A stretch of DNA of 64,000 nucleotides from Acidimicrobiales bacterium (GCA_047971245.1 JBKDZN010000057.1:4716-68715); one strand, 5' to 3'. Numbered from the stretch's first letter, positions 1 through 64,000 are shown. Numbers and translations are program-made. The notes: generated by a model not told the origin, from the sequence alone.

Positions 1-414
1 CTGGCGCCCACCGCGGTCCTGACCGTGGCCGCGCTCGTCGGGTCGGGTCGCCGGCTCGACGTGCTCGCTCTGGGGGATGACGAGGCTCGGGCCCTCGGGG
101 TCGACGCGGCCCGGCTCCGGCTCCTGGTGGTGGCGGCGGCCACGCTCGCCACGGCGGCGGCCGTGGCGGTGAGCGGCCTCATCGGGTTCGTGGGCATCGT
201 GGTGCCGCACGCGATCCGCCTCGGGGTCGGCCCGAGTTACCGGCGCATCCTCCCCCTGGCCGCCCTGCTCGGCGCCCCGTTCCTGGGTTTGGCCGACCTG
301 TTGGCCCGAACCGTCCTCGCCCCCGCCGAGGTCCCGATCGGGGTGATCACCGCGGTGATCGGCGCCCCCTTCTTCCTCTTCCTGCTCCGACGGTCACCGG
401 CGGGGGTGATGTGA
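1..414 (+). CDS. FecCD-family ABC transporter permease, C-terminal fragment (5-prime end outside the window)
   Basis: The frame is open from the window edge. The hydrophobic C-terminus ...PIGVITAVIGAPFFLFLLRR is typical of BtuC/FepD-type permeases. The stop overlaps the next start (GTGA at 411-414). Confidence 0.8.
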   Translation: MAPTAVLTVAALVGSGRRLDVLALGDDEARALGVDAARLRLLVVAAATLATAAAVAVSGLIGFVGIVVPHAIRLGVGPSYRRILPLAALLGAPFLGLADLLARTVLAPAEVPIGVITAVIGAPFFLFLLRRSPAGVM

Positions 415-1289
415 CGGGCCCGGCCACGACCCCGCCGGCCATCGACGCCACCGGGGTGGAGGTGGTCGTATCCGGGACCACCGTGCTCGGCCCGATCGAC
501 CTGACGGTGGGGACGGGCGATTGGTTGAACGTGATCGGCGCCAACGGGGCCGGCAAGACCACCCTGCTCCGGGCCCTGGCCGGCCTGCTGGCGCCGGCGG
601 CCGGTCGGATCGAGATCCTCGGGACCCCCCTGTCGTCGATGGGGCGTCGCCGACGGACGACCCGGATCGGCTACCTGCCCCAGCATCCCACCATGCCGGC
701 CGGGATGACCGTCGAACAGTACGCCCTGATCGGCCGCCATCCCCACCTGAGCCGGCTTGCCGCCGAGGGGCCGGCCGATCTGGCCGCCGTCGACTCGGCC
801 CTGGCCCGGCTCGACCTCACCGGCCTGGCGGCCCGGTCGCTCGGCTCCCTGTCCGGCGGGGACCGCCAGCGGGTCGGTCTCGCCCGGGTGCTCGTGCAGG
901 AGCCCGTCCTGCTGCTCCTCGACGAACCGACCGCCGCGCTCGACATCGGCCACCAGCAGGAGGTGCTGGAGCTGATCGACGGACAACGCCGCGCCCTCGG
1001 TCTCACCGTGGTGTCGACCATGCACGACCTGACCCTGGCCGCCCGCTACGGCGATCACCTGCTGCTCATGGCCGGCGGCCGGGCGGTGGCACAGGGTCCA
1101 CCGCCGCAGGTGCTGACCGGAGCCCATCTCGCCCGGCACTACGGGGCCGACGTCGAGGTGATCGACCATGCCGGCGGTCTCGTGGTCGTCCCCCTCCGGC
1201 CCGCCACCTCGCCCCCGACCCTGGCGCCGACCCACATCGCCAATCCGGCCCCGATCCCGACCGAACCGACAACCAGGAGCACACCATGA
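411..1289 (+). CDS. ABC transporter ATP-binding protein (iron-siderophore/cobalamin import type)
   Basis: Walker A GANGAGKTTLL, signature LSGGDRQRV, Walker B LLLLDEPT. Translationally coupled to the permease upstream and to cobO downstream (ATGA at 1286-1289). Confidence 0.9.
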   Translation: MTGPATTPPAIDATGVEVVVSGTTVLGPIDLTVGTGDWLNVIGANGAGKTTLLRALAGLLAPAAGRIEILGTPLSSMGRRRRTTRIGYLPQHPTMPAGMTVEQYALIGRHPHLSRLAAEGPADLAAVDSALARLDLTGLAARSLGSLSGGDRQRVGLARVLVQEPVLLLLDEPTAALDIGHQQEVLELIDGQRRALGLTVVSTMHDLTLAARYGDHLLLMAGGRAVAQGPPPQVLTGAHLARHYGADVEVIDHAGGLVVVPLRPATSPPTLAPTHIANPAPIPTEPTTRSTP

Positions 1290-1864
1290 CCGACCATGAC
1301 CCCGCCCACGTTCCCACCGAGGACCCCCGACCCGACGAGCTGCGCCGAGCCCCGTCACTCGTCGTGGTCAACACCGGCCCCGGGAAGGGCAAGACCACCG
1401 CCGCCATGGGCATCGTGATGCGGGGTGTCGCCCGGGGTTGGCCCGTCGGCGTGGTCCAGTTCCTGAAGTCGGGGACCTGGCGCACCGGCGAGGAGAAGGT
1501 GTGCCGCCAACTCGGCGTCGACTGGTGGGCCGAGGGTGAGGGGTTCACCTGGCTGTCGGAGGATCTCTCGGTCGACGAGGCGGTGGCCGCCGGGGCGTGG
1601 GACCGGGCCAGGAATCTCATCGGCGCCGGGGATCACCGGCTGGTCGTGCTCGACGAGATCACCTATCCGATCAACTGGGAATGGATCGCCGTCGAGGAGG
1701 TGGTGGCCACCATCGGTTCCCGACCGGACCATGTCAATGTGGTCCTCACCGGGCGGAACGCACCGCCGGAGCTCATCGAGGTGGCTGACACCGTGTCGGA
1801 GGTGGTGCCGATCAAACACGCCTACGAGGCCGGTATCCGGGCCAAGAAGGGCATCGACTTCTGA
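1286..1864 (+). CDS. cobO: Cob(I)yrinic acid a,c-diamide adenosyltransferase
   Basis: MTDHD... start lies inside the longer track ORF 521-1864. P-loop NTGPGKGKTTAAMG and C-terminal ...HAYEAGIRAKKGIDF are characteristic of CobO/BtuR. Confidence 0.9.
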   Translation: MTDHDPAHVPTEDPRPDELRRAPSLVVVNTGPGKGKTTAAMGIVMRGVARGWPVGVVQFLKSGTWRTGEEKVCRQLGVDWWAEGEGFTWLSEDLSVDEAVAAGAWDRARNLIGAGDHRLVVLDEITYPINWEWIAVEEVVATIGSRPDHVNVVLTGRNAPPELIEVADTVSEVVPIKHAYEAGIRAKKGIDF

Positions 1865-1881
1865 GCCCGGACCCACCGGGG

Positions 1882-3237
1882 TCAGCCCGCTGTGCAGGTG
1901 CGGACGAACGCTTCGGTCAGGTCGGGGTCGCCTCCGGCGTGATGATGGACGTAGCCGGCGAGGAGGGTGGGGGTGGCGAAGCCGTCGGTGCCGCGGTGAT
2001 GGGTACCGGTCACCGACATCGCCGTACCGGCCGGGGTACAGGAGGTGTAGTGGTGCTCATGGCCCCGGAACCGGGTTCCGGCTGGTCCGATCGGTGACGG
2101 AGCCAGGGTGGTGACCCGGCGATACCCGATCCGGGGCCGTGACCCGAAACCGGCCGAGGCCGGGACGGCACCCACCATGGCCCTACCGTCGAGGTCGGCG
2201 GCGAGCCAGAGCAGGCCCCCGCATTCGGCCCAGGTGGGCAGGCCGGCGTCGATCCGGCGCCGGGCGTCCCCCAGGAGCGGACGGTTGTCCGCCAGTTCCT
2301 CACCGAACATCTCCGGGAAGCCACCCCCGACCACGAGGCCGTCGATGTCGGCCGGGAGGGTCGGGTCGGACCGGGGATCGAATCGCACCAGCTCGGCGCC
2401 GGCCGCCTCCAACTGTTCGAGGTTGTCGGTGGAGGAGAAGGTGAAGGCCGGTCCGGCCGCCACGGCCAGGCGGCAGCGGCCGACGGGAGCCGCCGTCGGG
2501 GGTGGACCCACCGTCAGGGCGGGCGCCGCCGCCGCCACCCGGGTGACGGCCCGGAGGTCGACCGAGCGCTCCACCGCCGCGGCCAGACGATCGAGGGATC
2601 GGGTGACGTCGGCGGGACGTTCGCTCACCGGGACCAGGCCGAGGTGGCGATCGCGCCAGGTGAAGGCGTCGTCCCGGCGCAGGCAGCCGAGTACGGGGAC
2701 GCCGACCCCCTCCAGGGCCCGCCGGAGCAGGCGCTCGTGCCGGTCCGACCCGACCCGGTTGGCGATCACCCCGGCGAGGCGGACCCGGGGATCGTGGTCA
2801 CGGAAGCCGCGAACCATCGCCGCGATCGAGGCGCTCATCCCGGCCGCGTCCACCACGAGGACGACCGGGGCGTCGAGCAGGACGGCGACGTCGGCGGTGG
2901 AGGAGACCGAGCCGTCGTCGGCCCCGTCGAACAGGCCCATCACCCCTTCGGCGATGAGCAGGTCGGCGCCCCGGGCGGCCCGGGCGGCCAGGGGCGGCAC
3001 GGCGGTCGGGCCGCACAGCCAGGGGTCGAGGTTCCGGGGTGGTCGGCCGGTGGCCAGGGAGTGGTAGCCGGGATCGATGAAGTCCGGACCGATCTTGGCC
3101 GCCGCCACCCGGGTGCCCCGAATACGCAGCGCGGCCATGAGGCCGGTGGCCCCCGTGGTCTTCCCCACCCCGGAGGCGACCCCGGCCACCACGATCCGGG
3201 GTCCGATCCGGTCCCCGGAGACGGTTCCCGCCGTCAT
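1882..3237 (-). CDS. cobB: Cobyrinate a,c-diamide synthase
   Basis: N-terminal VVAGVASGVGKTTGATGLMAAL and KIGPDFIDPGYH, plus a C-terminal glutamine amidotransferase-like half. About 450 aa, as expected for CobB/CbiA. Confidence 0.9.
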   Translation of the reverse strand: MTAGTVSGDRIGPRIVVAGVASGVGKTTGATGLMAALRIRGTRVAAAKIGPDFIDPGYHSLATGRPPRNLDPWLCGPTAVPPLAARAARGADLLIAEGVMGLFDGADDGSVSSTADVAVLLDAPVVLVVDAAGMSASIAAMVRGFRDHDPRVRLAGVIANRVGSDRHERLLRRALEGVGVPVLGCLRRDDAFTWRDRHLGLVPVSERPADVTRSLDRLAAAVERSVDLRAVTRVAAAAPALTVGPPPTAAPVGRCRLAVAAGPAFTFSSTDNLEQLEAAGAELVRFDPRSDPTLPADIDGLVVGGGFPEMFGEELADNRPLLGDARRRIDAGLPTWAECGGLLWLAADLDGRAMVGAVPASAGFGSRPRIGYRRVTTLAPSPIGPAGTRFRGHEHHYTSCTPAGTAMSVTGTHHRGTDGFATPTLLAGYVHHHAGGDPDLTEAFVRTCTAG

Positions 3238-3251
3238 CGGGTCGTGGCCGG

Positions 3252-5282
3252 TCAGCGGGCGCGGGTCGGGACCGCCCGGACGGCGGCCACCAACTGGTCG
3301 GGTTCCAGGGCGTCGACCCGGACGTGTGGTGCACCCATGACCTCGGCCAGTTCGGCGGCCAGGCCCAGGGGGTGGGGTCCGGTCTCACAGTCGAGCACCA
3401 CGGCCGAGACTGGCGACCGCCGGATGGCGGCGGCCATGGCCACGGCGGCGTCGATACCGCCCGAGCCGGTGGCCCGCCCGTCGGTCAGGACCGCGATCAC
3501 CGAATCGGTGTGGTCGTCGACCGACCGGAGGGCCAGCCGCAATGCCTCGGCCAACCCGGAGGCGAGCGGGGTGGAGCCGCCGGTGGCCAGATGGTCCAAC
3601 CGATTGCGGGCCACCTCGACGCTGGAGGTGGGCGCCAGCACCGTGGTGGCACCGTCGGCCCGGAAGGTCACCAGGGCCACCCGGTCCCGACGGACATAGG
3701 CGTCGGCCAGCAGGCCGAGCACCGTGCCCGACGCGGCCCGGGCCCGCTCCGGCGCGCCCATGGAGCCGCTCAGGTCGATACACAGCACGACGACGCGCGA
3801 CCGGGGGGCGTCGCGGACCACGGAACGCAGATCGGCCGCTTCGACCCGCCCACCGGTGCCGGTCCGGCGGCGGTGGACCGAGGCCCGTACCGTGGGGAGG
3901 ACCGCCACCGGCCCGGTCCCGGCGGCGGGCGCGTCGCCCACCACCCGACCTCGGGGGCCATGACCCCGGCCGGTGACCGGCAGCGGCGGGTTCCGGGGCG
4001 TCCCGAGCAGGAGCGGTCGGTCGGGGGCGGCCCCCCGTCCGGCTCCGGACTGCTCATCGTGGCCCCGTTCCCGATCGGCGGGTCGCTCGTCGCCCGGTCC
4101 TCCATGGGGCGGTGGGCCGTCCGGCCCGACCGGTTGCTCGTCGTCCGAGGTCGGCTCGGGGAGGTGGTCGGACGGGGGGCCGTCGGGTCCGGCCGGTGGT
4201 TCGTCGTCCGAGGTCGGCTCGGGGAGGTGGTCGGCGACGAGCTGATCGAGCTCGTCCCGGGGGGTGACCGGTGGATCGAACGGCCGGCGCCGGCTGCGGT
4301 GGCTGAGGGCGAGCGAGGCGATCCGCCGGAGGTCGTCGACGGTGACGACCGGTCGGCCGGCCAGCTCGGCGAACGCCGTGGCGGCCCGACACAGGGCGAG
4401 GTCGGCCCGGAGGCCCTCCGCCCCGGCGGCCAGGGCCAGCCGGCTGGCCGCCCCGATCACGGGGTCGGGGAGCTCGGCCGTCACGCCGGTTGGCGGGGGC
4501 GACCCCGGTTCTGTACTCCCGGCGGCCGGTCCGGTGACCGTCGGCGGGTCCTCACCGGCCGGGGACTCGGCCCGGGAAGGGGCGGGCCGGGCATGGTCGA
4601 ACGCCAGCCGCCGGCGTACCGCCTCCGTCCGTTCGGCCACGTCCAGGGGGGCAGCCACATCCACACAGAGACCGAACCGGTCGAGGAGTTGGGGTCGGAG
4701 CTCGCCCTCCTCGGGGTTCATCGAGCCGATCAGGACGAACCGGGCCGGATGGCGGTGTGACAACCCGTCGCGTTCCACCACGTTCTCGCCCGAGGCGGCG
4801 ACGTCGAGCAGGACGTCGACCAGATGGTCGGGTAGCAGGTTGATCTCGTCCACATAGAGCACCCCGCCGTCGGCGGCGGCCAGCAGACCGGCCTCGAACC
4901 GCAACTCCCCCCCGGTCAGTGCGGCCCGGGTGTCGAGGGTGCCCACCACCCGGTCCTCGGTCGCCCCCAACGGGAGGTCGACGAACGGGGCGCCACCGAG
5001 CAGGTCGGCCAGGCCCCGGGCGAGGGTGGTCTTGGCCGATCCCTTCTGGCCCCGGAGCAGGACACCCCCGAGGAGGGGGTCCCGGGCCGCCAGCCGGAGG
5101 GCCAGCTTGGCCTCGTCCTGGCCGACGACGGCGTCGAACGGGAACGCGCCCGAGGCGCCGCGCCGCTCGAGGGGCGGGGTGCTGTGGTCGGACAGCAGAT
5201 CGGTCACCGGGCCTCCTCCCGGCCCTCGACGACCGGCACGGGGTCGGTCTGGGCGTTCCGGGCCGGTTGGGTGGCCGCCCAT
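3252..5282 (-). CDS. ChlI/ChlD-type (AAA+ plus VWA) chelatase subunit, probable cobaltochelatase component
   Basis: AAA+ Walker A LRGQKGSAKTT, Walker B LYVDEINLL, an acidic/proline linker, and a C-terminal VWA domain (VVLCIDLSGSMG). First gene downstream of the cobalamin riboswitch. Confidence 0.85.
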   Translation of the reverse strand: MGGHPTGPERPDRPRAGRRGPGGGPVTDLLSDHSTPPLERRGASGAFPFDAVVGQDEAKLALRLAARDPLLGGVLLRGQKGSAKTTLARGLADLLGGAPFVDLPLGATEDRVVGTLDTRAALTGGELRFEAGLLAAADGGVLYVDEINLLPDHLVDVLLDVAASGENVVERDGLSHRHPARFVLIGSMNPEEGELRPQLLDRFGLCVDVAAPLDVAERTEAVRRRLAFDHARPAPSRAESPAGEDPPTVTGPAAGSTEPGSPPPTGVTAELPDPVIGAASRLALAAGAEGLRADLALCRAATAFAELAGRPVVTVDDLRRIASLALSHRSRRRPFDPPVTPRDELDQLVADHLPEPTSDDEPPAGPDGPPSDHLPEPTSDDEQPVGPDGPPPHGGPGDERPADRERGHDEQSGAGRGAAPDRPLLLGTPRNPPLPVTGRGHGPRGRVVGDAPAAGTGPVAVLPTVRASVHRRRTGTGGRVEAADLRSVVRDAPRSRVVVLCIDLSGSMGAPERARAASGTVLGLLADAYVRRDRVALVTFRADGATTVLAPTSSVEVARNRLDHLATGGSTPLASGLAEALRLALRSVDDHTDSVIAVLTDGRATGSGGIDAAVAMAAAIRRSPVSAVVLDCETGPHPLGLAAELAEVMGAPHVRVDALEPDQLVAAVRAVPTRAR
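4112..4237. repeat. 63-nt tandem duplication inside the chelatase linker
   Basis: tcgtcgtccgaggtcggctcggggaggtggtcgg occurs at 4138-4171 and again at 4201-4234. It encodes DHLPEPTSDDE(P/Q)P(A/V)GPDGPP twice on the minus strand. Confidence 0.85.
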
Positions 5283-5439
5283 CCTTGAGGATCGGCACCT
5301 CCGGGTGGACCTTCAGCGATTGGCGGTATCGCCCCGGTGATCGGTTGCTCGGCCGGGCGGGGGCCGGGAGCCGGGGCAGGTGGGCCGACGACGGCCATGG
5401 CGGGTTCTCCATCCTCGTGGGTGCACAGCGGCCCGGCCG

Positions 5440-5625
5440 GTGTCCTGGCTCCCGGATCGAGGCTCGCCTCCGCCTTCCAGCGCTCGCCGTGGCGTCGTGG
5501 AGGTTCGCTCCCCGGTGACAGTTGCGGGACAGCCCCGGATTCTCACCGGTGTTCCCGTTCGGGTCGTGGCGAACATAGGCGACCGGCCGGTGACCGTCCA
5601 GCAGGGGATGGTCGGTGCGGCACCC
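5440..5625 (-). promoter_or_regulatory. Cobalamin (B12) riboswitch in the leader of the chelatase-cobB operon
   Basis: The minus strand reads ...GAACGGGAACACCGGTGAGAATCCGGGGCTGTCCCGCAACTGTCACCGG...ACGCCACGGCGAGCGCTGGAAGGCGGAGG...GAGCCAGGACACCGGCC. This matches the conserved GGGAA/GGTGAGAATCC/CCCGCAACTGT core and a B12-box-like GCCAC..GGAAGGC. The boundaries are approximate. Confidence 0.85.
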
Positions 5626-5659
5626 CGGCTCCGAGCCCGAACGCTGCTCCCCTCGACGC

Positions 5660-5698
5660 GACACGGCCCGGAGCAGGTTTGCCGCTCCGGGCCGTGTC
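5660..5698. terminator. Perfect 15-bp stem hairpin between the tRNA cluster and the riboswitch
   Basis: GACACGGCCCGGAGC-aggtttgcc-GCTCCGGGCCGTGTC. The T-run (TTTTCTCT) is on the plus-strand side, and the hairpin sits just 3-prime of tRNA-Phe on the minus strand. It probably insulates the tRNA operon from the cob leader. The functional strand is unresolved. Confidence 0.5.
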
Positions 5699-5705
5699 TT
5701 TTCTC

Positions 5706-5781
5706 TGGTGGTCGGGACCGGCGTCGATCCGGTGACCTACCGCTTTTCAGGCGGTCGCTCTGCCAACTGAGCTACCCGACC
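5706..5781 (-). tRNA. tRNA-Phe (anticodon GAA)
   Basis: Minus strand GGTCGGGTAGCTCAGTTGGCAGAGCGACCGCCTGAAAAGCGGTAGGTCACCGGATCGACGCCGGTCCCGACCACCA. Cloverleaf with anticodon loop CTGAAAA and an encoded CCA. Confidence 0.9.
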
Positions 5782-5848
5782 CTGCCCGATTCGCCCGGGC
5801 CGGGCCCGGACGAACTCGCACCCGACGGCGGAACCGACGGGTGGTGCG

Positions 5849-5923
5849 CGGTCCTGACGAGATTTGAACTCGCGACCTCCGCCTTGACAGGGCGGCGTGC
5901 ACTCCAGACTGCACTACAGGACC
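5849..5923 (-). tRNA. tRNA-Asp (anticodon GTC)
   Basis: Minus strand GGTCCTGTAGTGCAGTCTGGAGTGCACGCCGCCCTGTCAAGGCGGAGGTCGCGAGTTCAAATCTCGTCAGGACCG. Anticodon loop CTGTCAA. Confidence 0.95.
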
Positions 5924-5970
5924 AGATTGATGATGTGACCACCAACGCCCACTCGCGTGTGGACGTTGGC

Positions 5971-6046
5971 TGGCACCCCCAACGGGATTCGAACCCGTGT
6001 TGCCTGCGTGAAAGGCAGGTGTCCTAGGCCACTGAACGATGGGGGC
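5971..6046 (-). tRNA. tRNA-Glu (anticodon TTC)
   Basis: Minus strand GCCCCCATCGTTCAGTGGCCTAGGACACCTGCCTTTCACGCAGGCAACACGGGTTCGAATCCCGTTGGGGGTGCCA. Anticodon loop CTTTCAC and an encoded CCA. Confidence 0.95.
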
Positions 6047-6190
6047 CGGGATAACTGCGCTCGCTCCCAGGGGGACATGCATCCCGAGGCCTCGACAATC
6101 TAGCAGGCGGCCGACCGAAGCCACACCCGATTATCGCCGATGTCCGACCCGGTGCGATCGGGACCGCCGATGCCGGACACCACGGCACGA

Positions 6191-6712
6191 TCAGGTGAGG
6201 TCGGTGGGGGGTTCGGGGGCGTCGGGACGGCCCTCGGGGGGGAGCACCCCGGCCAGGGTGTCGACGATCTCGCCGACCAGCGCGCCGAGCTGGTGGTACA
6301 CCATGAACGCGGCCCGCTCGTCGTCGTCGGTCGGGGCCTCGTCGTCGTCCTCGCTCACGTCGAGCCGGGTGCCGAGCACCAGGCGGAGGTCGTTGATGAT
6401 GGTCAGCCACGACACCAGCTCCCCCTCGGTCAGGGAGGGGGACGTCACGGTCTCCCGCATGGTGTCGATGGCGGCCCGCCGTTCGTCGATCAGCTCGGAG
6501 CGTCCCAGGATCTGGTAGGCGGCGTCGAGTTCCGGATCGTCCGGGTACGCGGTGGGGAACAGGCGGCGGGTGTCGTCCAGTTCCAGGTCGAGGAGTTCGT
6601 CGAGCTGGTCGGCCAGTTCGACCACCCAGGCCCGGGACTCCGGGGCGAGCCGCACCGTGAACCGCCCGTCCGTGGTGGCCTCGAACAAGCGGCGATCGCG
6701 AAAGAGTCCCAT
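6191..6712 (-). CDS. DUF2017-like protein (conserved ClpS neighbour in actinobacteria)
   Basis: Start chosen at MGLFRDRR (ATG 6712) behind GGAGGG. Acidic protein with RRLFPTAYPDDPELDAAYQ and WLTIINDLRLVLGTRL motifs that I recall from DUF2017. Lies directly downstream of clpS. Confidence 0.7.
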   Translation of the reverse strand: MGLFRDRRLFEATTDGRFTVRLAPESRAWVVELADQLDELLDLELDDTRRLFPTAYPDDPELDAAYQILGRSELIDERRAAIDTMRETVTSPSLTEGELVSWLTIINDLRLVLGTRLDVSEDDDEAPTDDDERAAFMVYHQLGALVGEIVDTLAGVLPPEGRPDAPEPPTDLT

Positions 6713-6726
6713 TCCCGCCCTCCGGA

Positions 6727-7014
6727 CTACTCGTCGTGTTCCATCGTCGCCCACAGACCATGGTGGTGGAGCCGCTGCACATCCCGCTCCGCCTCGGTTC
6801 GGGTGCCACTCGACACCACGGCCCGCCCCTTGTGGTGGACGTCGAGCATGAGCTGGTTGGCCTTCTCCTCGCTGTACCCGAACAGCTTGCGGAACACATA
6901 GGCCACATAGGTCATCAGGTTGATGGGATCGTTCCAGACGATCACCCGCCAGGGCCGGTCCTCCTCCACCAGTTCATCGCCCGCGGTCTGGTGGACCTCG
7001 AGCGGGGCGGTCAC
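6727..7014 (-). CDS. clpS: ATP-dependent Clp protease adaptor ClpS
   Basis: C-terminal 95 codons of track ORF 6727-7800: [45 protein letters not shown]. The GTG start at 7014 overlaps the ctaA stop (GTGA). Confidence 0.9.
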
Positions 7015-7958
7015 GAGGCCACCACCGACGGTTCGTTCGGGGCGGTGCCGGTGCTGAGCGGATCCGGCTCCGGGCCCGGCTCGGGTTCCATCGGCGGTCG
7101 GTGCCAGAGGCGGAGGTGGAGGACCAGGAGCAGGTCCCAGACCACCATCGAGCCGATGAGGTGGAGCATGACCAGGGCGGGCGGGACGCTGAGCGCGAAC
7201 TGGAGGTAGCCGATGCCACCCTGGACCACGACCGCGGCCACGAGCAGCCGGGCGGCCGCGGCCGCCGACTCCGGACCGTGGCGCTGGAGCTGCACGGCCA
7301 GGGCCACCACCGCGGCGAGCAGGCACCACACCGCGATGCTGTGGATGCGGGTCACGTCGGTCAGCTCGAACGGCAGGCGATCGGCCCGGGCGTCGCCACT
7401 GTTGGGCCCCGTGCCGGTGACCGCGGTGCCGAGCACCATGACCAGTACGGCCAGGGCGACGGCGACCCGGCTGGTGGTGATCACCCGGGGGGGCACGGCC
7501 GGTCCGGTTGGCGGCCCACCGGACCCGGCCCGGACCCAGGCCACGGCTCCGGCCCACAGCAGGGCCATCGAGACGAGGAAGTGCAACCCGACCGTGGCCG
7601 GATGGAGGTGGGCGATCACGACCACGGCGCCGATCGCGATCTGGGCCACCACGCCGGCCACCATGGCCCACGCCGGGGCCAGGAGATCCCGCCGGAACGG
7701 GCGCCGCCGGTAGGCCATGAGGACGGCCAGGGCGACCGACACCGCCACCGCGCCGGTGAACAGGCGGTTGCCGAACTCGATCCAGGCGTGCAGCTGCCAC
7801 GCCGGCACCGGGTGTTCCTCGGAACAGATGGGCCAGTTGTCACAGCCCAACCCGGCGTCGGTCAGGCGAACCAGGGCGCCGGTGACCACGATCGTGGCCA
7901 GTAACGCCCACGCCACAGCAACGATGGAGCGGTATCGGGAAGGCCCCACGGTTCGCAC
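7011..7958 (-). CDS. ctaA: Heme A synthase (COX15/CtaA family)
   Basis: Multi-TM protein with [19 protein letters not shown] and paired His-containing helices ([18 protein letters not shown]). Divergent from ctaB. Confidence 0.85.
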
Positions 7959-8006
7959 GCCTCCACGCTAACTGGTTCCACCGGTCGTGGGCGATCGCCA
8001 GGAAAG

Positions 8007-8972
8007 ATGGTTGCAGTTTCGGTCATCTCCTGGCCCCGGGCGGCGCGCGGTCGGTACGCTGCGGGTGTGGTAGCCACTGCGGCCCCCAGTCGGCATCGGG
8101 CACTTGCGTTCATCGCGCTCACCAAGCCCCGGATCATCGAGCTGTTGCTCGTGACGACGGTGCCGACCATGATTCTGGCCCAGCAGGGACTGCCCTCGGT
8201 CTGGTTGATGGTCAACACCGTCATCGGCGGAACCCTGGCCGCCGGCGGAGCCAACGCCTTCAACATGTACATCGACCGCGACATCGACGCGGTGATGAAC
8301 CGGACCAAGGGCCGCCCGCTCGTCACCGGGGAGGTCGCGCCCACCGAGGCCCTGGTGTTCGCCTTCGCGGTGGAGGCCGCCGCCTTCGTGTGGTTGTGGA
8401 CGCTGGTCAACCTGCTGTCGGCCGTGCTCGCGTTGGCCGCGTGTGCCTTCTATGTCGGCGTCTACACCCTGTGGCTGAAGCGCTCCTCCACCCAGAACAT
8501 CGTGATCGGCGGGGCGGCCGGGGCCGCCCCGGTCCTGATCGGCTGGTCGGCGGTGACCGACTCGTTGAGCTGGGCGGCGGTGATCCTGTTCGCCGTCATC
8601 TTCTTCTGGACCCCGCCCCACTTCTGGGCCCTGGCCATCAAGTACACCGACGACTACTCGGCGGCCGAGGTGCCGATGATGCCGGTGGTCGAGGGGTTCC
8701 GGTCCACGGCCCGCCAGATGGCGGTGTACGCCGCCATCGTCTGGGTCCTCAGCCTGGCCCTCTGGTTCGTGGCGCCGGTCGGCTGGTTCTACATGGGCAC
8801 GGCGTTCGTGTTCGGCGCCTGGTTCACCTTCGGCGCCGTCCGGCTCATGACCGAGACCGACCCCGAGACCCGCTCCCAGCAGGCCATCCGGTACTTCACG
8901 TTCTCCATCACCTATCTCACGGTGCTGTTCACCGCCCTGGCCGTCGACCAGTTCGTCGGCTGGGGTATGTGA
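8007..8972 (+). CDS. ctaB: Protoheme IX farnesyltransferase (heme O synthase)
   Basis: ALTKPRIIELLLVTT, NMYIDRDIDAVMNRTKGRPL and FFWTPPHFWALA motifs. The start may instead be the in-frame GTG at 8067. Confidence 0.9.
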   Translation: MVAVSVISWPRAARGRYAAGVVATAAPSRHRALAFIALTKPRIIELLLVTTVPTMILAQQGLPSVWLMVNTVIGGTLAAGGANAFNMYIDRDIDAVMNRTKGRPLVTGEVAPTEALVFAFAVEAAAFVWLWTLVNLLSAVLALAACAFYVGVYTLWLKRSSTQNIVIGGAAGAAPVLIGWSAVTDSLSWAAVILFAVIFFWTPPHFWALAIKYTDDYSAAEVPMMPVVEGFRSTARQMAVYAAIVWVLSLALWFVAPVGWFYMGTAFVFGAWFTFGAVRLMTETDPETRSQQAIRYFTFSITYLTVLFTALAVDQFVGWGM

Positions 8973-9157
8973 CAGTTTAGAAAACCAGGACCAGAGGCGG
9001 TTACAGTACGTGGCCGCACGCCCGGCGGGTGCCCTTTGGTGCGCTCACCAGGCGGAGGGACTGACTTGGTTCGACGGCCTCCACCGCTTCGCCGAACCCG
9101 GTTCGTCCACGGCAAGTCAGTACCATCCGCGCAACGCTCGTCGAGGGCAATCGAACC

Positions 9158-10870
9158 ATGGCATCTCCATCCTCCCGTCCCGCCGCTCCGGCCGAGCCGC
9201 CGAACGTCGGCACCATCGACGGTCTGCTCGGTTCGGCCGATCACAAGACGATCGGGCGGTTCTGGATCGCCGCCGGCCTGATCGGCCTGATCGGTGGCCT
9301 GGCCGTGTCGTCGCTCGTCGGGTTCGAATCGATCGACCTGGCCGGGTTCACGGTGGTCGACGACGCCGGCCAGTTCACCCAGCTGTTCTCCCTCGGTGAA
9401 GAGCTCGTGTTGTTCGGTGGGCTGGTGCCCCTGCTCATCGGCATCGGGACCTTCCTGGTGCCCCTGCAGGTCGGTGCCCCGGCCATCGCCTTCGCCCGCG
9501 GTGCCGCCGGGGCCTTCTGGACCTGGCTGGCCGGTACGGCGCTGATGGTGGTGGCCCTGGCGGTCAACGGTGGCCCCGGCGGCGGCCGCCGCGACTTCGT
9601 CATCCTCTGGGCCCTGGCCCTGGTGATCAGCCTCGGTGCCCAGGTGTGGGCCCTGGCCGTCCTGGCCACCACGATCCTCGGGGCCCGGACGAGCGGGATG
9701 ACCCTCGATCGGGTCCCGTTCACCACCTGGTCGTACCTGGTTTTCTCCCTCCTCGGCCTGGTCACCCTGCCGGTGATCATCGCCGACCTGGTCTACGCCT
9801 ACATCCGGGTCCGCTACGGCCTGCTCCCCAACGACGCCAACACCTCGCTGGTCGGCGTGGTCGCCCCGGTGGCCCTGGCCCCCGGGGTGTACTGGTTCGG
9901 GGTCCCCTTGCTGGGTATGGCCGCCGACATCATCGGGGTCCACACCGGCCGGGCGGTCCGGGCCCAGCGGGCCCTGCTCGGCGCTCTCGGCGCCCTCGGC
10001 TTCGTCTCCTTCGCCGCCGATTACTTCGCCTTCGGCACGGTGCGGCCCCCCCAGTTCGACCAGGCGCTCGGCGTGATCGCCATCGTCCTCGCCGTGCTCG
10101 TCATCCTGGCCAACCTCGGTCTGGCCGGCGACAGCATCCGCACCGGGGAACCCCGGTTCCGGGCCCCCCTGCTCGCCGCCCTGGTGTCCGGTCTGGTGCT
10201 GTTGCTCGCCGCGGCCACCGCCGTCCTCGGGGTCTTCGAGCCGGTGGCCCTCTGGCTCCACCGGAACACCTCGATCGGTATCAACCTCGACAAGCTGTTG
10301 ATCGTCAACGGCACCCGGTTCAACGACGGCATCCGGGCCGTCGTGATCGGCGCCACCGTCACCGCCGTCGTGGCCGGGCTGGCCAACTGGGCCCCGAAGC
10401 TCTGGGGTCGCACCCTCAGTGCCGCCGTGGTGGTCGGTGCCGCCCTGCTGGCCGCCGGAGGCGCCGTCGTGTGGGGCGCCGGGGCGGTCCTGGCCGGGAT
10501 CGACGATCAGCCCGCCCTCCCCTACGCCACCCTGGCCGGTGGGGACTCGGTCGAGTTCGGCAACCTGCTCGCCTTCCTGGGCACCCTGGCCGTCCTGGCC
10601 GCCGCCGTGGTCATCGGCCTCGAGGCGGCCCGGGTCGCCTCCGGATCCACCCGCCCGGCCGGCGGCGATCCCTGGACCGGTCTCACCCTCGAGTGGGCCA
10701 CTGACTCGCCTCCGTCGTTCGGCAACTTCGCCTCGGCCCCGGTCGTCCGTTCGGCCACCCCACTGGCCGAGGACGGCATGGTGATGGCCCCCGAGGAGGA
10801 GGTCCCCGATGAGGAGGCCGGAGAACTGGCCGGTGTGAGCAGCGGCGGGTCGGAGGAGAGCAATGACTGA
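9158..10870 (+). CDS. Heme-copper oxidase subunit I-like membrane protein lacking all metal-ligand histidines
   Basis: Aligns by eye along its length with CtaD at 13679-15673 (DHKTIG, PLQVGAPAIAFARGAAGAFW, NWAPKLWGRTL, DPWTGLTLEW..SPP..NF). The heme a, heme a3 and CuB His positions are substituted. See the findings. Confidence 0.8.
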   Translation: MASPSSRPAAPAEPPNVGTIDGLLGSADHKTIGRFWIAAGLIGLIGGLAVSSLVGFESIDLAGFTVVDDAGQFTQLFSLGEELVLFGGLVPLLIGIGTFLVPLQVGAPAIAFARGAAGAFWTWLAGTALMVVALAVNGGPGGGRRDFVILWALALVISLGAQVWALAVLATTILGARTSGMTLDRVPFTTWSYLVFSLLGLVTLPVIIADLVYAYIRVRYGLLPNDANTSLVGVVAPVALAPGVYWFGVPLLGMAADIIGVHTGRAVRAQRALLGALGALGFVSFAADYFAFGTVRPPQFDQALGVIAIVLAVLVILANLGLAGDSIRTGEPRFRAPLLAALVSGLVLLLAAATAVLGVFEPVALWLHRNTSIGINLDKLLIVNGTRFNDGIRAVVIGATVTAVVAGLANWAPKLWGRTLSAAVVVGAALLAAGGAVVWGAGAVLAGIDDQPALPYATLAGGDSVEFGNLLAFLGTLAVLAAAVVIGLEAARVASGSTRPAGGDPWTGLTLEWATDSPPSFGNFASAPVVRSATPLAEDGMVMAPEEEVPDEEAGELAGVSSGGSEESND

Positions 10871-11492
10871 CATCTCGGCGTACTACGACGCTCGCGAGAA
10901 TCCGCACGACATCATCCCGGAGTACGTCGACGCGCCGGAACCGGCCCGGCCCCGGCTCCTGCTGCTGGCCACCGCCCTGATCTCCGCCGCCGTGCTCGTC
11001 GGGTACGGGGCCATGGTCGGCTACTACCTGTCGGTCCGGGCCCCCATCCGGGCCTCGGGCGAATCATGGCTGCCGGCCGACATTCCCCTGACCCAGCCCA
11101 ACTTCATGCTGATCACGGTGGCGATGTCGGTGATCACCGCCGGGTGGGCGCTCCAGGCGGTACGCAACGACGACAAGGCGAACAGTTACATCGCCATCTG
11201 CCTGACCCTGTTGTTCGGGTTCGCCCAGATCGCCCAGACGGCCTATCTCCTGACCCTGCTCGAGACGCCCGCCGGCGACGGCGAAGCGGCGTCGCTCATG
11301 TACCTGTTGATCGGTACCCAGATCGCCGTGATGCTGGTGGCGATGGCCTTCATGGCCCTGACCCTGTTGCGCACCCTCGGTGGGGGCTACTCGGCCCGCG
11401 ATTCGGAGGGTGTGCTGAGCGCGGCGATCTTCTGGTTCGTGTCGGCCGGGGTGTACACCCTGCTGTGGTACGTCGTTTACATCAGTAAGTAG
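10863..11492 (+). CDS. Oxidase subunit III-like membrane protein (divergent paralog of CtaE)
   Basis: IPLTQPNFMLITVAMSVITAGWALQ and AAIFWFVSAGVYTLLWYVVYI parallel IPFTSVSSFILLMSSLTMVLAHS and VGLYWHFVDIVWVLIFTIVYL in CtaE at 15673-16362. Overlaps the upstream gene by 8 nt. Confidence 0.7.
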   Translation: MTDISAYYDARENPHDIIPEYVDAPEPARPRLLLLATALISAAVLVGYGAMVGYYLSVRAPIRASGESWLPADIPLTQPNFMLITVAMSVITAGWALQAVRNDDKANSYIAICLTLLFGFAQIAQTAYLLTLLETPAGDGEAASLMYLLIGTQIAVMLVAMAFMALTLLRTLGGGYSARDSEGVLSAAIFWFVSAGVYTLLWYVVYISK

Positions 11493-11515
11493 GTCGAGGA
11501 GTAGGTCGAGAAACG

Positions 11516-12310
11516 ATGTTCACCTGGGGTTCCAAATTCCTCTTCGGCCTGTCGGCCGGGTCGCTGGTCGGCGCCTGGCTCTACGGCCTGTTCAGCGGCG
11601 GTTCGCTGGTCGGTGTGATCAGCATCGGCTACAAGGGCGGTGTCGGTGATCTCACCGGGTACGCCATCCTGCTCACCATCGCCGCCGTCATGTTCCTGCT
11701 CGGTCTGCTCAACCTGATGATCCGGGACGGGTCGGCCGAGGTGGCCGCCGAGTCGGTCGGGGCCGACCACGCCCTCACCGTCAGCACCCCCCGGGCATCG
11801 TCCTACTGGGGCCCGTTGGCCGCCTTCGGTCTCGCCGCGGTGGTGCTGGGGATCGCGGTGTCCACCGCCTTCCTGATCCTCGGCGCGGTGGTCCTGTTCG
11901 CGGTGGCCATCGAGTGGCTCATCCTCGACTGGTCGGATCGGGCCACCGGCGATCCCGACGTCAATGCCGCCATCCGCAGCCGTCTAGCCGGGCCCTTCGA
12001 GGTGCCGGTGCTGGCGCTGCTGGGGGCCGCCTTCCTGGTCCTGGCCCTGTCACGAGTGCTGCTGGCGCTGAGCAGCCCCACGGCCTCCACCATCTTTGCC
12101 GGGGTGGCGGCGGCCATCGTGTTCGCCTTGGCGATCGCCATCGCCAAGTCGAATGCCCCCCGTTCGATCATCAGCGGCGTCGTGGCCCTCGGGGCCATCG
12201 CCGTCCTGGCCGGTGGAGTCGTCGGCGCCGTCGTCGGCGAACGCCCCATCGGACATCACGAGACCGACTCGGCCGATCACGCCGACGTCGAAGGAGGCGA
12301 AGGCGAGTGA
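11516..12310 (+). CDS. Polytopic membrane protein with a CtaF-like (actinobacterial subunit IV-like) segment
   Basis: About 8 hydrophobic helices. SYWGPLAAFGLAAVVLGIAV resembles SYWPIVLAGGLPIVGYGL at the C-terminus of CtaD. The stop overlaps a candidate ctaC start (GTGA at 12307-12310). Confidence 0.6.
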   Translation: MFTWGSKFLFGLSAGSLVGAWLYGLFSGGSLVGVISIGYKGGVGDLTGYAILLTIAAVMFLLGLLNLMIRDGSAEVAAESVGADHALTVSTPRASSYWGPLAAFGLAAVVLGIAVSTAFLILGAVVLFAVAIEWLILDWSDRATGDPDVNAAIRSRLAGPFEVPVLALLGAAFLVLALSRVLLALSSPTASTIFAGVAAAIVFALAIAIAKSNAPRSIISGVVALGAIAVLAGGVVGAVVGERPIGHHETDSADHADVEGGEGE

Positions 12311-13665
12311 CCGTCGACCGTGACGCTGCTGACCCCGGCGTGCAGGCCGGAGAGAGCCCCGACACGCCGGGACGTCGTGGCCGGGTAGGTGATGGTCTTG
12401 GCCGGGGACGACGCCGATCCCGCGGGATCGGCCTGGCCCTGCTGGCTTCGCTGACCGCCCTGGTGGTGGCCGGCTGTGCCGAGGACAAGCCGCTCAACAC
12501 CTTCGAGCCCCGCGGCCCCAAGGCCGAACAGATCGACTCACTGATGATGCCCATCTGGGGCATCATGGGTGTCGTCTTCGTGCTCGTCATCGGCGGCACG
12601 ATCTGGCTGGCCCTGCGCAACCGGGTCAACCCGGACACCTACGACCCCGATGATCTCCCGGCCCAGACGCACGGCAACTTCCGGTTGGAGATCGCCTGGA
12701 CGATCGCCCCGGCCCTGGTACTGGCCCTCATCTCCATCCCCGTGGTGGCCAACATCTGGTCCTTGGAGAAGAAGGGCGACGGCGTCGAGGTGATGGTCAT
12801 CGGCCAGCAGTGGTGGTGGGAATACCGCTACGACGTGGACGGTGACGGCTTCTTCGTCGACGCCAACGGCGACGGTGTGGTCGACGAGGCCGACCAGGAG
12901 CTGCCGCTGAACATCGCCCTCGACCGTGACGATGTCGTCACCGCCAACGAGCTGGTCATCCCGGCCGGCGAACAGGTCGATCTGGTCCTCACCTCCCGGG
13001 ACGTCATCCACTCCTTCTGGATCCCCCGGCTGAACGGCAAGCGCGACACCGTTCCCGGTCGTTGGCACACCTGGGCGCTCCAGGCCGACGAGCCCGGCAA
13101 GTTCACCGGCTGGTGCACCGAGTTCTGCGGGATGTCCCACGCCCGGATGCGGATGTCGACCATCGCCCTGCCCCGGGCCGACTTCGACCAGTGGCTGGCC
13201 AATCAGGCCACCCCGGCCGAGGTTCCCACCGAGACCGAAGCTGCAGCCGGCTACGAACTGTTCCAGAATCAGTGCATGAGCTGCCACGTGATCAACGACG
13301 GCAACCTCGACTACGGCGAGAACTTCGAGGCCGCCCTCACGGCCGGCGGGGCTCCCAACCTGACCCACTTCGCCACCCGCACGGTGTTTGCGGGCGCGAC
13401 GCTGCCGGTGTACCTCGGCCCGGGCACCGACCCCAACGACGATGCGTTCAACGTCGAGAACTATCTCGATCTGTCCGCCCTCGCCGCTGACGCCGACAGC
13501 CCCGACGACTACCGGCTGAACCGGCCCCTGCTCAAGCAGTGGGTCAGTGACGCCTCCCAGCTGAAGGACATGTCGCCCGACGACGGGCGGGGCATGCTGC
13601 CGTTCCCTCAGCTGACCGACGAGCAACTCAACCAGATCGTCGCCTATCTGGCGACGCTCGATTAG
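12307..13665 (+). CDS. ctaC: Cytochrome c oxidase subunit II with fused cytochrome c domain (caa3 type)
   Basis: Lipoprotein-like signal LALLASLTALVVAGC, CuA site HSFWIP...CTEFCGMSHARM, and a C-terminal heme c motif CMSCH. The start is uncertain (GTG 12307 or GTG 12340). The track ORF 11914-13665 is over-extended. Confidence 0.85.
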   Translation: MTVDRDAADPGVQAGESPDTPGRRGRVGDGLGRGRRRSRGIGLALLASLTALVVAGCAEDKPLNTFEPRGPKAEQIDSLMMPIWGIMGVVFVLVIGGTIWLALRNRVNPDTYDPDDLPAQTHGNFRLEIAWTIAPALVLALISIPVVANIWSLEKKGDGVEVMVIGQQWWWEYRYDVDGDGFFVDANGDGVVDEADQELPLNIALDRDDVVTANELVIPAGEQVDLVLTSRDVIHSFWIPRLNGKRDTVPGRWHTWALQADEPGKFTGWCTEFCGMSHARMRMSTIALPRADFDQWLANQATPAEVPTETEAAAGYELFQNQCMSCHVINDGNLDYGENFEAALTAGGAPNLTHFATRTVFAGATLPVYLGPGTDPNDDAFNVENYLDLSALAADADSPDDYRLNRPLLKQWVSDASQLKDMSPDDGRGMLPFPQLTDEQLNQIVAYLATLD

Positions 13666-13678
13666 GAGCCGGATTCCC

Positions 13679-15673
13679 ATGGCGATCACAGAAAAACCTC
13701 TGGCGCTACCGACCGGCGCTCCCCGCAAGGAGCTCGACGAGAAACCTCTGGGCAGCCTCACCAGGCCCCGGCACGCCAAGGGTCTGGTTGATTGGCTGAC
13801 CACGGTCGATCACAAGAAGATCGGGATCATGTACGGCGCGGCCGCCATGTTCTTCCTGGTCATCGGCGGTGTCGCCGCCCTGCTGATCCGGATCCAGCTG
13901 GCGGTGCCCAACAACACCTTCCTGTCGGGTGAGGCCTACAACCGGGTCTACACCATGCACGGCACGATCATGATCTTCCTGGTCGTGATGCCCATCGGGT
14001 CCGCGTTCGCCAACTATCTGTTGCCGATCCATGTGGGAGCCAGAGACGTGGCCTTCCCCCGGATCAACGCCTTCAGTTTCTGGGTGTACTTCTTCGGGGG
14101 GCTGATGCTGAACACCAGCTGGTTCCTCGGGGGCGGCCCCGACGGTGGCTGGTTCAACTATGCCCCCAACAACGGGGTCGCCTTCTCGCCAAGCCACGGC
14201 ATCGACTTCTGGAACATCGGCCTGCTGATCGTCGGTTTCGGCTCCCTCACCGGGGCCATCAACCTGATCACCACGGTGCTCAACATGCGAGCGCCCGGTA
14301 TGAGCCTGATGAAGATGCCGGTGTACGTGTGGATGACCCTCGTCACCCAGTTCCTGCTGCTGTTCGCCATCCCGGTGCTCACCGTCGCCCAGCTGCTGCT
14401 GATGTTCGACCGTCTCTTCGGCGGCAACTTCTTCAATGTCGCTCAGGGGGCAGATCCGCTGCTCTGGCAGCACCTGTTCTGGATCTTCGGTCACCCCGAG
14501 GTGTACCTGATGATCCTGCCGGCGTTCGGCATCGTCTCGGAGGTCATCCCCACCTTCGCCCGCAAGCCGATCTTCGGCTACCCGTTCATGGTCTTCTCCG
14601 GTGTGGCGATCGGCTTCATGGGCTTCGGTGTGTGGGCGCACCACATGTTCGTGTCGGGGATGGGTCCGGCGTCGGTGACCGCGTTCAGCCTTGCCACCAT
14701 GTTCATCGCCGAGCCCACCGGTGTGAAGATCCTCAACTGGATGGCCACCCTGTGGGGCGGCACGCTGATTCTCAACACGGCCATGGTGTTCGCCATCGGT
14801 CTGGTCACCCAGTTCACCGTCGGCGGGTTGTCGGGCGTGTCGCACGCCGTGGCCCCGTCCGACACCCAGCAGACCGACACCTACTACATCGTGGCCCACT
14901 TCCACTATGTGCTGTTCGGCGGCGCCCTGTTCGGCTTCATGGCCGGCTTCTACTACTGGTGGCCGAAGGTCTTCGGCTACAAGCTCAACGAGCGGATGGG
15001 TAAGTGGAACTTCTGGCTGATGGTCATCGGCTTCAACCTGACCTTCGGCCCGATGCACATCCTCGGCCTCCAGGGCATGCCCCGACGGATGCAGACCTAC
15101 GACGCCTCGATGGGCTTCAACCTGTGGAACATGGTGGCCACCATCGGGTCGTTCATCCTCGGTGTCGGCACCCTGCTGCTGCTGGTCAACGCCTTCTTCT
15201 CCTTCCGCCGCTGGTCGGCGGCCGGTCGGCCCAATGTCGGCCCGGATCCGTGGGACGGGCGGACCCTGGAGTGGTCGATCCAGTCGCCGACCCCGGAGCA
15301 CAACTTCGACTACGACCCCCAGGTCGAACACGTCGACGACTTCTGGCACCGCAAGTACATCGAGGACGACGACCACACGATCCGTCGGGTGGCCACCGGC
15401 GAGGAACTCGCCCAGCCGGGCAACGGCGAAGGTGTGCACCTGCCGGCGCCGTCCTACTGGCCGATCGTGCTGGCCGGCGGCCTGCCCATCGTGGGCTACG
15501 GGTTGATCTTCAACCTGTGGCTCACCGTTCCCGGCGGGCTCATCGTCCTGCTGGCCCTGTTCGGCTGGGCGCTGGAACCGGCCGACGACCTCGACCATCC
15601 CGGTCACGACGATCACCACGACGGCGACCCGTCGCCGGGTGATGACCACGATCCCGAATTGGAGACTGTCTGA
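13679..15673 (+). CDS. ctaD: Cytochrome c oxidase subunit I with a C-terminal two-helix extension
   Basis: All canonical motifs are present: DHKKIG, YTMHGTIMIF, FGHPEVY, WAHHMF, VAHFHYV. The extra C-terminal segment APSYWPIVLAGGLPIVGYGLIFNLWLTVPGGLIVLLALFGWALEP resembles actinobacterial CtaF. Confidence 0.95.
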   Translation: MAITEKPLALPTGAPRKELDEKPLGSLTRPRHAKGLVDWLTTVDHKKIGIMYGAAAMFFLVIGGVAALLIRIQLAVPNNTFLSGEAYNRVYTMHGTIMIFLVVMPIGSAFANYLLPIHVGARDVAFPRINAFSFWVYFFGGLMLNTSWFLGGGPDGGWFNYAPNNGVAFSPSHGIDFWNIGLLIVGFGSLTGAINLITTVLNMRAPGMSLMKMPVYVWMTLVTQFLLLFAIPVLTVAQLLLMFDRLFGGNFFNVAQGADPLLWQHLFWIFGHPEVYLMILPAFGIVSEVIPTFARKPIFGYPFMVFSGVAIGFMGFGVWAHHMFVSGMGPASVTAFSLATMFIAEPTGVKILNWMATLWGGTLILNTAMVFAIGLVTQFTVGGLSGVSHAVAPSDTQQTDTYYIVAHFHYVLFGGALFGFMAGFYYWWPKVFGYKLNERMGKWNFWLMVIGFNLTFGPMHILGLQGMPRRMQTYDASMGFNLWNMVATIGSFILGVGTLLLLVNAFFSFRRWSAAGRPNVGPDPWDGRTLEWSIQSPTPEHNFDYDPQVEHVDDFWHRKYIEDDDHTIRRVATGEELAQPGNGEGVHLPAPSYWPIVLAGGLPIVGYGLIFNLWLTVPGGLIVLLALFGWALEPADDLDHPGHDDHHDGDPSPGDDHDPELETV

Positions 15674-16362
15674 TGACCGTCGCCGCTGATCCCGTCGCCG
15701 AACACGCCGGCGCCGAGGAACACGAGGCCCACCGCACCAGTCTCGGCCTGTCCAACATGAAGTTGGCGATGTGGCTGTTCCTGGGCTCGGAGTGCCTCCT
15801 GTTCGGGGCGCTCATCTCCACCTACCTGCTGTCCCGGGCCAATTTCGTGACCGAGCTGTTGGCGGGCAACCCGACGGTCATCGCCACCCTGCCCGAGGCA
15901 CTGGTCCAGGAGTTCGTGGCCGAAGGGTCGGTCCAACCGATCTTCGACATCCCGTTCACCTCGGTCAGCTCGTTCATCCTGCTGATGAGTTCACTGACCA
16001 TGGTGCTGGCCCACAGCGCCACCGTGGACGGCAACACCCGGAACGCAAAGGTGTGGTTGGCTGCCACCGCCCTGCTCGGCTCGACGTTCATCGCCGGGCA
16101 GGTCTACGAGTTCACGGTGTTCTACCGGGAAGGCCTGACCTACACCGGCAACCTGTTCGGTACCGCGTTCTTCACCCTCACCGGATTCCACGGTGTGCAC
16201 GTCACCGGCGGCATCCTGATGCTGTTGTCGCTGCTCGTCATGGCCATCCGAGGCCGCCTCGGTCCCGACCGGGCCGAGACGGTCGAGATCGTCGGGCTGT
16301 ACTGGCACTTCGTCGATATCGTCTGGGTGCTCATCTTCACCATCGTCTACCTGATCCCGTGA
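15673..16362 (+). CDS. ctaE: Cytochrome c oxidase subunit III
   Basis: NMKLAMWLFLGSECLLFGALI, FTLTGFHGVHVTGG and YWHFVDIVWVLIF. The start overlaps the ctaD stop. Confidence 0.9.
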   Translation: MTVAADPVAEHAGAEEHEAHRTSLGLSNMKLAMWLFLGSECLLFGALISTYLLSRANFVTELLAGNPTVIATLPEALVQEFVAEGSVQPIFDIPFTSVSSFILLMSSLTMVLAHSATVDGNTRNAKVWLAATALLGSTFIAGQVYEFTVFYREGLTYTGNLFGTAFFTLTGFHGVHVTGGILMLLSLLVMAIRGRLGPDRAETVEIVGLYWHFVDIVWVLIFTIVYLIP

Positions 16363-16372
16363 GGTCCCTGTC

Positions 16373-16717
16373 ATGACCGACGCCAGCACCGAGGTCCTCC
16401 ACGACGCCGACGCTCACGGCGAGGATCACAGCCACCCCACCGAGATCCAGTACTGGATGGTGTTCGTCTCCCTGGTCATCCTCACCGCCGTCGAGGTGGC
16501 GTGGTCCTACCTGGGGCTTGAAGGACCGGCCCTGGTGATCCCGCTGGTGATCATGATGGTGGTCAAGTTCATCCTCGTGGCCGGGGCGTTCATGCACCTC
16601 TACTTCGACATGAAGATCATCAACGGTCGCTTTTTCACCTGGGCGTTCCTCGGGGCATTGGTTCTGGCCCTCGCGGTCTACATCGGTGTGGCGGCCACGT
16701 TCGAGTTCCAGGTGTAA
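16373..16717 (+). CDS. Prokaryotic cytochrome c oxidase subunit IV family protein (COX4_pro type)
   Basis: 114 aa with three TM helices. YWMVFVSLVILTAVEV and MMVVKFILVAGAFMHL are typical of the small subunit IV of caa3/aa3 oxidases. Confidence 0.75.
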   Translation: MTDASTEVLHDADAHGEDHSHPTEIQYWMVFVSLVILTAVEVAWSYLGLEGPALVIPLVIMMVVKFILVAGAFMHLYFDMKIINGRFFTWAFLGALVLALAVYIGVAATFEFQV

Positions 16718-16722
16718 CGATC

Positions 16723-17691
16723 ATGCTCATCGCCCTCGCCACCGCAGAGTCGACCGCCGATTCGGTGAGCCTGGGCGACATCGGGTGGAACGCCCACCCC
16801 GAGGTGTGGACCCTGATCATCGGGATCATCGCCCTGGGCTGGTGGGTATTCCGGGTGCTCCAACCCAAGGCGGTGGCCGCCGGATACCCACCGATCAGCC
16901 GGCGCCAGGTCGCCTGGTTCGTGGCGGCCACAGTCAGCATGTGGGTGGCCTCCGACTGGCCGGTCCACGACGTGGCCGAGCAGTACCTGTACTTCGTCCA
17001 CATGTTCCAGCACATGTTCATCTCGATGCTGGTACCGGCCATGTTCCTGCTGTCGATGCCGATGTGGCTGTTCGACCTCGTCATCCCCGAGGGAACCACG
17101 GCCCGGCGGGTGTTGCGCTACGCCTCCCGCCCGCTGGTGGCCGGGATCGTGTTCAACGTGTTGACCATGGTCCTGCACTGGAGCCTGCTGGTCACCCTGT
17201 CAGCCGAGAACGGCGCCCTGCACTACGGCCTGCATCTGATGATCTTCATCTCCGGCCTGCTGATGTGGATGCCGGTGGTCGGCCCGGTGCGGGAATGGCG
17301 GCTCCAGCCCCTGGCCCAGTGCTTCTACCTGTTCGGGATGTCCATCGTGCCCACGGTGCCCGGTGGCTGGCTCGTGTTCGCCGAAGACGTGGTGTACCGC
17401 TCCTACGACGTACCCCAACGGCTGTGGGGGGTCGACGTGCTCGCCGACCAGCAGATGGCCGGCGTGGTCATGAAGATCGTGGGTGGCTTCGTCCTGTGGG
17501 CCATCATCGTGATTATCTTCGGCCGATGGGCGTCGACCGAGGTGGGCAAGGACCTCGACGCGGTGCGATCCCGGGATCGGGCCCGGACCGATCGGGAGCT
17601 CACCGCCCTGGCCGAGGACGAGCCGTTGACGGTGAACGACATCTCGGCCCGGTTCGCCGAATCGGATGCACCCGAGGAGCGGGTGCCCTGA
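16723..17691 (+). CDS. ctaG: Cytochrome c oxidase assembly factor CtaG (Caa3_CtaG family)
   Basis: Polytopic membrane protein with HMFQHMFISMLVPAMFLLSMP and MAGVVMKIVGG. Last gene of the cta operon. Confidence 0.8.
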   Translation: MLIALATAESTADSVSLGDIGWNAHPEVWTLIIGIIALGWWVFRVLQPKAVAAGYPPISRRQVAWFVAATVSMWVASDWPVHDVAEQYLYFVHMFQHMFISMLVPAMFLLSMPMWLFDLVIPEGTTARRVLRYASRPLVAGIVFNVLTMVLHWSLLVTLSAENGALHYGLHLMIFISGLLMWMPVVGPVREWRLQPLAQCFYLFGMSIVPTVPGGWLVFAEDVVYRSYDVPQRLWGVDVLADQQMAGVVMKIVGGFVLWAIIVIIFGRWASTEVGKDLDAVRSRDRARTDRELTALAEDEPLTVNDISARFAESDAPEERVP

Positions 17692-17745
17692 CCGCACCGG
17701 ATCGCAGCGCCCGACCCTGACACCCGGACCCGACGGGGTGAACCC

Positions 17746-18372
17746 ATGACCGATCTGGCCGCGATGCGCCAGGAATACGAGACGGCGGGCCTCGACCAGG
17801 TCGACGACGACCCGGTGACCCAGTTCGAACACTGGTTGGACGACGCCGTCCGAGCCGAACTGCCCGAGCCCAACGCCATGGTGCTGTCCACCGTGGATGA
17901 GGCCGGCCAGCCGTGGAGCCGGTACGTCCTCCTCAAGGGCGTCGGGCCGGATGGGTTCGACTTCTACAGCAACGAGCGGAGCAACAAGGGCCGGCACCTG
18001 GCCGGCAATCCCCACGCCGCCGCCACGGTGGGCTGGCTCGGGCTGCACCGCCAGGTCAACCTGGCCGGTCCCGTGGTCCGGGTGCCCGCCGACGCCGCCG
18101 ACGCCTACTGGGCGTCACGACCCCGGGGGGCGCGGGTGGCCGCCACCGCCTCGAACCAGAGCCACCCGCTGACCGATCGGGCCGAACTGATGGCCATCGT
18201 GACCGAGATCGACGCGGCCGGTGACGACCTGCCCCGCCCCGGCCACTGGGGCGGCTGGCGGATCGTTCCCCACACCATCGAGTTCTGGCAGGGCCGCCCC
18301 AACCGGCTGCACGACCGGCTGCGGTACACCCGGACCGACGACCGGTGGGTGATCCGCCGCCTCGCCCCCTGA
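17746..18372 (+). CDS. pdxH: Pyridoxamine 5-prime-phosphate oxidase
   Basis: SRYVLLKGVGPDGFDFYSNERSNKG, ASRPRGARVAATASNQS and EFWQGRPNRLHDRLRY...LAP, a classic PdxH C-terminus. Confidence 0.9.
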   Translation: MTDLAAMRQEYETAGLDQVDDDPVTQFEHWLDDAVRAELPEPNAMVLSTVDEAGQPWSRYVLLKGVGPDGFDFYSNERSNKGRHLAGNPHAAATVGWLGLHRQVNLAGPVVRVPADAADAYWASRPRGARVAATASNQSHPLTDRAELMAIVTEIDAAGDDLPRPGHWGGWRIVPHTIEFWQGRPNRLHDRLRYTRTDDRWVIRRLAP

Positions 18373-18379
18373 GCGGGTA

Positions 18380-19321
18380 TCAGTTGAGTGCGGCCGCGGC
18401 CGGGATCAGCGCCGCGCCCGCCTCCAGGACCTGATCCAGATCGGTCAGGTCGAGCACCTGGAGGTAGGCCCGGGTGCAGCCCAGTTCGGCGTAGGCGGCC
18501 AGTTTCGCCACCACCTCGTCCACCGTGCCCGCCGCCCCGTTGGCGCGCAGCTCGGCCGGCTCCCGCCCGATGGCGGCCGCCCGCCGGTTCATCGTCGCCT
18601 CGTCGGCCCCCAGGCAGAGCACCAGGGCCACGGAGTAGACCAGGTCGTCCGGGGCCCGGCCCGCGTCGGTGCAGGCCTGTCGGATCCGGGCCATGGCGGC
18701 CGCGGTGTCGTCCACATCGGCGAACGGCAGGTTGTACTCCGCGGCGAAGCGGGCGACGAGGGCGGGTGTCCGGTTCGGCCCGCGGCCCCCGATGATGATC
18801 GGCGGACCCGGCCGCTGGGTCGGCTTGGGCAGGGCGGGCGACTGGTGGAACCGGTGGAAGCGGCCCTCATGGGTGAAGGTCTCGCCGTCCGGGGTGGCCC
18901 ACAGGCCAGTCATCTGCTCCAGGTACTCCTCCATCAGATCGAAGCGGGTACCGAGCGGCGGGAACTCGAGGCCGTACCGATCGTGCTCCTCGCCGTACCA
19001 GCCGGTCCCGAAACCGAAGTCGACCCGCCCCCCGCTCATGGCGTCGACCTGGGCCACCATGATGGCCAGCGGGCCCGGACGGTCGAAGGTGGCCGGACTG
19101 ACCAGGGTGCCCAACCGGATGGTCGAGGTGTCACGGGCCAGACCGGCCAGGGTCACCCAGGCGTGCGTCGGTCCGGGCAGGCCGCTCACCTCGCCCATCT
19201 TGAGGTAGTGGTCCGACCGGAAGAAGCCGTCGAATCCGGCGGTCTCGGCCGTGGACGCCACCGCCAGGAGCTGTTCGTAGGAGGCGCCCTGCTGGGGTTC
19301 GGTGAAGATACGGAGCTGCAT
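18380..19321 (-). CDS. LLM-class (luciferase-like) F420-dependent oxidoreductase
   Basis: MQLRIFTEPQQGASYEQLL...GFDGFFRSDHYL, the N-terminus typical of the F420-dependent LLM subfamily. About 313 aa, TIM-barrel size. Confidence 0.85.
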   Translation of the reverse strand: MQLRIFTEPQQGASYEQLLAVASTAETAGFDGFFRSDHYLKMGEVSGLPGPTHAWVTLAGLARDTSTIRLGTLVSPATFDRPGPLAIMVAQVDAMSGGRVDFGFGTGWYGEEHDRYGLEFPPLGTRFDLMEEYLEQMTGLWATPDGETFTHEGRFHRFHQSPALPKPTQRPGPPIIIGGRGPNRTPALVARFAAEYNLPFADVDDTAAAMARIRQACTDAGRAPDDLVYSVALVLCLGADEATMNRRAAAIGREPAELRANGAAGTVDEVVAKLAAYAELGCTRAYLQVLDLTDLDQVLEAGAALIPAAAALN

Positions 19322-19372
19322 GACGGCCGAGACTAGACCCGCGGCGGGTTCGTGGGGTCTTCGGCCGAGGCC

Positions 19373-20044
19373 TCATCGCGGGTTGGTCGGCCAGGTGGCC
19401 GCCGCGGCGGCCAGGCCGTCGATCACCGCCAGCAGATGGGGGAAGTGGGCGGGCGGGAACGGGCCGCCCGGCCAGTACCGGGCCAGGGGCGTCAGGCCAC
19501 GGACCCGGGGCGGCAGTTCCACCTGGACGCCGCCACCCGAGGTGAGGTTGCAGGGGTTGGCCGGATGGACACCCCGCAACCGTCGAGGGATCCGGTCGAG
19601 CTCGTCGACCACCCGGTAGTACGGGAGCGCGTCACGGAGATGGGCGGCCACGTGGGCGGCCATCGGCCGGTTCCCACCACCGCACAACAGGGAGGTGAAG
19701 TGACCGTGGCGGCCGTAGCCATGGACCGCGATCACATGATCGCAGTGGGCGAGGAAGGCGGCGAAGCGGGGCGCCCGCCCGGGATCGATACCAGCCGAGG
19801 GAATGTGGTGGCGCATACCGTCGGGCTGGGCGACGGTGTAGCACGACGCCCCGGCCCGCCGGGCCGCCTCGGCGGCGATGATCTCCGTGGCCCGCTCCAG
19901 GTTGCCGCCGTGGAAGGCGCAGATGCCCACCCGTCCCCGGAGCTCGACCGTTTCCACCACGCCCGGTCGGGCCAGCAGCTCGTCGAACCCGAGCGGTGTC
20001 CGGTCCACGTCGGTCATCCGATTCAGGGTGGCAGCCGGGCCCAC
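19373..20044 (-). CDS. Poly-gamma-glutamate hydrolase family (PF05908-like) protein
   Basis: CAFHGGNLERATEIIAAEAA...HIPSAGID...HVIAVHGYGR matches my recollection of the HGG.IE.GT...H(I/L)(T/P)S...HG pattern. The start is uncertain. Confidence 0.6.
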   Translation of the reverse strand: MGPAATLNRMTDVDRTPLGFDELLARPGVVETVELRGRVGICAFHGGNLERATEIIAAEAARRAGASCYTVAQPDGMRHHIPSAGIDPGRAPRFAAFLAHCDHVIAVHGYGRHGHFTSLLCGGGNRPMAAHVAAHLRDALPYYRVVDELDRIPRRLRGVHPANPCNLTSGGGVQVELPPRVRGLTPLARYWPGGPFPPAHFPHLLAVIDGLAAAAATWPTNPR

Positions 20045-20099
20045 ACCGGCCCAAGTCGGGGCGTCGACGGGTGGCGGCGCGAGATCGGGCCGGCGTCGG

Positions 20100-20975
20100 T
20101 CAGTGGCCGCTGGGGGCGGGTCGGCGGGGGGCCTGGGCCCGTCGGGCCAATGTCCCGCCGGCCAGCACGGCCAGGTTGACGGCCAGGAACGTCACGCCGA
20201 ACATGGTGGCCCGGTCGCTGATCCAGGTGCTCAGCTCGGCCTGCCGGGCCTCGACCCAGGTGATCGGCCCCGGGTTGATGACGGCAGGATCGGTCGACCA
20301 GTAGCCGTACCAGGCCACGTACACCCCGACGACGATGAGGATCACGGCCGAGATGCGGGTCAGATGGGGAAGCACCTGCCGGAGGCCCTGAACCACCCCG
20401 CGCCGCCCGAACGCCACCGCCAGGGTGACCACGGTGGCGGTGAGACCCATCCCGATGGCGTACGACAGGAAGCCGCCGAGCCGCTGCCCGAAGCTGTGCC
20501 CGGCCGCGGACGTGCCGACGGCCGAGATGAACAGGCTGATCGTGCAGCTCAGCGACGCCACCGCGTACGACACCCCGAACAGGAACATGCTGGTCAGCGA
20601 TTGGCTCCGGCCGCCCTTCTCGAGTTTCGGGCCACGGACGTTCGGCTCGTAGCCGAGGCTCATGGCGACGCCCAGGGCGACGAGGCCGACCCCGAGCAGC
20701 AGGGTGATCCATGGCAGCCACGGGGCCACCGTGTTCATCGCTCCCGCCAGCACCACACCGATCAGGCCGAACACGAGCATGAACCCGGCCGACATGGCCA
20801 ACGCCACCTTCTGGGCCCGCTGCAACCCGATCAGACGGTTCTCGTGGGGCTGACCAGCCTCGATCCCGAGGAAGAAACCCAGATAGGCCGGGAGCATGGC
20901 GAACCCGCACGGATTGACCATGGCCACGATGCCGAGCGCCAGGGCTCGGGCGTCGAACAGGTCGCCGACGGTCAC
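20100..20975 (-). CDS. ccdA: Cytochrome c biogenesis thiol-disulfide transporter CcdA
   Basis: GTG start at 20975 overlaps the stop of the thioredoxin gene (GTGA). NPCGFAMLPAYLGFF and VSYAVASLSCT cysteine motifs and 6-8 TM helices. The track ORF 20100-21185 is over-extended. Confidence 0.85.
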   Translation of the reverse strand: MTVGDLFDARALALGIVAMVNPCGFAMLPAYLGFFLGIEAGQPHENRLIGLQRAQKVALAMSAGFMLVFGLIGVVLAGAMNTVAPWLPWITLLLGVGLVALGVAMSLGYEPNVRGPKLEKGGRSQSLTSMFLFGVSYAVASLSCTISLFISAVGTSAAGHSFGQRLGGFLSYAIGMGLTATVVTLAVAFGRRGVVQGLRQVLPHLTRISAVILIVVGVYVAWYGYWSTDPAVINPGPITWVEARQAELSTWISDRATMFGVTFLAVNLAVLAGGTLARRAQAPRRPAPSGH

Positions 20976-21568
20976 GGTCCGGCCTCGATGTCGAGGTACT
21001 CGTCGAGCATCTCGTTCAGGGAATCGGTGGTGACCGCCCCGGTGACGGTGTGAACGATCTCGCCGTCGGCGTCGACGAGCAGGGTCGAGGGCATCCCGAA
21101 CAGGCTGAGCGCTTCGAAGATCTCCTGGTCGGGTTGGAACGCCGTGGGGAAGGTGATGTTCCGGGTGGTCACGAAGTTCAACCACGACTCCTGGTCGATG
21201 TCATGGTTGATGCCGATCACCTGGTAGCGGCCATCCGCGGCGTCGGCGGCCGCCTGCAACTCGGGCATCTCGGCCTGGCAGGGGGCGCACCAGGTGGCCC
21301 AGAAGTTCACCACCATCGGGCCCTCCCAGGCGCTCAGGGTGGTGGTGGAGCCGTCCTCCAGGGTGAGCGGCATCTCGTCGAACGCGGCGATATTGGTGGT
21401 GGCGGCGGCCGTGGTGTCGTCGTCGTCCATCAACAGCGGGCCGACGACGAACGCGGCGATGGCGGCCACCCCGGCGACCAGTGCGGCCACCACGATCACG
21501 CGGGGGAGCAGTGAGGGCCGGAGCTGACGGTCTGGGGCAGGATCGGTCGTTGTTTCGGTGCCGTCCAC
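20972..21568 (-). CDS. TlpA/ResA-family membrane-anchored thiol-disulfide oxidoreductase
   Basis: N-terminal TM anchor followed by a thioredoxin fold with VVNFWATWCAPCQAEMPEL (CxxC). Confidence 0.85.
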   Translation of the reverse strand: MDGTETTTDPAPDRQLRPSLLPRVIVVAALVAGVAAIAAFVVGPLLMDDDDTTAAATTNIAAFDEMPLTLEDGSTTTLSAWEGPMVVNFWATWCAPCQAEMPELQAAADAADGRYQVIGINHDIDQESWLNFVTTRNITFPTAFQPDQEIFEALSLFGMPSTLLVDADGEIVHTVTGAVTTDSLNEMLDEYLDIEAGP

Positions 21569-21590
21569 GGTGGCCTCAACCTACCGCGAA

Positions 21591-21634
21591 GGCCCGTCAT
21601 TCCCGGGTCGTGACCGATCCGGGAACGACGGGCC
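21591..21634 (-). terminator. 16-bp stem hairpin downstream of the whiB7-like gene
   Basis: GGCCCGTCATTCCCGG-N12-CCGGGAACGACGGGCC. On the minus-strand RNA the single mismatch becomes a G-U pair. There is no clear U-tract. Confidence 0.4.
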
Positions 21635-21655
21635 GCCGGTGATCTCCGGCCGATC

Positions 21656-22003
21656 TCAGGCGATGAGGCGCTGTAGGTGGTCGGGTACGGGGATCATGGG
21701 GAGCTGATCCTCGGGCCGCGGCTGCTTTGGGGGACGGCCACGACGCCGTTTCACGGTCAGGATCCGGCCGCTGGCGAACAGCTGACCACCCCAGACCCCG
21801 CAGGGCTCGGCTCGTTCGACAGCGCCCTCGAGGCAGTCGAGCATCACCGGGCACGCGGCGCAGATCCGTTTCGCCGCGGCGATCTCGTGGATCTCTTCGC
21901 TGAAGAAAAGATCAGCGGCGTCCGGGACGTGCCGGCACGCGGCCTGGGCCCGCCACAGCTCGGCTGGGGCATAGGTGGGGCTGTGGGCTTCGATGATGCT
22001 CAT
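21656..22003 (-). CDS. whiB7: WhiB-family Fe-S transcription factor with C-terminal AT-hook (WhiB7-like)
   Basis: 115 aa, MSIIEAHS.... Four Cys (C23, C48, C51, C57), the GVWGG turn, then RRRGRPPK (AT-hook). The track ORF 21656-22546 is over-extended upstream. Confidence 0.85.
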   Translation of the reverse strand: MSIIEAHSPTYAPAELWRAQAACRHVPDAADLFFSEEIHEIAAAKRICAACPVMLDCLEGAVERAEPCGVWGGQLFASGRILTVKRRRGRPPKQPRPEDQLPMIPVPDHLQRLIA

Positions 22004-22082
22004 GGTGGGGGTGGTTCCCTGTGCGATGGGCCCGGTGGCCCGGTCGGAACATGGTCGGGTTCGGTGGGTCGGCCGCTCCGGC

Positions 22083-22125
22083 CCGAAAACAAGAAGAGCC
22101 GCTGGGGCGATGCTCCCAGCGGCTC
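22083..22125 (-). terminator. Intrinsic terminator in the whiB7-like leader
   Basis: Minus strand GAGCCGCTGGG-agcatcgc-CCCAGCGGCTC followed by TTCTTGTTTTCGGG. It sits 25 nt after the leader ORF stop and about 80 nt before the whiB7-like ATG. Confidence 0.7.
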
Positions 22126-22149
22126 GGTGACCAGTTTCCTGATGTTCGA

Positions 22150-22473
22150 TCAGGTAGGTCGCCGTCGGCGCCGGAAGTCGGGGTTGATGGTCTTGGGGGT
22201 GGCCGGCCAGGTGGCGGTCATGGTCATTTCGACGTTCCCGGTGACATGGCCGGCGGTGCCGCCATGACCGGGCTTCGAGACCGTCATCGGACCGTTGCGA
22301 TACCCCGCGGCGGCAAAACCGCTGGTGAGGGTGCGGCCACGACCGGTGAGCTCGCGCGGGTCGCGCTGGGCCGGGTCGAGCCGGAACGCGGGAGCGAACG
22401 CGACACCGCCGGGGAGGACCGGTGACGGTACGATGCGGCTTCGTGGCGACCGGGTGAGGTGATCTGCTGTCAT
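22150..22473 (-). CDS. 107-codon leader ORF / hypothetical small protein upstream of whiB7-like
   Basis: ATG at 22473 follows a very strong RBS (GGAAGGAGGGGGcagccgATG). Third-position GC is high by eye. No family was recognised (MTADHLTRSPRS...GHVTGNVEMTMTATWPATPKTINPDFRRRRRPT). Confidence 0.5.
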   Translation of the reverse strand: MTADHLTRSPRSRIVPSPVLPGGVAFAPAFRLDPAQRDPRELTGRGRTLTSGFAAAGYRNGPMTVSKPGHGGTAGHVTGNVEMTMTATWPATPKTINPDFRRRRRPT

Positions 22474-22568
22474 CGGCTGCCCCCTCCTTCCTGCTCGTTC
22501 CGGGGGGCGCCGTGGGCCCGGAGGGCGCACGGCTCTGCTGGGTCACCGAACCACTGATCGATGTGGGG

Positions 22569-22584
22569 TGTCAAGCGATTAATC
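22569..22584 (-). promoter_or_regulatory. Candidate WhiB7-type promoter: AT-rich box plus perfect -35
   Basis: Minus strand ATTAATcgcTTGACA. This is the only AT-rich patch in a very GC-rich intergenic region and lies 3 bp upstream of a consensus TTGACA. No convincing -10 was seen. The same ATTAAT could instead be a -10 for the plus-strand thioesterase gene. Confidence 0.4.
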
Positions 22585-22646
22585 TCCCGCCGGCCCACAG
22601 ATCGGGCGGTGGAGACGGCGGGCCCGGGCCGCTACGGTGCGGTCGC

Positions 22647-23516
22647 GTGACCGCGCCCCGGCCCCAGGACCGATCGGTGTCGGCCCCGGTCGGGCGCAGG
22701 TATGCGACCCGGTGCCGGGTCCGGCTGGGGGATGTGGATCCGGCGGGTCGGCTCCGGCTCGATGCCCTGCTGCGGCTGACCCAGGACGTGTCCGACGATG
22801 ATCGGGCCGACGCCGGGATGCTCGACGACACCGCCTGGGTGGTTCGCCGTTCGGCCGTCGAGGTCGGCTGCTCGGCGTCCTGGGACGAGACGCTGCGCTG
22901 CGAGACCTGGTGCTCCGGTTTGGGGCGCAGCTGGGCGGAACGGACCTTCCGGATCGAGGGGGATGCCGGGGCCGCGTACGACGTGGTGACCCTGTGGGTC
23001 ATGGTCGATCCGGCGACGGGCCGGCCGGTATCGCTCACGGACTCGTTCCGAGCGGTCTACGGGCCGGCCGCAGCCGGTCGGCGGGTGAAGGCCGGCCTGG
23101 TCCTGCCCCGCCGACCCCCCGACGACGCCACCGTCCGGGCCTGGCCCCTGCGGGCGGTCGACTATGACGTCTTCGGGCACGTCAACAACGCCGCCTACGT
23201 GGCGGTGGTGGAGCAGTGGCTGGCCGACACCGGCACGGCACCGGAGGGTCTGACCATCGAGTACCAGACCGGCGTTCCCCCCGTCACCGCGGTGACGATC
23301 GCCGAATGTCGGGTCGGCGGGGTCGGGGACGGCCGCGACGGGGTCGGCGAAGCGGTGCGGCTGTGGTGGGTGCTCGACGACGGTCAGGTGGCCGCCGGGG
23401 CCGAGATCCGGGGCGTCAACCCCCGTCCGGAGCCGGATCCGTGGTCGGCGCGGACCCGGTCGGGTCGCCGGTCGGCGGCACGAACAACGCCTGCCGGTAG
23501 AACCGGAGCTCGTTGA
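22647..23516 (+). CDS. Acyl-ACP thioesterase family protein
   Basis: Double hotdog pattern: RVRLGDVDPAGRLRLDALLRLTQDV... and VDYDVFGHVNNAAYVAVVEQW. GTG 22647 was chosen as the start. The 3-prime tail overlaps orn by about 100 nt. Confidence 0.7.
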   Translation: MTAPRPQDRSVSAPVGRRYATRCRVRLGDVDPAGRLRLDALLRLTQDVSDDDRADAGMLDDTAWVVRRSAVEVGCSASWDETLRCETWCSGLGRSWAERTFRIEGDAGAAYDVVTLWVMVDPATGRPVSLTDSFRAVYGPAAAGRRVKAGLVLPRRPPDDATVRAWPLRAVDYDVFGHVNNAAYVAVVEQWLADTGTAPEGLTIEYQTGVPPVTAVTIAECRVGGVGDGRDGVGEAVRLWWVLDDGQVAAGAEIRGVNPRPEPDPWSARTRSGRRSAARTTPAGRTGAR

Positions 23517-24015
23517 CGCTCTCGACGATGTCGTCCATCGCCCGGTGGCCGGCGTCCTTGCGGGGCGCGGTGGCCAGGATCTGGGGGTACCACCGCCGGC
23601 CCAGCTCCTTGATGGTCGACACGTCGACCGATCGGTAGTGGAGGAAACGCTCGATCTCGGGCATCTGGGCGGCCAGGAACCGCCGATCGGTGCCGATCGA
23701 GTTGCCGCACAGCGGCACGGTCCCCGGGTGGGGGATGTGGGCCCGGAGAAAAGCCAGGGTCTGGTCCCGGGCCTCCGCGATGGTGACCGTCGACGCCTTG
23801 ATCTGGTCGAGGAGGCCGGAACGGGTGTGCATGTCGACCACCACCGGATCCATGCCGGCCAGGGCCTCCTCGCTGGCGGTGATGACGAGTTGGGGTCCCT
23901 CGGCGATCAGGGTCAGCTCGTCGTCGGTGATCAGGGTGGCGATCTCCACGATCACGTCCCGCTCCGGGTCGAGCCCCGTCATCTCCAGATCCATCCAGGC
24001 CAGCAAGGTGTACAC
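23416..24015 (-). CDS. orn: Oligoribonuclease
   Basis: LAWMDLEMTGLDPERDVIVEIA (DEDDh exo motif I), CGNSIGTDRRFL and HRAMDDIVESVNELRFYR. Confidence 0.9.
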   Translation of the reverse strand: MYTLLAWMDLEMTGLDPERDVIVEIATLITDDELTLIAEGPQLVITASEEALAGMDPVVVDMHTRSGLLDQIKASTVTIAEARDQTLAFLRAHIPHPGTVPLCGNSIGTDRRFLAAQMPEIERFLHYRSVDVSTIKELGRRWYPQILATAPRKDAGHRAMDDIVESVNELRFYRQALFVPPTGDPTGSAPTTDPAPDGG

Positions 24016-24086
24016 CCTAGTGCTCTCCGGGCGTGCCGGTTGGGGTTGCCGCCGGGTCGCAATGTGGGCTGGCTACCCTGCCCCGC

Positions 24087-24521
24087 GTGCCCGAGGTCCC
24101 ACTGCTCCGACTCGACCCCGAGCTGGACGCGCCGAGGCCGATCCGGGCCGGTGACGCCGCCGCCGATCTGCCGGCGGCCGAGACGGCGACGGTGGCCCCC
24201 GGCGGTCGTCACCTGATGCCCACCGGTTTCGCGGTGGCCATCCCCTCCGGGTGGTGCGGCCTGGTGCTCCCCCGATCCGGCCTGGCCCTGCGGCACGGAC
24301 TGACCCTGCTGAACAGTCCCGGTCTGATCGACTCCGGTTACCGGGGGGAGCTCCAGGTGTTGTTGTACAACGCCTCCGACGCCGGGGTGACCGTCGAGCG
24401 GGGTACCCGAATCGCCCAGCTCCTGGTGGTGGCGGTCGATCAGTTGCGGTTCTCCGCCGTCGACCGGCTACCGGACGGACCCGACGATCGGGGCACCGCC
24501 GGTTGGGGCAGCTCCGGCTGA
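24087..24521 (+). CDS. dut: dUTP diphosphatase
   Basis: LRLDP...AGDAAADL, PRSGLALRHGLTLLNSPGLIDSGYRGE, RIAQLLV and a C-terminal RGTAGWGSSG. The ORF opens at 24033, but GTG 24087 fits the usual Dut N-terminus. Confidence 0.9.
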   Translation: MPEVPLLRLDPELDAPRPIRAGDAAADLPAAETATVAPGGRHLMPTGFAVAIPSGWCGLVLPRSGLALRHGLTLLNSPGLIDSGYRGELQVLLYNASDAGVTVERGTRIAQLLVVAVDQLRFSAVDRLPDGPDDRGTAGWGSSG

Positions 24522-24537
24522 GGCGCCCGGCGGCGGA

Positions 24538-24912
24538 TCAGACCAGTTCCGAATGGCCGGGGATCGAGTCGCCGAGGGCCAGATCGATACTGCTCGGCCG
24601 GACGTTGACGTCGTCGACCATGGCGGCCAGGGTCCGGGTCACCTCGGACACCTCGCTCGGTCCGAGCCGGAGGTCGGGGTTGTCGATACGGACGCTCAGG
24701 CGATGGGGGGCCCAGCGGGCCTCGAGATGGATGCGGCCGGGACCGTGGAGGGCGGTGACGGCGTGGTCGACGGCGATCCGGAGCCGTTCCACATCCGCGA
24801 TGTCGACGCCGAGGCGGATGGCCAGCCCGGCCACGGTGACCCGCCCGATCCGGCTGAACGTGGGGGTAGCGGGAAACGACACCGTCACCTCGTCCTCCGT
24901 GCCGTCGTTCAT
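24538..24912 (-). CDS. Small HATPase-like (anti-sigma-factor-like) protein
   Basis: 124 aa from MNDGTEDE. FPATPTFSRIGRVTVAGLAIRLGVDIADVERLRIAVDHAVTAL resembles the N-terminal helices of RsbW/SpoIIAB-type proteins. The assignment is weak. Confidence 0.4.
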   Translation of the reverse strand: MNDGTEDEVTVSFPATPTFSRIGRVTVAGLAIRLGVDIADVERLRIAVDHAVTALHGPGRIHLEARWAPHRLSVRIDNPDLRLGPSEVSEVTRTLAAMVDDVNVRPSSIDLALGDSIPGHSELV

Positions 24913-25030
24913 CACGTTCACTATCCCACGTCGAGCGGGTCCGATGGAGCCTCGCGTCGGCGGAGCGGGGACGTCCCGGCCCGCCGGGTACGGCGAGGCG
25001 GTGATCCAGGGTGTCGGCCGGCGGGGCCGT

Positions 25031-25990
25031 TCATTCACGAACCACCTGATCGGGCCGGTGGTCGGGGCACAGCCCGAGATAGGTGGGGTGCCGGAGGTGT
25101 CCGTGCCGGGGCCACGCCCCGTAGGCAACCTCCACGACGACGGTGGGCTCGACCCACACCGGTGGGCGGGGCACCGTGGGGGTGTCGGCGAACGGGCAGT
25201 GTTCGGTCGGGGTGAATCGTCGGCGGAGGAGGGCCCGGTCCCGGTCGCCGATGCCCGAGCCGACCGCGCCGACGAACCGGAGGCCGTCGTCGTGTACACC
25301 CAGCAGGAGGGAACCCAGGTCGCCGGTGAGGCGCCCCTGGCCGGGTAGCCACCCGCCGACCACGAACTCTTGCCGGGTCCTGAGCTTCACCTTGCGCCAC
25401 TCGTCGGACCGGGTCCCGGGTCGGTAGGGGCTGTCGAGCCGTTTGGCCACCACCCCCTCCAGGCTGCGGTCGCGGGCGATGGCCAGCAGGCGTTCCCCGT
25501 CGCCCTCGTCGGCCGGTGGCACCCGCCAGCGGGGTGCCGGCTCGATCAGCCGGTCGAGGAGGCCCCGCCGTTGCCGGTAGGTGAGATCCAGGAGGGACCG
25601 GCCGTCCAGCACCAGCAGGTCGAAGATCATGTAGACCACGGGATCGGCGGCCACCAGGGTGGGGGTCGGCGCGCTCACGTGCATCCGGCGGCCCAACCGT
25701 TCGAACGAGGGGCGATCATGGTCGAAGATGACCACCTCGCCGTCGAGGGTGGCGCCCACCCCGAGTGCCGCGGCCAGGCCCGCCAGCTCGGGGAAGGTGC
25801 TGGTGACGTTGCGGCCGGAACGGGCGGTGAGGGTGACGGCATCGGGTGGTTCGCACCGGGCGTGGATCCGCATCCCGTCCCACTTCAGCTCGAACGCCCA
25901 CCCTTCGCCCTCGGGGAGATCGCCCGAAACGGCCTGCATCGGCGGGATCCACGATGGGGCGTTGGGGTCGGTGGCGCCCATCAACCCCAC
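25031..25990 (-). CDS. ATP-dependent DNA ligase (stand-alone LigC/LigD-ligase-domain type)
   Basis: Adenylation motif I ELKWDGMR, LDGEVVIF, YMIFDLL, EGVVAKRLDSPYRPGTRSDEWRKVK, and an OB domain tail. Confidence 0.85.
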   Translation of the reverse strand: MGLMGATDPNAPSWIPPMQAVSGDLPEGEGWAFELKWDGMRIHARCEPPDAVTLTARSGRNVTSTFPELAGLAAALGVGATLDGEVVIFDHDRPSFERLGRRMHVSAPTPTLVAADPVVYMIFDLLVLDGRSLLDLTYRQRRGLLDRLIEPAPRWRVPPADEGDGERLLAIARDRSLEGVVAKRLDSPYRPGTRSDEWRKVKLRTRQEFVVGGWLPGQGRLTGDLGSLLLGVHDDGLRFVGAVGSGIGDRDRALLRRRFTPTEHCPFADTPTVPRPPVWVEPTVVVEVAYGAWPRHGHLRHPTYLGLCPDHRPDQVVRE

Positions 25991-26031
25991 CGTACCCGTC
26001 GGGCGGGGTCGACGACCGTGGGGGTCGATCC

Positions 26032-26067
26032 TCCGCCCCCCTACCGACCAGTAGGTAGGGGGGCGGA
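26032..26067. promoter_or_regulatory. Perfect 13-bp inverted repeat at the desaturase promoter
   Basis: TCCGCCCCCCTAC-cgaccagtag-GTAGGGGGGCGGA. It is followed 6 nt later by TATGAT (26074-26079), which ends 6 nt before the ATG at 26086. This suggests a leaderless transcript with an operator over the -35 region. Confidence 0.45.
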
Positions 26068-26085
26068 TTCGGCTATGATCGCGGC

Positions 26086-27009
26086 ATGGTGATCGACGCC
26101 GACGTTGCCCTCCTGGCCGAGTTGGCCCCCGAGGCCGAACGGCTCCTGGAGCGCCATCTCACCGGTACGAAGGAATGGCATCCCCACACGATGGTGCCGT
26201 GGTCGCGGGGACGCGATTTCGAGCCCGGCTACGAATGGAGCCCGGAGGAGACCAACCTGTCGGAACCGGTCCGGGCCGCCCTGTTCGTGAACCTCCTCAC
26301 CGAGGACAACCTGCCGTACTACTTCCGGGACATCGAGCGGATGTTCGGTCGGGACGGGTCCTGGGGAGAATGGGTTCGCCGGTGGACCGCCGAGGAGGCC
26401 CGGCACTCGGCGGTGATCCGTGACTATCTGACCGTCACCCGGGCGGTCGATCCCGGCGAGCTCGAGGACGCCCGCATGGTGCAGATGTCGGGCGGGCAGG
26501 TCCCGGAACCGCCGTCCGCCGCCGACGGGCTGGTGTACGTCACTCTGCAGGAGTTGGCCACCCGGATCTCGCATCGCAACACCGGGGAACACCTGAAGGA
26601 CACCGACCGGGTCGGCTACGACATCATGCGTCGGGTGGCGATCGACGAGAACCACCATTTCCTCTTCTACCGCGACATGGCCACCGCCATGCTGGAGGTC
26701 GATCCGAGCCTGGTCGTCAAGGCCATGGAACGCCAGATCATCGGGTTCGCCATGCCGGGTGAAGGGATCCCCGATTTCGGGTCCCGGGCCAAGATCATCG
26801 CGAACGCCGGGATCTACGACCTGAGCCTGCATCACGAGCAGATCCTCGACCCGGTGGTGGTGCGCCACTGGAAGCTCGGTGAGGTGACCGGGCTCGACGC
26901 CGAGGCGGAGCAGGCCCGGGAACGGGTCATGGCGTACATCGAGAAGTCGGGGCGGGTGGCGTCCCGCCTGAAGGCACGGCGCGAGGCGGTGGCGGCGTCC
27001 GGGTCCTGA
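26086..27009 (+). CDS. Acyl-ACP (stearoyl-ACP type) desaturase, di-iron
   Basis: EWHPHTMVPW, LTEDNLPYY, WTAEEARHSAVIRDYL, QELATRISHRNTG and DENHHFLFY (EXXH di-iron motifs). Confidence 0.9.
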   Translation: MVIDADVALLAELAPEAERLLERHLTGTKEWHPHTMVPWSRGRDFEPGYEWSPEETNLSEPVRAALFVNLLTEDNLPYYFRDIERMFGRDGSWGEWVRRWTAEEARHSAVIRDYLTVTRAVDPGELEDARMVQMSGGQVPEPPSAADGLVYVTLQELATRISHRNTGEHLKDTDRVGYDIMRRVAIDENHHFLFYRDMATAMLEVDPSLVVKAMERQIIGFAMPGEGIPDFGSRAKIIANAGIYDLSLHHEQILDPVVVRHWKLGEVTGLDAEAEQARERVMAYIEKSGRVASRLKARREAVAASGS

Positions 27010-27050
27010 ACCGCCGGTGCCGGCGTGCCGGCCCGCCCGGCCGATCAACC

Positions 27051-27075
27051 GGTAGCCCGACCCGGTCGGGCTACC
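27051..27075 (+). terminator. Near-perfect 25-nt palindrome between the desaturase gene and ilvA
   Basis: GGTAGCCCGACC-c-GGTCGGGCTACC, 40 nt after the desaturase stop, with no U-tract. It lies inside the over-extended track ORF 27025-28317, which argues for the later ilvA start. Confidence 0.4.
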
Positions 27076-27084
27076 CTGCCCAGG

Positions 27085-28317
27085 GTGCTGCAGCCTCCCC
27101 TCGCGATCGGCTTCGATGACGTCCTGGCCGCGGCGGAGGTCATCAAGGACGACGTGGTGCGCACCCCGTCGGCCCACTCCGCCACCTTGTCGACCATGGT
27201 CGGCGCCGATGTGTGGATCAAGTTCGAGAACCTCCAGTTCACCGGTTCGTTCAAGGACCGGGGTTCAGCCCATCATCTCCGCCTGTTGACCCCCGAGCAG
27301 GCCGAGCGGGGGGTGATCACCCTGTCGGCGGGGAATCACGCCCAGGGCGTGGCCCATCATGCGTCCCGACTCGGTATCGACGCCACGGTGGTCATGTCGA
27401 CCACGGCCCCGTTCTCCAAGGTGGTGGCCACGGAGGCCCTCGGGGCCCGGGTGGTGCAGTACGGCCGCTCGTTCCATGAGGCAGCCATCAAGCTCGACGA
27501 GCTGACCGCCACCCAGCAGCTCCACTACGTGCCCCCGTACGACGATCCCGCCATCATGGCCGGCCAGGGCACGGTGGCGCTGGAGATGCTGGCCGACGTT
27601 CCCGACCTGGACGTGCTCCTCGTGCCGGTCGGCGGTGGTGGCCTCCTGGCCGGGGTGGTCACCGCGGCGAAGGCGCTGAAGCCGTCGATCGAGGTGATCG
27701 GGGTTCAGATCGACCGGTTCGATCCGGTGGCCGCGGCCCGCGACGGTCGGCCGGAACCCGCCGCCGACGTCGACACCCTGGCCGACGGCATCGCGGTCAA
27801 GAACCCCGGTCGGCTGACGGTGCCGATCATCAACACCCTGGCCGACGACGTGGTGGTGGTGAGCGAGGAGGCCACCGAACGGGCCATCGGGTTGCTGCTG
27901 GAGATCGAGAAGACGGTGGCCGAGGGGGCCGGTGCCGTGGCCCTGGCCGCGGCGATGGAGGGGGCCGGCCGGTTCGCCGGTCGCCGGCTCGGCCTGGTCC
28001 TCTCCGGCGGCAACATCGATTCCCGGGTGCTCGCCTCGGTCCTGATGCGGGGCCTGGCCCGGAGTGGGCGGGTGGCGGCCATGCGGATCCTCCTCCAGGA
28101 CCTCCCCGGCGAGCTGGCCCGGGTCGTCGACGCCATCGCCGGGGCCGGAGCCAACATCATCGAGATCGACCATCGGCGCTTGTTCGACCCGATCTCGGCC
28201 CGGAGCACCAACGTCGACGTCGTGGTGGAGATCCGCAATCCGGCCCACGGCCAGCTCGTGATGGAACGGATCCGGGCCATCGGCCTCGACGTGCTGAGCC
28301 TGTCGGAACGGTCCTGA
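27085..28317 (+). CDS. ilvA: Threonine ammonia-lyase (threonine dehydratase), short form with C-terminal ACT-like domain
   Basis: PLP lysine motif ENLQFTGSFKDRG, SAGNHAQGVA and LLVPVGGGGL. C-terminal regulatory domain RILLQDLPGELARVVDAIAGAGANIIEIDH. Confidence 0.8.
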   Translation: MLQPPLAIGFDDVLAAAEVIKDDVVRTPSAHSATLSTMVGADVWIKFENLQFTGSFKDRGSAHHLRLLTPEQAERGVITLSAGNHAQGVAHHASRLGIDATVVMSTTAPFSKVVATEALGARVVQYGRSFHEAAIKLDELTATQQLHYVPPYDDPAIMAGQGTVALEMLADVPDLDVLLVPVGGGGLLAGVVTAAKALKPSIEVIGVQIDRFDPVAAARDGRPEPAADVDTLADGIAVKNPGRLTVPIINTLADDVVVVSEEATERAIGLLLEIEKTVAEGAGAVALAAAMEGAGRFAGRRLGLVLSGGNIDSRVLASVLMRGLARSGRVAAMRILLQDLPGELARVVDAIAGAGANIIEIDHRRLFDPISARSTNVDVVVEIRNPAHGQLVMERIRAIGLDVLSLSERS

Positions 28318-28424
28318 ACCCGTCGCACCGCTCACCCCGGCCCGCTCCGGTTCCGGGTGGCGGGAGCCGATCGGGAGCCGGGAGATCTGGACGGTGCGGG
28401 TCGCCGTGAGCCAGGCTCCGGAGC

Positions 28425-29153
28425 ATGCCCGACCCCGACCCCGAGCCCGACATCGAGACCGGTGCCGTCCACCCGCTGGACGATCTGCAAGCCATGGCCA
28501 TGCAGGCGGTACCGGTGGACGATGGTCTCGAACACGTCGAGCTGTACACGCCGAAGGGGCTGCTGACCCTGTTGTGGCACGGGTCGCGGGAGGCCGAGGC
28601 GTTCGTGGTCTGTGTGGGTGGGGCCATGGGTGGCCTCCTCGGGCCGGACGGTGGGGTCTACCACCGGTTGGGCCGGTCCCTGGCCGAGCGGGGACTGGGG
28701 GTGATCCGGGTCAGCTACCGGTGTCCCAACGACCTCGACCTGTGCGTGACCGACACCCTGGCCGCCGTGGAGCTGGCCTTCCGGCACGGGGGCCGGCGGT
28801 TCGTCACCGTCGGCCATTCCTTCGGCGGAGCCGTTGCCGTGCGGGCCGCAGCCCACGCCGAACCGGCCCGAGCGCCCGGGGTGGTCACCCTGGCCACGCA
28901 GACGGCGGGGTGCGAACCCATCAGCGAGATGGGTGACCGGCGCTTCCTGTTCATCCACGGCACCGCCGACCAGATCCTGCCCCATCAGGCCAGCGAGCTG
29001 GTGCGGTATCTGGCCGGGACCGGTGAGCTGGTCCTGCTCGACGGCGCCGACCACCTCCTGGCCCCGGCCGGTGCCGAGGTGACCGAACGGCTCGTGGCCT
29101 GGTTGCCCGAGACCTTGGCGGTGCCCGACGACCCGGCCCCGACATCTGACTGA
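28425..29153 (+). CDS. Alpha/beta hydrolase (dienelactone-hydrolase-like)
   Basis: Nucleophile elbow VTVGHSFGGAVAV and a late FIHGTADQILPH segment. Confidence 0.65.
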   Translation: MPDPDPEPDIETGAVHPLDDLQAMAMQAVPVDDGLEHVELYTPKGLLTLLWHGSREAEAFVVCVGGAMGGLLGPDGGVYHRLGRSLAERGLGVIRVSYRCPNDLDLCVTDTLAAVELAFRHGGRRFVTVGHSFGGAVAVRAAAHAEPARAPGVVTLATQTAGCEPISEMGDRRFLFIHGTADQILPHQASELVRYLAGTGELVLLDGADHLLAPAGAEVTERLVAWLPETLAVPDDPAPTSD

Positions 29154-29241
29154 CCGCCACCGTTATCGTCGACCCCGACGCACGGTCCATCTCCCCCGGA
29201 TCTGACCCTTGACCGACCCGTCGAGAAGAGGCGACCATCCC

Positions 29242-30474
29242 ATGACGACCGACCAGCTCATGACAACCGAGCCCCACACCCGGGTGGTTCGATCACCCGG
29301 TCGTTGCCGGGCTCGCCTGCTGCTCCTGGTGGCCGGGGTGGTATTGCTGCTGACCGGTTGCGTGACCCTGACCGGGGAGGTCGACCTGGATGAGCAGGGG
29401 ACCAGCTCGGGGGAGCTGGTCTACGAGATCGACCAGGACGTCGCGGCGGCCAGCGGTATCACCTCCGCCGACGATCTCACCGAACAGATCGAAGCCGAGC
29501 AGACCGATGAGGCAACGACGATCGAGGTGGAGACGACCGACAGCACCTACCGGATCATGTTGACCTCGTCGGCCTTCCCGCCCGACGACGTGCCCTGGTC
29601 GGTCAGCACGGCCGGCTCGATCCAGACCATCAGCCTGACCGTGGCCGAACCGTCGACCTCAGGCCGGATCGATGTCACCATCAACACCGCCGGCTACATC
29701 ACCGAGACCGACGGCCAGTACCTGGAGCGGGTCGACGACGACACCTTGCGGATCAACGGGCCGCTCACCGAGGCCTGGTCGGTGGAGGCCACGGTCGACA
29801 CCAGCCGAAGCGTCGGGGGCGTCCCCACCGGGATCCTGTGGGCGGTCGGGCTCCTGCTCGTGATCGGTTTGGGTGCGGTCGCCGCGGTCCTGCTCACCCG
29901 AGGCAGGTCGTCGGGCCGTGGCGGAGCGCCGGGTACCGGCCCGTCGTCCGGTCAGTGGGGTCAGCCGGGTCAGCCGGGTCCGGGCCAGGCCGGACGGGGT
30001 CAGGGGGGTCAGCCCGGGCAGCCGGGTCCGGGTTCGTGGGGTCAGCCCGCGCCGGGTCAGCCCGGTCCGTCCGGGCCGCCGGGTCACGTTGCGCCCGGGC
30101 CGTGGGGCGGGGCCGCCCCCGGGCAGCCGGGTCAGCCGGGTCAGCCGGGTCCGGGGTCGTGGGGTCAGCCCGCGCCGGGCCAACCGCCGGGTCAGCCCGC
30201 GCCGGGCCAACCGCCGGGTCAGCCCGGTCCAGGTTCGTGGGGTCAGACCGCGCCGGGCCAACCGCCGGGTCAGCCCGGTCCGGGTCCGTGGGGTCAGACC
30301 GCGCCGGGCCAGCCGCCGGGTCAGCCGGGTCCGGGTCAGTGGGGTCAGACCGCGCCGGGTCAGCCGCCGGGGCAGTCGGGTCCCGGTTCGTGGGGTCAAC
30401 CTGCACCGGGGCAGCCGGACGGGGTGGACAACTGGCCCTCGCCGCCTCAGGACCCACCGTCCGGCCAGGGCTGA
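29242..30474 (+). CDS. Lipoprotein-like membrane protein with a long Pro/Gly/Gln-rich repeat tail
   Basis: LLLLVAGVVLLLTGC lipobox, an acidic extracytoplasmic domain of about 190 aa, a second TM (ILWAVGLLLVIGLGAVAAVLL), then about 170 aa of PGQPGPGSWGQ(P/T)APGQ repeats. The ORF opens at TTG 29209. Confidence 0.6.
   Translation: MTTDQLMTTEPHTRVVRSPGRCRARLLLLVAGVVLLLTGCVTLTGEVDLDEQGTSSGELVYEIDQDVAAASGITSADDLTEQIEAEQTDEATTIEVETTDSTYRIMLTSSAFPPDDVPWSVSTAGSIQTISLTVAEPSTSGRIDVTINTAGYITETDGQYLERVDDDTLRINGPLTEAWSVEATVDTSRSVGGVPTGILWAVGLLLVIGLGAVAAVLLTRGRSSGRGGAPGTGPSSGQWGQPGQPGPGQAGRGQGGQPGQPGPGSWGQPAPGQPGPSGPPGHVAPGPWGGAAPGQPGQPGQPGPGSWGQPAPGQPPGQPAPGQPPGQPGPGSWGQTAPGQPPGQPGPGPWGQTAPGQPPGQPGPGQWGQTAPGQPPGQSGPGSWGQPAPGQPDGVDNWPSPPQDPPSGQG
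30211..30414 (+). repeat. 51-nt tandem repeat, 4 copies, within a larger low-complexity tract (about 29925-30440)
   Basis: ccgccgggtcagcccggtcc.ggt.cgtggggtcagaccgcgccgggcca. starts at 30211, 30262, 30313 and 30364. Each copy encodes PPGQPGPG(S/P/Q)WGQ(T/P)APGQ. Confidence 0.85.
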
Positions 30475-30547
30475 GCCCGGCACTGGCGTCGGTGACCATG
30501 GCGCGGCGATGCTGGCTGCGGTCGCCGACGACGTAGGGGGAAGCATC

Positions 30548-31639
30548 ATGACCGCGGATTCCACCGGATCACCGGAACTCTGGACCACCGGGGTGGCCTC
30601 ACCCCGCCGGGTGGCCGGCCACGCGGCCGCGGCGGAGGCGGCCGGCTGGGACGGTCTCGTGGTGGTCGATTCCCAGAATCTCTCCGGTGACTGCTACGTG
30701 GCGCTGACCATGGCCGCGCAGGCCACCGAGCGGCTGCGCCTGGGTACGGGCGTGACGAATCCGGTCACCCGCCACCCGGCGGTCACCGCGGCCGCCATCG
30801 GCAGCGTGCACGCGGTGTCGGACGGTCGTGCCGTGCTGGGGATCGGCCGGGGTGATTCGGCGCTCGCCCATCTGGGTCGGGCCCCGGCCTCGCCGGCGGC
30901 GCTCGAGCACTATGTGGCCGTCCTCCAGCGATACCTGGCCGGTGACGAGGTTCCCTTCGACGAGCTGGGGTTCGCCGAGCGAGTGGCCCCACCGGTCGAC
31001 ACCCTGGCCCTGGCCCACGCCCCGGACGCCAGCCGGGTGGCCTGGCTGCCCGGCCGCCGGGCCAAGGTCCCGGTGGAGGTGGCGGCCACCGGACCCAAGG
31101 TGCTGGCCGCCGCGGCCCGGACCGCCGACCGGGTCCTGCTGGCGCTCGGCGCCGACCCCGAACGGGTGGCGTGGGGGATCGACGCCGTCCGCTCTGCCCG
31201 CGCCGCGGCCGGCCTCGACCCCGACGGGATCGCCATCGGCTCCTACGTGAACGTGGTGGCCCACCCCGACCTGGCCGAGGCCCGAGCCCTGGCCCGGGGC
31301 GGCCTGTCGACCTTCGCCCGCTTCTCCGTCATGCACGGGAAGGTGGCCTCCCCGGCCGGGGACGAGGTCACCAAGGTGCTCGAACAGGTCCACCACGACT
31401 ACGACATGACCGAGCACACCCGCACCGGTTCAGCCCAGGCCGACCTCCTCACCGACGGGTTCGTCGACTCGATGGCCATCGTCGGGTCCCCCGAGCATTG
31501 CGTCGACCGTCTGTCCGCCCTGATCGACCTCGGGGTCAGCAAGCTGCTGTTCGTGGGTCCCTCGGCCGGGTCCGACCCGGCCGAAGCCGAACGGTCACGG
31601 CGCCTGGTCGAGCACGAGGTCCTCCCCGCCCTCCGCTGA
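30548..31639 (+). CDS. LLM-class flavin/F420-dependent oxidoreductase
   Basis: Start MTADSTG behind a GGGGGAAG RBS. AGWDGLVVVDSQNL, LRLGTGVTNPVTRHPAV and GRAVLGIGRGDS. The track ORF 29873-31639 is over-extended. Confidence 0.8.
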   Translation: MTADSTGSPELWTTGVASPRRVAGHAAAAEAAGWDGLVVVDSQNLSGDCYVALTMAAQATERLRLGTGVTNPVTRHPAVTAAAIGSVHAVSDGRAVLGIGRGDSALAHLGRAPASPAALEHYVAVLQRYLAGDEVPFDELGFAERVAPPVDTLALAHAPDASRVAWLPGRRAKVPVEVAATGPKVLAAAARTADRVLLALGADPERVAWGIDAVRSARAAAGLDPDGIAIGSYVNVVAHPDLAEARALARGGLSTFARFSVMHGKVASPAGDEVTKVLEQVHHDYDMTEHTRTGSAQADLLTDGFVDSMAIVGSPEHCVDRLSALIDLGVSKLLFVGPSAGSDPAEAERSRRLVEHEVLPALR

Positions 31640-31675
31640 GCGGCGACCCGGGCGAACGTGCCGGAGCGGGCCCGG

Positions 31676-32581
31676 TCAGGGGACGGATTCGAACCTCACC
31701 TGGTAGAGCACCGGCCACCGCTTCCCGGTCAGGTAGAAGGTGCCATCGGGCCCGGCCGCGATCCCGTTGAGGACGTCGTTGGTTCCCGTCAGCCCCGGGG
31801 GCACCAGGGCGGAGGCATCGATCGTGGCCGCCACCATGCCGGTGTCGGCGTCGATGGCCAGGATCGTGTCGGTGGTCCACACGTTGGCCAACACCTGATC
31901 ACCGACACATTCCAGCTCATTGAGGTCGGAGACGGCCGTGCCGTCGAGGGTGACCTCGACCCGGGAACGCTCCGCCATGGTGGTCGGGTCCCGGCGGGTC
32001 AGGGTGGCCGAGCCGTCGCTCATGATCAGTTCGGGCGCCCCGTCGGCCCCGGTGGTGGCGCACAGACCCCACCCCTCGCCCTGGTAGGCGTCCGCCCGAT
32101 AGTCGGGCGTCCCGTCGGGATCGGCGGCCAGGGCGCTCAACGGGGTGACCACCAGGGTCTGATCCTGCCAGGTGAGCTGGATCACCCGCTCGTCGACGAC
32201 GGTGAGACCTTCGGCGAACAGCCGGTCGTCGAGGTCGATCCGGCCCAGCGGTTCACCGGTGGCGATGTCGACCCGGCGCACGGACGACTTTCCCCGCAGC
32301 CCGGTGCTCTCCAGCAGGGCCCCGTCATACCATTCCAACCCCTGGGTGAAGGCTTCGGGGTCGTGCGGGTACTCGGCGACCACCCGCGGCTCGTAGGCGC
32401 CGGCCAGGCGGGAGCCGTCCGGTTCGGCGACCGAGCTCGCCGGCGGCCCGATCTGCCCGGCGGTCGGCTCGTCGGCCGCCGGGTCGGTGACGGTCGCGCA
32501 CCCGGCCAGGATCAGGGCGGCCGTCAGCGCTGTCGTCGCCCAGACCGGCGCTGCGGATCCGGTGGGGCCCGGGAGGGGCAT
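31676..32581 (-). CDS. Glutaminyl-peptide cyclotransferase (beta-propeller type), lipoprotein
   Basis: Lipobox LILAGC. EYPHDPEAFTQGLEWYDGALLESTGLRGKSSVRRVDIATGE matches bacterial/plant-type glutamine cyclotransferases. Confidence 0.8.
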   Translation of the reverse strand: MPLPGPTGSAAPVWATTALTAALILAGCATVTDPAADEPTAGQIGPPASSVAEPDGSRLAGAYEPRVVAEYPHDPEAFTQGLEWYDGALLESTGLRGKSSVRRVDIATGEPLGRIDLDDRLFAEGLTVVDERVIQLTWQDQTLVVTPLSALAADPDGTPDYRADAYQGEGWGLCATTGADGAPELIMSDGSATLTRRDPTTMAERSRVEVTLDGTAVSDLNELECVGDQVLANVWTTDTILAIDADTGMVAATIDASALVPPGLTGTNDVLNGIAAGPDGTFYLTGKRWPVLYQVRFESVP

Positions 32582-32729
32582 AAACGGCTACGGTATCGGC
32601 GCCCATGGAGGCGGCGGTCACCCCGGTCGGTCCACCCCTCGTCGCCGGGGCAGTAGCGTGACCGGTCGAGGCACCCGGGACGACGGTGCCGCACGATCGT
32701 GCGGCCTCCGGGACCGGAATGGGGGATCG

Positions 32730-33953
32730 ATGTCGACTGATCAGGCCGTACTGGCCGCTGCCACCGACCAGCTGGCCGACCTGGTGGATCTTCGGCGCCG
32801 GCTGCATCGCCGGCCCGAGGTCGGGTTGTACCTGCCGCACACCCAGCAAGCGGTGCTCGACGCCCTGGAAGCGGCCGATCTCCCGGTGGAGATCGCGGCC
32901 GGTTCCGGTGAGGTGTCATGGGTGACGGCCACCCTCACCGGCACCGCGGCACGGCCCGACGGTGACGAGCCGGTCCTGCTGCTGCGGGGGGACATGGATG
33001 CCCTGCCGATGCCGGAGGACACTGGTCTCGACTACGCCTCGACGGTGGACGGGGCCATGCACGCCTGCGGGCACGACGCCCATGTGGCCATGCTGGTGGG
33101 CGCGGCCCGGGTCCTGGCCGATCGCCGAGACGAGCTCGCCGGCACGGTCAAGTTCCTGTTCCAGCCCGGTGAGGAGGGCCACCACGGGGCCCGCTACTGC
33201 ATCAAGGAGGGGGTGCTCGACGCACCGGCCGTCACCGCCGCCTTCGCCCTCCACATCACCCCCAACCTCCCGTCGGGGGTGGTGGCCGGCCGACCGGGTC
33301 CCCTGCTGGCGTCGGCCGACGAGTTCGACGTCACCGTGGTCGGGCGGGGCGGTCACGCCTCCTCGCCCCATCTGGCCGCCGATCCCATCCCGGCCGCCGC
33401 GGAGATCGTCCTCGCCCTCCAGTCGCTCATCACCCGTGAGATCGACGCGTTCGATCCCGCGGTACTCACAGTGGCGTCGATGCGGGCCGGTACCGCCACC
33501 AACGTGATCGCCGAGACGGCCCGGCTCGAGGGCACCATCCGGGCCGTGTCCGACCGGACCCGGGACGCAGTGCATGCCGGCCTGGTCCGGGTGGCGAACC
33601 ATGTGGCCGAGGCGCACGGATGTCACGCCGACGTCGACCTCGCCATCGGCTACCCGGTCACGGTCAACAACGGGGCCGAAGCGGCCCGGGCCGCGGCGGT
33701 GGTGCGCTCCCTGCTCGGTCAGCGGGCCTACCTCGAACTCCGTCAGCCGATGATGGGGGCGGAGGACTGGAGTTACGTGTTGGAACGCGTGCCCGGCTCG
33801 ATGGCGTTCCTCGGGGTGTGCCCCCCGGGTCAGGCGCCGGCCACGGCGGCGTCGGTCCATTCCAACCGGATGACCCTCGACGAGGACGCCATGGCCATCG
33901 GCACCGCGGTGCACGCCGCCGTCGCCCTCAATCGGCTCCAGCCCGAGGGATGA
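32730..33953 (+). CDS. M20-family amidohydrolase (N-acyl-amino acid / hippurate hydrolase type)
   Basis: RRRLHRRPEVG, LLLRGDMDALPM, MHACGHDAHVAML and FLFQPGEEG. Confidence 0.85.
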   Translation: MSTDQAVLAAATDQLADLVDLRRRLHRRPEVGLYLPHTQQAVLDALEAADLPVEIAAGSGEVSWVTATLTGTAARPDGDEPVLLLRGDMDALPMPEDTGLDYASTVDGAMHACGHDAHVAMLVGAARVLADRRDELAGTVKFLFQPGEEGHHGARYCIKEGVLDAPAVTAAFALHITPNLPSGVVAGRPGPLLASADEFDVTVVGRGGHASSPHLAADPIPAAAEIVLALQSLITREIDAFDPAVLTVASMRAGTATNVIAETARLEGTIRAVSDRTRDAVHAGLVRVANHVAEAHGCHADVDLAIGYPVTVNNGAEAARAAAVVRSLLGQRAYLELRQPMMGAEDWSYVLERVPGSMAFLGVCPPGQAPATAASVHSNRMTLDEDAMAIGTAVHAAVALNRLQPEG

Positions 33954-33975
33954 ACCGGAACCGAAGCGGTGGGGG

Positions 33976-34368
33976 TCAGCCCAGTAGGCGGGTTTTGGCG
34001 GCCTTGGAGCGTTCGAGGATGTGAGCGGGGATCTGGCTGGCGATACCGCCACCCCCGTCGTCGCCCGCCGCGGCCTCGACCGCCGGGGTGTCGGCCTGCT
34101 GGTCGGCCCGTTCGGCGGCTTCGGCCCGGGCCGTTTCACGGGCCTGCCATTCGTCGAGCTGGCGAGGCCGTACCAGCTCGTCCTGGGAGATCTGGCCCCG
34201 GAGTCGGCCGTCGTTGAACCGCACCCAGTAGCGGCGCCAGGCGCCGAGGCCGTTGGCCAGCCTGACCTTGCCCTGCGCGCCCGGTTCGAGATCCTCCACC
34301 GGGACGGTGGTCATCACCTTTTCTCCCGGGCGGAACGGGGTGTCGAGATCGATCGTGCTCCTGGCCAT
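33976..34368 (-). CDS. Hypothetical small protein
   Basis: 130 aa from MARSTIDL. The N-terminal half looks beta-rich (YWVRFNDGRLRG) and the tail is acidic/alanine-rich. No family was recognised. Confidence 0.45.
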   Translation of the reverse strand: MARSTIDLDTPFRPGEKVMTTVPVEDLEPGAQGKVRLANGLGAWRRYWVRFNDGRLRGQISQDELVRPRQLDEWQARETARAEAAERADQQADTPAVEAAAGDDGGGGIASQIPAHILERSKAAKTRLLG

Positions 34369-34492
34369 CGGCGCAACGATATCCGGACTGGCACCGTGGC
34401 TGCCGCCCCACGATCGGTGCGGCAACGGTGAGCCCGCGTTTCGCCCCGGATCTTCGGTCCGGCGGCCGAGGTTGGGTACGGTCACGGGAGCC

Positions 34493-35629
34493 ATGAGCAC
34501 CCCGACCCTGACCTCCATCCGTCCGTTCCCCACCTGGCTGCGGGCCGTCCTGGTGCTGGGCCTGATCTATCTGTTCCTGGTCGGGGTCTCGTCGCTGGAG
34601 GGCGGCATCGAGGTCATGGGCAGCGACACCCAGGCCCGCCTGTTCGGCCCGGTCAGCAACCCGCTCGCCGGGCTGTTCGTGGGCCTGCTGGGCACGACCC
34701 TGGTCCAGTCGTCGTCGGCCAGCACCTCCCTCATCGTCGGTCTCGTCGCCTCCGGGGCCTTGTCGGTCGACGACGCCGTCCCCATGATCATGGGCGCCAA
34801 TCTGGGTACGACGGTGACGAACACACTCGTGTCCCTCGGCCACGTCCGGCAGTCCAACGAGTTCCAGCGGGCGTTCGCCACCGCCACGGTCCACGACTTC
34901 TTCAACCTGTTCGCGGTGGCGATCCTGCTGCCGTTGGAACTGATCACCGGCTGGTTGTCGTCCGCCGCCACCTGGATGAGCACCCAGCTCGTCGGCTCCG
35001 GGGGCGCAACCTGGGAGAGCCCGATCAAGCGGTGGGTGAAGGGACCGGTGGGCTGGATCGAAGGGCTGGTCAGCCGGATCAGCGACAACGACAACCTGGT
35101 CGGGGCGTTGATGGTGGCCGCGGGCTTCGTCATCGTCATCGTCTCGCTGGTACTGATCACCCGGAACATGAAGCAGCTGATCGCCCGGCAGGTCGAACGG
35201 TCGATGAACGCCATTCTCAGCCGGGGCGGGGGGCTGATCGGGATGCTCGTCGGGGTGGCGATCACGGTGGCCGTCCAGTCGTCCAGCATCACCACGTCGA
35301 TCCTGATCCCGATGTCGGCCGCCGGGGTGATCACCCTCCGCAACGCCTACCCGGTCGCGCTGGGCGCCAACGTGGGCACCACCATCACCGCCCTGCTCGC
35401 CGCCCTGGCGGCCAGTGAACCCTCCGCCCTCACCATTGCGCTGGTGCACACCCTGTTCAACGTCTCGGGCATCGTGTTGCTGTACGGCATCCCGTTCCTC
35501 CGGCCGTTGCCGCTGCGGGCGGCCGAGCTGTTGGCCGAGGTGGCCGTTCGACAGCGGATGCTCGCGGTGGGGTATGTCCTGATGACCTTCGTCGTCGTGC
35601 CACTCGTCGGGGTGGCCATCCTGCGTTAA
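34493..35629 (+). CDS. Na+/phosphate cotransporter family protein
   Basis: Duplicated QSSS motifs (TTLVQSSSASTSLIVGLV and VAVQSSSITTSILIPM) and GANLGTTVTN / GANVGTTITA. Confidence 0.85.
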   Translation: MSTPTLTSIRPFPTWLRAVLVLGLIYLFLVGVSSLEGGIEVMGSDTQARLFGPVSNPLAGLFVGLLGTTLVQSSSASTSLIVGLVASGALSVDDAVPMIMGANLGTTVTNTLVSLGHVRQSNEFQRAFATATVHDFFNLFAVAILLPLELITGWLSSAATWMSTQLVGSGGATWESPIKRWVKGPVGWIEGLVSRISDNDNLVGALMVAAGFVIVIVSLVLITRNMKQLIARQVERSMNAILSRGGGLIGMLVGVAITVAVQSSSITTSILIPMSAAGVITLRNAYPVALGANVGTTITALLAALAASEPSALTIALVHTLFNVSGIVLLYGIPFLRPLPLRAAELLAEVAVRQRMLAVGYVLMTFVVVPLVGVAILR

Positions 35630-35638
35630 GGGGAATCC

Positions 35639-36304
35639 ATGTCCTGGTTCCGAAAAACCGAGACCGGTCTCGACCGGATCGCCCAACAGACCGTGGCGAT
35701 GCTGGGCGACGCCCGTCACTCGTTCGACCTGGCGTCCACCGCGGTGCTGTCGGGGGCCGATCCGGCCACGATCGGTCACGACATCGAGGCCACCGACGCC
35801 CGGATCAACGAGACCGAGCTCCAGCTCCGCTCCGAACTCGTGGTCCACGTGGCGGTGCGGGGCAATGCCGACATCGGTGCGGTGCTGGGCTACATGCTGC
35901 TCATCAAGAAGGTGGAGCGCATCGGCGACCAGGCCAAGAACATCTTCGACCTGGCCTCGGAGGGAGTCTCGCTGGCCGGGGCGGAAGACCTCGACGAGTT
36001 CCTGGCCCGGCGGGACGAGATCTCCCGGATGTATGTGGAAGCTGCCGAGCTGCTCGCCAACGAGGACGAGGAACGAGCCCGAGCATTCCTGGCTCGCACC
36101 GCGGTCATCAACGAGGAATGCGCAGTCCTGATCGCTGACCTCATGCGCTCGGAACGACCGGGCTCCTGGGCGGTTCCCCGGGCCATGCTGTACCGGTACT
36201 GGAAGCGGATCGTGGCCAACCTGGCCGGTATCACCACCGCCGCCATCGAGCCGTTCCAGACCATGGATTACCTGGAGCACGGCGCGGTGGACATCGACGA
36301 TTGA
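35639..36304 (+). CDS. PhoU-domain protein (phosphate uptake regulator-like)
   Basis: Two helical repeats with VERIGDQAKNIFDLA and WKRIVANLAGI. Lies directly downstream of the Na/Pi transporter. Confidence 0.75.
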   Translation: MSWFRKTETGLDRIAQQTVAMLGDARHSFDLASTAVLSGADPATIGHDIEATDARINETELQLRSELVVHVAVRGNADIGAVLGYMLLIKKVERIGDQAKNIFDLASEGVSLAGAEDLDEFLARRDEISRMYVEAAELLANEDEERARAFLARTAVINEECAVLIADLMRSERPGSWAVPRAMLYRYWKRIVANLAGITTAAIEPFQTMDYLEHGAVDIDD

Positions 36305-36513
36305 GGCCGCCCGTCGTCGGGACGAGTCGGTCGCCGGGGTTCAGGGTTGGGGACGGATGATCACGGGGTGTGACGAGGATCGGTGCAGAATCCTGAACGC
36401 GTCGCCCTCGCGTGCTGGTCCCTCTCAGCTCAGATAGGACGGGCCATAGGCCCGCCAGGGATCACTCGAACGGAGTGTGGAGGCGTTGCGTTCGAGGAAG
36501 CCTTGTTGCCTTG

Positions 36514-36921
36514 CTATCCCTGATCTGCCCTTGTCACGATGCCGTCGTCGTCAACGAGAATGACCAGGCGGGCAGGGTCCGACTTGCCGTCTACCCCATC
36601 ATTGGGGCCAGCGACCGAGACGTCAGTGAACCCTTGGGCCTCAGCCCACGCGACAGCATCGGCCGCCGGCCTGCCTTCAAGTCCGCTGAGGTCCAGCGGA
36701 GGATCGTAGAAGGCAGTCGGGGGGGTTGGAACATCGTCAGGTAAGGGCCGGGTCACCTCGGTCGCGGTGTCTTCGGGGCCGGATTGTGCTGTATTGACTT
36801 CAGCTGACGAGTCGTTCTGATTATTGTCGCTCCCACATGCCCCAGCGGATAGCAGCGCCACGAGGGCTACAGAGCGGATCAGCATCGCGCGGGTGATCAT
36901 CCCGAGTCGCTCCCTTGACAT
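36514..36921 (-). CDS. Small lipoprotein with an I78-like peptidase-inhibitor C-terminal domain
   Basis: Lipobox LLSAGAC. The C-terminus LEGRPAADAVAWAEAQGFTDVSVAGPNDGVDGKSDPARLVILVDDDGIVTRADQG fits my recollection of the I78 pattern (G.PA...A....G...VRV..PG...T.D....RLN..VD..G.V..V..G). Lower GC than the surroundings. Confidence 0.5.
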   Translation of the reverse strand: MSRERLGMITRAMLIRSVALVALLSAGACGSDNNQNDSSAEVNTAQSGPEDTATEVTRPLPDDVPTPPTAFYDPPLDLSGLEGRPAADAVAWAEAQGFTDVSVAGPNDGVDGKSDPARLVILVDDDGIVTRADQG

Positions 36922-36930
36922 GGTCGGTCG

Positions 36931-37899
36931 TTAGCTGAACCCGACGGGGGCCGTCAGATTGAATGCGGCTGGCAGATACCCAACGTGGCTGTATTCGATG
37001 TTGGTCCGGCATGCCTGTCCGTTGACAGTGGGGAGCGTTCCGCCTCGCTGGCCCTTATACACGCCTGAGTACCAGCAGGCTCTCCAGATCGTGCCCCCAC
37101 TGTCGCCAGGACATCCGTTGGCTGTCGCCTCACGAATCCCGTAGAACCAGCTTCCGGAGCGTGAGAATTGCAAGTCTCGATTGATGAGAGTGCCGCACTC
37201 GATCACGTTCTGGTTCCATGCAGGATCGGGAGCCCGTTGAGACGTCGTGTACCCGGAATGGCAGACCCAGTCCCCTTCCATGTCTCCGCCACTCGTGTCT
37301 GTCGCCCATGTCGGTGTCCATTGCCACCAGCCGAGGTTGTGCCAGATGTAGTTGTGTGCATCTGAGTTGGTGGCGGACCGTGGGGAGTCAGATTGGTAGG
37401 TCGAGTCCAGCGGCCATACCGCTACATCAGTTTCGGCGCCGTACCGGATTCTCGCTTGGCCGCTAGCGATTGTCGTCCATGGCTGCCTGAGGTCATTGTC
37501 CGAGGTGACAACCGTCCACCAGATCCCACCCCAGGTGTTCGGCGTGGAACTCCAGTCGGCCTGCGGTACGCAGTGCCCAGCAGTGACCGCATATCGGACC
37601 TGGACCGTCCCAAACGGCGTCCACACGTTCGCATACCAAGGAGCTGCGGACGTACAGTCGCCACCACCCGCTCGATATCTTAGCCCTCCTAACTGCACGG
37701 TCTGAAGGTCTTCTCGGCCGATTCCGTCCTCACCGTAGTCATCCTCGGTCGCTGATCTGATGACGACGTGCTGCAAGTTCGGAACATCGCTGAGCAGCTC
37801 TCGAACTTCGGGTCGGCCTCGTGGTCCGGTAGACAACAGTTCCGGCGAACCGATCCCATATCGTGCGCCTCGACCGATCCAGGGCGAGCAGGAGCGCAC
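36931..37899 (-). CDS. S1-family (streptogrisin / alpha-lytic type) serine protease without a recognisable signal peptide or pro-region
   Basis: Catalytic triad motifs AVTAGHC, TDVAVWPL and CPGDSGGTIW, plus CHSGYTTS...ECGTL. The start is unresolved: ATG 37899 overlaps the upstream gene by 161 nt, and the alternatives are TTG 37776 and GTG 37698. GC is noticeably lower. Confidence 0.75.
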   Translation of the reverse strand: MRSCSPWIGRGARYGIGSPELLSTGPRGRPEVRELLSDVPNLQHVVIRSATEDDYGEDGIGREDLQTVQLGGLRYRAGGGDCTSAAPWYANVWTPFGTVQVRYAVTAGHCVPQADWSSTPNTWGGIWWTVVTSDNDLRQPWTTIASGQARIRYGAETDVAVWPLDSTYQSDSPRSATNSDAHNYIWHNLGWWQWTPTWATDTSGGDMEGDWVCHSGYTTSQRAPDPAWNQNVIECGTLINRDLQFSRSGSWFYGIREATANGCPGDSGGTIWRACWYSGVYKGQRGGTLPTVNGQACRTNIEYSHVGYLPAAFNLTAPVGFS

Positions 37900-39034
37900 T
37901 GAGACCGAGGATCAGGAGGATGCCGAACTGGGCCATGGATTCGACGAATACCGCCCGGTCCGAATCGTCGAACAGGCCGAGGGTGATGCCGTCGTACGCG
38001 GCCATCATCAGGGCGATGAAACCGAGGCGGCGGGCGATCCTGGGCAGTCGTTCCAACCGGGCCGCCTCGAGCCCGACCTGCAAACCCAGTAACCGCTTGC
38101 CGATCGTCGCCGACCAGCCCACGAGGCAGACCGCCTCGTACAACAGCCCCATGCCGTAGACGCTGTAGGTCCGGCCCAAGATCTGCGGTGCCTCGACCCC
38201 CGGGCCTGGCCCGATCGAGTGCGAGTCGTCGATCGGGCCCATGTCGCCGGTGGCGACCAAGCCCAAGGCGGCGAACGCGGCCACACCGAGCAGCACGACC
38301 ATGATGTCGATCACCGGTGGCGCGCCGGGCCTGCGAGCCAGGATGGTCCGCTCGGGTGCGGTGGCCGTCGCGTGCTCCGTGCGCGTTGGCCGGGCCCCCG
38401 GGCGATCGGACATGCCGGAGGCCACGAACCGGAAGAACTCCTCGACCGTGATCAGCAGGTCGCCGTCGTAGTCGGCGGCCGGTGATCTGAGGGCGTCCGC
38501 GGCCAGGCTGATCAGGCCGACGTCGGCACCGGAGGGATTCCTTGTCGCGCTGATGACGGTGTGGCCGGCCATCGGGTCGGACACGACCGGAAGGGTTGTG
38601 CGACCGACCTGCCCGGCGGCGGCCGGCTCCCGAATCTGGAGGGCGACGTCCAGCAGCAGGAGACAGTTGCTGCTGCGGCATTGCCGGAGGAGTTTGTCGA
38701 CGGTACTCAGGTGGATCGCGGTGGACTCCAGCCGCGCCGGATCGGTCTGCGTCGTCTCCAGGTACGGCTCTCGGTGGCCGTCGAAGACCACGCCCCCGGC
38801 GATGACCAGGAGTAGGACGTCGCTCCGCTGCCGGTTCAGGAGCAGGTGACCCAGCTGGGCCGAGACGGCGCGGGCCTCGTCGAGCGGTTTCCACGCCACC
38901 TCGAAGCCCCCGATGTCATCCTCGCCGAGCAACCCAGCGAGCTGCTCCGGCGAGCCGTCCCGCTGGGCCCAGCCGCCGGTCAGGAGCAGGCAGTCACGGC
39001 TGCCCGGATGGGCCACCCGATTCGCTTGACCCAT
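37739..39034 (-). CDS. Caspase-like (C14 fold) domain with substituted catalytic dyad, fused to a C-terminal RDD membrane domain
   Basis: ATG 39034 behind GGAGGAG. DVLLLVIAGGVVFDG sits where C14 peptidases carry SGHG, and NCLLLLDVALQ where they carry D(A/C)C. After a TM segment, the RDD-type signatures are ATIGKRLLGLQV and RTIWDRFAGTVV. Confidence 0.6.
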   Translation of the reverse strand: MGQANRVAHPGSRDCLLLTGGWAQRDGSPEQLAGLLGEDDIGGFEVAWKPLDEARAVSAQLGHLLLNRQRSDVLLLVIAGGVVFDGHREPYLETTQTDPARLESTAIHLSTVDKLLRQCRSSNCLLLLDVALQIREPAAAGQVGRTTLPVVSDPMAGHTVISATRNPSGADVGLISLAADALRSPAADYDGDLLITVEEFFRFVASGMSDRPGARPTRTEHATATAPERTILARRPGAPPVIDIMVVLLGVAAFAALGLVATGDMGPIDDSHSIGPGPGVEAPQILGRTYSVYGMGLLYEAVCLVGWSATIGKRLLGLQVGLEAARLERLPRIARRLGFIALMMAAYDGITLGLFDDSDRAVFVESMAQFGILLILGLSALLLALDRSRRTIWDRFAGTVVYRTTRPTRSSRAAQRCSELAARRHQISDRG

Positions 39035-39284
39035 CCCGACTCCTCCGCTCCACCCCGGTCGTTCGCCGGATGTCGACACCGTCGCGCCTGGCTCGCAACG
39101 AACCGGCAACATGAGCACCGGATGGGTTCCGTCGATGCCTGTCTGGTCGGACCGCGGGCGCCTGAGGCCCGGATGGGTGATCGAGCCCGCCCCACGACCA
39201 CCCCGGACCTTGGGCCGGGTACGGCCGCTCCGGGGCGCCGACACCCCGGTACGCCGCGGTTCCGTGGGCGGTGGTCGTCATAGT

Positions 39285-40037
39285 ATGGTCGCGAGTCACC
39301 GCCGCGGGCCGCCTGCTCGCTCCCGGAAGGACACGGAGGAATGGGTGGCGGAGTATGAGCATCACGTCGACCCGATCGGGGCCAGACCTCAGCTGAAGGA
39401 TCTCGCGTTCGAACGGTTGCGGGAGTTCATCGTCACCGGCCGGCTCGCCCCGGGCGAGACCATCCGCGAAGCGGCCTGGTCGGCTCATTTGGGGGTGAGC
39501 AAGACACCCATCCGGGAGGCGTTCGTCCGCTTGGAGCAGGAGGGCTTCGTACGGCTCGAGCCCTACCGCGGTGCCATCGTGAGCGGGTATGACGCCAACG
39601 ACATCGATGAGATCTTCGAGGTCCGCGAGATCCTTGAGGGAGCCATGGCCCGCCGGGTGGCCCAGACCAAACCCGCTGGGATCATCGACCGGCTCCAAGC
39701 CAATCTGAGCTGTGGCGAGGCCGCGTTGTCCGCCGGCGACCATGAGGAGGCCGGCGTGGCCATGCACCGCTTCGACACCATCCTTTTCAGTGATATCGGC
39801 AACGCCCGCCTCGAAGCCGTGATCGACCAGATCCGCAGCCATGTCCAACGCATCGGGTGTCTTGCCGCGCCCGAGAAGATCGATCGGATCGAAGACGCTC
39901 TGCTTCACCAGCGGGGAATCATCGAGGCCATCGCCAACGGTCGGCCGGCCGCGGCGGAACGGTTGATGCGGCAACACGTTCGCGCCGTGAAGTCGAATGC
40001 CGTGACCGGTATGCGGGCCTCGGGAACCCTGGACTGA
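39285..40037 (+). CDS. GntR-family transcriptional regulator (FadR/FCD subfamily)
   Basis: wHTH LAFERLREFIVTGRLAPGETIREAAWSAHLGVSKTPIREAFVRLEQEGFV followed by an all-helical FCD-like domain. Confidence 0.85.
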   Translation: MVASHRRGPPARSRKDTEEWVAEYEHHVDPIGARPQLKDLAFERLREFIVTGRLAPGETIREAAWSAHLGVSKTPIREAFVRLEQEGFVRLEPYRGAIVSGYDANDIDEIFEVREILEGAMARRVAQTKPAGIIDRLQANLSCGEAALSAGDHEEAGVAMHRFDTILFSDIGNARLEAVIDQIRSHVQRIGCLAAPEKIDRIEDALLHQRGIIEAIANGRPAAAERLMRQHVRAVKSNAVTGMRASGTLD

Positions 40038-40175
40038 GCCGCAGGCCGTCGTCCAGTCCTGTCCCCGGCTCCGGGCCCCGGTCGCGGTGAGCATCAGGAA
40101 CTCCTGACCGGCTGCTAACGGCCGTGAAACCCGCCCGACATCTTCCCCGGCCATCCTCGGCCGGGTGGTCATACA

Positions 40176-40185
40176 TGAGATCTCA
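40176..40185. promoter_or_regulatory. AT-rich palindromic operator candidate upstream of the ABC permease gene
   Basis: TGAGATCTCA is a perfect 10-bp palindrome, 24 nt before the ATG at 40209. The same core recurs at 44336-44345. Confidence 0.4.
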
Positions 40186-40208
40186 GATTCGATCCTGGAT
40201 GGGCGGCC

Positions 40209-41219
40209 ATGGATCTGATCCGCCTGGTCGGTGTGCGGGTGCTGCTGGTGGTGCCGATCATGGTCGGGGTCGCCACCCTCACCTTCTTCATCACCCGGGT
40301 GTTGGCCGGCGATCCGACTGGTCTGTACGTGCCGGTCAACGCCACCGACGAGTTCCGGGACCAGGTCCGGGCCGATCTCGGCCTGGACCAGCCTCTGGCG
40401 GTCCAGTACCGGGACTTCGTCTCGGGATTCACCCGGGGTGATCTGGGGACTTCCGCCACCACCCGTCGGCCGGTCCTCGACGACCTCCTCGACCGGTTAC
40501 CGGCCACCGCCGAGCTCGCCCTCGCGTCCCTGGTCATCGCCGTGGTGATCGGGATCCCGGTCGGGGTGATCGCCGCGGTGAAGCAGGATTCGGCCGTCGA
40601 CTTCGCCCTCCGGGGTGTGACGTTGGTCGGCATGGCCCTGCCATCGTTCTGGCTCGGCTTGGTCCTGCTGCTCGTCTTCTTCGTGAACCTCGGCTGGTTG
40701 CCCGGCCCGGTCGGCCGCCTCCCCATCGGCGCCGCCCCGCCTCCCCAGGTCACCGGGCTGTTCACCGTCGACGCCCTCCTGGCCGGGCAGTTCGGCACCT
40801 GGTGGCAGGCAACCCGCCATCTGATCCTGCCGGCGGTCACGCTCGGTCTCGTCGGTCTGGCTCCGATCGCCCGGGTGGCACGCAACGAGATGGTCGATGC
40901 CCTGGCCTCGCCCTACATCCGCACCGCTCACGCCACCGGGATCCGTCCCTGGCGCATCTACCTGGTCTACGCCCTGCGGAACGCCCTGCTCCCGGTGGTC
41001 ACCATGATCGGCGGCGTGGTCGGCTTCCTGTTCTCCGGCGCCATCCTGGTGGAGAGCATCTTCGGCTGGCCCGGTCTCGGCCAGTACGCCCTGGCGGCGA
41101 TCTCCCGTTCCGACTTCGACGCACTCCAGGGGTTCGTCCTGTGGAGCGCGGGCCTGTTCGTGCTCACCTACCTGGTCGTCGACGTCCTGTACCTCGTCAT
41201 CGATCCCCGGACCCGGTGA
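40209..41219 (+). CDS. ABC transporter permease (peptide/nickel DppB/OppB type)
   Basis: N-terminus RVLLVVPIMVGVATLTFFITRVLAGDP and an EAA-loop region ARVARNEMVDALASPYIRTAHATG. Confidence 0.9.
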   Translation: MDLIRLVGVRVLLVVPIMVGVATLTFFITRVLAGDPTGLYVPVNATDEFRDQVRADLGLDQPLAVQYRDFVSGFTRGDLGTSATTRRPVLDDLLDRLPATAELALASLVIAVVIGIPVGVIAAVKQDSAVDFALRGVTLVGMALPSFWLGLVLLLVFFVNLGWLPGPVGRLPIGAAPPPQVTGLFTVDALLAGQFGTWWQATRHLILPAVTLGLVGLAPIARVARNEMVDALASPYIRTAHATGIRPWRIYLVYALRNALLPVVTMIGGVVGFLFSGAILVESIFGWPGLGQYALAAISRSDFDALQGFVLWSAGLFVLTYLVVDVLYLVIDPRTR

Positions 41220-41268
41220 CGGTCCACCTCCCGACGCGCGGTCGGGACCTTCCCGTGAAGGAGTCGTC

Positions 41269-42150
41269 ATGAGCGTCGCCGCCGACGCCCCCACCCGACC
41301 CGCCGTCAACACCCCCGCCCGGTCGAGCCGGTCGGCGGCCTGGCGGTCGCCGAGCATGACCGTGGGCCTCGCCGTGGTCGCCGTCTACGTTCTCGTGGCC
41401 GTGGCCAGCCTGATCTGGACCCCGTTCGACCCCGATCGGCTGGGGGCGGGGACCCCGTTCTCCCCGCCGGACGGTACCCACTGGTTCGGTACCGACCGGT
41501 TGGGTTCCGACGTGTTCTCCCGGACCATGGTGGCCACCCGGATCGATCTCGTCATCACCCTTGCCTCAGTGGCGATCGCCCTGGTGGTCGGCACCGTGCT
41601 CGGTGTGGTTGCCGGTACCCGAGGGGGCTGGATCGACGGTGTCGTCATGCGGGCCACCGACGTTCTGCAGTCGTTCCCCACCCTGCTGCTGGCCATGTTG
41701 ACCGTCGTGGCTCTCGGGGCCGGCGTCGCCAACGTGATCATCGTCCTGGCGTTCGTCGGCCTTCCCTACTACGTGCGCTTGGCCCGGGCCGAGATCCTGG
41801 CCAAGCGGTCCAGCCAGTTCGCCGACGCCGCCCGACTGGCCGGCAACTCCTCCTGGGCCGTGTCGTTCCGCCATTTGCTGCCCAACTCGCTCGGCCCCCT
41901 GCTGGCGTACACGTCGGTCAACACCTCCTGGGTCGTGCTGGTGACCGCCAGTCTCGGGTACCTCGGGGTGGGCATCGAACCGGGCCGCTCGGAGTGGGGG
42001 GCCATGATCAGCCGGGGCCAGGGGCAGATCACCACCGGCGAATGGTGGATATCCCTCTTCCCGGGCCTGGCCGTACTGGGGCTCTCGGCCGCCTTCTATC
42101 TCCTCGGGGACGGCCTGCGGGACCTCAACGATCCGAGAGGACGTCGCTGA
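41269..42150 (+). CDS. ABC transporter permease (DppC/OppC type)
   Basis: HWFGTDRLGSDVFSR, YYVRLARAEILAKRSSQFADAARLAG and a C-terminal GDGLRDLNDPR. Confidence 0.9.
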   Translation: MSVAADAPTRPAVNTPARSSRSAAWRSPSMTVGLAVVAVYVLVAVASLIWTPFDPDRLGAGTPFSPPDGTHWFGTDRLGSDVFSRTMVATRIDLVITLASVAIALVVGTVLGVVAGTRGGWIDGVVMRATDVLQSFPTLLLAMLTVVALGAGVANVIIVLAFVGLPYYVRLARAEILAKRSSQFADAARLAGNSSWAVSFRHLLPNSLGPLLAYTSVNTSWVVLVTASLGYLGVGIEPGRSEWGAMISRGQGQITTGEWWISLFPGLAVLGLSAAFYLLGDGLRDLNDPRGRR

Positions 42151-43214
42151 TGTCGACCGGTCGTTCAACTGCGGTCCCGTCGGGTTCCGTCGGGCCGTCC
42201 ACCGCCACCGATCCGGAGGCGCCTTCCACGGAGACCGACGACGTGATCGCTCGGTTCGACGACGTGCAGGGCCATTTCGCGACCCGCTCGGGTGATCTTC
42301 ACGCCTTGCGGGGTGTGACCTTTCCCATCAGGAGAGGGGCGATCACCGGTCTGGTCGGTGAGACGGGCTCCGGGAAGTCGGTGGTCGCCCGACTGCTACT
42401 CGGCATGAGCGATGACAACTTCCAGCTCGATGGCGGACGGGTCCTGGTGGACGGGACCGACGTCTTGCAGCTGCCGAACCGGGAGCGGCGGGCCCTGCGG
42501 GGTCGGACGGTGTCGATGGTCTTCCAGGACGCGAAGTCGGCCCTCAACCCCGTCTTCTCGGTGGGGGAGCAGCTGTCCCGACCGCTGCGTGAGCGGAACC
42601 GGGCCGGCCGGCGTGACGCATGGGCGGCCGCGGTCGATCTCCTGGAACGGGTGCGGATACCCGAGCCGGAACGGCGGGCTCACCAGTACGCCCATCAGTT
42701 CTCGGGTGGCATGGCGCAGCGGGCCATGATCGCCCTGGGGCTGGTGCAGACGCCGGACCTGGTCGTGCTCGACGAGCCGACCACCGGGTTGGACGTCACG
42801 ATCCAGGCCGAGGTGCTCGACCTGATCCGGGAGCTGGGGGCCACGAACCAGACCACGGCCCTGCTGATCACCCATGACCTCGGGGTGGTGGCCGAGACCT
42901 GTGACCATGTGGCGGTCATGTACGCCGGCCGGTGCGTCGAGTACGGATCGGTCCAGGAGATCTTCGACGATCCCGCCCACCCCTACACCCGCGAGCTGCT
43001 GCGGGCGTGCCGGAGCGTCGAACTGGACGAGGGCGAGCTGATCAGCATCCCCGGGGTCGTTCCGGATCTTCGGCGACCGCCGGTCGGTTGCGCCTTCGCC
43101 GAGCGTTGCCCCGACCGGTTGGAGGTCTGCGACCGCGAACCGCCGACGATCGGGATCGGCGGGGACAGGACCGTCATCTGCCATCGTTCTGCCGACCGGG
43201 GAGGCCCGCGTTGA
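42150..43214 (+). CDS. ABC transporter ATP-binding protein (DppD/OppD type)
   Basis: [37 protein letters not shown] and a C-terminal oligopeptide-type extension with Cys residues. The start overlaps the permease stop. Confidence 0.9.
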
Positions 43215-43228
43215 CCGAGGCCACCGCC

Positions 43229-44338
43229 ATGGATGACCGGACCGCCCCGGATTCCGAGACCGAGACCGGACCATTGCTGTCGGTACGGGGGCTCCGCAAG
43301 GTGTTCGACGTCGGGTCCCTGTTCCGGAGGCGGTCGTTGGTGGCTGTCGACGGGGTCGATCTCGACATCGAGCCGGGGGCCTCGCTCGGCCTGGTCGGTG
43401 AGTCCGGTTCGGGTAAGTCGACGCTGGTTCGCTGTGTCATGAACCTGGAGGGGCCGACGGAGGGGACGATCCGGTTCGACGGTCGTGACGTGGGCCGCCT
43501 CAGCGAGCGTGAACGGCTGGAGCTCTACCGCGATATCCAGATGGTGTTCCAGGATCCCCTGGAGTCGTTGAACCCCCGCCGTACGGTCGAGCAGACCATC
43601 GCCGAACCGTTGCGCCGCCACTCCGGGGTCGACCATCGTGCCGCCCGCGACCGGGTGCGGGAGCTTCTCGACCTCGTCGGTCTGGCCGACGCCCACCTCG
43701 ATCGGTACCCCCACGAACTGTCGGGCGGCCAGCGGCAGCGGGTCGGTATCGCCCGGGCGCTGGCCCCCGAACCCCGGTTGCTCGTGCTCGACGAACCGAC
43801 GGCATCGCTCGACGTGTCGGTCCGGGGTCAGATCCTCAATCTGCTGCTCGACCTGCAGCAGCGACTGGGTCTCGCCTATCTCTTCGTCAGCCACGATCTG
43901 GCCACGGTCCGTCGGGTCACCGACCGGGTCCTGGTCCTCTACCTCGGCCGGGTGCTGGAGTCCGGGCCGTCTCCCGCCGTGTTACGCGAACCGCTCCACC
44001 CCTATACCCAGGCCTTGCTCTCGGCGGCTCCGGTGCCCGAGTACGGACCTCGGCGTGAGCGGGTCCGGCTGGAGGGGGAGATCCCGTCGCCGCTGTCCCT
44101 CCCACCCGGCTGCCGCCTCGTGGGTCGTTGCCCGCTCGAGGTGCCGGAATGCGCCACCTCGCATCCCGACCTCGGCGGCGCCGACGGCGCTGGTGCGGTC
44201 GATGGCGGTCATCAGGTGGCCTGCCATGTGATCCGGCGACCGTCGTTGGCCCAGCTCCAATCGCCGGTGCGCCCGGTCCCGGTGGACTCCGAGCCCGATC
44301 CCGACGAGGCGTCGAGCGGACCAGGTTCGACTAAATGA
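43229..44338 (+). CDS. ABC transporter ATP-binding protein (DppF/OppF type)
   Basis: [28 protein letters not shown] and [12 protein letters not shown]. The alternative TTG start at 43211 would overlap the previous stop. Confidence 0.9.
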
Positions 44339-44346
44339 GATCTCAT
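44335..44346. promoter_or_regulatory. Second copy of the palindromic operator candidate, upstream of the binding-protein gene
   Basis: ATGAGATCTCAT is a perfect 12-bp palindrome straddling the stop of the ATPase gene. It is followed by ATCTGA-tatg-TCAGAT (44346-44361). Confidence 0.4.
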
Positions 44347-44467
44347 ATCTGATATGTCAGATTTGGACCAGAAGGTGGCAACCGGATCCCCACGGAGCGG
44401 AAACCGGGACGACACCGGCACCGCCGACACTCAGGGACGACGAGCACACCCACGCGAAGGAGACCTT

Positions 44468-46138
44468 GTGCCCAAGATCTGGAGATTGGTGGCCCTCTTC
44501 GCCACACTGGCCCTCGTCGGGGCGGCGTGCGGCGGCGGCACCGATTCGACCGCGGACGCCGGTGACACCACCGGTGGGACCGGCAACGCGGTTCCCGCCG
44601 ACGACGGGACCCTCGTGTTCGCGGCGACCGGCGACATCAACAGCATGGACCCGTCGATCACCGCGGTCGAATGGAATCGGGTCCTCGATGTGAACGTCTA
44701 CGAGACGCTGGTCAACTACGACCTCCAGCCCACCGACGACGGATCTCTGGTGGGTATCGGCCTCGCCGTGGCCCCGGGTCTCGCCTCCGAATGGGAGATC
44801 GAGGGTGACAGCGTCACCTTCACCCTCCGCGACGGAGTGACCTTCTATCCGAGCGGCAACCCGATGACGGCCGAGGACGTCCGCTACAGCATCATCCGGA
44901 CGGTCCGCCTCCCCGGTTCGACCGGCACGTTCAACGCCAACCTGGCCGGCATCTTCGAGCCCGAACAGCAGGTCGAGGTGGTCGACGACCAGACGGTCCG
45001 TATCAACTTCACCGACGCCGAAGGGAATCCCCGGCGCACGGCCATGTCGCTGCCGTCGTTGCGGTTCCCCCAGTTCAGCATTCTGGACTCGGTCACCTTC
45101 GAGGAACACGCCACCGAGCACGACCCTTGGGCGGCGACGTGGGCCGAAGGCAACGTCGCCGGCACCGGCCACTACTACGTCGAGAACTACTCGCCAGGGT
45201 CCGAGATCGCCCTACGGGTCGTCCCCGACTACTGGGGTGAGGCCCCAGGGTACGAGCAGGTGATCATGCGGGTGGTCGGCGGGGCCGACATCACTTCGTT
45301 GATGCTCGGCGACGAGGTCGACATGGCCAGTTCCGGCCTCGGCAGCCGGGAGCTCGACACCTTGGAGGAGGCCGGTTTCCAGGTCATCAACCAGCCGATC
45401 CCCGACATCATCAAGGCAGAGCTGGTGACGACCTCGCAACCGCTCGACGACCAGACCGTCCGGCAGGCCGTTGCCGAGGCCATCCCCTACGACCAGGTCA
45501 TCGAGATCGCCCTCGGCGGGCGGGGCGAGCGGGCCTACTCGATTGTCAACCCCGCCGCCCCCGCCTACCAGCCGGCCTGGGAGATCTACGGCGACCCGGC
45601 CCGGGCATCCGCCCTGATCGAGCAGGCCGGAGCGGCCGGAGCGACCGTGCCGATCTACTTCAACAGCGACATCTCCTCGATGGAGGACATCGCCCTGCTC
45701 ATCAGCGATTCGCTCCAGGGGATCGGCCTGGACGTCGAGGTCAACGGCCTACCCACCGTGCAGTTCACCGACGAGCGGACCAAGCTGACCCGGGGGGAGC
45801 CGTCCCAGATGTCCGGCCTGGTGCTCACGTCGGGGGTGATCTGGCTCGATGACGCCGACCCGAACGTCGACCTGTGGTTGAAGAGCGATGGCTTCTCCAA
45901 CTCCACCGGCTGGGCCGATCCCGAGGTCGATCAGCTCCACGCCGAGTTCCGTTTCAGCTCCGACCCGGAGGCCCGGGCTGCGGCCTACGGCACCGTCCAG
46001 GCGCTCGGGGCGGAAGGGGCCGCCTACGCACCGATCGCGGTGGCCGGCGTGACGGTGGCCCTCCGGCCCGGCATCCAGGGGGCTTCGTTCACCTCCGACC
46101 CCCACCCCCGCTTCTGGACCATGAGCCCGTCCGAATGA
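44468..46138 (+). CDS. ABC transporter substrate-binding lipoprotein, family 5 (peptide/nickel type)
   Basis: GTG 44468 behind GAAGGAG. Lipobox LALVGAACGGG. A mature domain of about 530 aa with LVNYD, LRDGVTFY.SGNPMTAEDV and VPDYWGE motifs. Confidence 0.85.
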   Translation: MPKIWRLVALFATLALVGAACGGGTDSTADAGDTTGGTGNAVPADDGTLVFAATGDINSMDPSITAVEWNRVLDVNVYETLVNYDLQPTDDGSLVGIGLAVAPGLASEWEIEGDSVTFTLRDGVTFYPSGNPMTAEDVRYSIIRTVRLPGSTGTFNANLAGIFEPEQQVEVVDDQTVRINFTDAEGNPRRTAMSLPSLRFPQFSILDSVTFEEHATEHDPWAATWAEGNVAGTGHYYVENYSPGSEIALRVVPDYWGEAPGYEQVIMRVVGGADITSLMLGDEVDMASSGLGSRELDTLEEAGFQVINQPIPDIIKAELVTTSQPLDDQTVRQAVAEAIPYDQVIEIALGGRGERAYSIVNPAAPAYQPAWEIYGDPARASALIEQAGAAGATVPIYFNSDISSMEDIALLISDSLQGIGLDVEVNGLPTVQFTDERTKLTRGEPSQMSGLVLTSGVIWLDDADPNVDLWLKSDGFSNSTGWADPEVDQLHAEFRFSSDPEARAAAYGTVQALGAEGAAYAPIAVAGVTVALRPGIQGASFTSDPHPRFWTMSPSE

Positions 46139-46187
46139 GCGACCGAACCACTCGCCCCCGGCCCCGCCACCCTGAGGAGATGACGAC

Positions 46188-47762
46188 ATGACCCGCACCC
46201 TGGTGATCGGTGATCCGGTCATCGTGCTCGGCCCCGGCCCCCAGCCCGTTGTTGCCGACGGAGCCCTCGTCGTCGACGACCGTGTCGTCGTCGAGGTCGG
46301 TCCTCGGGAGCAGCTCGAGGCCAACGGTCCCTACGACGCCGTGATCGGTTCGGCCGACCACCTGGTCATGCCGGGGTTCGTCAACGGCCACTTCCACGGC
46401 GGTAGCTACGCCCACGCCGGCATGGCCCAGTACATCTTCGAACGGGCGAACGTGTCGGTTCACGGCAACCGGGGCGCCGTCGATGAGGAGTTCCTGCACG
46501 CCGCCTATGTCCTGAGCTATCTCGATTGCCTCAAGGGTGGGCAGACCGCGGTGGTCGACTTCAGCTACGGCCGGCCCGAGATGGACCAGTTCGGCAACGA
46601 ACCGATCCTGCGAGCCTACGCCGATGTCGGTATCCGGGCCGCCCTCGGGTTCGTCACCCGGGATCGCAATAAATACGTGCACGCCCCTGACGACCACTTC
46701 CTGTCGATGCTGCCCCCAGGTCTGCGGGCCGAGGTGGCCGCATCCCCCATGGGGTACGCCTGGCCGACCGGTGACGTGGTGGCCGCCTACCGAAAGCTGA
46801 CTCCCCGATGGGACGGCTACGACGGACGGATCCGATGCCTCCTGGCCCCCGACTGGACGCCGGCCAACAGTGACGAGTGCTACCTGCTCATGCGGCAACT
46901 GGCCGACGAGTACGACACCGGGATCATGACGCATGTCCTGGAGACCAAGTCGGAGATGATCTTCAACCTGAAGCATCACGGCAAGACCGCGATGCGGCGG
47001 TTGGCCGATCTGGGTGTGCTCGGACCGGATGTCTCGGTCGACCACTTCGTGTGGGCGACCGACGAGGACATCGCCATCCTGGCCGACACCGGAGCGGTCG
47101 CGGTCAACAACCCAGGATCGAACCTTCGCCTGTCGGCTGGGGTGTGCCGCACCCGCGACATCCTGGATCGGGGCGGCATGTTCTGCTTCGGGACCGACTC
47201 CATCGGCTTCTCCCCGGACGAGGACTTCTTCGAGGAGCTGCGGCTGGCTCTCTACCTGCAACGCCTGCCGGGCCGGCTCGACGTCGGTCGCCTCGACACC
47301 CTGCACGTACTCGACACCGCGGCCAAAGCCGGGGCGCGGGCGCTGCGGATGGAGGACAGGGTCGGGTCGCTGCGGCCCGGTAAGGAGGCCGACCTGCTCG
47401 TCCTCCGCAAGGACACCTTCATGCGGCCCACGGCCAAGTTCAGTGCCATGCCGATCCTGGATGTGCTCGTCGACCGGGCGGAGGCCGACAACATCGAGAC
47501 CGTCATGGTGGCGGGCACGGTGGTGGTCCAGGACGGTCGTTCGACCGTCGTCGACGAGGACGCGCTGTGGGCCACGCTGGAGGCCGGTATCGACGACGGC
47601 GCCTACCGCGCCCCCGACGAGACCTGGGCCCGCTGGGGTGAGCTCGGCGGCGAGGTCGAGCCGTACGTCTTCGACTTCTTCCAGCCGTGGGCCGACCTTC
47701 CGGTGCGGCAGGCCTACACGTACAACGCCGCCGAGGCCCCGGACGTCAGCCGTCTCGGCTGA
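46188..47762 (+). CDS. Metal-dependent amidohydrolase (ATZ/TRZ-like deaminase/ring-hydrolase family)
   Basis: LVMPGFVNGHFHG (HxH), MTHVLE, VDHFVW and CFGTDS, the metal ligand pattern of the amidohydrolase superfamily. Confidence 0.8.
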   Translation: MTRTLVIGDPVIVLGPGPQPVVADGALVVDDRVVVEVGPREQLEANGPYDAVIGSADHLVMPGFVNGHFHGGSYAHAGMAQYIFERANVSVHGNRGAVDEEFLHAAYVLSYLDCLKGGQTAVVDFSYGRPEMDQFGNEPILRAYADVGIRAALGFVTRDRNKYVHAPDDHFLSMLPPGLRAEVAASPMGYAWPTGDVVAAYRKLTPRWDGYDGRIRCLLAPDWTPANSDECYLLMRQLADEYDTGIMTHVLETKSEMIFNLKHHGKTAMRRLADLGVLGPDVSVDHFVWATDEDIAILADTGAVAVNNPGSNLRLSAGVCRTRDILDRGGMFCFGTDSIGFSPDEDFFEELRLALYLQRLPGRLDVGRLDTLHVLDTAAKAGARALRMEDRVGSLRPGKEADLLVLRKDTFMRPTAKFSAMPILDVLVDRAEADNIETVMVAGTVVVQDGRSTVVDEDALWATLEAGIDDGAYRAPDETWARWGELGGEVEPYVFDFFQPWADLPVRQAYTYNAAEAPDVSRLG

Positions 47763-47837
47763 TACCCGACCGACGCGTACGGCCCCCTGTCGGGGTCCCA
47801 CCCGCCCCGTCGGGGACGACCAATCAACGGAGGAACC

Positions 47838-48926
47838 ATGACCAAAGAGATCGAGCTCGGGGTCTTCATCCCGGTCGGCAACGGTGGCTGGATCATCTCC
47901 ACCACGAGCCCCCAGCTGCCGGCCAGCTACGAGTACAACCGTGAGGTCACCGTCCTGGCCGAGAACCTGGGGTTCGATTTCGCCCTGTCGATGGCCAAAT
48001 GGCGAGGATTCGGTGGACCCTCCCACCACTGGGATGTGACCCTCGAGTCGTTCACCACCATGACCGGGTTGGCCGAGGCGACGTCCCGGATCAAGCTGTG
48101 GTGCACCATCCACACCATGGTGTGGCACCCGGCCGTGGTGGCCAAGATGATTGCCACCTTCGACCAGGTGTCGCAGGGGAGGGCGGGTGTGAACCTGGTC
48201 GCCGGTTCGAACCCGGTCGACCAGGGGCAGATGGGTTTGTGGCGTGATCTCGACCACGAGGGCCGCTACGGCCTCGCCCAGGAGTGGGTCACGGTGGCCA
48301 AGCGGCTGTGGACCGAGGACCGGGTGACCCACCACGGCCGCTTCTTCGACCTCGAGGACTGTATGTCCAACCCCAAGCCGGCCGCCCTCCCGCCGATCCT
48401 GTGCGCCGCCACTTCCGACCGCGGATTCCGCTTCACCATCGAACACTGCGACGTCTGTTTCATGGGGTCGACCGGACCGGACGAGATGATCTCGGTGGCC
48501 CGGCGGGCCCGGGTCGTGTCGGCGGAACTCGGCAAGCCGACCCGGACCTTCGGGCTGTTCTCGATCATTCCGGGCGAGACCGACGCCGATGCCCGCCGGC
48601 GGGTCGAGCTCTACAACGAGGGGGTGGATGTCACCGCCCTGGCCAACCGGTCGCGCGAGTACGGGCAGGACGTACCCCAGAACACGACGGCCAAACGGAT
48701 GATCGACGGGGGCAAGTCCGGCCTGGCCGTGCCCCGCTCGGCGCTGGTCGGCTCGCCGGCCACCATTGCGGAGGGTCTGGCCCGGGTGGTGCACGAGGGC
48801 GACCTCGACGGGGTGGTGGTCATCGTCCCTGATTTCATCGACGACCTGCGGGTGGTGGGGCAGGAAGTGACCCGCGAACTGGGCGCGCGCGACGTCGCCA
48901 CCGCAGCCGCGCTGCAGCAGGCGTGA
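47838..48926 (+). CDS. LLM-class flavin-dependent monooxygenase, RutA (pyrimidine monooxygenase)-like
   Basis: LGVFIPVGNGGWIISTTSPQ...FDFALSMAKWRGFGGPSHHWDVTLESFT closely parallels my recollection of E. coli RutA (GVFVPIGNNGWLIS...FDFALSMIKLRGFGG...LESFT). Confidence 0.75.
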   Translation: MTKEIELGVFIPVGNGGWIISTTSPQLPASYEYNREVTVLAENLGFDFALSMAKWRGFGGPSHHWDVTLESFTTMTGLAEATSRIKLWCTIHTMVWHPAVVAKMIATFDQVSQGRAGVNLVAGSNPVDQGQMGLWRDLDHEGRYGLAQEWVTVAKRLWTEDRVTHHGRFFDLEDCMSNPKPAALPPILCAATSDRGFRFTIEHCDVCFMGSTGPDEMISVARRARVVSAELGKPTRTFGLFSIIPGETDADARRRVELYNEGVDVTALANRSREYGQDVPQNTTAKRMIDGGKSGLAVPRSALVGSPATIAEGLARVVHEGDLDGVVVIVPDFIDDLRVVGQEVTRELGARDVATAAALQQA

Positions 48927-49336
48927 CGGTGATCGCCGTCAACCCGGCCGGAGTTCATGCCGTTCCCGCCTATTCCCACGCGCTCGTGGGCACCGGTACG
49001 CCGGTGTTCCTCACCGGCCAGATCGCCCTGGACGCCGAGGGCCGGCTCGTCGGCGTGGGCGACCCGGCGGCTCAGGCCGCTCAGGTGTGGCGCAACATCC
49101 GTTCGATCGTGACGGCCCTCGGGGCCGACCTGACCGACATCGTGAAGCTCACCACCTTCGCCGTCGACCGGGCCCACCTGCCGGCCATCGGCGCCGAACG
49201 GGCCCGGCACTTCGAACCGGGCCGGTTCCCGGCCAGCACCTTCCTGCTGGTCGCCGGATTGGCGCATCCGGACTATCTGGTCGAGATCGAGGTGATCGTC
49301 ATGCTGGACGATTCGGCGCCGGCAGCACGGTCATGA
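48923..49336 (+). CDS. RidA/YjgF-family protein (RutC-like position)
   Basis: AYSHALVGTGTPVFLTGQIALD, IVKLTTF and DYLVEIEVIV. The GTG start overlaps the RutA-like stop. Confidence 0.85.
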   Translation: MTVIAVNPAGVHAVPAYSHALVGTGTPVFLTGQIALDAEGRLVGVGDPAAQAAQVWRNIRSIVTALGADLTDIVKLTTFAVDRAHLPAIGAERARHFEPGRFPASTFLLVAGLAHPDYLVEIEVIVMLDDSAPAARS

Positions 49337-49375
49337 GGAGGGCACGGTCATGAGACAGGAGAGAGAGGAACGGTC

Positions 49376-49765
49376 ATGAATCACACCACGATCACCGTCG
49401 ACGGGGCCTTCCGGAGCGACGCGTTCGCCCACGGGGTGGTCGCCCGCGGGGCGCTCCTGGCCGTGGCCGGGCAGCTCGCCCTGAACGAGGACGGTTCGAC
49501 CTACGCCCCCGGTGACCTCGACGCTCAGATCGCCAAGGTGTGGCGGCAGGTGGAGGCGGTGGTCCGCACCGCCGGTGGCGACATGGGCGACGTCGTGAAG
49601 ATCACCAGCTTCGTGACCGACCCGGACCATATCGGTCCGGTGGTGGCGTCCCGGGCCGAGGTGTTCCCCGGCGGCCAGGCCCCGGCCAGCACGCTCGTGG
49701 TGGTGGCCGCCCTGGCCCGACCCGAGTTCCTGGTCGAGATCGAGGCGTTGGCGGTGATCCCGTGA
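49376..49765 (+). CDS. RidA/YjgF-family protein, second copy
   Basis: FAHGVVARGALLAVAGQLALN, VVKITSFV and EFLVEIEALAV. Confidence 0.85.
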   Translation: MNHTTITVDGAFRSDAFAHGVVARGALLAVAGQLALNEDGSTYAPGDLDAQIAKVWRQVEAVVRTAGGDMGDVVKITSFVTDPDHIGPVVASRAEVFPGGQAPASTLVVVAALARPEFLVEIEALAVIP

Positions 49766-50724
49766 TGGTGGGGCTGACCACTGGATCGGCCGGCGAGAGT
49801 CCGCTGGTCCCCGAGGCCCGACGGTTCCTGGCCGACCTCGACCGGGCGGGGTGGAAGCCCCGCCATCTCGTCGGTGTCGGCGCGGCGCGCGACCAGCTGG
49901 CCTTGGCCCGGCCCCGCGTGGGCGCCCCCATTGATTGGGTCGACGACCTGATCGTGCCCGGCCGACCGGCGGTTCCGGCCCGGCTGTACCGGGTGGCCGA
50001 CGAGGTCGGCGTGGTGGTGTTCCTGCACGGCGGCGGTTGGGTGCTCGGCGACCTCGACCTGTCGGACGCGATGTGCCGCGATCTGGCCCTCGGGTGTGGG
50101 GCCGCGGTGCTGTCGGTCGACTACCGCCTGGCGCCCGAGCATCCGTTTCCTGCCGCCCTCGACGACGTCATGACCGTACTGCGATGGTTGGAGGCCTCGC
50201 CGGGACTCGGCGGCCCGCGGGTGCTCGCTGGGGTCAGCGCCGGCGGCAACCTGGCGGCGGCCGCTGCTCTGATGGCCCGGGACGGGCCGGGAACGGAGCT
50301 CGCCGGTCAGCTGCTCGTGTGCCCGGTGCTCGACCACGACCTCGACCGGCCGTCGTACCTGCGGTACGCCGAGGGTCACTATTTGTGGCGGGAGGACATG
50401 GCTTGGTTCTGGGACCGTTACACCACGCCGGAGGAGCGGCTGGATCCGCTGGCCTCTCCGCTGCGGGCTGCCGATCACGGCGGTCTTCCCCCCACCGCGG
50501 TCGTCACTGCCGAGTGCGATCCGTTGCGGGACGAGGGCCGGGCGTACGCCGACCGGCTGGTCGCGGCCGGGGTGCCCACGTCGTACCGGTGCTATCCGGG
50601 CGAGCTCCACGGCTTCTTCGGGAACCCGGCGATGCCGTCGGGGCGGGCGGCGCTCGACCAGGCCGCCGGCGAGGTCCGAGCCTGGCTCCGACCAGCGCCG
50701 GCCGGCTCCGGAGGTCCACGATGA
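49765..50724 (+). CDS. Alpha/beta hydrolase of the hormone-sensitive-lipase/esterase type
   Basis: Oxyanion motif VVFLHGGGWVLG, nucleophile GVSAGGNLAA, DPLRDEG and GELHGF. ATG overlaps the RidA stop (ATGA). Confidence 0.8.
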   Translation: MVGLTTGSAGESPLVPEARRFLADLDRAGWKPRHLVGVGAARDQLALARPRVGAPIDWVDDLIVPGRPAVPARLYRVADEVGVVVFLHGGGWVLGDLDLSDAMCRDLALGCGAAVLSVDYRLAPEHPFPAALDDVMTVLRWLEASPGLGGPRVLAGVSAGGNLAAAAALMARDGPGTELAGQLLVCPVLDHDLDRPSYLRYAEGHYLWREDMAWFWDRYTTPEERLDPLASPLRAADHGGLPPTAVVTAECDPLRDEGRAYADRLVAAGVPTSYRCYPGELHGFFGNPAMPSGRAALDQAAGEVRAWLRPAPAGSGGPR

Positions 50725-51254
50725 CGGGGGGAACGGTTCACGTGGTGATCGGGAACCCCAAGCCCGGGGGGCGGACCACCCGGGTGGCGATGGCCGTGGC
50801 CGAGATCCTTGCCGACATGGCGGGGGGTCTGGAACCGGAGACCGTCGAGTTGGGTGAGCACACGGCGACGATGTTCGACTGGGGCGACGCCGTACTCGGG
50901 CAGCTGGTGTCCGACATCGTCGAGGGTGATGCGCTCGTCGTGGCTTCCCCCACCTACAAGGCCAGCTTCACCGGCTTGCTCAAGGCCTTCCTCGATCGGT
51001 TCCCCGCGGGCTCCCTCCGGGGGGTGGTCACGGTGCCGGTGATGCTCGGCGGTTCGGAGCGCCACAGCCTCGCCGTCGACACCCAGCTCCGACCGGTTCT
51101 GGTCGAACTCGGGGCCACGATGCCCACGGAGGGGGTGTACCTGGTCGACGATCGGGTCGACGACCTCGAGGCCGAGCTCGACCCGTGGCGCGCCGCCCAT
51201 GAGGCGGTGTTGGCCCCGTTGCTGGGTGGAGACGGGTCGACGGGTCCCGCATGA
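50721..51254 (+). CDS. NAD(P)H-dependent FMN reductase family protein
   Basis: HVVIGNPKPGGRTTR and ALVVASPTYKASFTGLLKAFLD. ATG overlaps the esterase stop (ATGA). Confidence 0.75.
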   Translation: MTGGTVHVVIGNPKPGGRTTRVAMAVAEILADMAGGLEPETVELGEHTATMFDWGDAVLGQLVSDIVEGDALVVASPTYKASFTGLLKAFLDRFPAGSLRGVVTVPVMLGGSERHSLAVDTQLRPVLVELGATMPTEGVYLVDDRVDDLEAELDPWRAAHEAVLAPLLGGDGSTGPA

Positions 51255-51340
51255 TCCCGGACCCGACCGTGCCCAGCCGATACGGGCGACCTCCACCCAT
51301 ACGGGGGACGCCGGTTGCCGACTCCGGTCAGCACCGGCAT

Positions 51341-52036
51341 ATGGTCACCGCCATGTCAGACGCCCACCTCGACCCGTTGATGCATGTCGTCCAGCCCGAT
51401 CATCCCGATGCCATCGCCGAGTCGCGGGCCGGGGCCGGACGCGCCATCCGCGACATCGGGCACGCCCTGGTCGGCCATCACGCCCCCATCGAGTTGCTCG
51501 AGGAGGTCACCGCCACCCTCGACGCCCTCAGCGCCCGCCTCGACGCCGGCACCGAGCGCTCCCGAGCCGAGGTGCGCCAGGACGGCGAGTTCGGCGACCC
51601 ACCACCCGACGGCTCGGTGATGACCACCTACGACGAGCGCCCGGTGTCGGGCCGGGCCAGCCCGTGGGGCCTCGACCTCGGGGTGCGGCGCGTCGGCGAC
51701 GAGGCGATGGCCACCGTGGTGCTGCGGGCCGCCCACGAAGGCGCTCCGGGCCGCAGCCATGGCGGCATCGTGGCCGCCCTGTTCGATGACGTGTTCGGCT
51801 TCGTCCTTACCATCCTGGGCCAATCCGCCTTCACCGGTGAGCTGTTCATCCGCTACGAGGCCGGTGTGCCCATCGGCGTGCCGCTCACCTGCCGGGTGCG
51901 GCTCGACCAGGCCGACGGCCGCAAGCTCCACCTGAGCGGCGAACTCACCGAAGACGCCACCGGCGACGTGCTCACTCGGGCCCGAGCCACCCTCATCACC
52001 ATCGACCAGAGCGTGTTCGACCGCGAGGCCGGTTGA
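51341..52036 (+). CDS. PaaI-family (hotdog) thioesterase
   Basis: GAPGRSHGGIVAALFDDVFG and a long central helix/beta pattern. The start is ATG 51341 or 51353. Confidence 0.7.
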   Translation: MVTAMSDAHLDPLMHVVQPDHPDAIAESRAGAGRAIRDIGHALVGHHAPIELLEEVTATLDALSARLDAGTERSRAEVRQDGEFGDPPPDGSVMTTYDERPVSGRASPWGLDLGVRRVGDEAMATVVLRAAHEGAPGRSHGGIVAALFDDVFGFVLTILGQSAFTGELFIRYEAGVPIGVPLTCRVRLDQADGRKLHLSGELTEDATGDVLTRARATLITIDQSVFDREAG

Positions 52037-52049
52037 CGGCGACCAGCCC

Positions 52050-52376
52050 CTACGGCACCGGCGTGATCGCGTCGGCGGCCGGCGGGGCGGGCGGGGTGAC
52101 GAGGGACCGAAGGGCCGCGGCGTGGGTGGCCAGTGCGGCGGAGCCCTTGTCGGTCACCGAGAACCAGGTGGTGCGGGAGCGGCCGCGGCCGGTTCGGCGT
52201 GACTCGGCGTAGCCGGCGTCGGTGAGCGCCTTGAGCTGTTTGGAGAGATCCGAATCGCTCAGGCCCAGGTGGTCCCGCAGGAACGAGAACTCGACCCGTC
52301 GCGACACGTCGAGCACCCCGAGTGCGGCCAACCGCTTGGGTGGGGTGAGGACCGGATCCAGTTCGTCCAGGCTCAT
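52050..52376 (-). CDS. Winged-helix transcriptional regulator (HTH_34 / ArsR-MarR-like)
   Basis: 108 aa: LTPPKRLAALGVLDVSRRVEFSFLRDHLGLSDSDLSKQLKALTDAGYAE. ATG overlaps the stop of the upstream membrane gene (ATGA). Confidence 0.7.
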   Translation of the reverse strand: MSLDELDPVLTPPKRLAALGVLDVSRRVEFSFLRDHLGLSDSDLSKQLKALTDAGYAESRRTGRGRSRTTWFSVTDKGSAALATHAAALRSLVTPPAPPAADAITPVP

Positions 52377-52765
52377 ACTGCGGCCCACAGGGTACGCCGG
52401 GCCCGCATCATCGCGGATCGCACCGCTAGCAGGATCCCGGTGACGATCGCCCAGCCGGCGAACAGCAGGGCGTAGGCGGCGGCACCGTCGAGATCGAGCA
52501 GTGATTGCGCCACGGTCCAGACGAACACGACGCCCACGATCAACGCCAGCGCCCCGAGCACCGGCCAGAACGTCGGTGCGTTGAAACCGCTCCTCGGCAC
52601 CATCTTCCTGGTCAGGATCTGGTGGACCACCAGGAGGACCGCGATCACGAGAACGGCCGCCCGGACCGGGCCGTTGTCGGCCGCCACCCCGCTGGAGGAG
52701 GTGGCGGCGATGCCGGCCAGCAGGGCGGCCGCAGCCGGGGCATACCACCACGGCCCGAAGTCCAA
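52373..52765 (-). CDS. Small 4-TM membrane protein
   Basis: Four hydrophobic helices, a TTG start only, coupled to the wHTH gene. No family was recognised. Confidence 0.5.
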   Translation of the reverse strand: MDFGPWWYAPAAAALLAGIAATSSSGVAADNGPVRAAVLVIAVLLVVHQILTRKMVPRSGFNAPTFWPVLGALALIVGVVFVWTVAQSLLDLDGAAAYALLFAGWAIVTGILLAVRSAMMRARRTLWAAV

Positions 52766-52839
52766 CGCCGGATCCCTTTGGCGGCGGTCCTGGCCCGCTC
52801 CAACTGGTCGAGATCGTGTGCGGGATCAGATGGTGTGCT

Positions 52840-52876
52840 TTCCATATCGGAAACTCTAACTTCTAGATTCCAATCT
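52840..52876. promoter_or_regulatory. AT-rich divergent control region with two short palindromes
   Basis: TTCC-atatc-GGAA (52840-52852) and AGATTCCAATCT (52865-52876). They lie in the only AT-rich stretch between the wHTH/membrane operon and the carbamoylase gene. Confidence 0.35.
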
Positions 52877-52930
52877 GGCAACTGGAACTGGTGCGCCCCC
52901 ACGAGCCGAAGGCGGTTGATCCCGGACCCG

Positions 52931-54244
52931 ATGCTGCCTACCGTGCGACTCGTGCCGCCCCCCGACCGTTCCGGTGCCCGTTTCGCCGGTGGCCCCCCGG
53001 TGCGGATCGACGGTGAACGCCTGTGGGCGGCGCTGGGTGCACTCGGTTCGATCGGTTCGTACCCCGACCCGGCGACCGGTCTGATGGGGGTCAACCGGTT
53101 GGCGCTGACGGACGCCGACGGAGCGGCCCGCCGCCGGGTGATGGCCTGGATGGCCGCCGCCGGGCTGGCCGTAACCGTCGACGAGATCGGCAATATCTTC
53201 GGTCGCCGTGAGGGGAGCGAGCCGGCCCTGGCTCCGGTCATGACCGGTTCTCACATCGATTCGGTGGCCACGGCGGGCCGGTTCGACGGCTGTCTCGGTG
53301 TGCTCGGCGCGCTCGAGGTGATCCGGGCGATGGGGGACCGCCCGATCCGGCGGCCGGTTGTGGTTGCGGTGTGGACCGAGGAGGAAGGGGTCCGGTTCGG
53401 TACCGACATGCTCGGCTCGGCGGTCGCGGCCGGTCGGATCGACGTGGCCGACGCCCACGCCCTGGTCGACCGGGACGGCACGCGGCTGGTCGACGAACTG
53501 GTGCGTCTCGGGTTCGACGGCAGCCGTCCCGCCGCCATCGCCGAGCCGCCGGCGGCGTACGTCGAACTGCACATCGAGCAGGGACCGGTGTTGGAACGGG
53601 CCGGGCGTCCCCTCGGGGTCGTGACCGGGGTGCAGGCGATCTCCTGGCAAGAGGTGACCGTCCATGGTCGCGCCGCTCACGCCGGCACGACCCCGACCGA
53701 GATTCGTGTCGACGCCGCCGTTGCTGCCGCCGAACTCGTCGTCCACCTGCGCCGGCTGGTCGACTCGGGCCGCTACGGGCAGCTCCGGGCCACGGTCGGC
53801 GCCCTCCGGCTGCATCCGGGGTTGACGAACGTCGTGGCCGAACGGGCCGATCTGACGGTCGACCTGCGCAATCCGGACGACGACGCCATGGCGGCGGCCG
53901 AAGCCGAGGTCGCCGACCACCTGCGTCGAGCGGCTGAGCGTCACGCCGGGTTGCGGATCGAGGCCCGCACGACGGCGCGGACCTCGGCGGTCGGGTTCGA
54001 TGCCGACATGCAGAACCGCATCGAGGCCGCGATCGGTCGGTTGGGTGTCCCGCCGGTGCGTCTGGTGTCGGGGGCGGGCCATGACGCACAGGAGATCGCG
54101 GCCATCGCCCCGACCGCGATGATCTTCGTCCGCGGCCAGTACGACGGGGTCAGCCACAACCCCCGGGAGTTCTCGACCCCGGAGGACTGTGTGGCCGGAG
54201 TGACCGTGCTGGCCGACGTCCTGCTCGAGCTGGCCGACCGGTGA
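52931..54244 (+). CDS. M20-family Zn-dependent amidase of the allantoate amidohydrolase / N-carbamoyl-amino-acid / beta-ureidopropionase group
   Basis: VNRLALTDADG, VTVDEIGNIFGRR, MTGSHIDSVATAGRFDGCLGVLGALEV, WTEEEG and ELHIEQGPVLE. Confidence 0.8.
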   Translation: MLPTVRLVPPPDRSGARFAGGPPVRIDGERLWAALGALGSIGSYPDPATGLMGVNRLALTDADGAARRRVMAWMAAAGLAVTVDEIGNIFGRREGSEPALAPVMTGSHIDSVATAGRFDGCLGVLGALEVIRAMGDRPIRRPVVVAVWTEEEGVRFGTDMLGSAVAAGRIDVADAHALVDRDGTRLVDELVRLGFDGSRPAAIAEPPAAYVELHIEQGPVLERAGRPLGVVTGVQAISWQEVTVHGRAAHAGTTPTEIRVDAAVAAAELVVHLRRLVDSGRYGQLRATVGALRLHPGLTNVVAERADLTVDLRNPDDDAMAAAEAEVADHLRRAAERHAGLRIEARTTARTSAVGFDADMQNRIEAAIGRLGVPPVRLVSGAGHDAQEIAAIAPTAMIFVRGQYDGVSHNPREFSTPEDCVAGVTVLADVLLELADR

Positions 54245-55371
54245 ACCGCGTCCCCCCGATGCCCGGGGACGACCCGGTGCCGGGCACGGGCCGCCCCCGG
54301 GTCACGACGAACCCCCCGGCCTGGTTCGTGGCGACCCGTGACCCGACCTGGCGGAGCCGGGAGCCCGACCGGGCCGCCGTCGAGTTCCACCGGGGTCTTC
54401 CCGGTTACGCCCCGACACCGATCGTCGATCTGCCCGCCGTGGCCGATGCACTGGGTATCGGTCGGGTCGTGGCCAAGGACGAGTCGACGCGCCTCGGCCT
54501 GCCCGCGTTCAAGGCGCTCGGCGCGTCCTGGGCGGTGCACCGGGCCGTGCCGCGGCGGGGACCGTCCGGGCCGTTGACCTTCGTGGCCGCCACCGACGGC
54601 AACCATGGGCGGGCCGTGGCCCGGTTCGCCCGCCGGGCCGGCCATCAGGCCGCGGTGTTCGTGCCCGATGGGGTACCAGCGGCCGCGGTCGAGGCCATCG
54701 GGGGTGAGGGCGCCCCGGTCCGCGCCGTCGACGGTGACTATGACGCGGCCGTTGCCGCCGCCGCTGCGTACGCGGCGGCGATCGGTGGCGTGCTCATCCA
54801 GGACACCGCCTGGGACGGTTACACCGAGGTTCCCCGCACCATCGTCGACGGCTACGGCACCCTGGTCGACGAGCTCGACGAACAGCTCGGCGGTGCGCCG
54901 GACCTCGTCGTCGTACCGACCGGCGTCGGGTCGCTCCTCCAGGCCGCCATCCGCCACTATCGCCGGGGCCCGGCACCGGCGTCGACGATGATTGCGTCGG
55001 TGGAACCGGTGAACGCGGCGTGTGTCCTCCACAGCCTCCGAGCCGGGAAACCCGTCACCGTGCCGACCGGGCCCACGTCGATGGCCGGTCTGAACTGTGG
55101 CACGGTGTCGGCGCTCGCCTGGCCGGACATCGCGGCGGGTCTCGACGCCGCGATCACCGTCACCGACGAGGCCGGTCGGGCGGCCGCCGCTCGCCTCGCC
55201 GCCTCGGGTGTTCCCGCCGGCCCGTGCGGAGCCGCCCCCTTGGCCGCGTTGGACGCGATCGGCGCCCACGCCGAATTGGGCGCCGGGCTGGGCCTCGGCG
55301 ACGGGAGCACGGCCGTCCTGCTCGTCACCGAGGGAGCCGACGCCAACCCGTGGCCGGCCATCGCCGGGTAG
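54241..55371 (+). CDS. Diaminopropionate ammonia-lyase-like PLP enzyme
   Basis: FHRGLPGYAPTPIVDL, KDESTRLGLPAFKALGASWAV (PLP Lys) and ATDGNHGRAVARFA. The GTG start overlaps the amidase stop (GTGA). Confidence 0.7.
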   Translation: MNRVPPMPGDDPVPGTGRPRVTTNPPAWFVATRDPTWRSREPDRAAVEFHRGLPGYAPTPIVDLPAVADALGIGRVVAKDESTRLGLPAFKALGASWAVHRAVPRRGPSGPLTFVAATDGNHGRAVARFARRAGHQAAVFVPDGVPAAAVEAIGGEGAPVRAVDGDYDAAVAAAAAYAAAIGGVLIQDTAWDGYTEVPRTIVDGYGTLVDELDEQLGGAPDLVVVPTGVGSLLQAAIRHYRRGPAPASTMIASVEPVNAACVLHSLRAGKPVTVPTGPTSMAGLNCGTVSALAWPDIAAGLDAAITVTDEAGRAAAARLAASGVPAGPCGAAPLAALDAIGAHAELGAGLGLGDGSTAVLLVTEGADANPWPAIAG

Positions 55372-55444
55372 ACCGTGTTCGCGGTCGCCGACGACGCCGA
55401 CCATGTTCGCGGTCGGGGTGGCCTCGAACGTTGCTCGGGCCTGA

Positions 55445-56344
55445 TCATCGGCCGACCACCAGGTTGAGCGCCTGACGGGCCGCGGCAATGGTGACGGTCT
55501 GGCCCCAGCCGATCCGCAGGGCATCGCTCTCGATGCCGTCCCCGAAGCAGACGAGCTCATCGCTCTCGGCCTGCACGCGCAGGGTCGCGCCGGCGACGAT
55601 GAGACCCTCGGTCAGCTCGGTGCCGGTGGTGAGGCTCGGCCAAGCCTCGCGGGCAAACCAGCACAGTTCGGGGCTGTCGGGCGCCGGCAGGGCGAGCCTA
55701 CTGGCCCGTTCCTGCCAGGCGGAGCGGAGCCAGCCGGTGGCCCCGGTCCCCGTTCCGGCAAGCAGGCCGGACGAGGAGTGGTGCTCCTGGCCCCCGTCGG
55801 GGCTCTCCAGCCGGTACCGGGCCGACTGGTGGCTCCGGTGCCCGAGGTAGATCTCGTTGAGGGCCCGGAGCCGTTGCCCGTCGTCGGTGGTGGCCCCGAC
55901 CATGGTGCGGTGCTCGATCGAGGCCCTACCGGCCGCCGCGGCGCGCAGCAGATCTGCCGCGGCCTCGGGGGCATGGGGTACGAGCACGCCGGGATTGTGG
56001 GCCGGCTCGGGATTGATCCCGATCACCGGTTGCCCGTCGAGGTACTTGGCGGTGTTGGCCACCACCCCGTCCTGGCCGACGACCAGGACCAGATCGTCGG
56101 GAGCGAAGCGGAAGTGGTAGAGGTCGCCGCGCTCCACCTCGGCCCGACGCCAACGGGGTGGGATCGCCGCCCCGGCCAGCTCCCGGGCCCGGCCTATCCG
56201 GGCGTGGGGATCGGCTAGCTCCTCGATGGTGCGACCGCGGCTCTGCAGGAAGAACTCGGCTTGTTGCCGGGTGCTGTGGCGGACCAGCAGCTCGTCGTAT
56301 TCGCTGCGCCGGTACACCTGGACGACACGTGGCTGCAGGGTCAT
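55445..56344 (-). CDS. NAD kinase / diacylglycerol-kinase-fold family protein (divergent)
   Basis: LVLVVGQDGVVANTAKY (a GGDG-like GQDG), ALNEIYLG and GLLAGTGTGATGW. ATG 56344 overlaps the SPFH stop (ATGA). The track ORF 55445-57067 is over-extended. Confidence 0.65.
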   Translation of the reverse strand: MTLQPRVVQVYRRSEYDELLVRHSTRQQAEFFLQSRGRTIEELADPHARIGRARELAGAAIPPRWRRAEVERGDLYHFRFAPDDLVLVVGQDGVVANTAKYLDGQPVIGINPEPAHNPGVLVPHAPEAAADLLRAAAAGRASIEHRTMVGATTDDGQRLRALNEIYLGHRSHQSARYRLESPDGGQEHHSSSGLLAGTGTGATGWLRSAWQERASRLALPAPDSPELCWFAREAWPSLTTGTELTEGLIVAGATLRVQAESDELVCFGDGIESDALRIGWGQTVTIAAARQALNLVVGR

Positions 56345-57378
56345 GACGGCTCGACCGCCGTCTTCGGTCCCCGGCCCCCTCCGGTCAGGCTGGTGGCGAG
56401 CGAGGTGAGCAGGTCGGGGGTCACGACGATCTGCTCGACGGCGGGCAGGTGCCGGGCCAGCTCCTGGGCCGCCAGGGCCAGCATGACGGACGGGTCGACC
56501 CCCTGGTAGGAGGTGTAGCGGGCGGTTTCGGTGGCGGCTTTGGCCTCGCCCAGCAGGCGGGTGGCCTCGGCCTCGGTCTCGGCCCGGAGCCGGCGGAGAC
56601 CGGCGTCTGCTTCGGCGGTGATCGCGGTGGCCGCCGCCTCCTCGGCGGCCCGCCGACGGTCGTTCTGGCCCCGTTGGCCGACGAGGTCCTCCTCCCGGCG
56701 GGCCAGCTCGATCTGGTTCTGCAGCTCGTTTTCGGCGATCGACCGTTCCCGCTCGACTGCGACGGCCCGGCGCTCGTAGGTGGCCCGATCGGCCTCCTGC
56801 TGCACCTGTTCCCGGGTCTGGGTCTGCATCGCCCGTTCCACCTCGGGGTCGGTGCGGATGGCCACGACCCGCACGTCGGACACCTCGATGCCCCGCTCGG
56901 TCAGTCGGGCGTCGGCGGCGAGTGCCCTGGTGATCATGTCGCGGACCGGGGCCAGGCCGTCGGCCAACGCCTCCCGCATGGTCATGCCGGCCAGCTGTTC
57001 CACCGCCGGCTGCTGGGCCAGCTCGGTGAGCAGGTCGCCCAGGGTCTCCAGGGGCACGTTGTTCCACGCCCCGGTGTTCGGGTTCACCCCGAAATCGATC
57101 CGGGTGGTGGCCAGGGCCGGATCGACGATCCGGTAGCTCACCGTCGCCTGGACAGTGACGTCCTGGAAGTCGGCGGTGCGGGCGTGGAACAGCAGGGCCT
57201 GCTCCCGATCGTCGAGGGGGACCTGGCTGAGGGCTGCGGTCTGTGGCCGGAACCAGAACGCCGTTCCCACCCCTTCGTGGGCGACGTCACCGTTGCGGAG
57301 GTGGCGCACGTACATGTTCGGGTCCGACCGGAGATGCCGGGCGAAGGGAACCAGCGGGTGGCGTGTGATGTCGGCCAT
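56341..57378 (-). CDS. SPFH/band-7 domain protein with a long Glu/Arg/Ala coiled-coil tail
   Basis: FQDVTVQATVSYRIVDP, GIEVSDVRVVAIRTDPEVERAM and then ERRAVAVERERSIAENELQNQIELARREE. No N-terminal TM helix is obvious. Confidence 0.8.
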   Translation of the reverse strand: MADITRHPLVPFARHLRSDPNMYVRHLRNGDVAHEGVGTAFWFRPQTAALSQVPLDDREQALLFHARTADFQDVTVQATVSYRIVDPALATTRIDFGVNPNTGAWNNVPLETLGDLLTELAQQPAVEQLAGMTMREALADGLAPVRDMITRALAADARLTERGIEVSDVRVVAIRTDPEVERAMQTQTREQVQQEADRATYERRAVAVERERSIAENELQNQIELARREEDLVGQRGQNDRRRAAEEAAATAITAEADAGLRRLRAETEAEATRLLGEAKAATETARYTSYQGVDPSVMLALAAQELARHLPAVEQIVVTPDLLTSLATSLTGGGRGPKTAVEPS

Positions 57379-57393
57379 GACCGTCTCCTTATC

Positions 57394-57437
57394 GTCGTTC
57401 TGACGACAACAGTACGACTCGGTGGACTAATCGTCAA
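57394..57437 (-). promoter_or_regulatory. Candidate promoter and operator of the SPFH operon
   Basis: On the minus strand, TTGACG (57432-57437), a 17-nt spacer, then TACTGT (57409-57414). The inverted repeat GTCGT-N4-ACGAC (57394-57407) covers the predicted start site. RBS AAGGAGA at 57384-57390. A divergent TGGACT-N18-TATGAT (57423-57452) could serve the Nudix gene. Confidence 0.4.
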
Positions 57438-57533
57438 GATGATGATTATGATCGGGCCATCACCGCCGACACCGACACCGACACCGGGCACCGCACCTCG
57501 AATCGTGATGCGCCCGGTCCGCCCACCTACGCC

Positions 57534-58208
57534 GTGGCCGTCGACCTGGTCGTGCTCACGGTGCGGCGTGGCACCCTGTCCGTCCTGCTGGTCGAGCGCG
57601 GCGTTTCCCCGTTCAAGGGGCGTCCGGCGCTCCCGGGGGGATTCGTCCTCCCGGCGGAGGAGTTGGCCGAGGCGGCGCGGCGGGAATTGGCCGAGGAGAC
57701 CGGGATCGCCGACGAGCGGGTGCACATCGAGCAGCTCGCCACCTACGGGCGGCCAGGGCGTGACCCGCGGGGGCGGGTGGTCAGTGTCGCCTACCTCGCC
57801 CTGGTGCCGGACCTTCCCGAACCCTCGGCCGGCTCGGACGCGTCCGGTGCCTCATGGCAGCCGGTCAACGGGCTGCTCGGCCACCCTCGGAGCCTGGCCT
57901 TCGATCATCACGAGATCCTGGCCGACGCGGTGGAACGGGCCCGGTCCAAGCTCGAGTACTCCCCGATCGGCGCGGCGTTCTGCCCGGCGGAGTTCACCAT
58001 CAACGAGCTGCGCCAGGTGTACGAGGTGGTCTGGGACTGCGAACTCGACCCCCGCAACTTCCACCGCAAGATCACCAGCACGGCCGACTTCGTGGAACCC
58101 ACCGGCCGCCGCACCACCCGCCAGGGCGGCCGACCGGCCGCCCTCTACCGGCTCGGGACGGCCCGGTTGCTCCACCCACCCATGCTCCGACCGGGCCACC
58201 CGGACTGA
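57534..58208 (+). CDS. NrtR-like protein: Nudix hydrolase domain fused to a C-terminal winged-helix domain
   Basis: Intact Nudix box GGFVLPAEELAEAARRELAEETGI. C-terminal FTINELRQVYEVVWDCELDPRNFHRKI is typical of NrtR-family regulators. Confidence 0.8.
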   Translation: MAVDLVVLTVRRGTLSVLLVERGVSPFKGRPALPGGFVLPAEELAEAARRELAEETGIADERVHIEQLATYGRPGRDPRGRVVSVAYLALVPDLPEPSAGSDASGASWQPVNGLLGHPRSLAFDHHEILADAVERARSKLEYSPIGAAFCPAEFTINELRQVYEVVWDCELDPRNFHRKITSTADFVEPTGRRTTRQGGRPAALYRLGTARLLHPPMLRPGHPD

Positions 58209-58261
58209 CCGCCGGTGGGCCTCGCCGGTTCGCCGGGAGCGCGGCGGGTGACCCCACGTCG

Positions 58262-58307
58262 TTCTGACCGTGGATGCTCCGGGAACCTGGAGGTTCCACG
58301 GTCAGAA
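58262..58307. terminator. Long hairpin between the convergent Nudix and ABC exporter genes
   Basis: TTCTGACCGTGGA-tgCTCCgggaacctGGAGgt-TCCACGGTCAGAA has 13-bp perfect outer arms plus an inner 4-bp stem. Confidence 0.6.
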
Positions 58308-58311
58308 GTCG

Positions 58312-60132
58312 TCAGGCCGCGGGACGGGCGGCGCCGGGAGCGGAGGCCCGGGCCAGCAGGGCCCGGTACGGTCCGTCGAGCGAGGCCAGGACCTCGGGCC
58401 GACCGCGTTCCACCACCCGTCCCCCGTCGACGACGATCACCTCGTCGGCGCCGGCGACCGTGGACAGGCGGTGGGCGATCGTCACCGTGGTCCGGCCGGC
58501 GGCCAATCGGTCGAGGGCGTCCTGGAGGGCGGCTTCGGTGGCGTTGTCGAGGGCGGAGGTGGCCTCGTCGAGGACCAGGATCGGGGGGTCCCGCAGGATG
58601 GTCCGGGCGACGGCCAGCCGCTGTTGTTCACCCCCGGAGAAGCGGTGGCCGCGCGATCCGACCATGGTGTCCAGTCCGTCGGGCAGGCCCGCGATCACGT
58701 CGGCCACCTGGGCGGCGGCCAGGGCCTCCCACAGCTGGTCATCGGTGGCGTCGGGGCGGGCCAGCCGCAGGTTGTCGCGGACCGAGGTGTGGAGCAGGTA
58801 CGTCTCCTGGCTGACCACACCGACCAGTTCCGACAACTGTTCCGGGTCGATTGACCGGAGGTCGACCCCGTCGATCGTGACGGTGCCTTCGGTGGGGTCG
58901 AACAGTCGCACGGCGAGGCCGGCCAGGGTTGATTTGCCGGAGCCGGTGTGGCCGACGATGGCCAGCGAACCGCCTGGGGGTACGACCGCGGACACGTCGG
59001 TGACCGCGTCGACGGCGGCACCCGGGTACCGGAAGCTGACCCGGTCGAATCGGAGCTCGCCCCGGGGGGCGACCAGCCGGACCGGCTCGTCGGGGGCGGG
59101 CACATCGGGGACAAGGTCGAGGTATTCGAAGATCCGGCTGAACAGGGCCATCGAGCTGATGACCTGGGCGCCGATGTTGAGCAGGCCCATGAGGGGGCGG
59201 AAGACCGCGCTCTGGAGGGCGATGAAGGCGATCAGGGTGCCGATCGTCATCCCGTTGCTGGTAACCGGGAGACCGGCGGCCAGGTAGATGAGGGCGGGGA
59301 TGGTGGCGAAAATGATCTGCATCGTTCCCATCCGCCACTGCCCGGCCAGTTGGGACTGGAGTTCGAGGTCGATCAGGCGGGAGGAGGTGGCGGTGAAACG
59401 CTGGGCGTTGCGCCCGTCGGCGCCGAGCGTCTTCGACAGCCGGACCCCACTGGCCGACAGGCTCTCCTCGATCTGGGTGTTGAGGTCGGCCAGGGCGGCC
59501 TGTTGGGCGCTGGTGATCCGCCGCCGGGTGAGGGCCACCCGACGGGTCAGCAGCACCGCCGGGGGGAGGACGACCAGGGTGATCAGTGACAGCCGCCAGC
59601 TGAGCGCCACCATGGCGATGGCGGTGGCCACCGTGGTGGTCAGGTTGGAGGCGATGGAGGTGGCCGTGGAGGTGACGACCCCGTTGAGGCCGCCGATGTC
59701 GTTGATGATCCGGGACTGGATCTCGCCCTGACGGTTGCCGATGAAAAAGCCGAGCGACTGGCGTTGCAGGTGGGTGAAGACGCGGGTGCGGAGGCGGTGC
59801 ATGACCCGCTGACCTATGTTGGCCGACAGCCAGGTCTGCACCACGCCGAGGGCCACGCCCGCGGCGGCGATCGCCACCATTCCCCCGACCGACCAGGCCA
59901 GGAGCGGGACGTCTTGATCGGGGATGGCGACGTCGACCACCTGGCGGACCAGGAACGGTTGACCCAGTCCGATCAGCGACGAGACCACGATCAGGGCGGT
60001 GACGACGGCAATGGTGGCACCGTGCCCGTCGAACAGCGACACGATCCGCCGTAGCGACACCGGGGCGGCCGCCAGTTGTGACCGGTCTTCAGGGTTGATG
60101 CGTCGGGCGACGGCTCCGGGCGGTGGCGGCAT
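58312..60132 (-). CDS. ABC exporter, fused permease/ATPase (MsbA/multidrug type)
   Basis: Six N-terminal TM helices. GHTGSGKST, FSGGEQQRLAVAR and ILVLDEATSALD. Confidence 0.9.
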   Translation of the reverse strand: MPPPPGAVARRINPEDRSQLAAAPVSLRRIVSLFDGHGATIAVVTALIVVSSLIGLGQPFLVRQVVDVAIPDQDVPLLAWSVGGMVAIAAAGVALGVVQTWLSANIGQRVMHRLRTRVFTHLQRQSLGFFIGNRQGEIQSRIINDIGGLNGVVTSTATSIASNLTTTVATAIAMVALSWRLSLITLVVLPPAVLLTRRVALTRRRITSAQQAALADLNTQIEESLSASGVRLSKTLGADGRNAQRFTATSSRLIDLELQSQLAGQWRMGTMQIIFATIPALIYLAAGLPVTSNGMTIGTLIAFIALQSAVFRPLMGLLNIGAQVISSMALFSRIFEYLDLVPDVPAPDEPVRLVAPRGELRFDRVSFRYPGAAVDAVTDVSAVVPPGGSLAIVGHTGSGKSTLAGLAVRLFDPTEGTVTIDGVDLRSIDPEQLSELVGVVSQETYLLHTSVRDNLRLARPDATDDQLWEALAAAQVADVIAGLPDGLDTMVGSRGHRFSGGEQQRLAVARTILRDPPILVLDEATSALDNATEAALQDALDRLAAGRTTVTIAHRLSTVAGADEVIVVDGGRVVERGRPEVLASLDGPYRALLARASAPGAARPAA

Positions 60133-60194
60133 GCGGGCTCCCTTCGTGCTGGGTGAACCACTCGAACAACCATGGTCAGGTCTTTCGAATATGG

Positions 60195-60223
60195 TGAGGC
60201 TACCTCATTATGTAGTTGGCTCA
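60195..60223. promoter_or_regulatory. Imperfect 29-bp palindrome in the MarR / ABC-exporter divergent region
   Basis: TGAGGCTACCTCATTATGTAGTTGGCTCA has an inner perfect TGAGG-cta-CCTCA and outer TGAG...CTCA arms. This is relatively AT-rich intergenic DNA. Confidence 0.35.
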
Positions 60224-60254
60224 CAACCTTCCGGGTTCGGGCTAGAGTGGCCCC

Positions 60255-60749
60255 ATGCGAGCATCCGGGAGGCGGCCATCCGGCCCGCTGGACAGCAGCG
60301 CCGACGTCCACGGTGACGAACCGGCGTTGGGGGATCTGGTGTTCCGGGTCACCCGCCGCTTGCGGCACTCGTCGTTCGAGGTCACCGCGCCTTTCGGGCT
60401 CAATCCTCATCAGGTCCGGGCCATGCGGGTGATCCAGGGTGGCGGTGACGACGGGATCCGTCCGACCGTCATGGCCCGACGCCTCATGATCACGCCCCGG
60501 TCCGCCACCGAGGTGATCGACGCTCTGGTGGCCAAGGGACTGGCCGAGCGGGGCCCCGATCCGGCCGACCGGCGGGCCGTGCGGGTCACGCTCTCGCCGG
60601 ACGGGCGTGAACTGGTCCGGTCGGCCGAGGCGGCCCGGACGAAGGCGCACACCGAGGTGTTCAGCTGTCTGACCGAGACCGAACAGGCGACGCTCCGCAC
60701 CCTGCTCACCAGGGTCGACTCACCGGCCCCGGGGGCCGAACTCGCGTAA
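60255..60749 (+). CDS. MarR-family transcriptional regulator
   Basis: wHTH VMARRLMITPRSATEVIDALVAKGLAERGPDPADRRAVRVTLSPDGREL. Confidence 0.85.
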   Translation: MRASGRRPSGPLDSSADVHGDEPALGDLVFRVTRRLRHSSFEVTAPFGLNPHQVRAMRVIQGGGDDGIRPTVMARRLMITPRSATEVIDALVAKGLAERGPDPADRRAVRVTLSPDGRELVRSAEAARTKAHTEVFSCLTETEQATLRTLLTRVDSPAPGAELA

Positions 60750-60786
60750 CCTCATCGGAGGCGGTTCTCTGCTCACAGCCTGCTGG

Positions 60787-61368
60787 TCAGGTCCGTCGCG
60801 CCGTCCCGGTGCTGCAGTGCGCGTCCGGCGACAGTATCGGGTGCATCGGACCACGATCATGCGGGCATTGGAGCGGGAGGGCGTGCGTGCTCGGGTGAAG
60901 GCTGGGGTTGTATTGCGCCCTCGTGGTCGGTCGTGAGGTCGTCGACGGGGATACCTGCTCCAGCTGGAGCGACCAGATCTTCATGTTCGGATGATTCTGG
61001 GCCAGGCTCGTCAGATCTGTCTTGTCGGCTGTTGTGATGAGTGCGCCACCGAGCCTGACGGCCGTTGCGACAACCATCGCGTCGACGGCTGAACCACGCC
61101 CTGCGGTGGCGCGGAGCTGGCCAGCAAGGCGAGCGATTGGAAGCGTTAGCGGAACGACTTCGAGGAGATTGACGAGTCGGTCGATCGAGGCGTCGGGGCC
61201 GGTGCCGCGGTAGGTTTCTGCGAGGACGGGCAACGGGACCGCGATGGTCGCGTTGTCTTGACGGGATCGAGAAGTGATAGCCGCGGCGCGTAGGCGAGTA
61301 GCGCCCCGGTCGGTTGGGTTGGCGAGGGCGCTGACGGCTTCGGCGTCGAGGATCAGGAGGCGCGCCAT
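60787..61368 (-). CDS. PIN-domain toxin (VapC-like) with an unusual 60-aa C-terminal extension
   Basis: Acidic quartet in ILDAEAV, VLAETYR, AVDAMVVATA and TTADKTDL. The canonical domain ends near ...MKIWSL. The tail runs antisense through an HTH gene remnant. Confidence 0.7.
   Translation of the reverse strand: MARLLILDAEAVSALANPTDRGATRLRAAAITSRSRQDNATIAVPLPVLAETYRGTGPDASIDRLVNLLEVVPLTLPIARLAGQLRATAGRGSAVDAMVVATAVRLGGALITTADKTDLTSLAQNHPNMKIWSLQLEQVSPSTTSRPTTRAQYNPSLHPSTHALPLQCPHDRGPMHPILSPDAHCSTGTARRT
60817..60936 (+). pseudogene. Remnant of a recombinase/transposase-associated HTH gene
   Basis: The frame reads ...RRQYRVHRTTIMRALEREGVRARVKAGVVLRPRGRS*, which resembles the (Y/F)G(V/I)HR.T(V/I).R.L.R.G(V/I) helix-turn-helix of small actinobacterial recombinase-linked proteins. 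No complete ORF. Confidence 0.3.
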
Positions 61369-61598
61369 GCCGCATCGGCTTCGGTCACGAGCTCGGTTGG
61401 GACCGGACCGACCTCGTCGGCGATTTCGGCGAGCACGCGATCAAGTCCGCTTGCGGCAAGCTTCTTACGCAGCGCGTCGGCAACCCAGGCGTCAACCCCC
61501 GAGCCTGCCTCCGACTGGAGGCGTTCGATCAGATCCTCGGGAGGATCAAAGGTTACCTTTGCCACAAGGCCAGCCTGCTGCTTGAGCGCTCGCCCCAT
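61353..61598 (-). CDS. Antitoxin (VapB-like, probable RHH/CopG type)
   Basis: MGRALKQQAGLVAKVTFDPPEDLIERLQSEA.... Overlaps the PIN gene start by 16 nt. The track ORF opens earlier, at 61658. Confidence 0.6.
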   Translation of the reverse strand: MGRALKQQAGLVAKVTFDPPEDLIERLQSEAGSGVDAWVADALRKKLAASGLDRVLAEIADEVGPVPTELVTEADAAWRAS

Positions 61599-61673
61599 CT
61601 TGTAGCGGATCCGAGCTGGGAGCCGAGGATGTTCCGGCGGAGCCGGAACTCCAAGCAACCCGCAGGGTTGCCG

Positions 61674-61748
61674 TGCCCCCGGTGGGATTCGAACCCACGA
61701 CCATTGGATTAAAAGTCCACTGCGCTAACCAGGCTGCGCCACGGAGGC
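61674..61748 (-). tRNA. tRNA-Lys (anticodon TTT)
   Basis: Minus strand GCCTCCGTGGCGCAGCCTGGTTAGCGCAGTGGACTTTTAATCCAATGGTCGTGGGTTCGAATCCCACCGGGGGCA. Anticodon loop CTTTTAA. No encoded CCA. Confidence 0.95.
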
Positions 61749-61878
61749 TCCCACAGGCTAGTGGGGTCGTCGACGGTCACCGCTCTGGTTTCGGGGGCTC
61801 CCCCGTTTGTGGGTCGGGTGGATCATCCCGGGTCCCGCCAGGGGTGATGGCGCCGGTGATCTGTCAGAATGTGAACAC

Positions 61879-62943
61879 ATGGCTGGTTCGCCCCTCCGCC
61901 CCGGGCGCCGGTGGCGGCGCCGGACGATGCCGCTGCTCGCCGTTTTCCTCGTTGTCTCGGCGGGCTGTTCCGACGTCCCCGAACCGGCCGCCTTCGAGGT
62001 GGCCGACGTGCCGGCGGCCTCGAGGGCGGGAGAACCGGTGGCGCCCTCGTCGGGAGAGACACCGGATGTGCCCATCGAGTCGTCGTTCGTGCCCCGCGCC
62101 CCGGACGGCTACGTGCCCGGGGTGGCCTTCGTGTCCGGGGACTCCCTGATGCTGGTGGAGGGCAGCGAAGCCGTGCCGGTGGAGAGCGCCGGCGTGGGCG
62201 TGGTGAGAGCCTTCGACGACCTATTGGGTGGTCTGGTCGTGGAGCACGTGCTGCCCGAGGGCGGTGTGGTCTGGCACCCGTCGGAGGGCGCCGAGCCGGT
62301 GATGGTGGCGCCCGCGCCCGCCCAACTGCTCGACGTGTCCTTCACCAACGGGGAGCCGGTGGCCCGGATCCTCACCGAAGGGAACCGGATCGAGTGGGTC
62401 GGTCTGGTCGAACTCGACCGGGCCACCGTGCTGGAGCTCGACCCGGCCCAGCAGGTGGTGCAGATGTCCTCCGCGGGGGCGCTCAACGCCGTCGCCCTGG
62501 CCGACGAGGGTTGCGGCGCCCTCGAGTTCGTCACCGACGGTGGGGAGGCGGTAACGCCGATCATGGATCCAACCGTCGAGTGCGCCATGCCCCGTTTCCC
62601 CGCTCTCGGTGGGGTGGCGCTCAGCCCGAACGGGCGGGCCGCGGTCTACACCGAGGTCGAGGTCCGCGACGACGGCGTGGAGATCTCGACCGATCTGGTT
62701 GCGGTGGACCTGCGCAGCGGGGTGGTCTTCGCCCGTCGTCGTGTCGGTGGGAGTGGGGTGCGGGTCTCATCATTGGCGTTCGACGGTCGTCGGGTCGCCC
62801 TGGCCCGCCACCAGCCCGATGGTTCCGAGGTCGTCCTGGTGGATCTGGCCATCGGCACCACCACCAACGAGCAGGTCGTGTACCGCGTGGCCGACGTGAA
62901 CTCGGTCCGACAGGTCACGTTCATCCGGCGGCCGCTCGGCTGA
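61879..62943 (+). CDS. Hypothetical lipoprotein (beta-rich, possibly propeller-like)
   Basis: MPLLAVFLVVSAGC lipobox, then repeated short beta-strand/Gly-Asp turns. No family was recognised. The start is ATG 61879 or 61927. Confidence 0.5.
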   Translation: MAGSPLRPGRRWRRRTMPLLAVFLVVSAGCSDVPEPAAFEVADVPAASRAGEPVAPSSGETPDVPIESSFVPRAPDGYVPGVAFVSGDSLMLVEGSEAVPVESAGVGVVRAFDDLLGGLVVEHVLPEGGVVWHPSEGAEPVMVAPAPAQLLDVSFTNGEPVARILTEGNRIEWVGLVELDRATVLELDPAQQVVQMSSAGALNAVALADEGCGALEFVTDGGEAVTPIMDPTVECAMPRFPALGGVALSPNGRAAVYTEVEVRDDGVEISTDLVAVDLRSGVVFARRRVGGSGVRVSSLAFDGRRVALARHQPDGSEVVLVDLAIGTTTNEQVVYRVADVNSVRQVTFIRRPLG

Positions 62944-62947
62944 CGCC

Positions 62948-62979
62948 GGGCTGGTCAGTCCCCTGGGGCTGACCAGCCC
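62948..62979. terminator. Hairpin 5 nt after the lipoprotein stop
   Basis: GGGCTGGTCAG-tcccctgggg-CTGACCAGCCC (11-bp perfect stem). A second hairpin GCCCGGGT-N21-ACCCGGGC at 63009-63045 follows the convergent gene. Confidence 0.5.
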
Positions 62980-63052
62980 AAACGTCGGTCAGGTGGTGAA
63001 CGCCGCAGGCCCGGGTGTGAACCGGTGTCCGGCTCGTACCCGGGCGTTCGGG

Positions 63053-63364
63053 TTACGCCACGGTCCGGTAGGCCTCGGCTCGCTGGGCGCGTACGAGGTT
63101 CCGACGCTTCCACGCTTTCGTCTTCCAGACCTTGAACCGGCGGCGGGCCACCGGCGTCGGGGTCCGCTCCGACGGATCGGCCTTGCGGGAGGTGTGGACC
63201 GGACGGGGGAGCGCGAGATTCTCGGGCTCGTCAAGGGTGGCCAGCTCCACGTGGGCGGCTCGGCGCACTCTCCGGTGTTCCACCTGCCGGGCGTATCGGG
63301 TCGGCTTGTGGACCGACGCCACTCCGGGCTTCCGCAGACGATTCGAACGCGTGCGTTGCGACAT
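63053..63364 (-). CDS. Hypothetical highly basic small protein
   Basis: 103 aa, rich in Arg/Lys (MSQRTRSNRLRKPG...RRRFKVWKTKAWKRRNLVRAQRAEAYR). Preceded by GAGGAAGGGAG. No family was recognised. Confidence 0.5.
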   Translation of the reverse strand: MSQRTRSNRLRKPGVASVHKPTRYARQVEHRRVRRAAHVELATLDEPENLALPRPVHTSRKADPSERTPTPVARRRFKVWKTKAWKRRNLVRAQRAEAYRTVA

Positions 63365-63596
63365 CGCACTCCCTTCCTCGGGAGGCCCGACCCTGTTCGG
63401 TGCCGGACCTTAGGGTGGATGGTGTGCTCACTGATAGTGGCGCAGATCTGTCCCGTTGACCAGAGATATCTGAAATCGCGATAAATCGGTGCGCCAGGCA
63501 GATTGACCGGGCGGAAACGGTCGGATGGCCCGGTACTGGTCGGCGACCGCCGGTGCCACCGACCGGTGATTCCACCGGCGGCTACCGTGGCCGGCC

Positions 63597-63722
63597 GTGG
63601 AACAGGACCGTGCCATGGAACAGGACCGTGCCGTGGAACAGGACCGCGCCGTGGAACAGGACCGCGCCGTGGAACAGGACCGCGCCGTGGGGGAAGACCG
63701 TTCCGTGGGGTACGACCGGGCG
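63597..63722 (+). repeat. 18-nt tandem repeat, 5 near-identical plus 2 degenerate units
   Basis: (g/a)tggaacaggaccg(t/c)gcc units start at 63597, 63615, 63633, 63651 and 63669. Degenerate units start at 63687 and 63705. Confidence 0.9.
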
Positions 63723-63932
63723 TCCCGACCCGCTGGGGATGACCCGGCTACGGCCGCGGCGCTTCCGGCGGCGCGGCCCGGGTCGGTGCCCGATGACGAG
63801 CCCCGCCGCCTGGCCGGTCCGGTGTCGATGGCCCAGCTCGACGGTCTGGCCGCCGAACTCGACGGCATCGACGCGGCCTTGGCCCGCATGGACGCCGCCC
63901 GCACCGGTGATCGGCCGGCCGCCGGTGGGTGA
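63597..63932 (+). CDS. Hypothetical protein beginning with (M/V)EQDRA hexapeptide repeats
   Basis: The ORF is in phase with the 18-nt repeat. The C-terminal part (SMAQLDGLAAELDGIDAALARMDAAR) looks helical. Coding status and start are uncertain. Confidence 0.35.
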   Translation: MEQDRAMEQDRAVEQDRAVEQDRAVEQDRAVGEDRSVGYDRASRPAGDDPATAAALPAARPGSVPDDEPRRLAGPVSMAQLDGLAAELDGIDAALARMDAARTGDRPAAGG

Positions 63933-64000
63933 GCGGCCCCGGCGGGGTGGTCACACCCGGTCCGGCGTGCCCCCGGTGCCCAGATCGGACGGGATCAGCT

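Follow-up and report, generated by a model that had tools for sequence, protein, structure and literature searches.

A conserved module of subunit I- and III-like proteins, stripped of cofactor ligands, in the caa3 oxidase operon of an Acidimicrobiales bacterium and its possible role as a non-catalytic partner of the enzyme

The window analysed here, a 64,000-nucleotide stretch of DNA from an Acidimicrobiales bacterium (GCA_047971245.1 JBKDZN010000057.1:4716-68715), contains a caa3-type oxidase operon in which three additional genes, here called psI, psIII and psX, precede those for the genuine subunits. Upstream lie ctaA for haem A synthase (7011..7958, minus strand, divergent from the operon; Pfam COX15-CtaA, E 3.5e-26) and ctaB for haem O synthase (8007..8972, plus strand; Pfam UbiA, E 1.8e-65), the first gene upstream of the module. 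The module consists of psI (9158..10870, plus strand), encoding a subunit I homologue of 570 aa and 12 helices, psIII (10863..11492, plus strand), encoding a subunit III homologue of 209 aa and 5 helices, and psX (11516..12310, plus strand), encoding a protein of 264 aa and 7 helices with no family assignment. The genuine oxidase genes follow, all on the plus strand: ctaC (12307..13665, putative start) for a caa3-type subunit II with a CuA cupredoxin domain and a fused cytochrome c domain (Pfam COX2_TM, COX2 and Cytochrom_C), whose translation contains the haem c motif CMSCH; ctaD (13679..15673) for subunit I with all ligands (COX1, 516.8 bits; TIGR02891, 695 bits, above the cutoff), which ends in a two-helix Cyt_c_ox_IV-like tail (aa 581-633; Cyt_c_ox_IV, 30.5 bits) and then a His/Asp-rich terminus; ctaE (15673..16362) for subunit III (Pfam COX3, E 1.3e-21); ctaF (16373..16717) for a Bacillus-type subunit IV (Pfam COX4_pro, E 4.3e-9); and ctaG (16723..17691) for a caa3-type assembly factor (Pfam Caa3_CtaG, E 3e-41).

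The genes are tightly packed. psI and psIII overlap by 8 nt (ATGACTGA), 23 nt separate psIII from psX, and a GTG at 12307, a possible ctaC start, overlaps the psX stop, all as given in a preliminary description of this DNA. Shine-Dalgarno-like GGAGG sequences precede psIII and ctaC, and no terminator-like site was found within the psI-psIII-psX-ctaCDEFG unit. The order ctaA(-) ctaB psI psIII psX ctaCDEFG recurs in 80/80 Acidimicrobiia-type loci where the contig reaches far enough, with median gaps of -2.5, 10 and -1 nt at the module junctions. The position of ctaA is unchanged in related loci reaching far enough upstream, and ctaB is a conserved neighbour in those covering the region; in L051 it lies on the other strand. 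Free of terminators and with conserved junctions, psI, psIII, psX and ctaCDEFG apparently form a single transcription unit.

The psI product matches Pfam COX1 (E 1.9e-30, 106.6 bits) and aligns with TIGR02891 over its full length, residues 25-530 falling on model positions 3-504 of 504, at a score (118.8 bits) below the cutoff of 670.75. In BLASTP, psI and the CtaD of the window are 23% identical across 559 aligned columns (E 5e-24). An AF2 model of psI (pLDDT 80.7, pTM 0.84) has only COX1 chains as its top Foldseek matches (TM 0.72-0.83), and its best relatives of solved structure are actinobacterial CtaD and subunit I of Bacillus aa3-600 (E ~1e-41). Beyond the 12-helix fold and whole-length homology, psI shares with A-family subunit I (CtaD/CoxA; PF00115, TIGR02891) the N-terminal DHK motif, the loop motifs PLQxGA..AFxR, RxxGM..P..W and WxPKxxG, a C-terminal W.G.TLEW..SPP..NF segment and helix-kink Pro/Gly residues. 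Missing from psI are the six ligand His of CtaD/CoxA, the residues of its D- and K-channels, the haem-propionate Arg pair and the C-terminal two-helix tail. On these comparisons psI is a superfamily homologue and not an oxidase.

The loss of ligands in psI is extensive. All six His ligands are gone from the window protein, which has three His in total and in which Gly and another non-His residue replace the low-spin haem pair. Among 76 psI from genome loci and 63 co-resident CtaD, the high-spin haem His and the three CuB His are missing in 76/76 psI and present in 63/63 CtaD. In the same ligand-table alignment, the TM10 His occurs in 0/76 psI and the TM2 His in 5/76; a separate alignment, which differs from the table here, assigns both low-spin haem His to the psI of L061 and L064. 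No Met, Cys, Tyr or Lys consistently replaces a ligand in the psI columns, the substitutions being Gly, Ser, Ala, Val, Leu, Gln and Pro. The equivalents of D132, N139, E286 and K362 are, in 76/76 psI, Ala/Ser/Gly/Thr, Ala, Ala/Ser/Gln and Val/Leu/Phe, respectively; the co-resident CtaD retain these channel residues and the propionate Arg pair. At the His-Tyr cross-link, the Tyr/Phe is kept in 73/76 psI and its partner His is missing. The only His conserved across the psI family is that of the DHK motif, common to CtaD. The preliminary description had aligned this ORF with CtaD along its whole length, counted three His and read every ligand position that it named as substituted; all of this holds, and no His ligand has shifted to a nearby conserved position. 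No COX2-like gene with a CuA or cytochrome domain was found within the psI-psIII-psX module.

What psI has kept is unevenly distributed. Positions conserved at 90% or more number 41/227 on the N-side and 12/191 on the P-side (Fisher p 3e-4), and 33 of the 41 on the N-side are the same residue as in CtaD. Against the structural reading favoured below, this conservation of the cytoplasmic face could instead mean a binding partner or insertion factor shared on the cytoplasmic side.

The psIII product scores 28.5 bits against Pfam COX3 (gathering score, 23.8) and aligns with CtaE at the profile level (hhalign probability 97.2%, E 3.6e-11, 163 columns), which bears out the parallel with CtaE proposed earlier. 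In the window protein, IGTQIAV and IFWFVS stand where canonical subunit III has GFHGxHV and YWHFVD; early-branching relatives keep these motifs in part (THLVAVIAAHV and FWHF in L081, GLHLLHL in L087).

The origin of psX is visible only through profiles. The window protein has no match in Pfam, NCBIfam or PDB sequences, and its AF2 model (pLDDT 74, pTM 0.51) gave no significant fold match; the rank 2 Foldseek match was to a chain of 139 aa from the M. tuberculosis bcc:aa3 complex and was non-significant (E 2.5). The likeness of its SYWGPLAAFGL segment to the CtaD tail is likewise non-significant in pairwise comparison (E 0.94). At the profile level, residues 70-139 (11723..11932, plus strand), a loop and helix hairpin comprising helices 3-4 (SSYWGPLAAFGL...), are homologous to the C-terminal two-helix tail of CtaD (residues 570-635; hhalign probability 94.8%, E 5.3e-8), compared with 0.4% for CtaE, CtaF (COX4_pro type) and psIII as controls. 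The psX family comprises 934 representatives at 50% clustering. In relatives, the first ~125 aa, forming the N-terminal four helices, match Pfam Cyt_c_ox_IV and the C-terminus is a cupredoxin domain; the PF12270 match spans positions 5-124 of 132 and reaches 31.1 bits in P0414 (gathering score, 26.9), P0365 and P0398 staying under the gathering score at 18 bits. Of the close homologues of psX, 1/29 matches PF12270, at E 1.6. The profile of cupredoxin-fused psX also finds the CtaD tail (95.6%), and CtaC at 7.5% only. Thus psX resembles actinobacterial subunit IV CtaF (PF12270) in that its helices 3-4 match the CtaD tail, itself PF12270-positive; unlike CtaF, the window protein falls below all thresholds and has three extra helices, and its relatives add a cupredoxin domain. 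The earlier labelling of psX as CtaF-like is therefore right about the match to the CtaD tail and too narrow for a seven-helix protein with cupredoxin-bearing relatives. The window psX stops after helix 7 with an acidic, His-rich tail of 24 residues (HHETDSADHADVEGGEGE) and no cupredoxin domain. The tail probably faces the outside, the side on which relatives hold their cupredoxin.

The module appears to be both old and constrained. Wherever the contig is long enough, the psI, psIII and psX ORFs are intact. Median dN/dS is 0.14 for psI, 0.08 for psIII and 0.10 for psX (12-13 pairs), compared with 0.08 for CtaD and 0.12-0.14 for CtaC, CtaF and CtaG, values that place psI, psIII and psX under purifying selection as judged from sequence. 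Residual rates correlate weakly, with no valid significance test (psI-CtaD 0.48, psX-CtaC 0.46, CtaC-CtaD 0.50). The frameshifts in relatives and dN/dS near 1 that the preliminary description had named as signs of decay are absent, dN/dS lying far below 1, and the significant HMM similarity that it named as its other test was found for COX1 and COX3. Its term "shadow copy" fits in so far as these are cofactor-less homologues under selection; an old module present across 80/80 loci is not a simple copy of the operon's own genes.

Across the wider family, the loss of cofactors is graded. Both low-spin haem His are retained in 40/232 psI clusters, which come from more distant lineages, and the a3 His survives in a few members (e.g. 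L085). A His lies within 3 columns of the CuB positions in 10, 1 and 1 of 137 sequences, and the full CuB His set occurs in none of the recurring ligand patterns of the wider psI family. Among the top 150 psX representatives, 33 have a cupredoxin domain and 5 an intact C-x2-H-x(2-3)-M motif, part of the type-1 copper ligand set His...Cys-x2-His-x(2-3)-Met found in relatives; this copper domain would face outside. An intact type-1 copper motif occurs in four loci (L082, L083, L085 and L087), each of which encodes a psI with both haem His, and L086 combines a degenerate cupredoxin with a psI without haem His, a pairing of copper and haem drawn from six distinct loci (L081-L083, L085-L087) by co-occurrence counts that, like those of His versus Arg, ignore phylogeny. 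Between ctaB and ctaC is also where the cofactor-keeping variants lie. When an NJ tree is rooted on CtaD, the psI that retain His branch first and the window clade is the most derived; the tree is crude, and slowly evolving sequences can be pulled rootward. Intermediate lineages have haem ligands only, and the window clade has none. The window module stands, on sequence grounds, at the most degenerate end of a graded family in Acidimicrobiia-type caa3 operons. Cofactor loss, as claimed at the outset, is complete in the window module; it does not extend to the whole family, early branches of which keep haem His and type-1 copper.

Membrane-anchored blue-copper carriers are known from other respiratory chains, such as sulfocyanin (in the Sulfolobus SoxM complex), halocyanin and auracyanin. 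Early psX is like them, by description, in having a C-terminal Cupredoxin_1/plastocyanin-azurin-type domain, a membrane anchor and a neighbouring terminal oxidase. Unlike them, its anchor is a seven-helix CtaF-like protein that has subunit I- and III-like proteins as partners, and most psX members, the window protein included, have lost the cupredoxin domain or its ligands. The ancestor of the module may have been a redox-active accessory complex passing electrons from blue copper to low-spin haem, derived from duplicated oxidase subunits and with CuB already gone; repeated losses would have removed its redox centres and left the protein body.

Without ligands, D- and K-channels, a Mg/propionate site or a subunit II or copper domain of its own, the window module should be incapable of oxidase-like electron transfer, O2 reduction or proton pumping. 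If the redox centres were lost in this way and the body retained, the remaining function is probably structural. The reading we favour, to which we give about an even chance, is that the module is a non-catalytic structural partner of the caa3 oxidase; a biogenesis scaffold is the possible alternative. psI, psIII and psX would be made stoichiometrically with CtaCDEF off one mRNA and would most likely pack on the active oxidase as a permanent pseudo-protomer or supercomplex element, stabilising or organising the enzyme in the membrane; selection on psI would mainly keep the cytoplasmic face common to CtaD. The evidence for such an assembly is indirect: operon coupling and the weak rate covariation.

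Catalytically dead paralogues serve as structural subunits elsewhere in respiration, the peptidase-like core proteins of bc1 being one case. By analogy with these, the module would keep an enzyme fold as a structural element once the catalytic residues had gone; unlike them, it copies the complex's own catalytic core, and its incorporation is here a proposal. The best precedent for an active subunit with a degenerate partner in a terminal oxidase is cytochrome bd. There, CydA' is described as a gene-duplication paralogue that co-associates with CydA, and CydB as very divergent and as evolving faster than CydA, in which nearly all of the conserved catalytic residues reside (bioRxiv 10.1101/2021.01.16.426971). 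bd differs in belonging to another superfamily and in having as partner a single subunit whose place in the enzyme is established and which contributes channels; here a three-protein copy of the core would associate with the oxidase. No description of a psI-psIII-psX module was found in the searchable oxidase literature. More tentatively, and with the balance somewhat against it, we propose jointly that caa3 is, in this group of Actinomycetota, an obligate hetero-assembly of active core and pseudo-core and that the early members form a new family derived from haem-copper oxidases. If so, an "active plus dead paralogue" architecture like that of cytochrome bd, without a known precedent in the haem-copper superfamily, would exist there; the early members, with a bis-His low-spin haem psI, a type-1 copper psX and no CuB ligands, would be an electron-transfer protein and not an O2 or NO reductase; and the family would preserve, in its different lineages, the stages by which an enzyme became a pseudoenzyme.

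Because ctaA, ctaB and ctaG lie in or beside the unit, operon membership cannot separate a structural subunit from a biogenesis factor. A module acting as a transient surrogate core outside the mature enzyme, which might hold new CtaC, CtaE or CtaF or engage haem A or copper delivery before or during CtaD loading, would be consistent with its location, flanked by the haem A pathway genes ctaA and ctaB on one side and by those for the structural subunits on the other, with the presence of ctaG in the operon, and with the second Caa3_CtaG gene that adjoins psI in L087; the CtaD cytoplasmic-face motifs kept by psI could let the same factors recognise both proteins. We consider such a transient role unlikely: psI, psIII and psX show no homology to Surf1, Sco, PCuAC, CtaG or CtaA/B in Pfam or NCBIfam, the window module has no haem or copper ligands with which to hold a cofactor, and translational coupling to ctaC suggests equimolar synthesis of 24 helices, unusual for a chaperone.

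Strong purifying selection in the absence of redox residues could also mean that the subunit I/III fold now works on its own as a channel, a transporter or a sensor, for instance of protons, ions, O2 or lipids, and is merely co-regulated with respiration. Compatible with this are conserved features specific to psI: R34, an NGT insertion ahead of TM10 and, in most members, an Arg beside the position of the missing TM2 His. It is nevertheless distinctly improbable: both known proton paths have lost their polar residues, the TM2 site of the window psI is occupied by Glu instead of Arg, only 8/117 mid-membrane positions are conserved, 7 of them common to CtaD, and the invariant operon position (80/80 loci) argues for an oxidase-tied role.

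That the window proteins still bind haem or copper, through Met, Tyr, Lys or carboxylate ligands in place of His or through the His-rich psX tail, and so carry electrons or handle copper, seems very improbable. Early-branching relatives do look redox-active, the tail HHETDSADHADVEGGEGE lies on the inferred outer side, where the cupredoxin of relatives sits, and the Tyr/Phe of the cross-link persists, but no ligand has a consistent Met, Cys, Tyr or Lys substitute, the propionate-binding Arg pair is gone, and the tail, conserved in composition, varies in sequence and length.

Decaying duplicates without function, which the faster evolution of psI (~3.4x CtaD) and psIII (~2.4x CtaE) might suggest, can be ruled out given intact ORFs, dN/dS of 0.08-0.14, conserved synteny, a GC3 of 0.86-0.91 in psI, psIII and psX, and retention of the module down to 62% CtaD identity.

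Counting against the structural reading that we favour, 24 helices are a heavy outlay for a purely structural role.

The cta locus of the window is of the Bacillus-like cytochrome caa3 oxidase type, with three added genes between ctaB and ctaC. It runs from ctaA (7011–7958, minus strand) through ctaB (8007–8972), psI (9158–10870; a subunit I, or CtaD, homologue), psIII (10863–11492; a subunit III, or CtaE, homologue), psX (11516–12310; a 7-helix CtaF-like protein), ctaC (12307–13665; with a CuA cupredoxin and a cytochrome c domain), ctaD (13679–15673), ctaE (15673–16362) and ctaF (16373–16717; COX4_pro type) to ctaG (16723–17691), all on the plus strand from ctaB onward. The packing of the three added genes (the module) is as first described, with an 8-nt psI/psIII overlap, a 23-nt gap between psIII and psX, and a GTGA overlap of psX with ctaC. 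GGAGG-type ribosome-binding motifs lie 5′ of psIII and of ctaC, the ctaB–ctaG interval contains no terminator-like site, and the GC3 of psI, psIII and psX (0.86–0.91) is the coding signature of a 70% G+C genome. The subset of window ORFs checked included no cytochrome bc/qcr genes.

Profile and structure matches support the earlier identification of the three ORFs as oxidase-core homologues. psI matched Pfam COX1 (E 1.9e-30) and, end to end, the CtaD equivalog model TIGR02891 (118.8 bits; cutoff 670.75), and is 23% identical to the window CtaD across 559 columns (E 5e-24). Its AlphaFold2 model, built with 20 homologues (pLDDT 80.7, pTM 0.84), is a 12-helix bundle, and the top 50 PDB chains ranked by Foldseek were without exception oxidase subunit I, with leading TM-scores of 0.72–0.83. 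The best matches of a psI-family profile were actinobacterial CtaD and Bacillus aa3-600 subunit I (E ~1e-41); Acidimicrobiales CtaD scored about equally (120–162 bits), the first six entries having been dropped as cross-hits like that of locus L001, where psI was taken as CtaD. psI thus derives from a Gram-positive-type A-family subunit I. psIII scored above the Pfam COX3 threshold and matched the co-resident CtaE profile with 97.2% probability (E 3.6e-11).

Comparison of 76 psI with 63 co-resident CtaD from related genomes bore out the ligand loss claimed for psI. In 63/63 CtaD the functional residues are all in place: six His ligands, the Tyr of the cross-link, the haem-propionate Arg pair and the D132, N139, E286 and K362 equivalents. 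None of the 76 psI carries an equivalent of these four channel residues. In the ligand alignment, moreover, every psI is without His at CuB, at haem a3 and at the TM10 site of haem a, and the TM2 haem a His is present in 5/76. A second alignment placed a TM10 His in two of these five (L061 and L064), so the low-spin pair is kept in at least 2 of the 76 loci. The window psI has three His in the whole protein. A search for shifted ligands across the 76 psI found only the His of the N-terminal DHK motif, common to CtaD, to be conserved; the remaining His columns are 26–66% conserved and lie away from the ligand sites, which excludes ligands at shifted positions. The conserved set of psI is mostly that of CtaD: DHK, PLQxGA..AFxR, RxxGM..P..W, WxPKxxG, a C-terminal W.G.TLEW..SPP..NF motif and helix-kink Pro/Gly. 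With helices taken from the model, positions conserved at ≥90% are concentrated on the cytoplasmic side (41/227 vs. 12/191 on the outer side, p 3e-4), and 33 of those 41 carry the CtaD residue.

A genome scan with one genome per species gave 385 matching stretches, of which the best 80 were analyzed. These are MAGs labeled Acidimicrobiales, Acidimicrobiia, Microthrix, or just unresolved Actinomycetota/Actinomycetes, the closest among them being 90% identical. Wherever the contig reaches, the order among these 80 is ctaA (minus strand), ctaB, psI, psIII, psX, ctaC, ctaD, ctaE, ctaF, ctaG; the exceptions are L051, with ctaB on the opposite strand, and the most divergent loci, where tblastn did not pick up ctaF. 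For psI, psIII and psX the identity to the window drops as low as 32–36%, whereas CtaD stays at 62–83%, and psI evolves ~3.4 times as fast as CtaD. The ps-gene ORFs are nevertheless intact in relatives, with median intergenic distances of –2.5, 10 and –1 nt, and median dN/dS (Nei–Gojobori, 12–13 close genome pairs) is 0.14 for psI, 0.08 for psIII and 0.10 for psX, compared with 0.08 for CtaD and 0.12–0.14 for CtaC, CtaF and CtaG. (The window–L001 "CtaD" value was left out as an artefact, since L001 ends before ctaD and psI was matched instead.) The synteny survey and dN/dS comparison proposed in the preliminary description thus gave a constant gene order and purifying selection, with no sign of the decay it had considered, and a pseudogene reading is rejected on the intact ORFs and low dN/dS despite the faster psI. 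Overall, psI, psIII and psX of the window are shown to be a fully cofactor-less, selected copy of subunits I and III, with a subunit-IV-like protein, inside an oxidase operon. In three MAGs the tblastn matches were split into two adjacent pieces, in ctaB (L023), ctaC (L045) and ctaD (L072), which suggests frameshifts or assembly errors in genuine oxidase genes rather than ps genes.

Cofactor loss is graded across the wider psI family. A profile built from the most distant first-round matches recovered >1,000 further psI clusters (90% identity). Of 232 clusters, 162 are without either low-spin haem His, 30 keep one and 40 keep both. The two-His clusters read F-T-L-H-S in TM2 and A-Q-x-H-Y in TM10; in these sequences the haem a3 position is usually occupied by Gln or Val, and Gln, Met, Pro or Leu takes the place of the CuB His. 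A single base separates His from Gln codons, consistent with origin from a true oxidase subunit. Arg directly follows the TM2 site in 117/167 His-less vs. 1/65 His-keeping clusters, counts that ignore kinship, and occurs on several branches of a CtaD-rooted neighbor-joining tree; residue 81 of the window psI, at this position, is Glu, not Arg. Pfam COX1 scores fall from CtaD (516.8 bits) through the psI of locus L083 (204.7) to the window psI (106.6), the same order as cofactor retention. On the CtaD-rooted tree, which is crude and may contain long-branch artefacts, the cofactor-keeping forms are basal and the window clade is at the tip.

The third ORF had been called CtaF-like, a description that stands in part. 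The window psX matched nothing in Pfam or NCBIfam, 29 close homologues gave no significant Pfam match, a Foldseek search gave no match at E <1, and the psX profile scored 0.4% against each of the CtaE, CtaF (COX4_pro) and psIII profiles. PDB sequence matches, to ribosomal P1 only, were spurious and driven by the acidic tail. psX residues 70–139 do align with the two-helix tail at the CtaD C-terminus (94.8% probability, E 5.3e-8), which itself matches Pfam Cyt_c_ox_IV. In the window, this CtaD extension spans 15386–15673 (aa 570–664) and terminates in a His/Asp-rich tail, DHPGHDDHHDGDPSPGDDHD; psX also has an acidic His-rich C-terminal tail, and in the CtaD of L087 the linker preceding the PSYWP hairpin is enlarged to ~100 acidic residues. 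An exhaustive psX profile search yielded 934 representatives (50% clustering). Among the best 150 of these, 33 (330–410 aa) carry a C-terminal cupredoxin-like domain, matching Pfam Cupredoxin_1 (down to E 4.6e-15) and Copper-bind, and in several the first ~125 residues match full-length Pfam Cyt_c_ox_IV, above threshold in P0414. psX therefore appears to consist of a CtaF-like 4-helix unit and three further helices, with or without a cupredoxin; the CtaF-like label captured the CtaD-tail/Cyt_c_ox_IV likeness and missed the rest. Derivation of the cupredoxin from CtaC was considered and dropped, the hhalign match (7.5%, E 0.0047) reflecting generic cupredoxin similarity. Cupredoxins are extracytoplasmic, so the psX C-terminus should face outside, in agreement with the topology predicted from CtaD-tail homology and loop charges. 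P0414 (JGI sample 3300041965, 3.4-kb contig), a CtaF-like plus type-1 cupredoxin protein, is preceded by two genes on the opposite strand and by no subunit I- or III-like genes; the CtaF-like/cupredoxin part of psX may therefore also occur outside the module. P0452 (410 aa) joins a Peptidase_S58 domain to a psX core and a low-complexity Ser/Pro tail, and has the look of an error in gene calling or assembly, not of a genuine fusion.

Cupredoxin-type psX occupies the same operon slot as in the window. The order in L083 is DUF2017–ClpS–ctaA (minus strand), ctaB, psI, psIII, psX-cupredoxin, ctaC, ctaD, ctaE, ctaF, ctaG, and L081, L082, L085, L086 and L087 resemble it. The type-1 copper set, H...C-D-V-H-P-x(1-2)-M, is kept in 5/33 cupredoxin-type psX, Cys or His being gone elsewhere. 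Where the copper motif is intact, in L082, L083, L085 and L087, psI has both low-spin haem His in 4/4 loci; the a3 His is also kept in L085 and the Arg pair in L083, and the D-channel Asp is kept in L081–L083. In L081 the copper-site Cys is replaced by Ser and the haem His pair is still present, and in L086 the cupredoxin is degenerate and the haem His are absent. Copper-site and haem-ligand states thus appear to go together. Relatives are shown by these motifs to retain a predicted haem site and a predicted blue-copper site, and the CuB site is seen in no member examined. Sulfocyanin, halocyanin and auracyanin are membrane-anchored blue-copper carriers beside oxidases, which early-branching psX may resemble. 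The module of L087/L088 branches earliest of those found; it has an additional gene of the Caa3_CtaG family (9012–9917, minus strand), divergent from psI, and a lipoprotein-like gene (223 aa; 13511–14182, plus strand) added between psX-cupredoxin and ctaC.

The ancestor of the module may have been a redox-active accessory complex assembled from duplicated oxidase parts, whose redox centers would have been dispensable and lost, apparently more than once, with the protein body retained. Retention of the body after such loss would imply that the selected function is structural. We favor, at about an even chance, a non-catalytic complex permanently associated with the caa3 oxidase, either a pseudo-protomer or a supercomplex element, because of the translational coupling to ctaC, the invariant position, the accessory-subunit-like strength of selection, and rate covariation with CtaD and CtaC; the residual rate correlations (psI–CtaD 0.48 and psX–CtaC 0.46 vs. 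CtaC–CtaD 0.50) have no valid null and so count as weak evidence. A transient biogenesis scaffold, which would account for the module's place between ctaB and ctaC as well as for the cytoplasmic face that psI has kept, seems unlikely but comes next among the named alternatives. An independent channel or transport role is improbable, given that all channel residues are lost and the membrane core is poorly conserved. Residual redox activity via other ligands is very improbable, decay of the duplicates is scarcely credible, and the remaining probability falls to roles outside those listed. If the module is indeed part of a working oxidase, metabolic reconstructions that score a second oxidase are wrong, and a major bacterial respiratory enzyme has an architecture that is only partly described.

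By homology, psI is assigned to the haem-copper oxidase superfamily, and it lacks every functional hallmark of an oxidase or NO reductase subunit, which would make the module a pseudoenzyme family within that superfamily. The closest precedent for the proposed architecture of an active and a degenerate partner comes from an unrelated superfamily, cytochrome bd, in which CydA is partnered by the very divergent, faster-evolving CydB or, in Archaea, by a duplicated paralogue, CydA′ (bioRxiv 10.1101/2021.01.16.426971). A search of the literature on haem-copper oxidase diversity, NOR families, COX evolution, assembly factors and cytochrome bd paralogues, in which coverage is incomplete and a prior report possible, turned up neither a ligand-less subunit I family nor this ctaB–ctaC insert; we therefore regard an earlier description as not found rather than proven absent. 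Curated libraries hold no model for the ps proteins, and public annotation is generic, e.g., "cbb3-type cytochrome c oxidase subunit I" or "hypothetical protein". Surveys of haem-copper oxidases typically recognize members by six His ligands, and a ligand-less family would be filtered out. The ps proteins are abundant (>1,000 psI clusters and 934 psX representatives), and the module occurs in Acidimicrobiia, including Microthrix-labeled genomes, a class often encountered in oceans and lakes, in soils and in wastewater plants. Class-wide conservation in the genomes examined, purifying selection, the nature of the third ORF and graded cofactor loss are new relative to the preliminary description. 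The series from type-1 copper plus haem, to haem only, to nothing, with an Arg that seems to have been substituted more than once next to the missing haem ligand, would be a rare natural record of a membrane redox enzyme becoming a pseudoenzyme, and offers specific starting points for cryo-EM, spectroscopy and ancestral reconstruction.

Neighborhood conservation extends past the oxidase genes, as a ClpS adaptor and DUF2017 pair adjoining ctaA in the window (6191–7050, minus strand) also flanks the cta locus in the cupredoxin-bearing L083–L085 (309–1108 in L083; 5850–6669 in L085), beside ctaA in L083 and L084; L085 has no called ctaA, and there the pair adjoins ctaB. A tRNA cluster (Phe-GAA, Asp-GTC and Glu-TTC) lies at 5706–6046 on the minus strand, and the long ORFs called there are spurious. 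3′ of ctaG (17746–19321) are a pyridoxamine 5′-phosphate oxidase gene (plus strand) and a luciferase-like monooxygenase gene (minus strand), followed farther downstream by housekeeping genes for a redoxin, RNase T, a desaturase, a PLP enzyme, a Na/Pi transporter with PhoU, and a peptide-binding protein.

Follow-up and report, generated by a model that had tools for sequence, protein, structure and literature searches.

The closest described counterparts of the locus studied here are the alpha-lytic protease and streptogrisin-type enzymes of Peptidase family S1 (MEROPS S1; 4PRO, 2PRO), the serine protease inhibitors of families I78 (AFUEI, an Aspergillus elastase inhibitor, PDB 3W0D) and I13 (potato inhibitor I, with CI-2 and eglin c), and the bacterial caspase homologues (Peptidase_C14, EACC1-associated). 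The pro region of alpha-lytic protease, supplied in cis or in trans, is needed for folding and secretion of the enzyme; when the protease domain is produced by itself, it is misfolded and inactive (PMC2289522). Secreted proteases are also found together with self-protection inhibitors as adjacent genes on transposons and genomic islands.

We analysed a locus in a 64-kb stretch of DNA from an Acidimicrobiales bacterium; the whole of this stretch is hereafter called the window. An earlier note had described three genes of this locus, designated here g1 (pseudo-caspase-RDD membrane protein), g2 (S1 protease) and g3 (inhibitor lipoprotein), as a self-contained module for regulated proteolysis. Given the comparisons presented below, we consider it very probable that the locus instead consists of a decayed secreted protease/inhibitor cassette that was joined by rearrangement to g1, an unrelated native gene. 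The features of the locus are listed in Table 1.

Table 1. Coordinates of the features of the protease/inhibitor locus, counted from the first nucleotide of the window
Feature	Coordinates	Strand	Description
Variable region, 25.4 kb	36305..61672	.	Absent from nearest relative; cassette remnant and g1 at left edge
Horizontally acquired cassette remnant	36365..37809	-	Inhibitor lipoprotein gene and 3' 879 bp of protease gene
Cassette outer end, reads GGGGTGTGACGAGG...	36365..36402	+	Candidate Tn3-family terminal repeat
g3	36514..36921	-	Lipoprotein-type signal peptide, Ser/Thr/Pro-rich linker, predicted C-terminal I78/I13-fold inhibitor domain (aa ~75-135)
g2, family-homologous part	36931..37809	-	Last ~25 residues of pro region and complete S1 catalytic domain
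g1, replaced C-terminal tail	37739..37809	-	22 residues and stop, from cassette protease pro-region DNA in another frame
g2, apparent 5' extension	37810..37899	-	Chance out-of-frame reading of native g1 RDD coding sequence
g1, native part	37810..39034	-	Pseudo-caspase domain (aa ~25-240), transmembrane segment, RDD domain (aa ~295-408)
tRNA-Lys(UUU)	61673..61748	-	ARAGORN; 3' end is right border of variable region

Results

Composition of the locus

The three same-strand ORFs described earlier, g1 (37739-39034), g2 (36931-37899) and g3 (36514-36921), are all present on the minus strand; in its longest version the g1 ORF starts at 39244. GC content is 0.60-0.61 from 36.8 to 38.0 kb, against about 0.70 around it, and the segment 36365-37809 is the lowest-GC stretch of 1,445 bp in the window (0.611 versus a mean of 0.699, z = -2.95). 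The low-GC islet of the earlier note is therefore real as a dip, but it is confined to g2 and g3 and does not extend to g1: GC3 is 0.67-0.68 in g2 and g3, versus 0.88 in the native part of g1 and 0.86-0.93 in host genes. The unusual codons said to mark the islet are likewise found, as AT-ending rare codons (TTA, AGA, TAT and others) occur at 9-10 per 100 in g2 and g3, compared with 0.3-3.2 in the neighbouring genes and 3.2 in g1. Thus, composition marks g1 as native and both g2 and g3 as foreign. Scanning 36.2-39.4 kb for promoter and terminator consensus sequences identified no site, which is a weak test in a high-GC actinobacterium.

A divergent S1 protease of the alpha-lytic type

The catalytic His (TAGHC), Asp (TDVAV) and Ser (GDSGG) of g2 are conserved across the family alignment (P0001-P0007) and occur in the order typical of Peptidase S1 (PA clan, chymotrypsin fold), confirming the intact triad that had been read from the sequence. 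Direct searches with g2 against Pfam, NCBIfam and PDB sequences gave no match (Pfam and PDB at E <= 1), and the S1 assignment is for this reason drawn from the family profile. The profile matches trypsins and factor Xa chains (1fxy, E = 2.2e-6) with the His and Ser motifs aligned, and its N-terminal matches include the Streptomyces proteases 1hpg and 2sfa. PF00089 matches two of the eight family members, with a best E of 7.9e-6.

The protease shares with alpha-lytic protease and the streptogrisins the His-Asp-Ser order, the TAGHC and GDSGG motifs and conserved cysteines. It differs from them in the strong divergence of its family, reflected in the lack of Pfam, NCBIfam and PDB matches to the window protein, and in a longer mature domain (~255 aa) with Trp-rich insertions (WWQW). 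Relatives are rare: we found only seven among 5.8 billion proteins, and a metagenome scan with the protease alignment returned no match.

The missing 5' end of the protease gene

All seven homologues (369-515 aa) are longer than g2 (322 aa), and the alignment of g2 to each of them begins only at EVRELLSD; upstream of this point the g2 ORF has no similarity to any homologue. In the complete homologues, a signal peptide precedes a pro region of ~200 aa, and signal-peptide-like N-termini were identified in P0001, P0003, P0004, P0006 and P0007. The N-terminal region of P0001 was modelled (AF2) at pLDDT 72-90, and each of its six best fold matches in the PDB is to the pro region of alpha-lytic protease (4pro, 2pro, 3pro; probability 0.96-1.0). 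The catalytic domain of the same model has low confidence (pLDDT 30-65), and only the pro region was used. The intact homologues are therefore like alpha-lytic protease in carrying a signal peptide and a pro region of matching predicted fold. Unlike such pre-pro enzymes, the copy in the window has no signal peptide and its pro region is down to about 25 residues.

Neither a signal peptide nor a pro region can be read from any in-frame start of g2, and no remnant of the pro region was found elsewhere in the 64-kb window. At the homologous locus of another metagenome (L001/L026) the DNA runs on upstream into the signal and pro regions; in the window it switches abruptly to the RDD coding sequence of g1 at 37809/37810. 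Judged by homology, g2 is a 5'-truncated remnant that represents the 3' two-thirds of an ordinary secreted S1 protease gene. The earlier note was correct that no start frame of g2 provides an export leader and that the ORF overlaps the tail of g1, and both features are explained by the truncation. What had appeared to be a leaderless protease is an enzyme cut at a homology breakpoint, whose complete homologues carry a signal peptide and an alpha-lytic-type pro region.

The homologous part of g2 (293 codons) is free of internal stops and frameshifts and keeps the full triad, so that either the truncation is recent or the remnant is still of some use. The pN/pS ratio between g2 and its counterpart in L001 is ~0.3, a value based on only 16 substitutions, too few to gauge selection on g2, that mostly reflect the history before truncation. 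The remnant may be translated, given the in-frame GTG and TTG codons at 37899, ~37839, ~37777 and ~37699. Some S1 proteases are able to fold without large pro regions. A truncated g2 that starts internally, folds unaided and acts as an intracellular moonlighting protease would be consistent with this, with the intact ORF and with the in-frame codons. We nonetheless regard it as very unlikely, as the pro region is kept in all complete members of the family, no promoter-like site was detected, no ribosome-binding site was seen before the candidate starts, and the alpha-lytic protease domain is inactive when made alone (PMC2289522). Furthermore, g2 retains the conserved S1 cysteines C82, C235, C263, C297 and the Cys of GHC, whose positions are those of disulfide cysteines. 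This suggests that proteases of the g2 type are extracytoplasmic enzymes and that they may require disulfides, which would not form in the cytoplasm. Most likely, the g2 remnant is a non-functional pseudogene.

A putative inhibitor lipoprotein with a predicted I78/I13 fold

The likelier start of g3 is the ATG at 36900. The C-terminal domain of its product was modelled at pLDDT 86-95 (AF2), and a Foldseek search with this model ranked AFUEI first (3w0d, 30% identity, probability 1.0) and CI-2 and eglin c next. Every one of the top 50 matches is an inhibitor of family I78 or I13, and their target-normalised TM-scores span 0.55-0.75. The model thus clearly predicts an AFUEI/CI-2/eglin alpha/beta wedge fold for the last ~60 residues, the fold that in families I78 and I13 presents an exposed reactive loop. 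At the sequence level, g3 itself does not match PF11720 or PF00280. One of the four members of its family matches each model below threshold (potato_inhibit, PF00280, E = 0.0047; I78, PF11720, E = 0.048), and the family profile reaches 3w0d at E = 0.13, also sub-threshold. The I78-like lipoprotein proposed earlier is accordingly upheld at the level of fold, without a direct I78 sequence match. Apart from these weak family matches, the resemblance to I78 and I13 inhibitors extends to the position of the gene beside a serine protease gene. Unlike those inhibitors, the g3 domain scores below the Pfam thresholds and is preceded in the polypeptide by a lipoprotein signal peptide and a long linker of low complexity.

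Genes similar to g3 adjoin the protease gene at every locus with enough DNA, in two gene orders: downstream in L001/L026 and upstream in L002-L005. Related inhibitor-like domains are also encoded next to P0006 and, in L010, next to a classical trypsin-like gene. A metagenome scan with the inhibitor alignment recovered no more than one short contig and a near-duplicate of L001. The adjacency in relatives and the predicted fold both point to g3 as a putative inhibitor of the protease, in agreement with its earlier designation as the cognate inhibitor.

A pseudo-caspase fused to an RDD domain

The C-terminal part of g1 passes the Pfam RDD model (PF06271), with 31.9 bits against a gathering score of 24.1; its relative P0012 scores 42.3 bits. 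The N-terminal domain reaches 33.8 bits (E = 2e-8) against the NCBIfam model caspase_w_EACC1 (NF047832), for which the cut-off is 140. Its homology to Peptidase_C14 is established through other proteins: a phmmer search with g1 identified hundreds of proteins at E = 4e-10 to 1e-5, and eight of the nine that were checked pass PF00656. The domain is homologous to the bacterial caspases over about 200 residues and includes a DxDGDxxIT motif. In the alignment, the catalytic columns of g1 read AGGV and LDVA where true caspases have S[GC]HG and LDCC; Gly stands in place of His and Val in place of Cys (Arg and Leu in P0012), and g1 therefore cannot be a cysteine protease. Unlike Peptidase_C14 enzymes, g1 thus lacks the catalytic His-Cys dyad and is fused to an RDD membrane domain. 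The dead caspase-like domain and its fusion to RDD are as the earlier note described them. Of the four assignments for which that note proposed profile searches, RDD passes directly and S1 is reached through the family profile; the caspase match is sub-threshold and I78 is not matched directly, but homology and fold, respectively, support these last two.

The architecture is rare, with only two representatives among 1.84 billion. An exhaustive HMMER search with g1 found one full-length relative, P0012, which is encoded on a contig of ERR4592245; a word-indexed protein search found g1 alone, and a scan of genome contigs gave no match. The P0012 gene is located directly downstream of a Peptidase_S8 gene, and both known pseudo-caspase-RDD members are thus encoded beside a serine protease gene, which for g1 is the S1 remnant. 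That such proteins are dedicated partners of secreted serine proteases, acting as membrane docks, decoys or sensors, is a speculation to which we assign a low probability. If true, the junction disrupted or is rewiring a real pairing, and the protease would be no chance neighbour.

Homology between g1 and P0012 reaches residue 409 of g1 and ends at the junction, and residues 406-429 of g1 match positions 2499-2570 of L001 (tblastn). The g1 and g2 frames are one nucleotide apart across their 161-bp overlap, and the protease domain comes immediately past the last RDD helix. A +1 ribosomal frameshift, or correction of a 1-nt assembly error, would accordingly fuse the RDD domain of g1 to the protease domain, and the last transmembrane helix would become both export signal and anchor of a membrane-tethered protease. 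We find such a chimeric gene highly improbable: the cassette frame is offset from the g1 frame at the breakpoint, P0012 has no comparable C-terminal extension, the pro region for folding would still be absent, and no slippery or stimulatory element was noticed on reading through the overlap. A single-frame fusion of g1 and g2 was rejected, as the frames differ at the breakpoint.

Cassette boundaries and mobile context

The cassette DNA is 95.6-95.8% identical to L001/L026 over 36365-37235 and 37609-37809, and the homology has sharp breakpoints at both ends, which on the g1 side is 37809/37810. At the outer end (36365), two genomic contexts with no relation to each other share the exact base at which it stops. 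Remnants of Tn3-family resolvase/transposase genes lie beside the cassette in L001/L026. The link of the outer end to a Tn3-family terminal repeat is based on one other genomic context and a GGGG-initial terminus; a second Tn3-type inverted-repeat arm was not found in L026, and a Tn3 origin remains a hint for that reason. Integrase and IS256-type transposase genes were identified at L002-L005 and L007, and no recombinase gene was found among the scanned ORFs near the cassette in the window. Since the L001/L026 copy was damaged independently, having lost 373 bp internally and acquired a frameshift in its g3 gene, decay of the cassette is recurrent. The cassette family is thus similar to secreted protease and self-protection inhibitor pairs borne on transposons or genomic islands, in that the two genes are adjacent and have Tn3-family, IS256-type or integrase flanks at several loci. 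Unlike such mobile pairs, the window keeps just a decayed fragment.

The cassette lies in a region that is variable among relatives. In the Acidimicrobiales MAG VLC_048 (L024), the tRNA-Lys gene is located 45 bp past the stop codon of a PhoU-like gene, an empty site where the window has 25.4 kb beside the tRNA-Lys 3' end. No direct repeat of the tRNA-Lys 3' end was found at the far border of this island, and no integrase was identified among the scanned island ORFs. We conclude that, in this Acidimicrobiales lineage, the gap between the PhoU-like and tRNA-Lys genes is a hot spot of recombination.

Such plasticity also bears on the assembly. The window is apparently a metagenome-assembled contig, its relatives are MAGs, and the assembly of a related MAG breaks at this hot spot, so the join at 37809/37810 could be an artefact and the real genome could carry a full-length protease gene or no cassette. 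We consider this improbable. Native-type DNA flanks the cassette on both sides, so a mis-assembly would need two chimeric joins. No repeat that might mislead an assembler was noticed at either breakpoint, and at 36365 the cassette has its natural outer end, which it shares with L001/L026.

Discussion

On the earlier reading of this locus, a leaderless cytoplasmic protease would be held in check by its inhibitor and by the dead caspase-RDD protein, in a system for stress, defence or suicide. The intact triad and ORF of g2 and the tight spacing of three genes on one strand are in keeping with that proposal, and the location of P0012 next to a Peptidase_S8 gene makes it conceivable that pseudo-caspase-RDD proteins are linked to serine proteases. 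We nevertheless judge the module to be extremely unlikely. The protease is truncated at a sharp homology breakpoint and belongs to a secreted family with an alpha-lytic-type pro region; g3 could not meet a cytoplasmic protease because a lipoprotein sits outside the cytoplasm; and composition sets a native g1 against a foreign g2 and g3. No caspase or RDD gene occurs at any of the other protease or inhibitor loci examined, so that the trio, whose co-localisation in relatives had been suggested as a test, was never seen together there. PADLOC-DB v2 models did not match g1, g2, g3 or P0001 at E <= 0.01, and the gene neighbourhood is metabolic, which speaks against a role in stress, defence or suicide. 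The family conforms instead to the ordinary secreted protease with a self-protection inhibitor that the earlier note had named as its own counter-case. We conclude that the three genes came to lie side by side by accident, through the junction, and that they form no functional module.

For the reading that we prefer, a decayed cassette joined to native g1, we propose the following history. A cassette of two genes, probably carried by a Tn3-family element, would have been transferred horizontally into the Acidimicrobiales genome. One gene would have specified a pre-pro S1 protease that is secreted and of the alpha-lytic type, and the other a lipoprotein inhibitor of I78/CI-2 fold that is anchored in the membrane. 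As long as the cassette was intact, the signal peptide would export the protease, and the ~200-aa pro region would fold it outside the cell before its release. The lipoprotein inhibitor, at the membrane's outer surface, may shield the envelope of the producer from its own enzyme. A deletion or illegitimate join then, as sequence comparison shows, deprived the protease gene of its promoter and start codon, of the signal peptide and of almost the whole pro region, and the remaining cassette DNA became fused to the 3' end of g1. The protease remnant is thereby left without a homologous start, an export signal or a folding catalyst, and the last 22 codons and the stop of g1 are now supplied out of frame by protease DNA. 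The g3 gene is intact but has lost its protease partner; it may still be expressed, and its product could act on other proteases. A speculative possibility, to which we give a low probability, is that the orphaned lipoprotein has been retained as a shield against the proteases of competitors.

The chief value of this analysis is a correction, as what seemed a leaderless protease in a possible suicide or defence system is only part of a gene. We suggest that g2 be annotated as a pseudogene and excluded from searches for new systems. The catalytically dead caspase fused to RDD represents a rare and uncharacterised architecture. The intact relatives of g2 form a very small and divergent alpha-lytic-type clade that is not covered by Pfam, and the combination of an I78/CI-2-fold lipoprotein with an alpha-lytic-type protease offers a bacterial protease/inhibitor pair, borne on mobile elements, that can be tested.

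Composition of the locus and the junction

The three minus-strand open reading frames (ORFs) of the earlier note were reproduced with identical coordinates: g1, encoding a pseudo-caspase-RDD membrane protein, g2, an S1 serine protease remnant, and g3, a lipoprotein of I78/CI-2 fold. GC content, ~70% across the window, falls to 0.60-0.61 at 36.8-38.0 kb, and positions 36365-37809 have a GC of 0.611, lower than any other interval of that length (1,445 bp) in the 64 kb (mean 0.699, z = -2.95). At third codon positions, GC is 0.68 in g2, 0.67 in g3 and 0.88 in the native part of g1, the last lying inside the genome-normal range of 0.86-0.93. Per 100 codons, g2 and g3 contain 9-10 AT-ending rare codons, against 3.2 in g1 and 0.3-3.2 in other neighbours. 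The low GC previously ascribed to three genes is real, but these values set g2 and g3 apart from g1, and the compositional islet therefore contains two genes.

Features of the g1-g3 locus and of the variable region that contains it (36305-61672 marks genes lying within that region)
Feature	Window position	Strand	Remarks
g1	37739-39034	minus	ORF
g2	36931-37899	minus	ORF
g3	36514-36921	minus	ORF
EF-hand-like motif ADYDGDLLITVEEF in g1	38200-38400		g1 residues ~185-200
GntR/FCD regulator	36305-61672
Dpp-type ABC transporter	36305-61672		solute-binding protein scanned; permease and ATPase from ORF reading
Amidohydrolase	36305-61672
Luciferase-like monooxygenase	36305-61672
RidA-like proteins	36305-61672
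FMN reductase	36305-61672
M20 peptidase	36305-61672
PLP-dependent enzyme	36305-61672
SPFH protein	36305-61672
Nudix/NrtR regulator	36305-61672
ABC exporter-like ORF	36305-61672		from ORF reading
MarR regulator	36305-61672
PIN-domain gene, VapC-like, with overlapping small upstream ORF	60787-61658		directly beside tRNA-Lys gene

In L001, a contig from a metagenome, and in L026, a longer near-duplicate of it, the DNA is 95.6-95.8% identical to window positions 36365-37235 and 37609-37809; the identity is confined to these two stretches and the rest of the window is unmatched. At 36365/36364 the shared cassette ends at one and the same base in the window and in L001, and each sequence continues into unrelated flanks. 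Base-by-base comparison revealed a second sharp breakpoint at 37809/37810, where L001 runs upstream into a pro region and signal peptide and the window continues as the 3' end of the RDD coding sequence of g1. As a consequence, the g2 ORF opens with 30 residues that are g1 sequence read by chance in another frame, and the final 22 residues of g1 are protease DNA read out of frame (tblastn). Homology between g1 and its only full-length relative, P0012, ends at g1 residue 409, which is the junction. We consider it very improbable that g1 and g2 represent a frameshifted fusion gene, and give similarly little credence to the junction being an assembly chimera.

No pro-region fragment was detected elsewhere in the 64-kb window. 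This absence and the junction account for the two oddities noted earlier, a protease that has no leader and an ORF that overlaps g1: both are present, but they reflect 5' truncation at the breakpoint, and g2 is a 5'-truncated remnant. The main point in favour of some residual g2 function is the intact 293-codon reading frame, which differs from L001 by 16 substitutions, too few to weigh this point; an active leaderless protease module is highly unlikely. The L001/L026 copy (95.7% identical) was damaged independently: an internal deletion of 373 bp, at a GGG microhomology (L001 2708/2709), takes out the protease His and Asp region, and the lipoprotein gene has a frameshift (L001 3209-3240).

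Protease family and pro region

The g2 protein had no match in Pfam, NCBIfam or PDB sequences, and seven homologues (P0001-P0007) were found among 5.8 billion proteins. With the family profile, trypsin and factor Xa are hit at E = 2e-6, their chains aligning with the TAGHC and GDSGG motifs; Streptomyces S1 proteases align as well, and two family members match PF00089, supporting the S1 assignment and intact triad first proposed for g2. All homologues are longer than g2 (369-515 aa), five of them (P0001, P0003, P0004, P0006 and P0007) with signal-peptide-like N-termini. They share a conserved region of ~200 aa that is missing from g2, which can be aligned to them only from EVRELLSD on. For this N-terminal region of P0001 (AlphaFold pLDDT 72-90), the six best PDB fold matches without exception belong to the pro region of alpha-lytic protease (4pro, 2pro, 3pro; probability 0.96-1.0). 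P0001 is predicted to share this pro-region fold; g2 lacks that region. Alpha-lytic protease depends on its pro region, supplied in cis or in trans, to fold and be secreted; its protease domain is misfolded and inactive when made alone (PMC2289522). That the g2 remnant folds without its pro region seems a slim prospect.

Candidate inhibitor

The g3 product begins with a lipoprotein-type signal peptide that includes a Cys; a linker of low complexity then leads to a conserved C-terminal domain of ~60 residues. Sequence matches to inhibitor families were sub-threshold: of four family members, one matched potato_inhibit (E = 0.0047) and one I78 (E = 0.048), and AFUEI (3w0d) was matched at E = 0.13. 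The C-terminal domain is modelled at pLDDT 86-95, and its top 50 Foldseek matches in PDB are all serine-protease inhibitors of I78 or I13 fold, led by the I78 prototype AFUEI (30% identity), then CI-2 and eglin c. A g3 homologue immediately follows the protease gene in L001/L026 and immediately precedes it in L002-L005. The predicted fold and conserved adjacency support the suggestion that g3 is a candidate cognate inhibitor of g2-family protease.

On contig L010, the g3 homologue P0010 (2-208, minus strand) divergently adjoins a stretch (442-915) encoding the N-terminus of a classical trypsin-like protease, signal peptide included. This adjacency suggests that g3-type inhibitor-like lipoproteins may be partnered with S1 proteases of at least two lineages. 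Convergent with the P0006 gene is a gene (L006 3220-3939, minus strand) for a 239-aa anti-sigma-like membrane protein, which adjoins an ECF sigma fragment and, judged by eye, appears to have two tandem g3-type inhibitor-like domains.

The pseudo-caspase-RDD protein

The RDD domain of g1 scores above the Pfam threshold, and its N-terminal domain matches NCBIfam's EACC1-type caspase model below threshold. Searched exhaustively with HMMER against 1.84 billion representatives, this domain matches hundreds of proteins (E = 4e-10 to 1e-5), and eight of nine checked pass PF00656. The alignment bears out the pseudo-caspase reading: in g1 the catalytic His is replaced by Gly and the Cys by Val, and in P0012 they are replaced by Arg and Leu, respectively. 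The architecture is rare, with two representatives. Where active bacterial caspase homologues read DxDGDGxIT, the dead g1 domain keeps the shared EF-hand-like motif as ADYDGDLLITVEEF. The proposed trio does not recur: no caspase or RDD gene was found near protease or inhibitor in any other locus, and g1 has native composition. On the P0012 contig (Logan ERR4592245, genes 3762-4964 and 5166-6386), a Peptidase_S8 gene lies just upstream of P0012 in a same-strand cluster that includes an OmpA-domain gene, which we note as a lead, not as evidence, for a serine-protease link.

Mobile elements and the tRNA-Lys site

Tn3-family resolvase/transposase remnants lie beside the cassette in L001/L026, and integrase and IS256-type genes adjoin it at other loci. 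Its conserved outer end starts GGGGTGTGACG, which we take to resemble a Tn3-family terminus; no second repeat arm matching this end was found. The intact P0001 protease cassette sits in mobile islands. In L004 (1065-7067), a patatin/Prok-JAB/ThiF (E1-like)/397-aa gene cluster resembling a type II CBASS operon lies beside a tyrosine integrase, and L002, L003 and L005 carry DUF4238 and HEPN-RES genes and IS256-type transposases (L002 15212-17450).

Flanking genes place the window in Acidimicrobiales. In the closest relative, MAG VLC_048 (contig L024), 45 bp separate the PhoU-like stop codon from tRNA-Lys(UUU); in the window this interval is 25.4 kb (36305-61672), with no counterpart in VLC_048. 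The scanned ORFs of this region are mainly metabolic and regulatory, with no integrase among them, and no tRNA-derived direct or att-type repeat was found. PADLOC gave no match for g1, g2, g3 or P0001. The locus is not a defence island. A second VLC_048 contig, L012, carries a different insertion starting exactly at the tRNA-Lys 3' end (L012 10664-11127 versus L024 210-264), so the site is an apparent hot spot of repeated integration. The L012 element encodes a resolvase-type HTH peptide and matches window 60833-60901 over 69 bp at 83% identity. A small ORF upstream of the PIN-domain gene, overlapping it, is a possible VapB-type antitoxin gene. At 63428-63932, ORFs on both strands encode tandem peptide repeats (MEQDRAVEQDRAV... 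and ARSCSTARSCST...), indicating a 15-bp tandem DNA repeat.

Origin of the locus

The best explanation, which we regard as quite probable, is acquisition of a mobile protease/inhibitor cassette followed by its truncation. The protease gene would then be a pseudogene, the inhibitor lipoprotein gene an intact orphan, and g1 a native gene whose tail has been replaced. The locus is a case of ordinary gene decay in a poorly covered member of known families.
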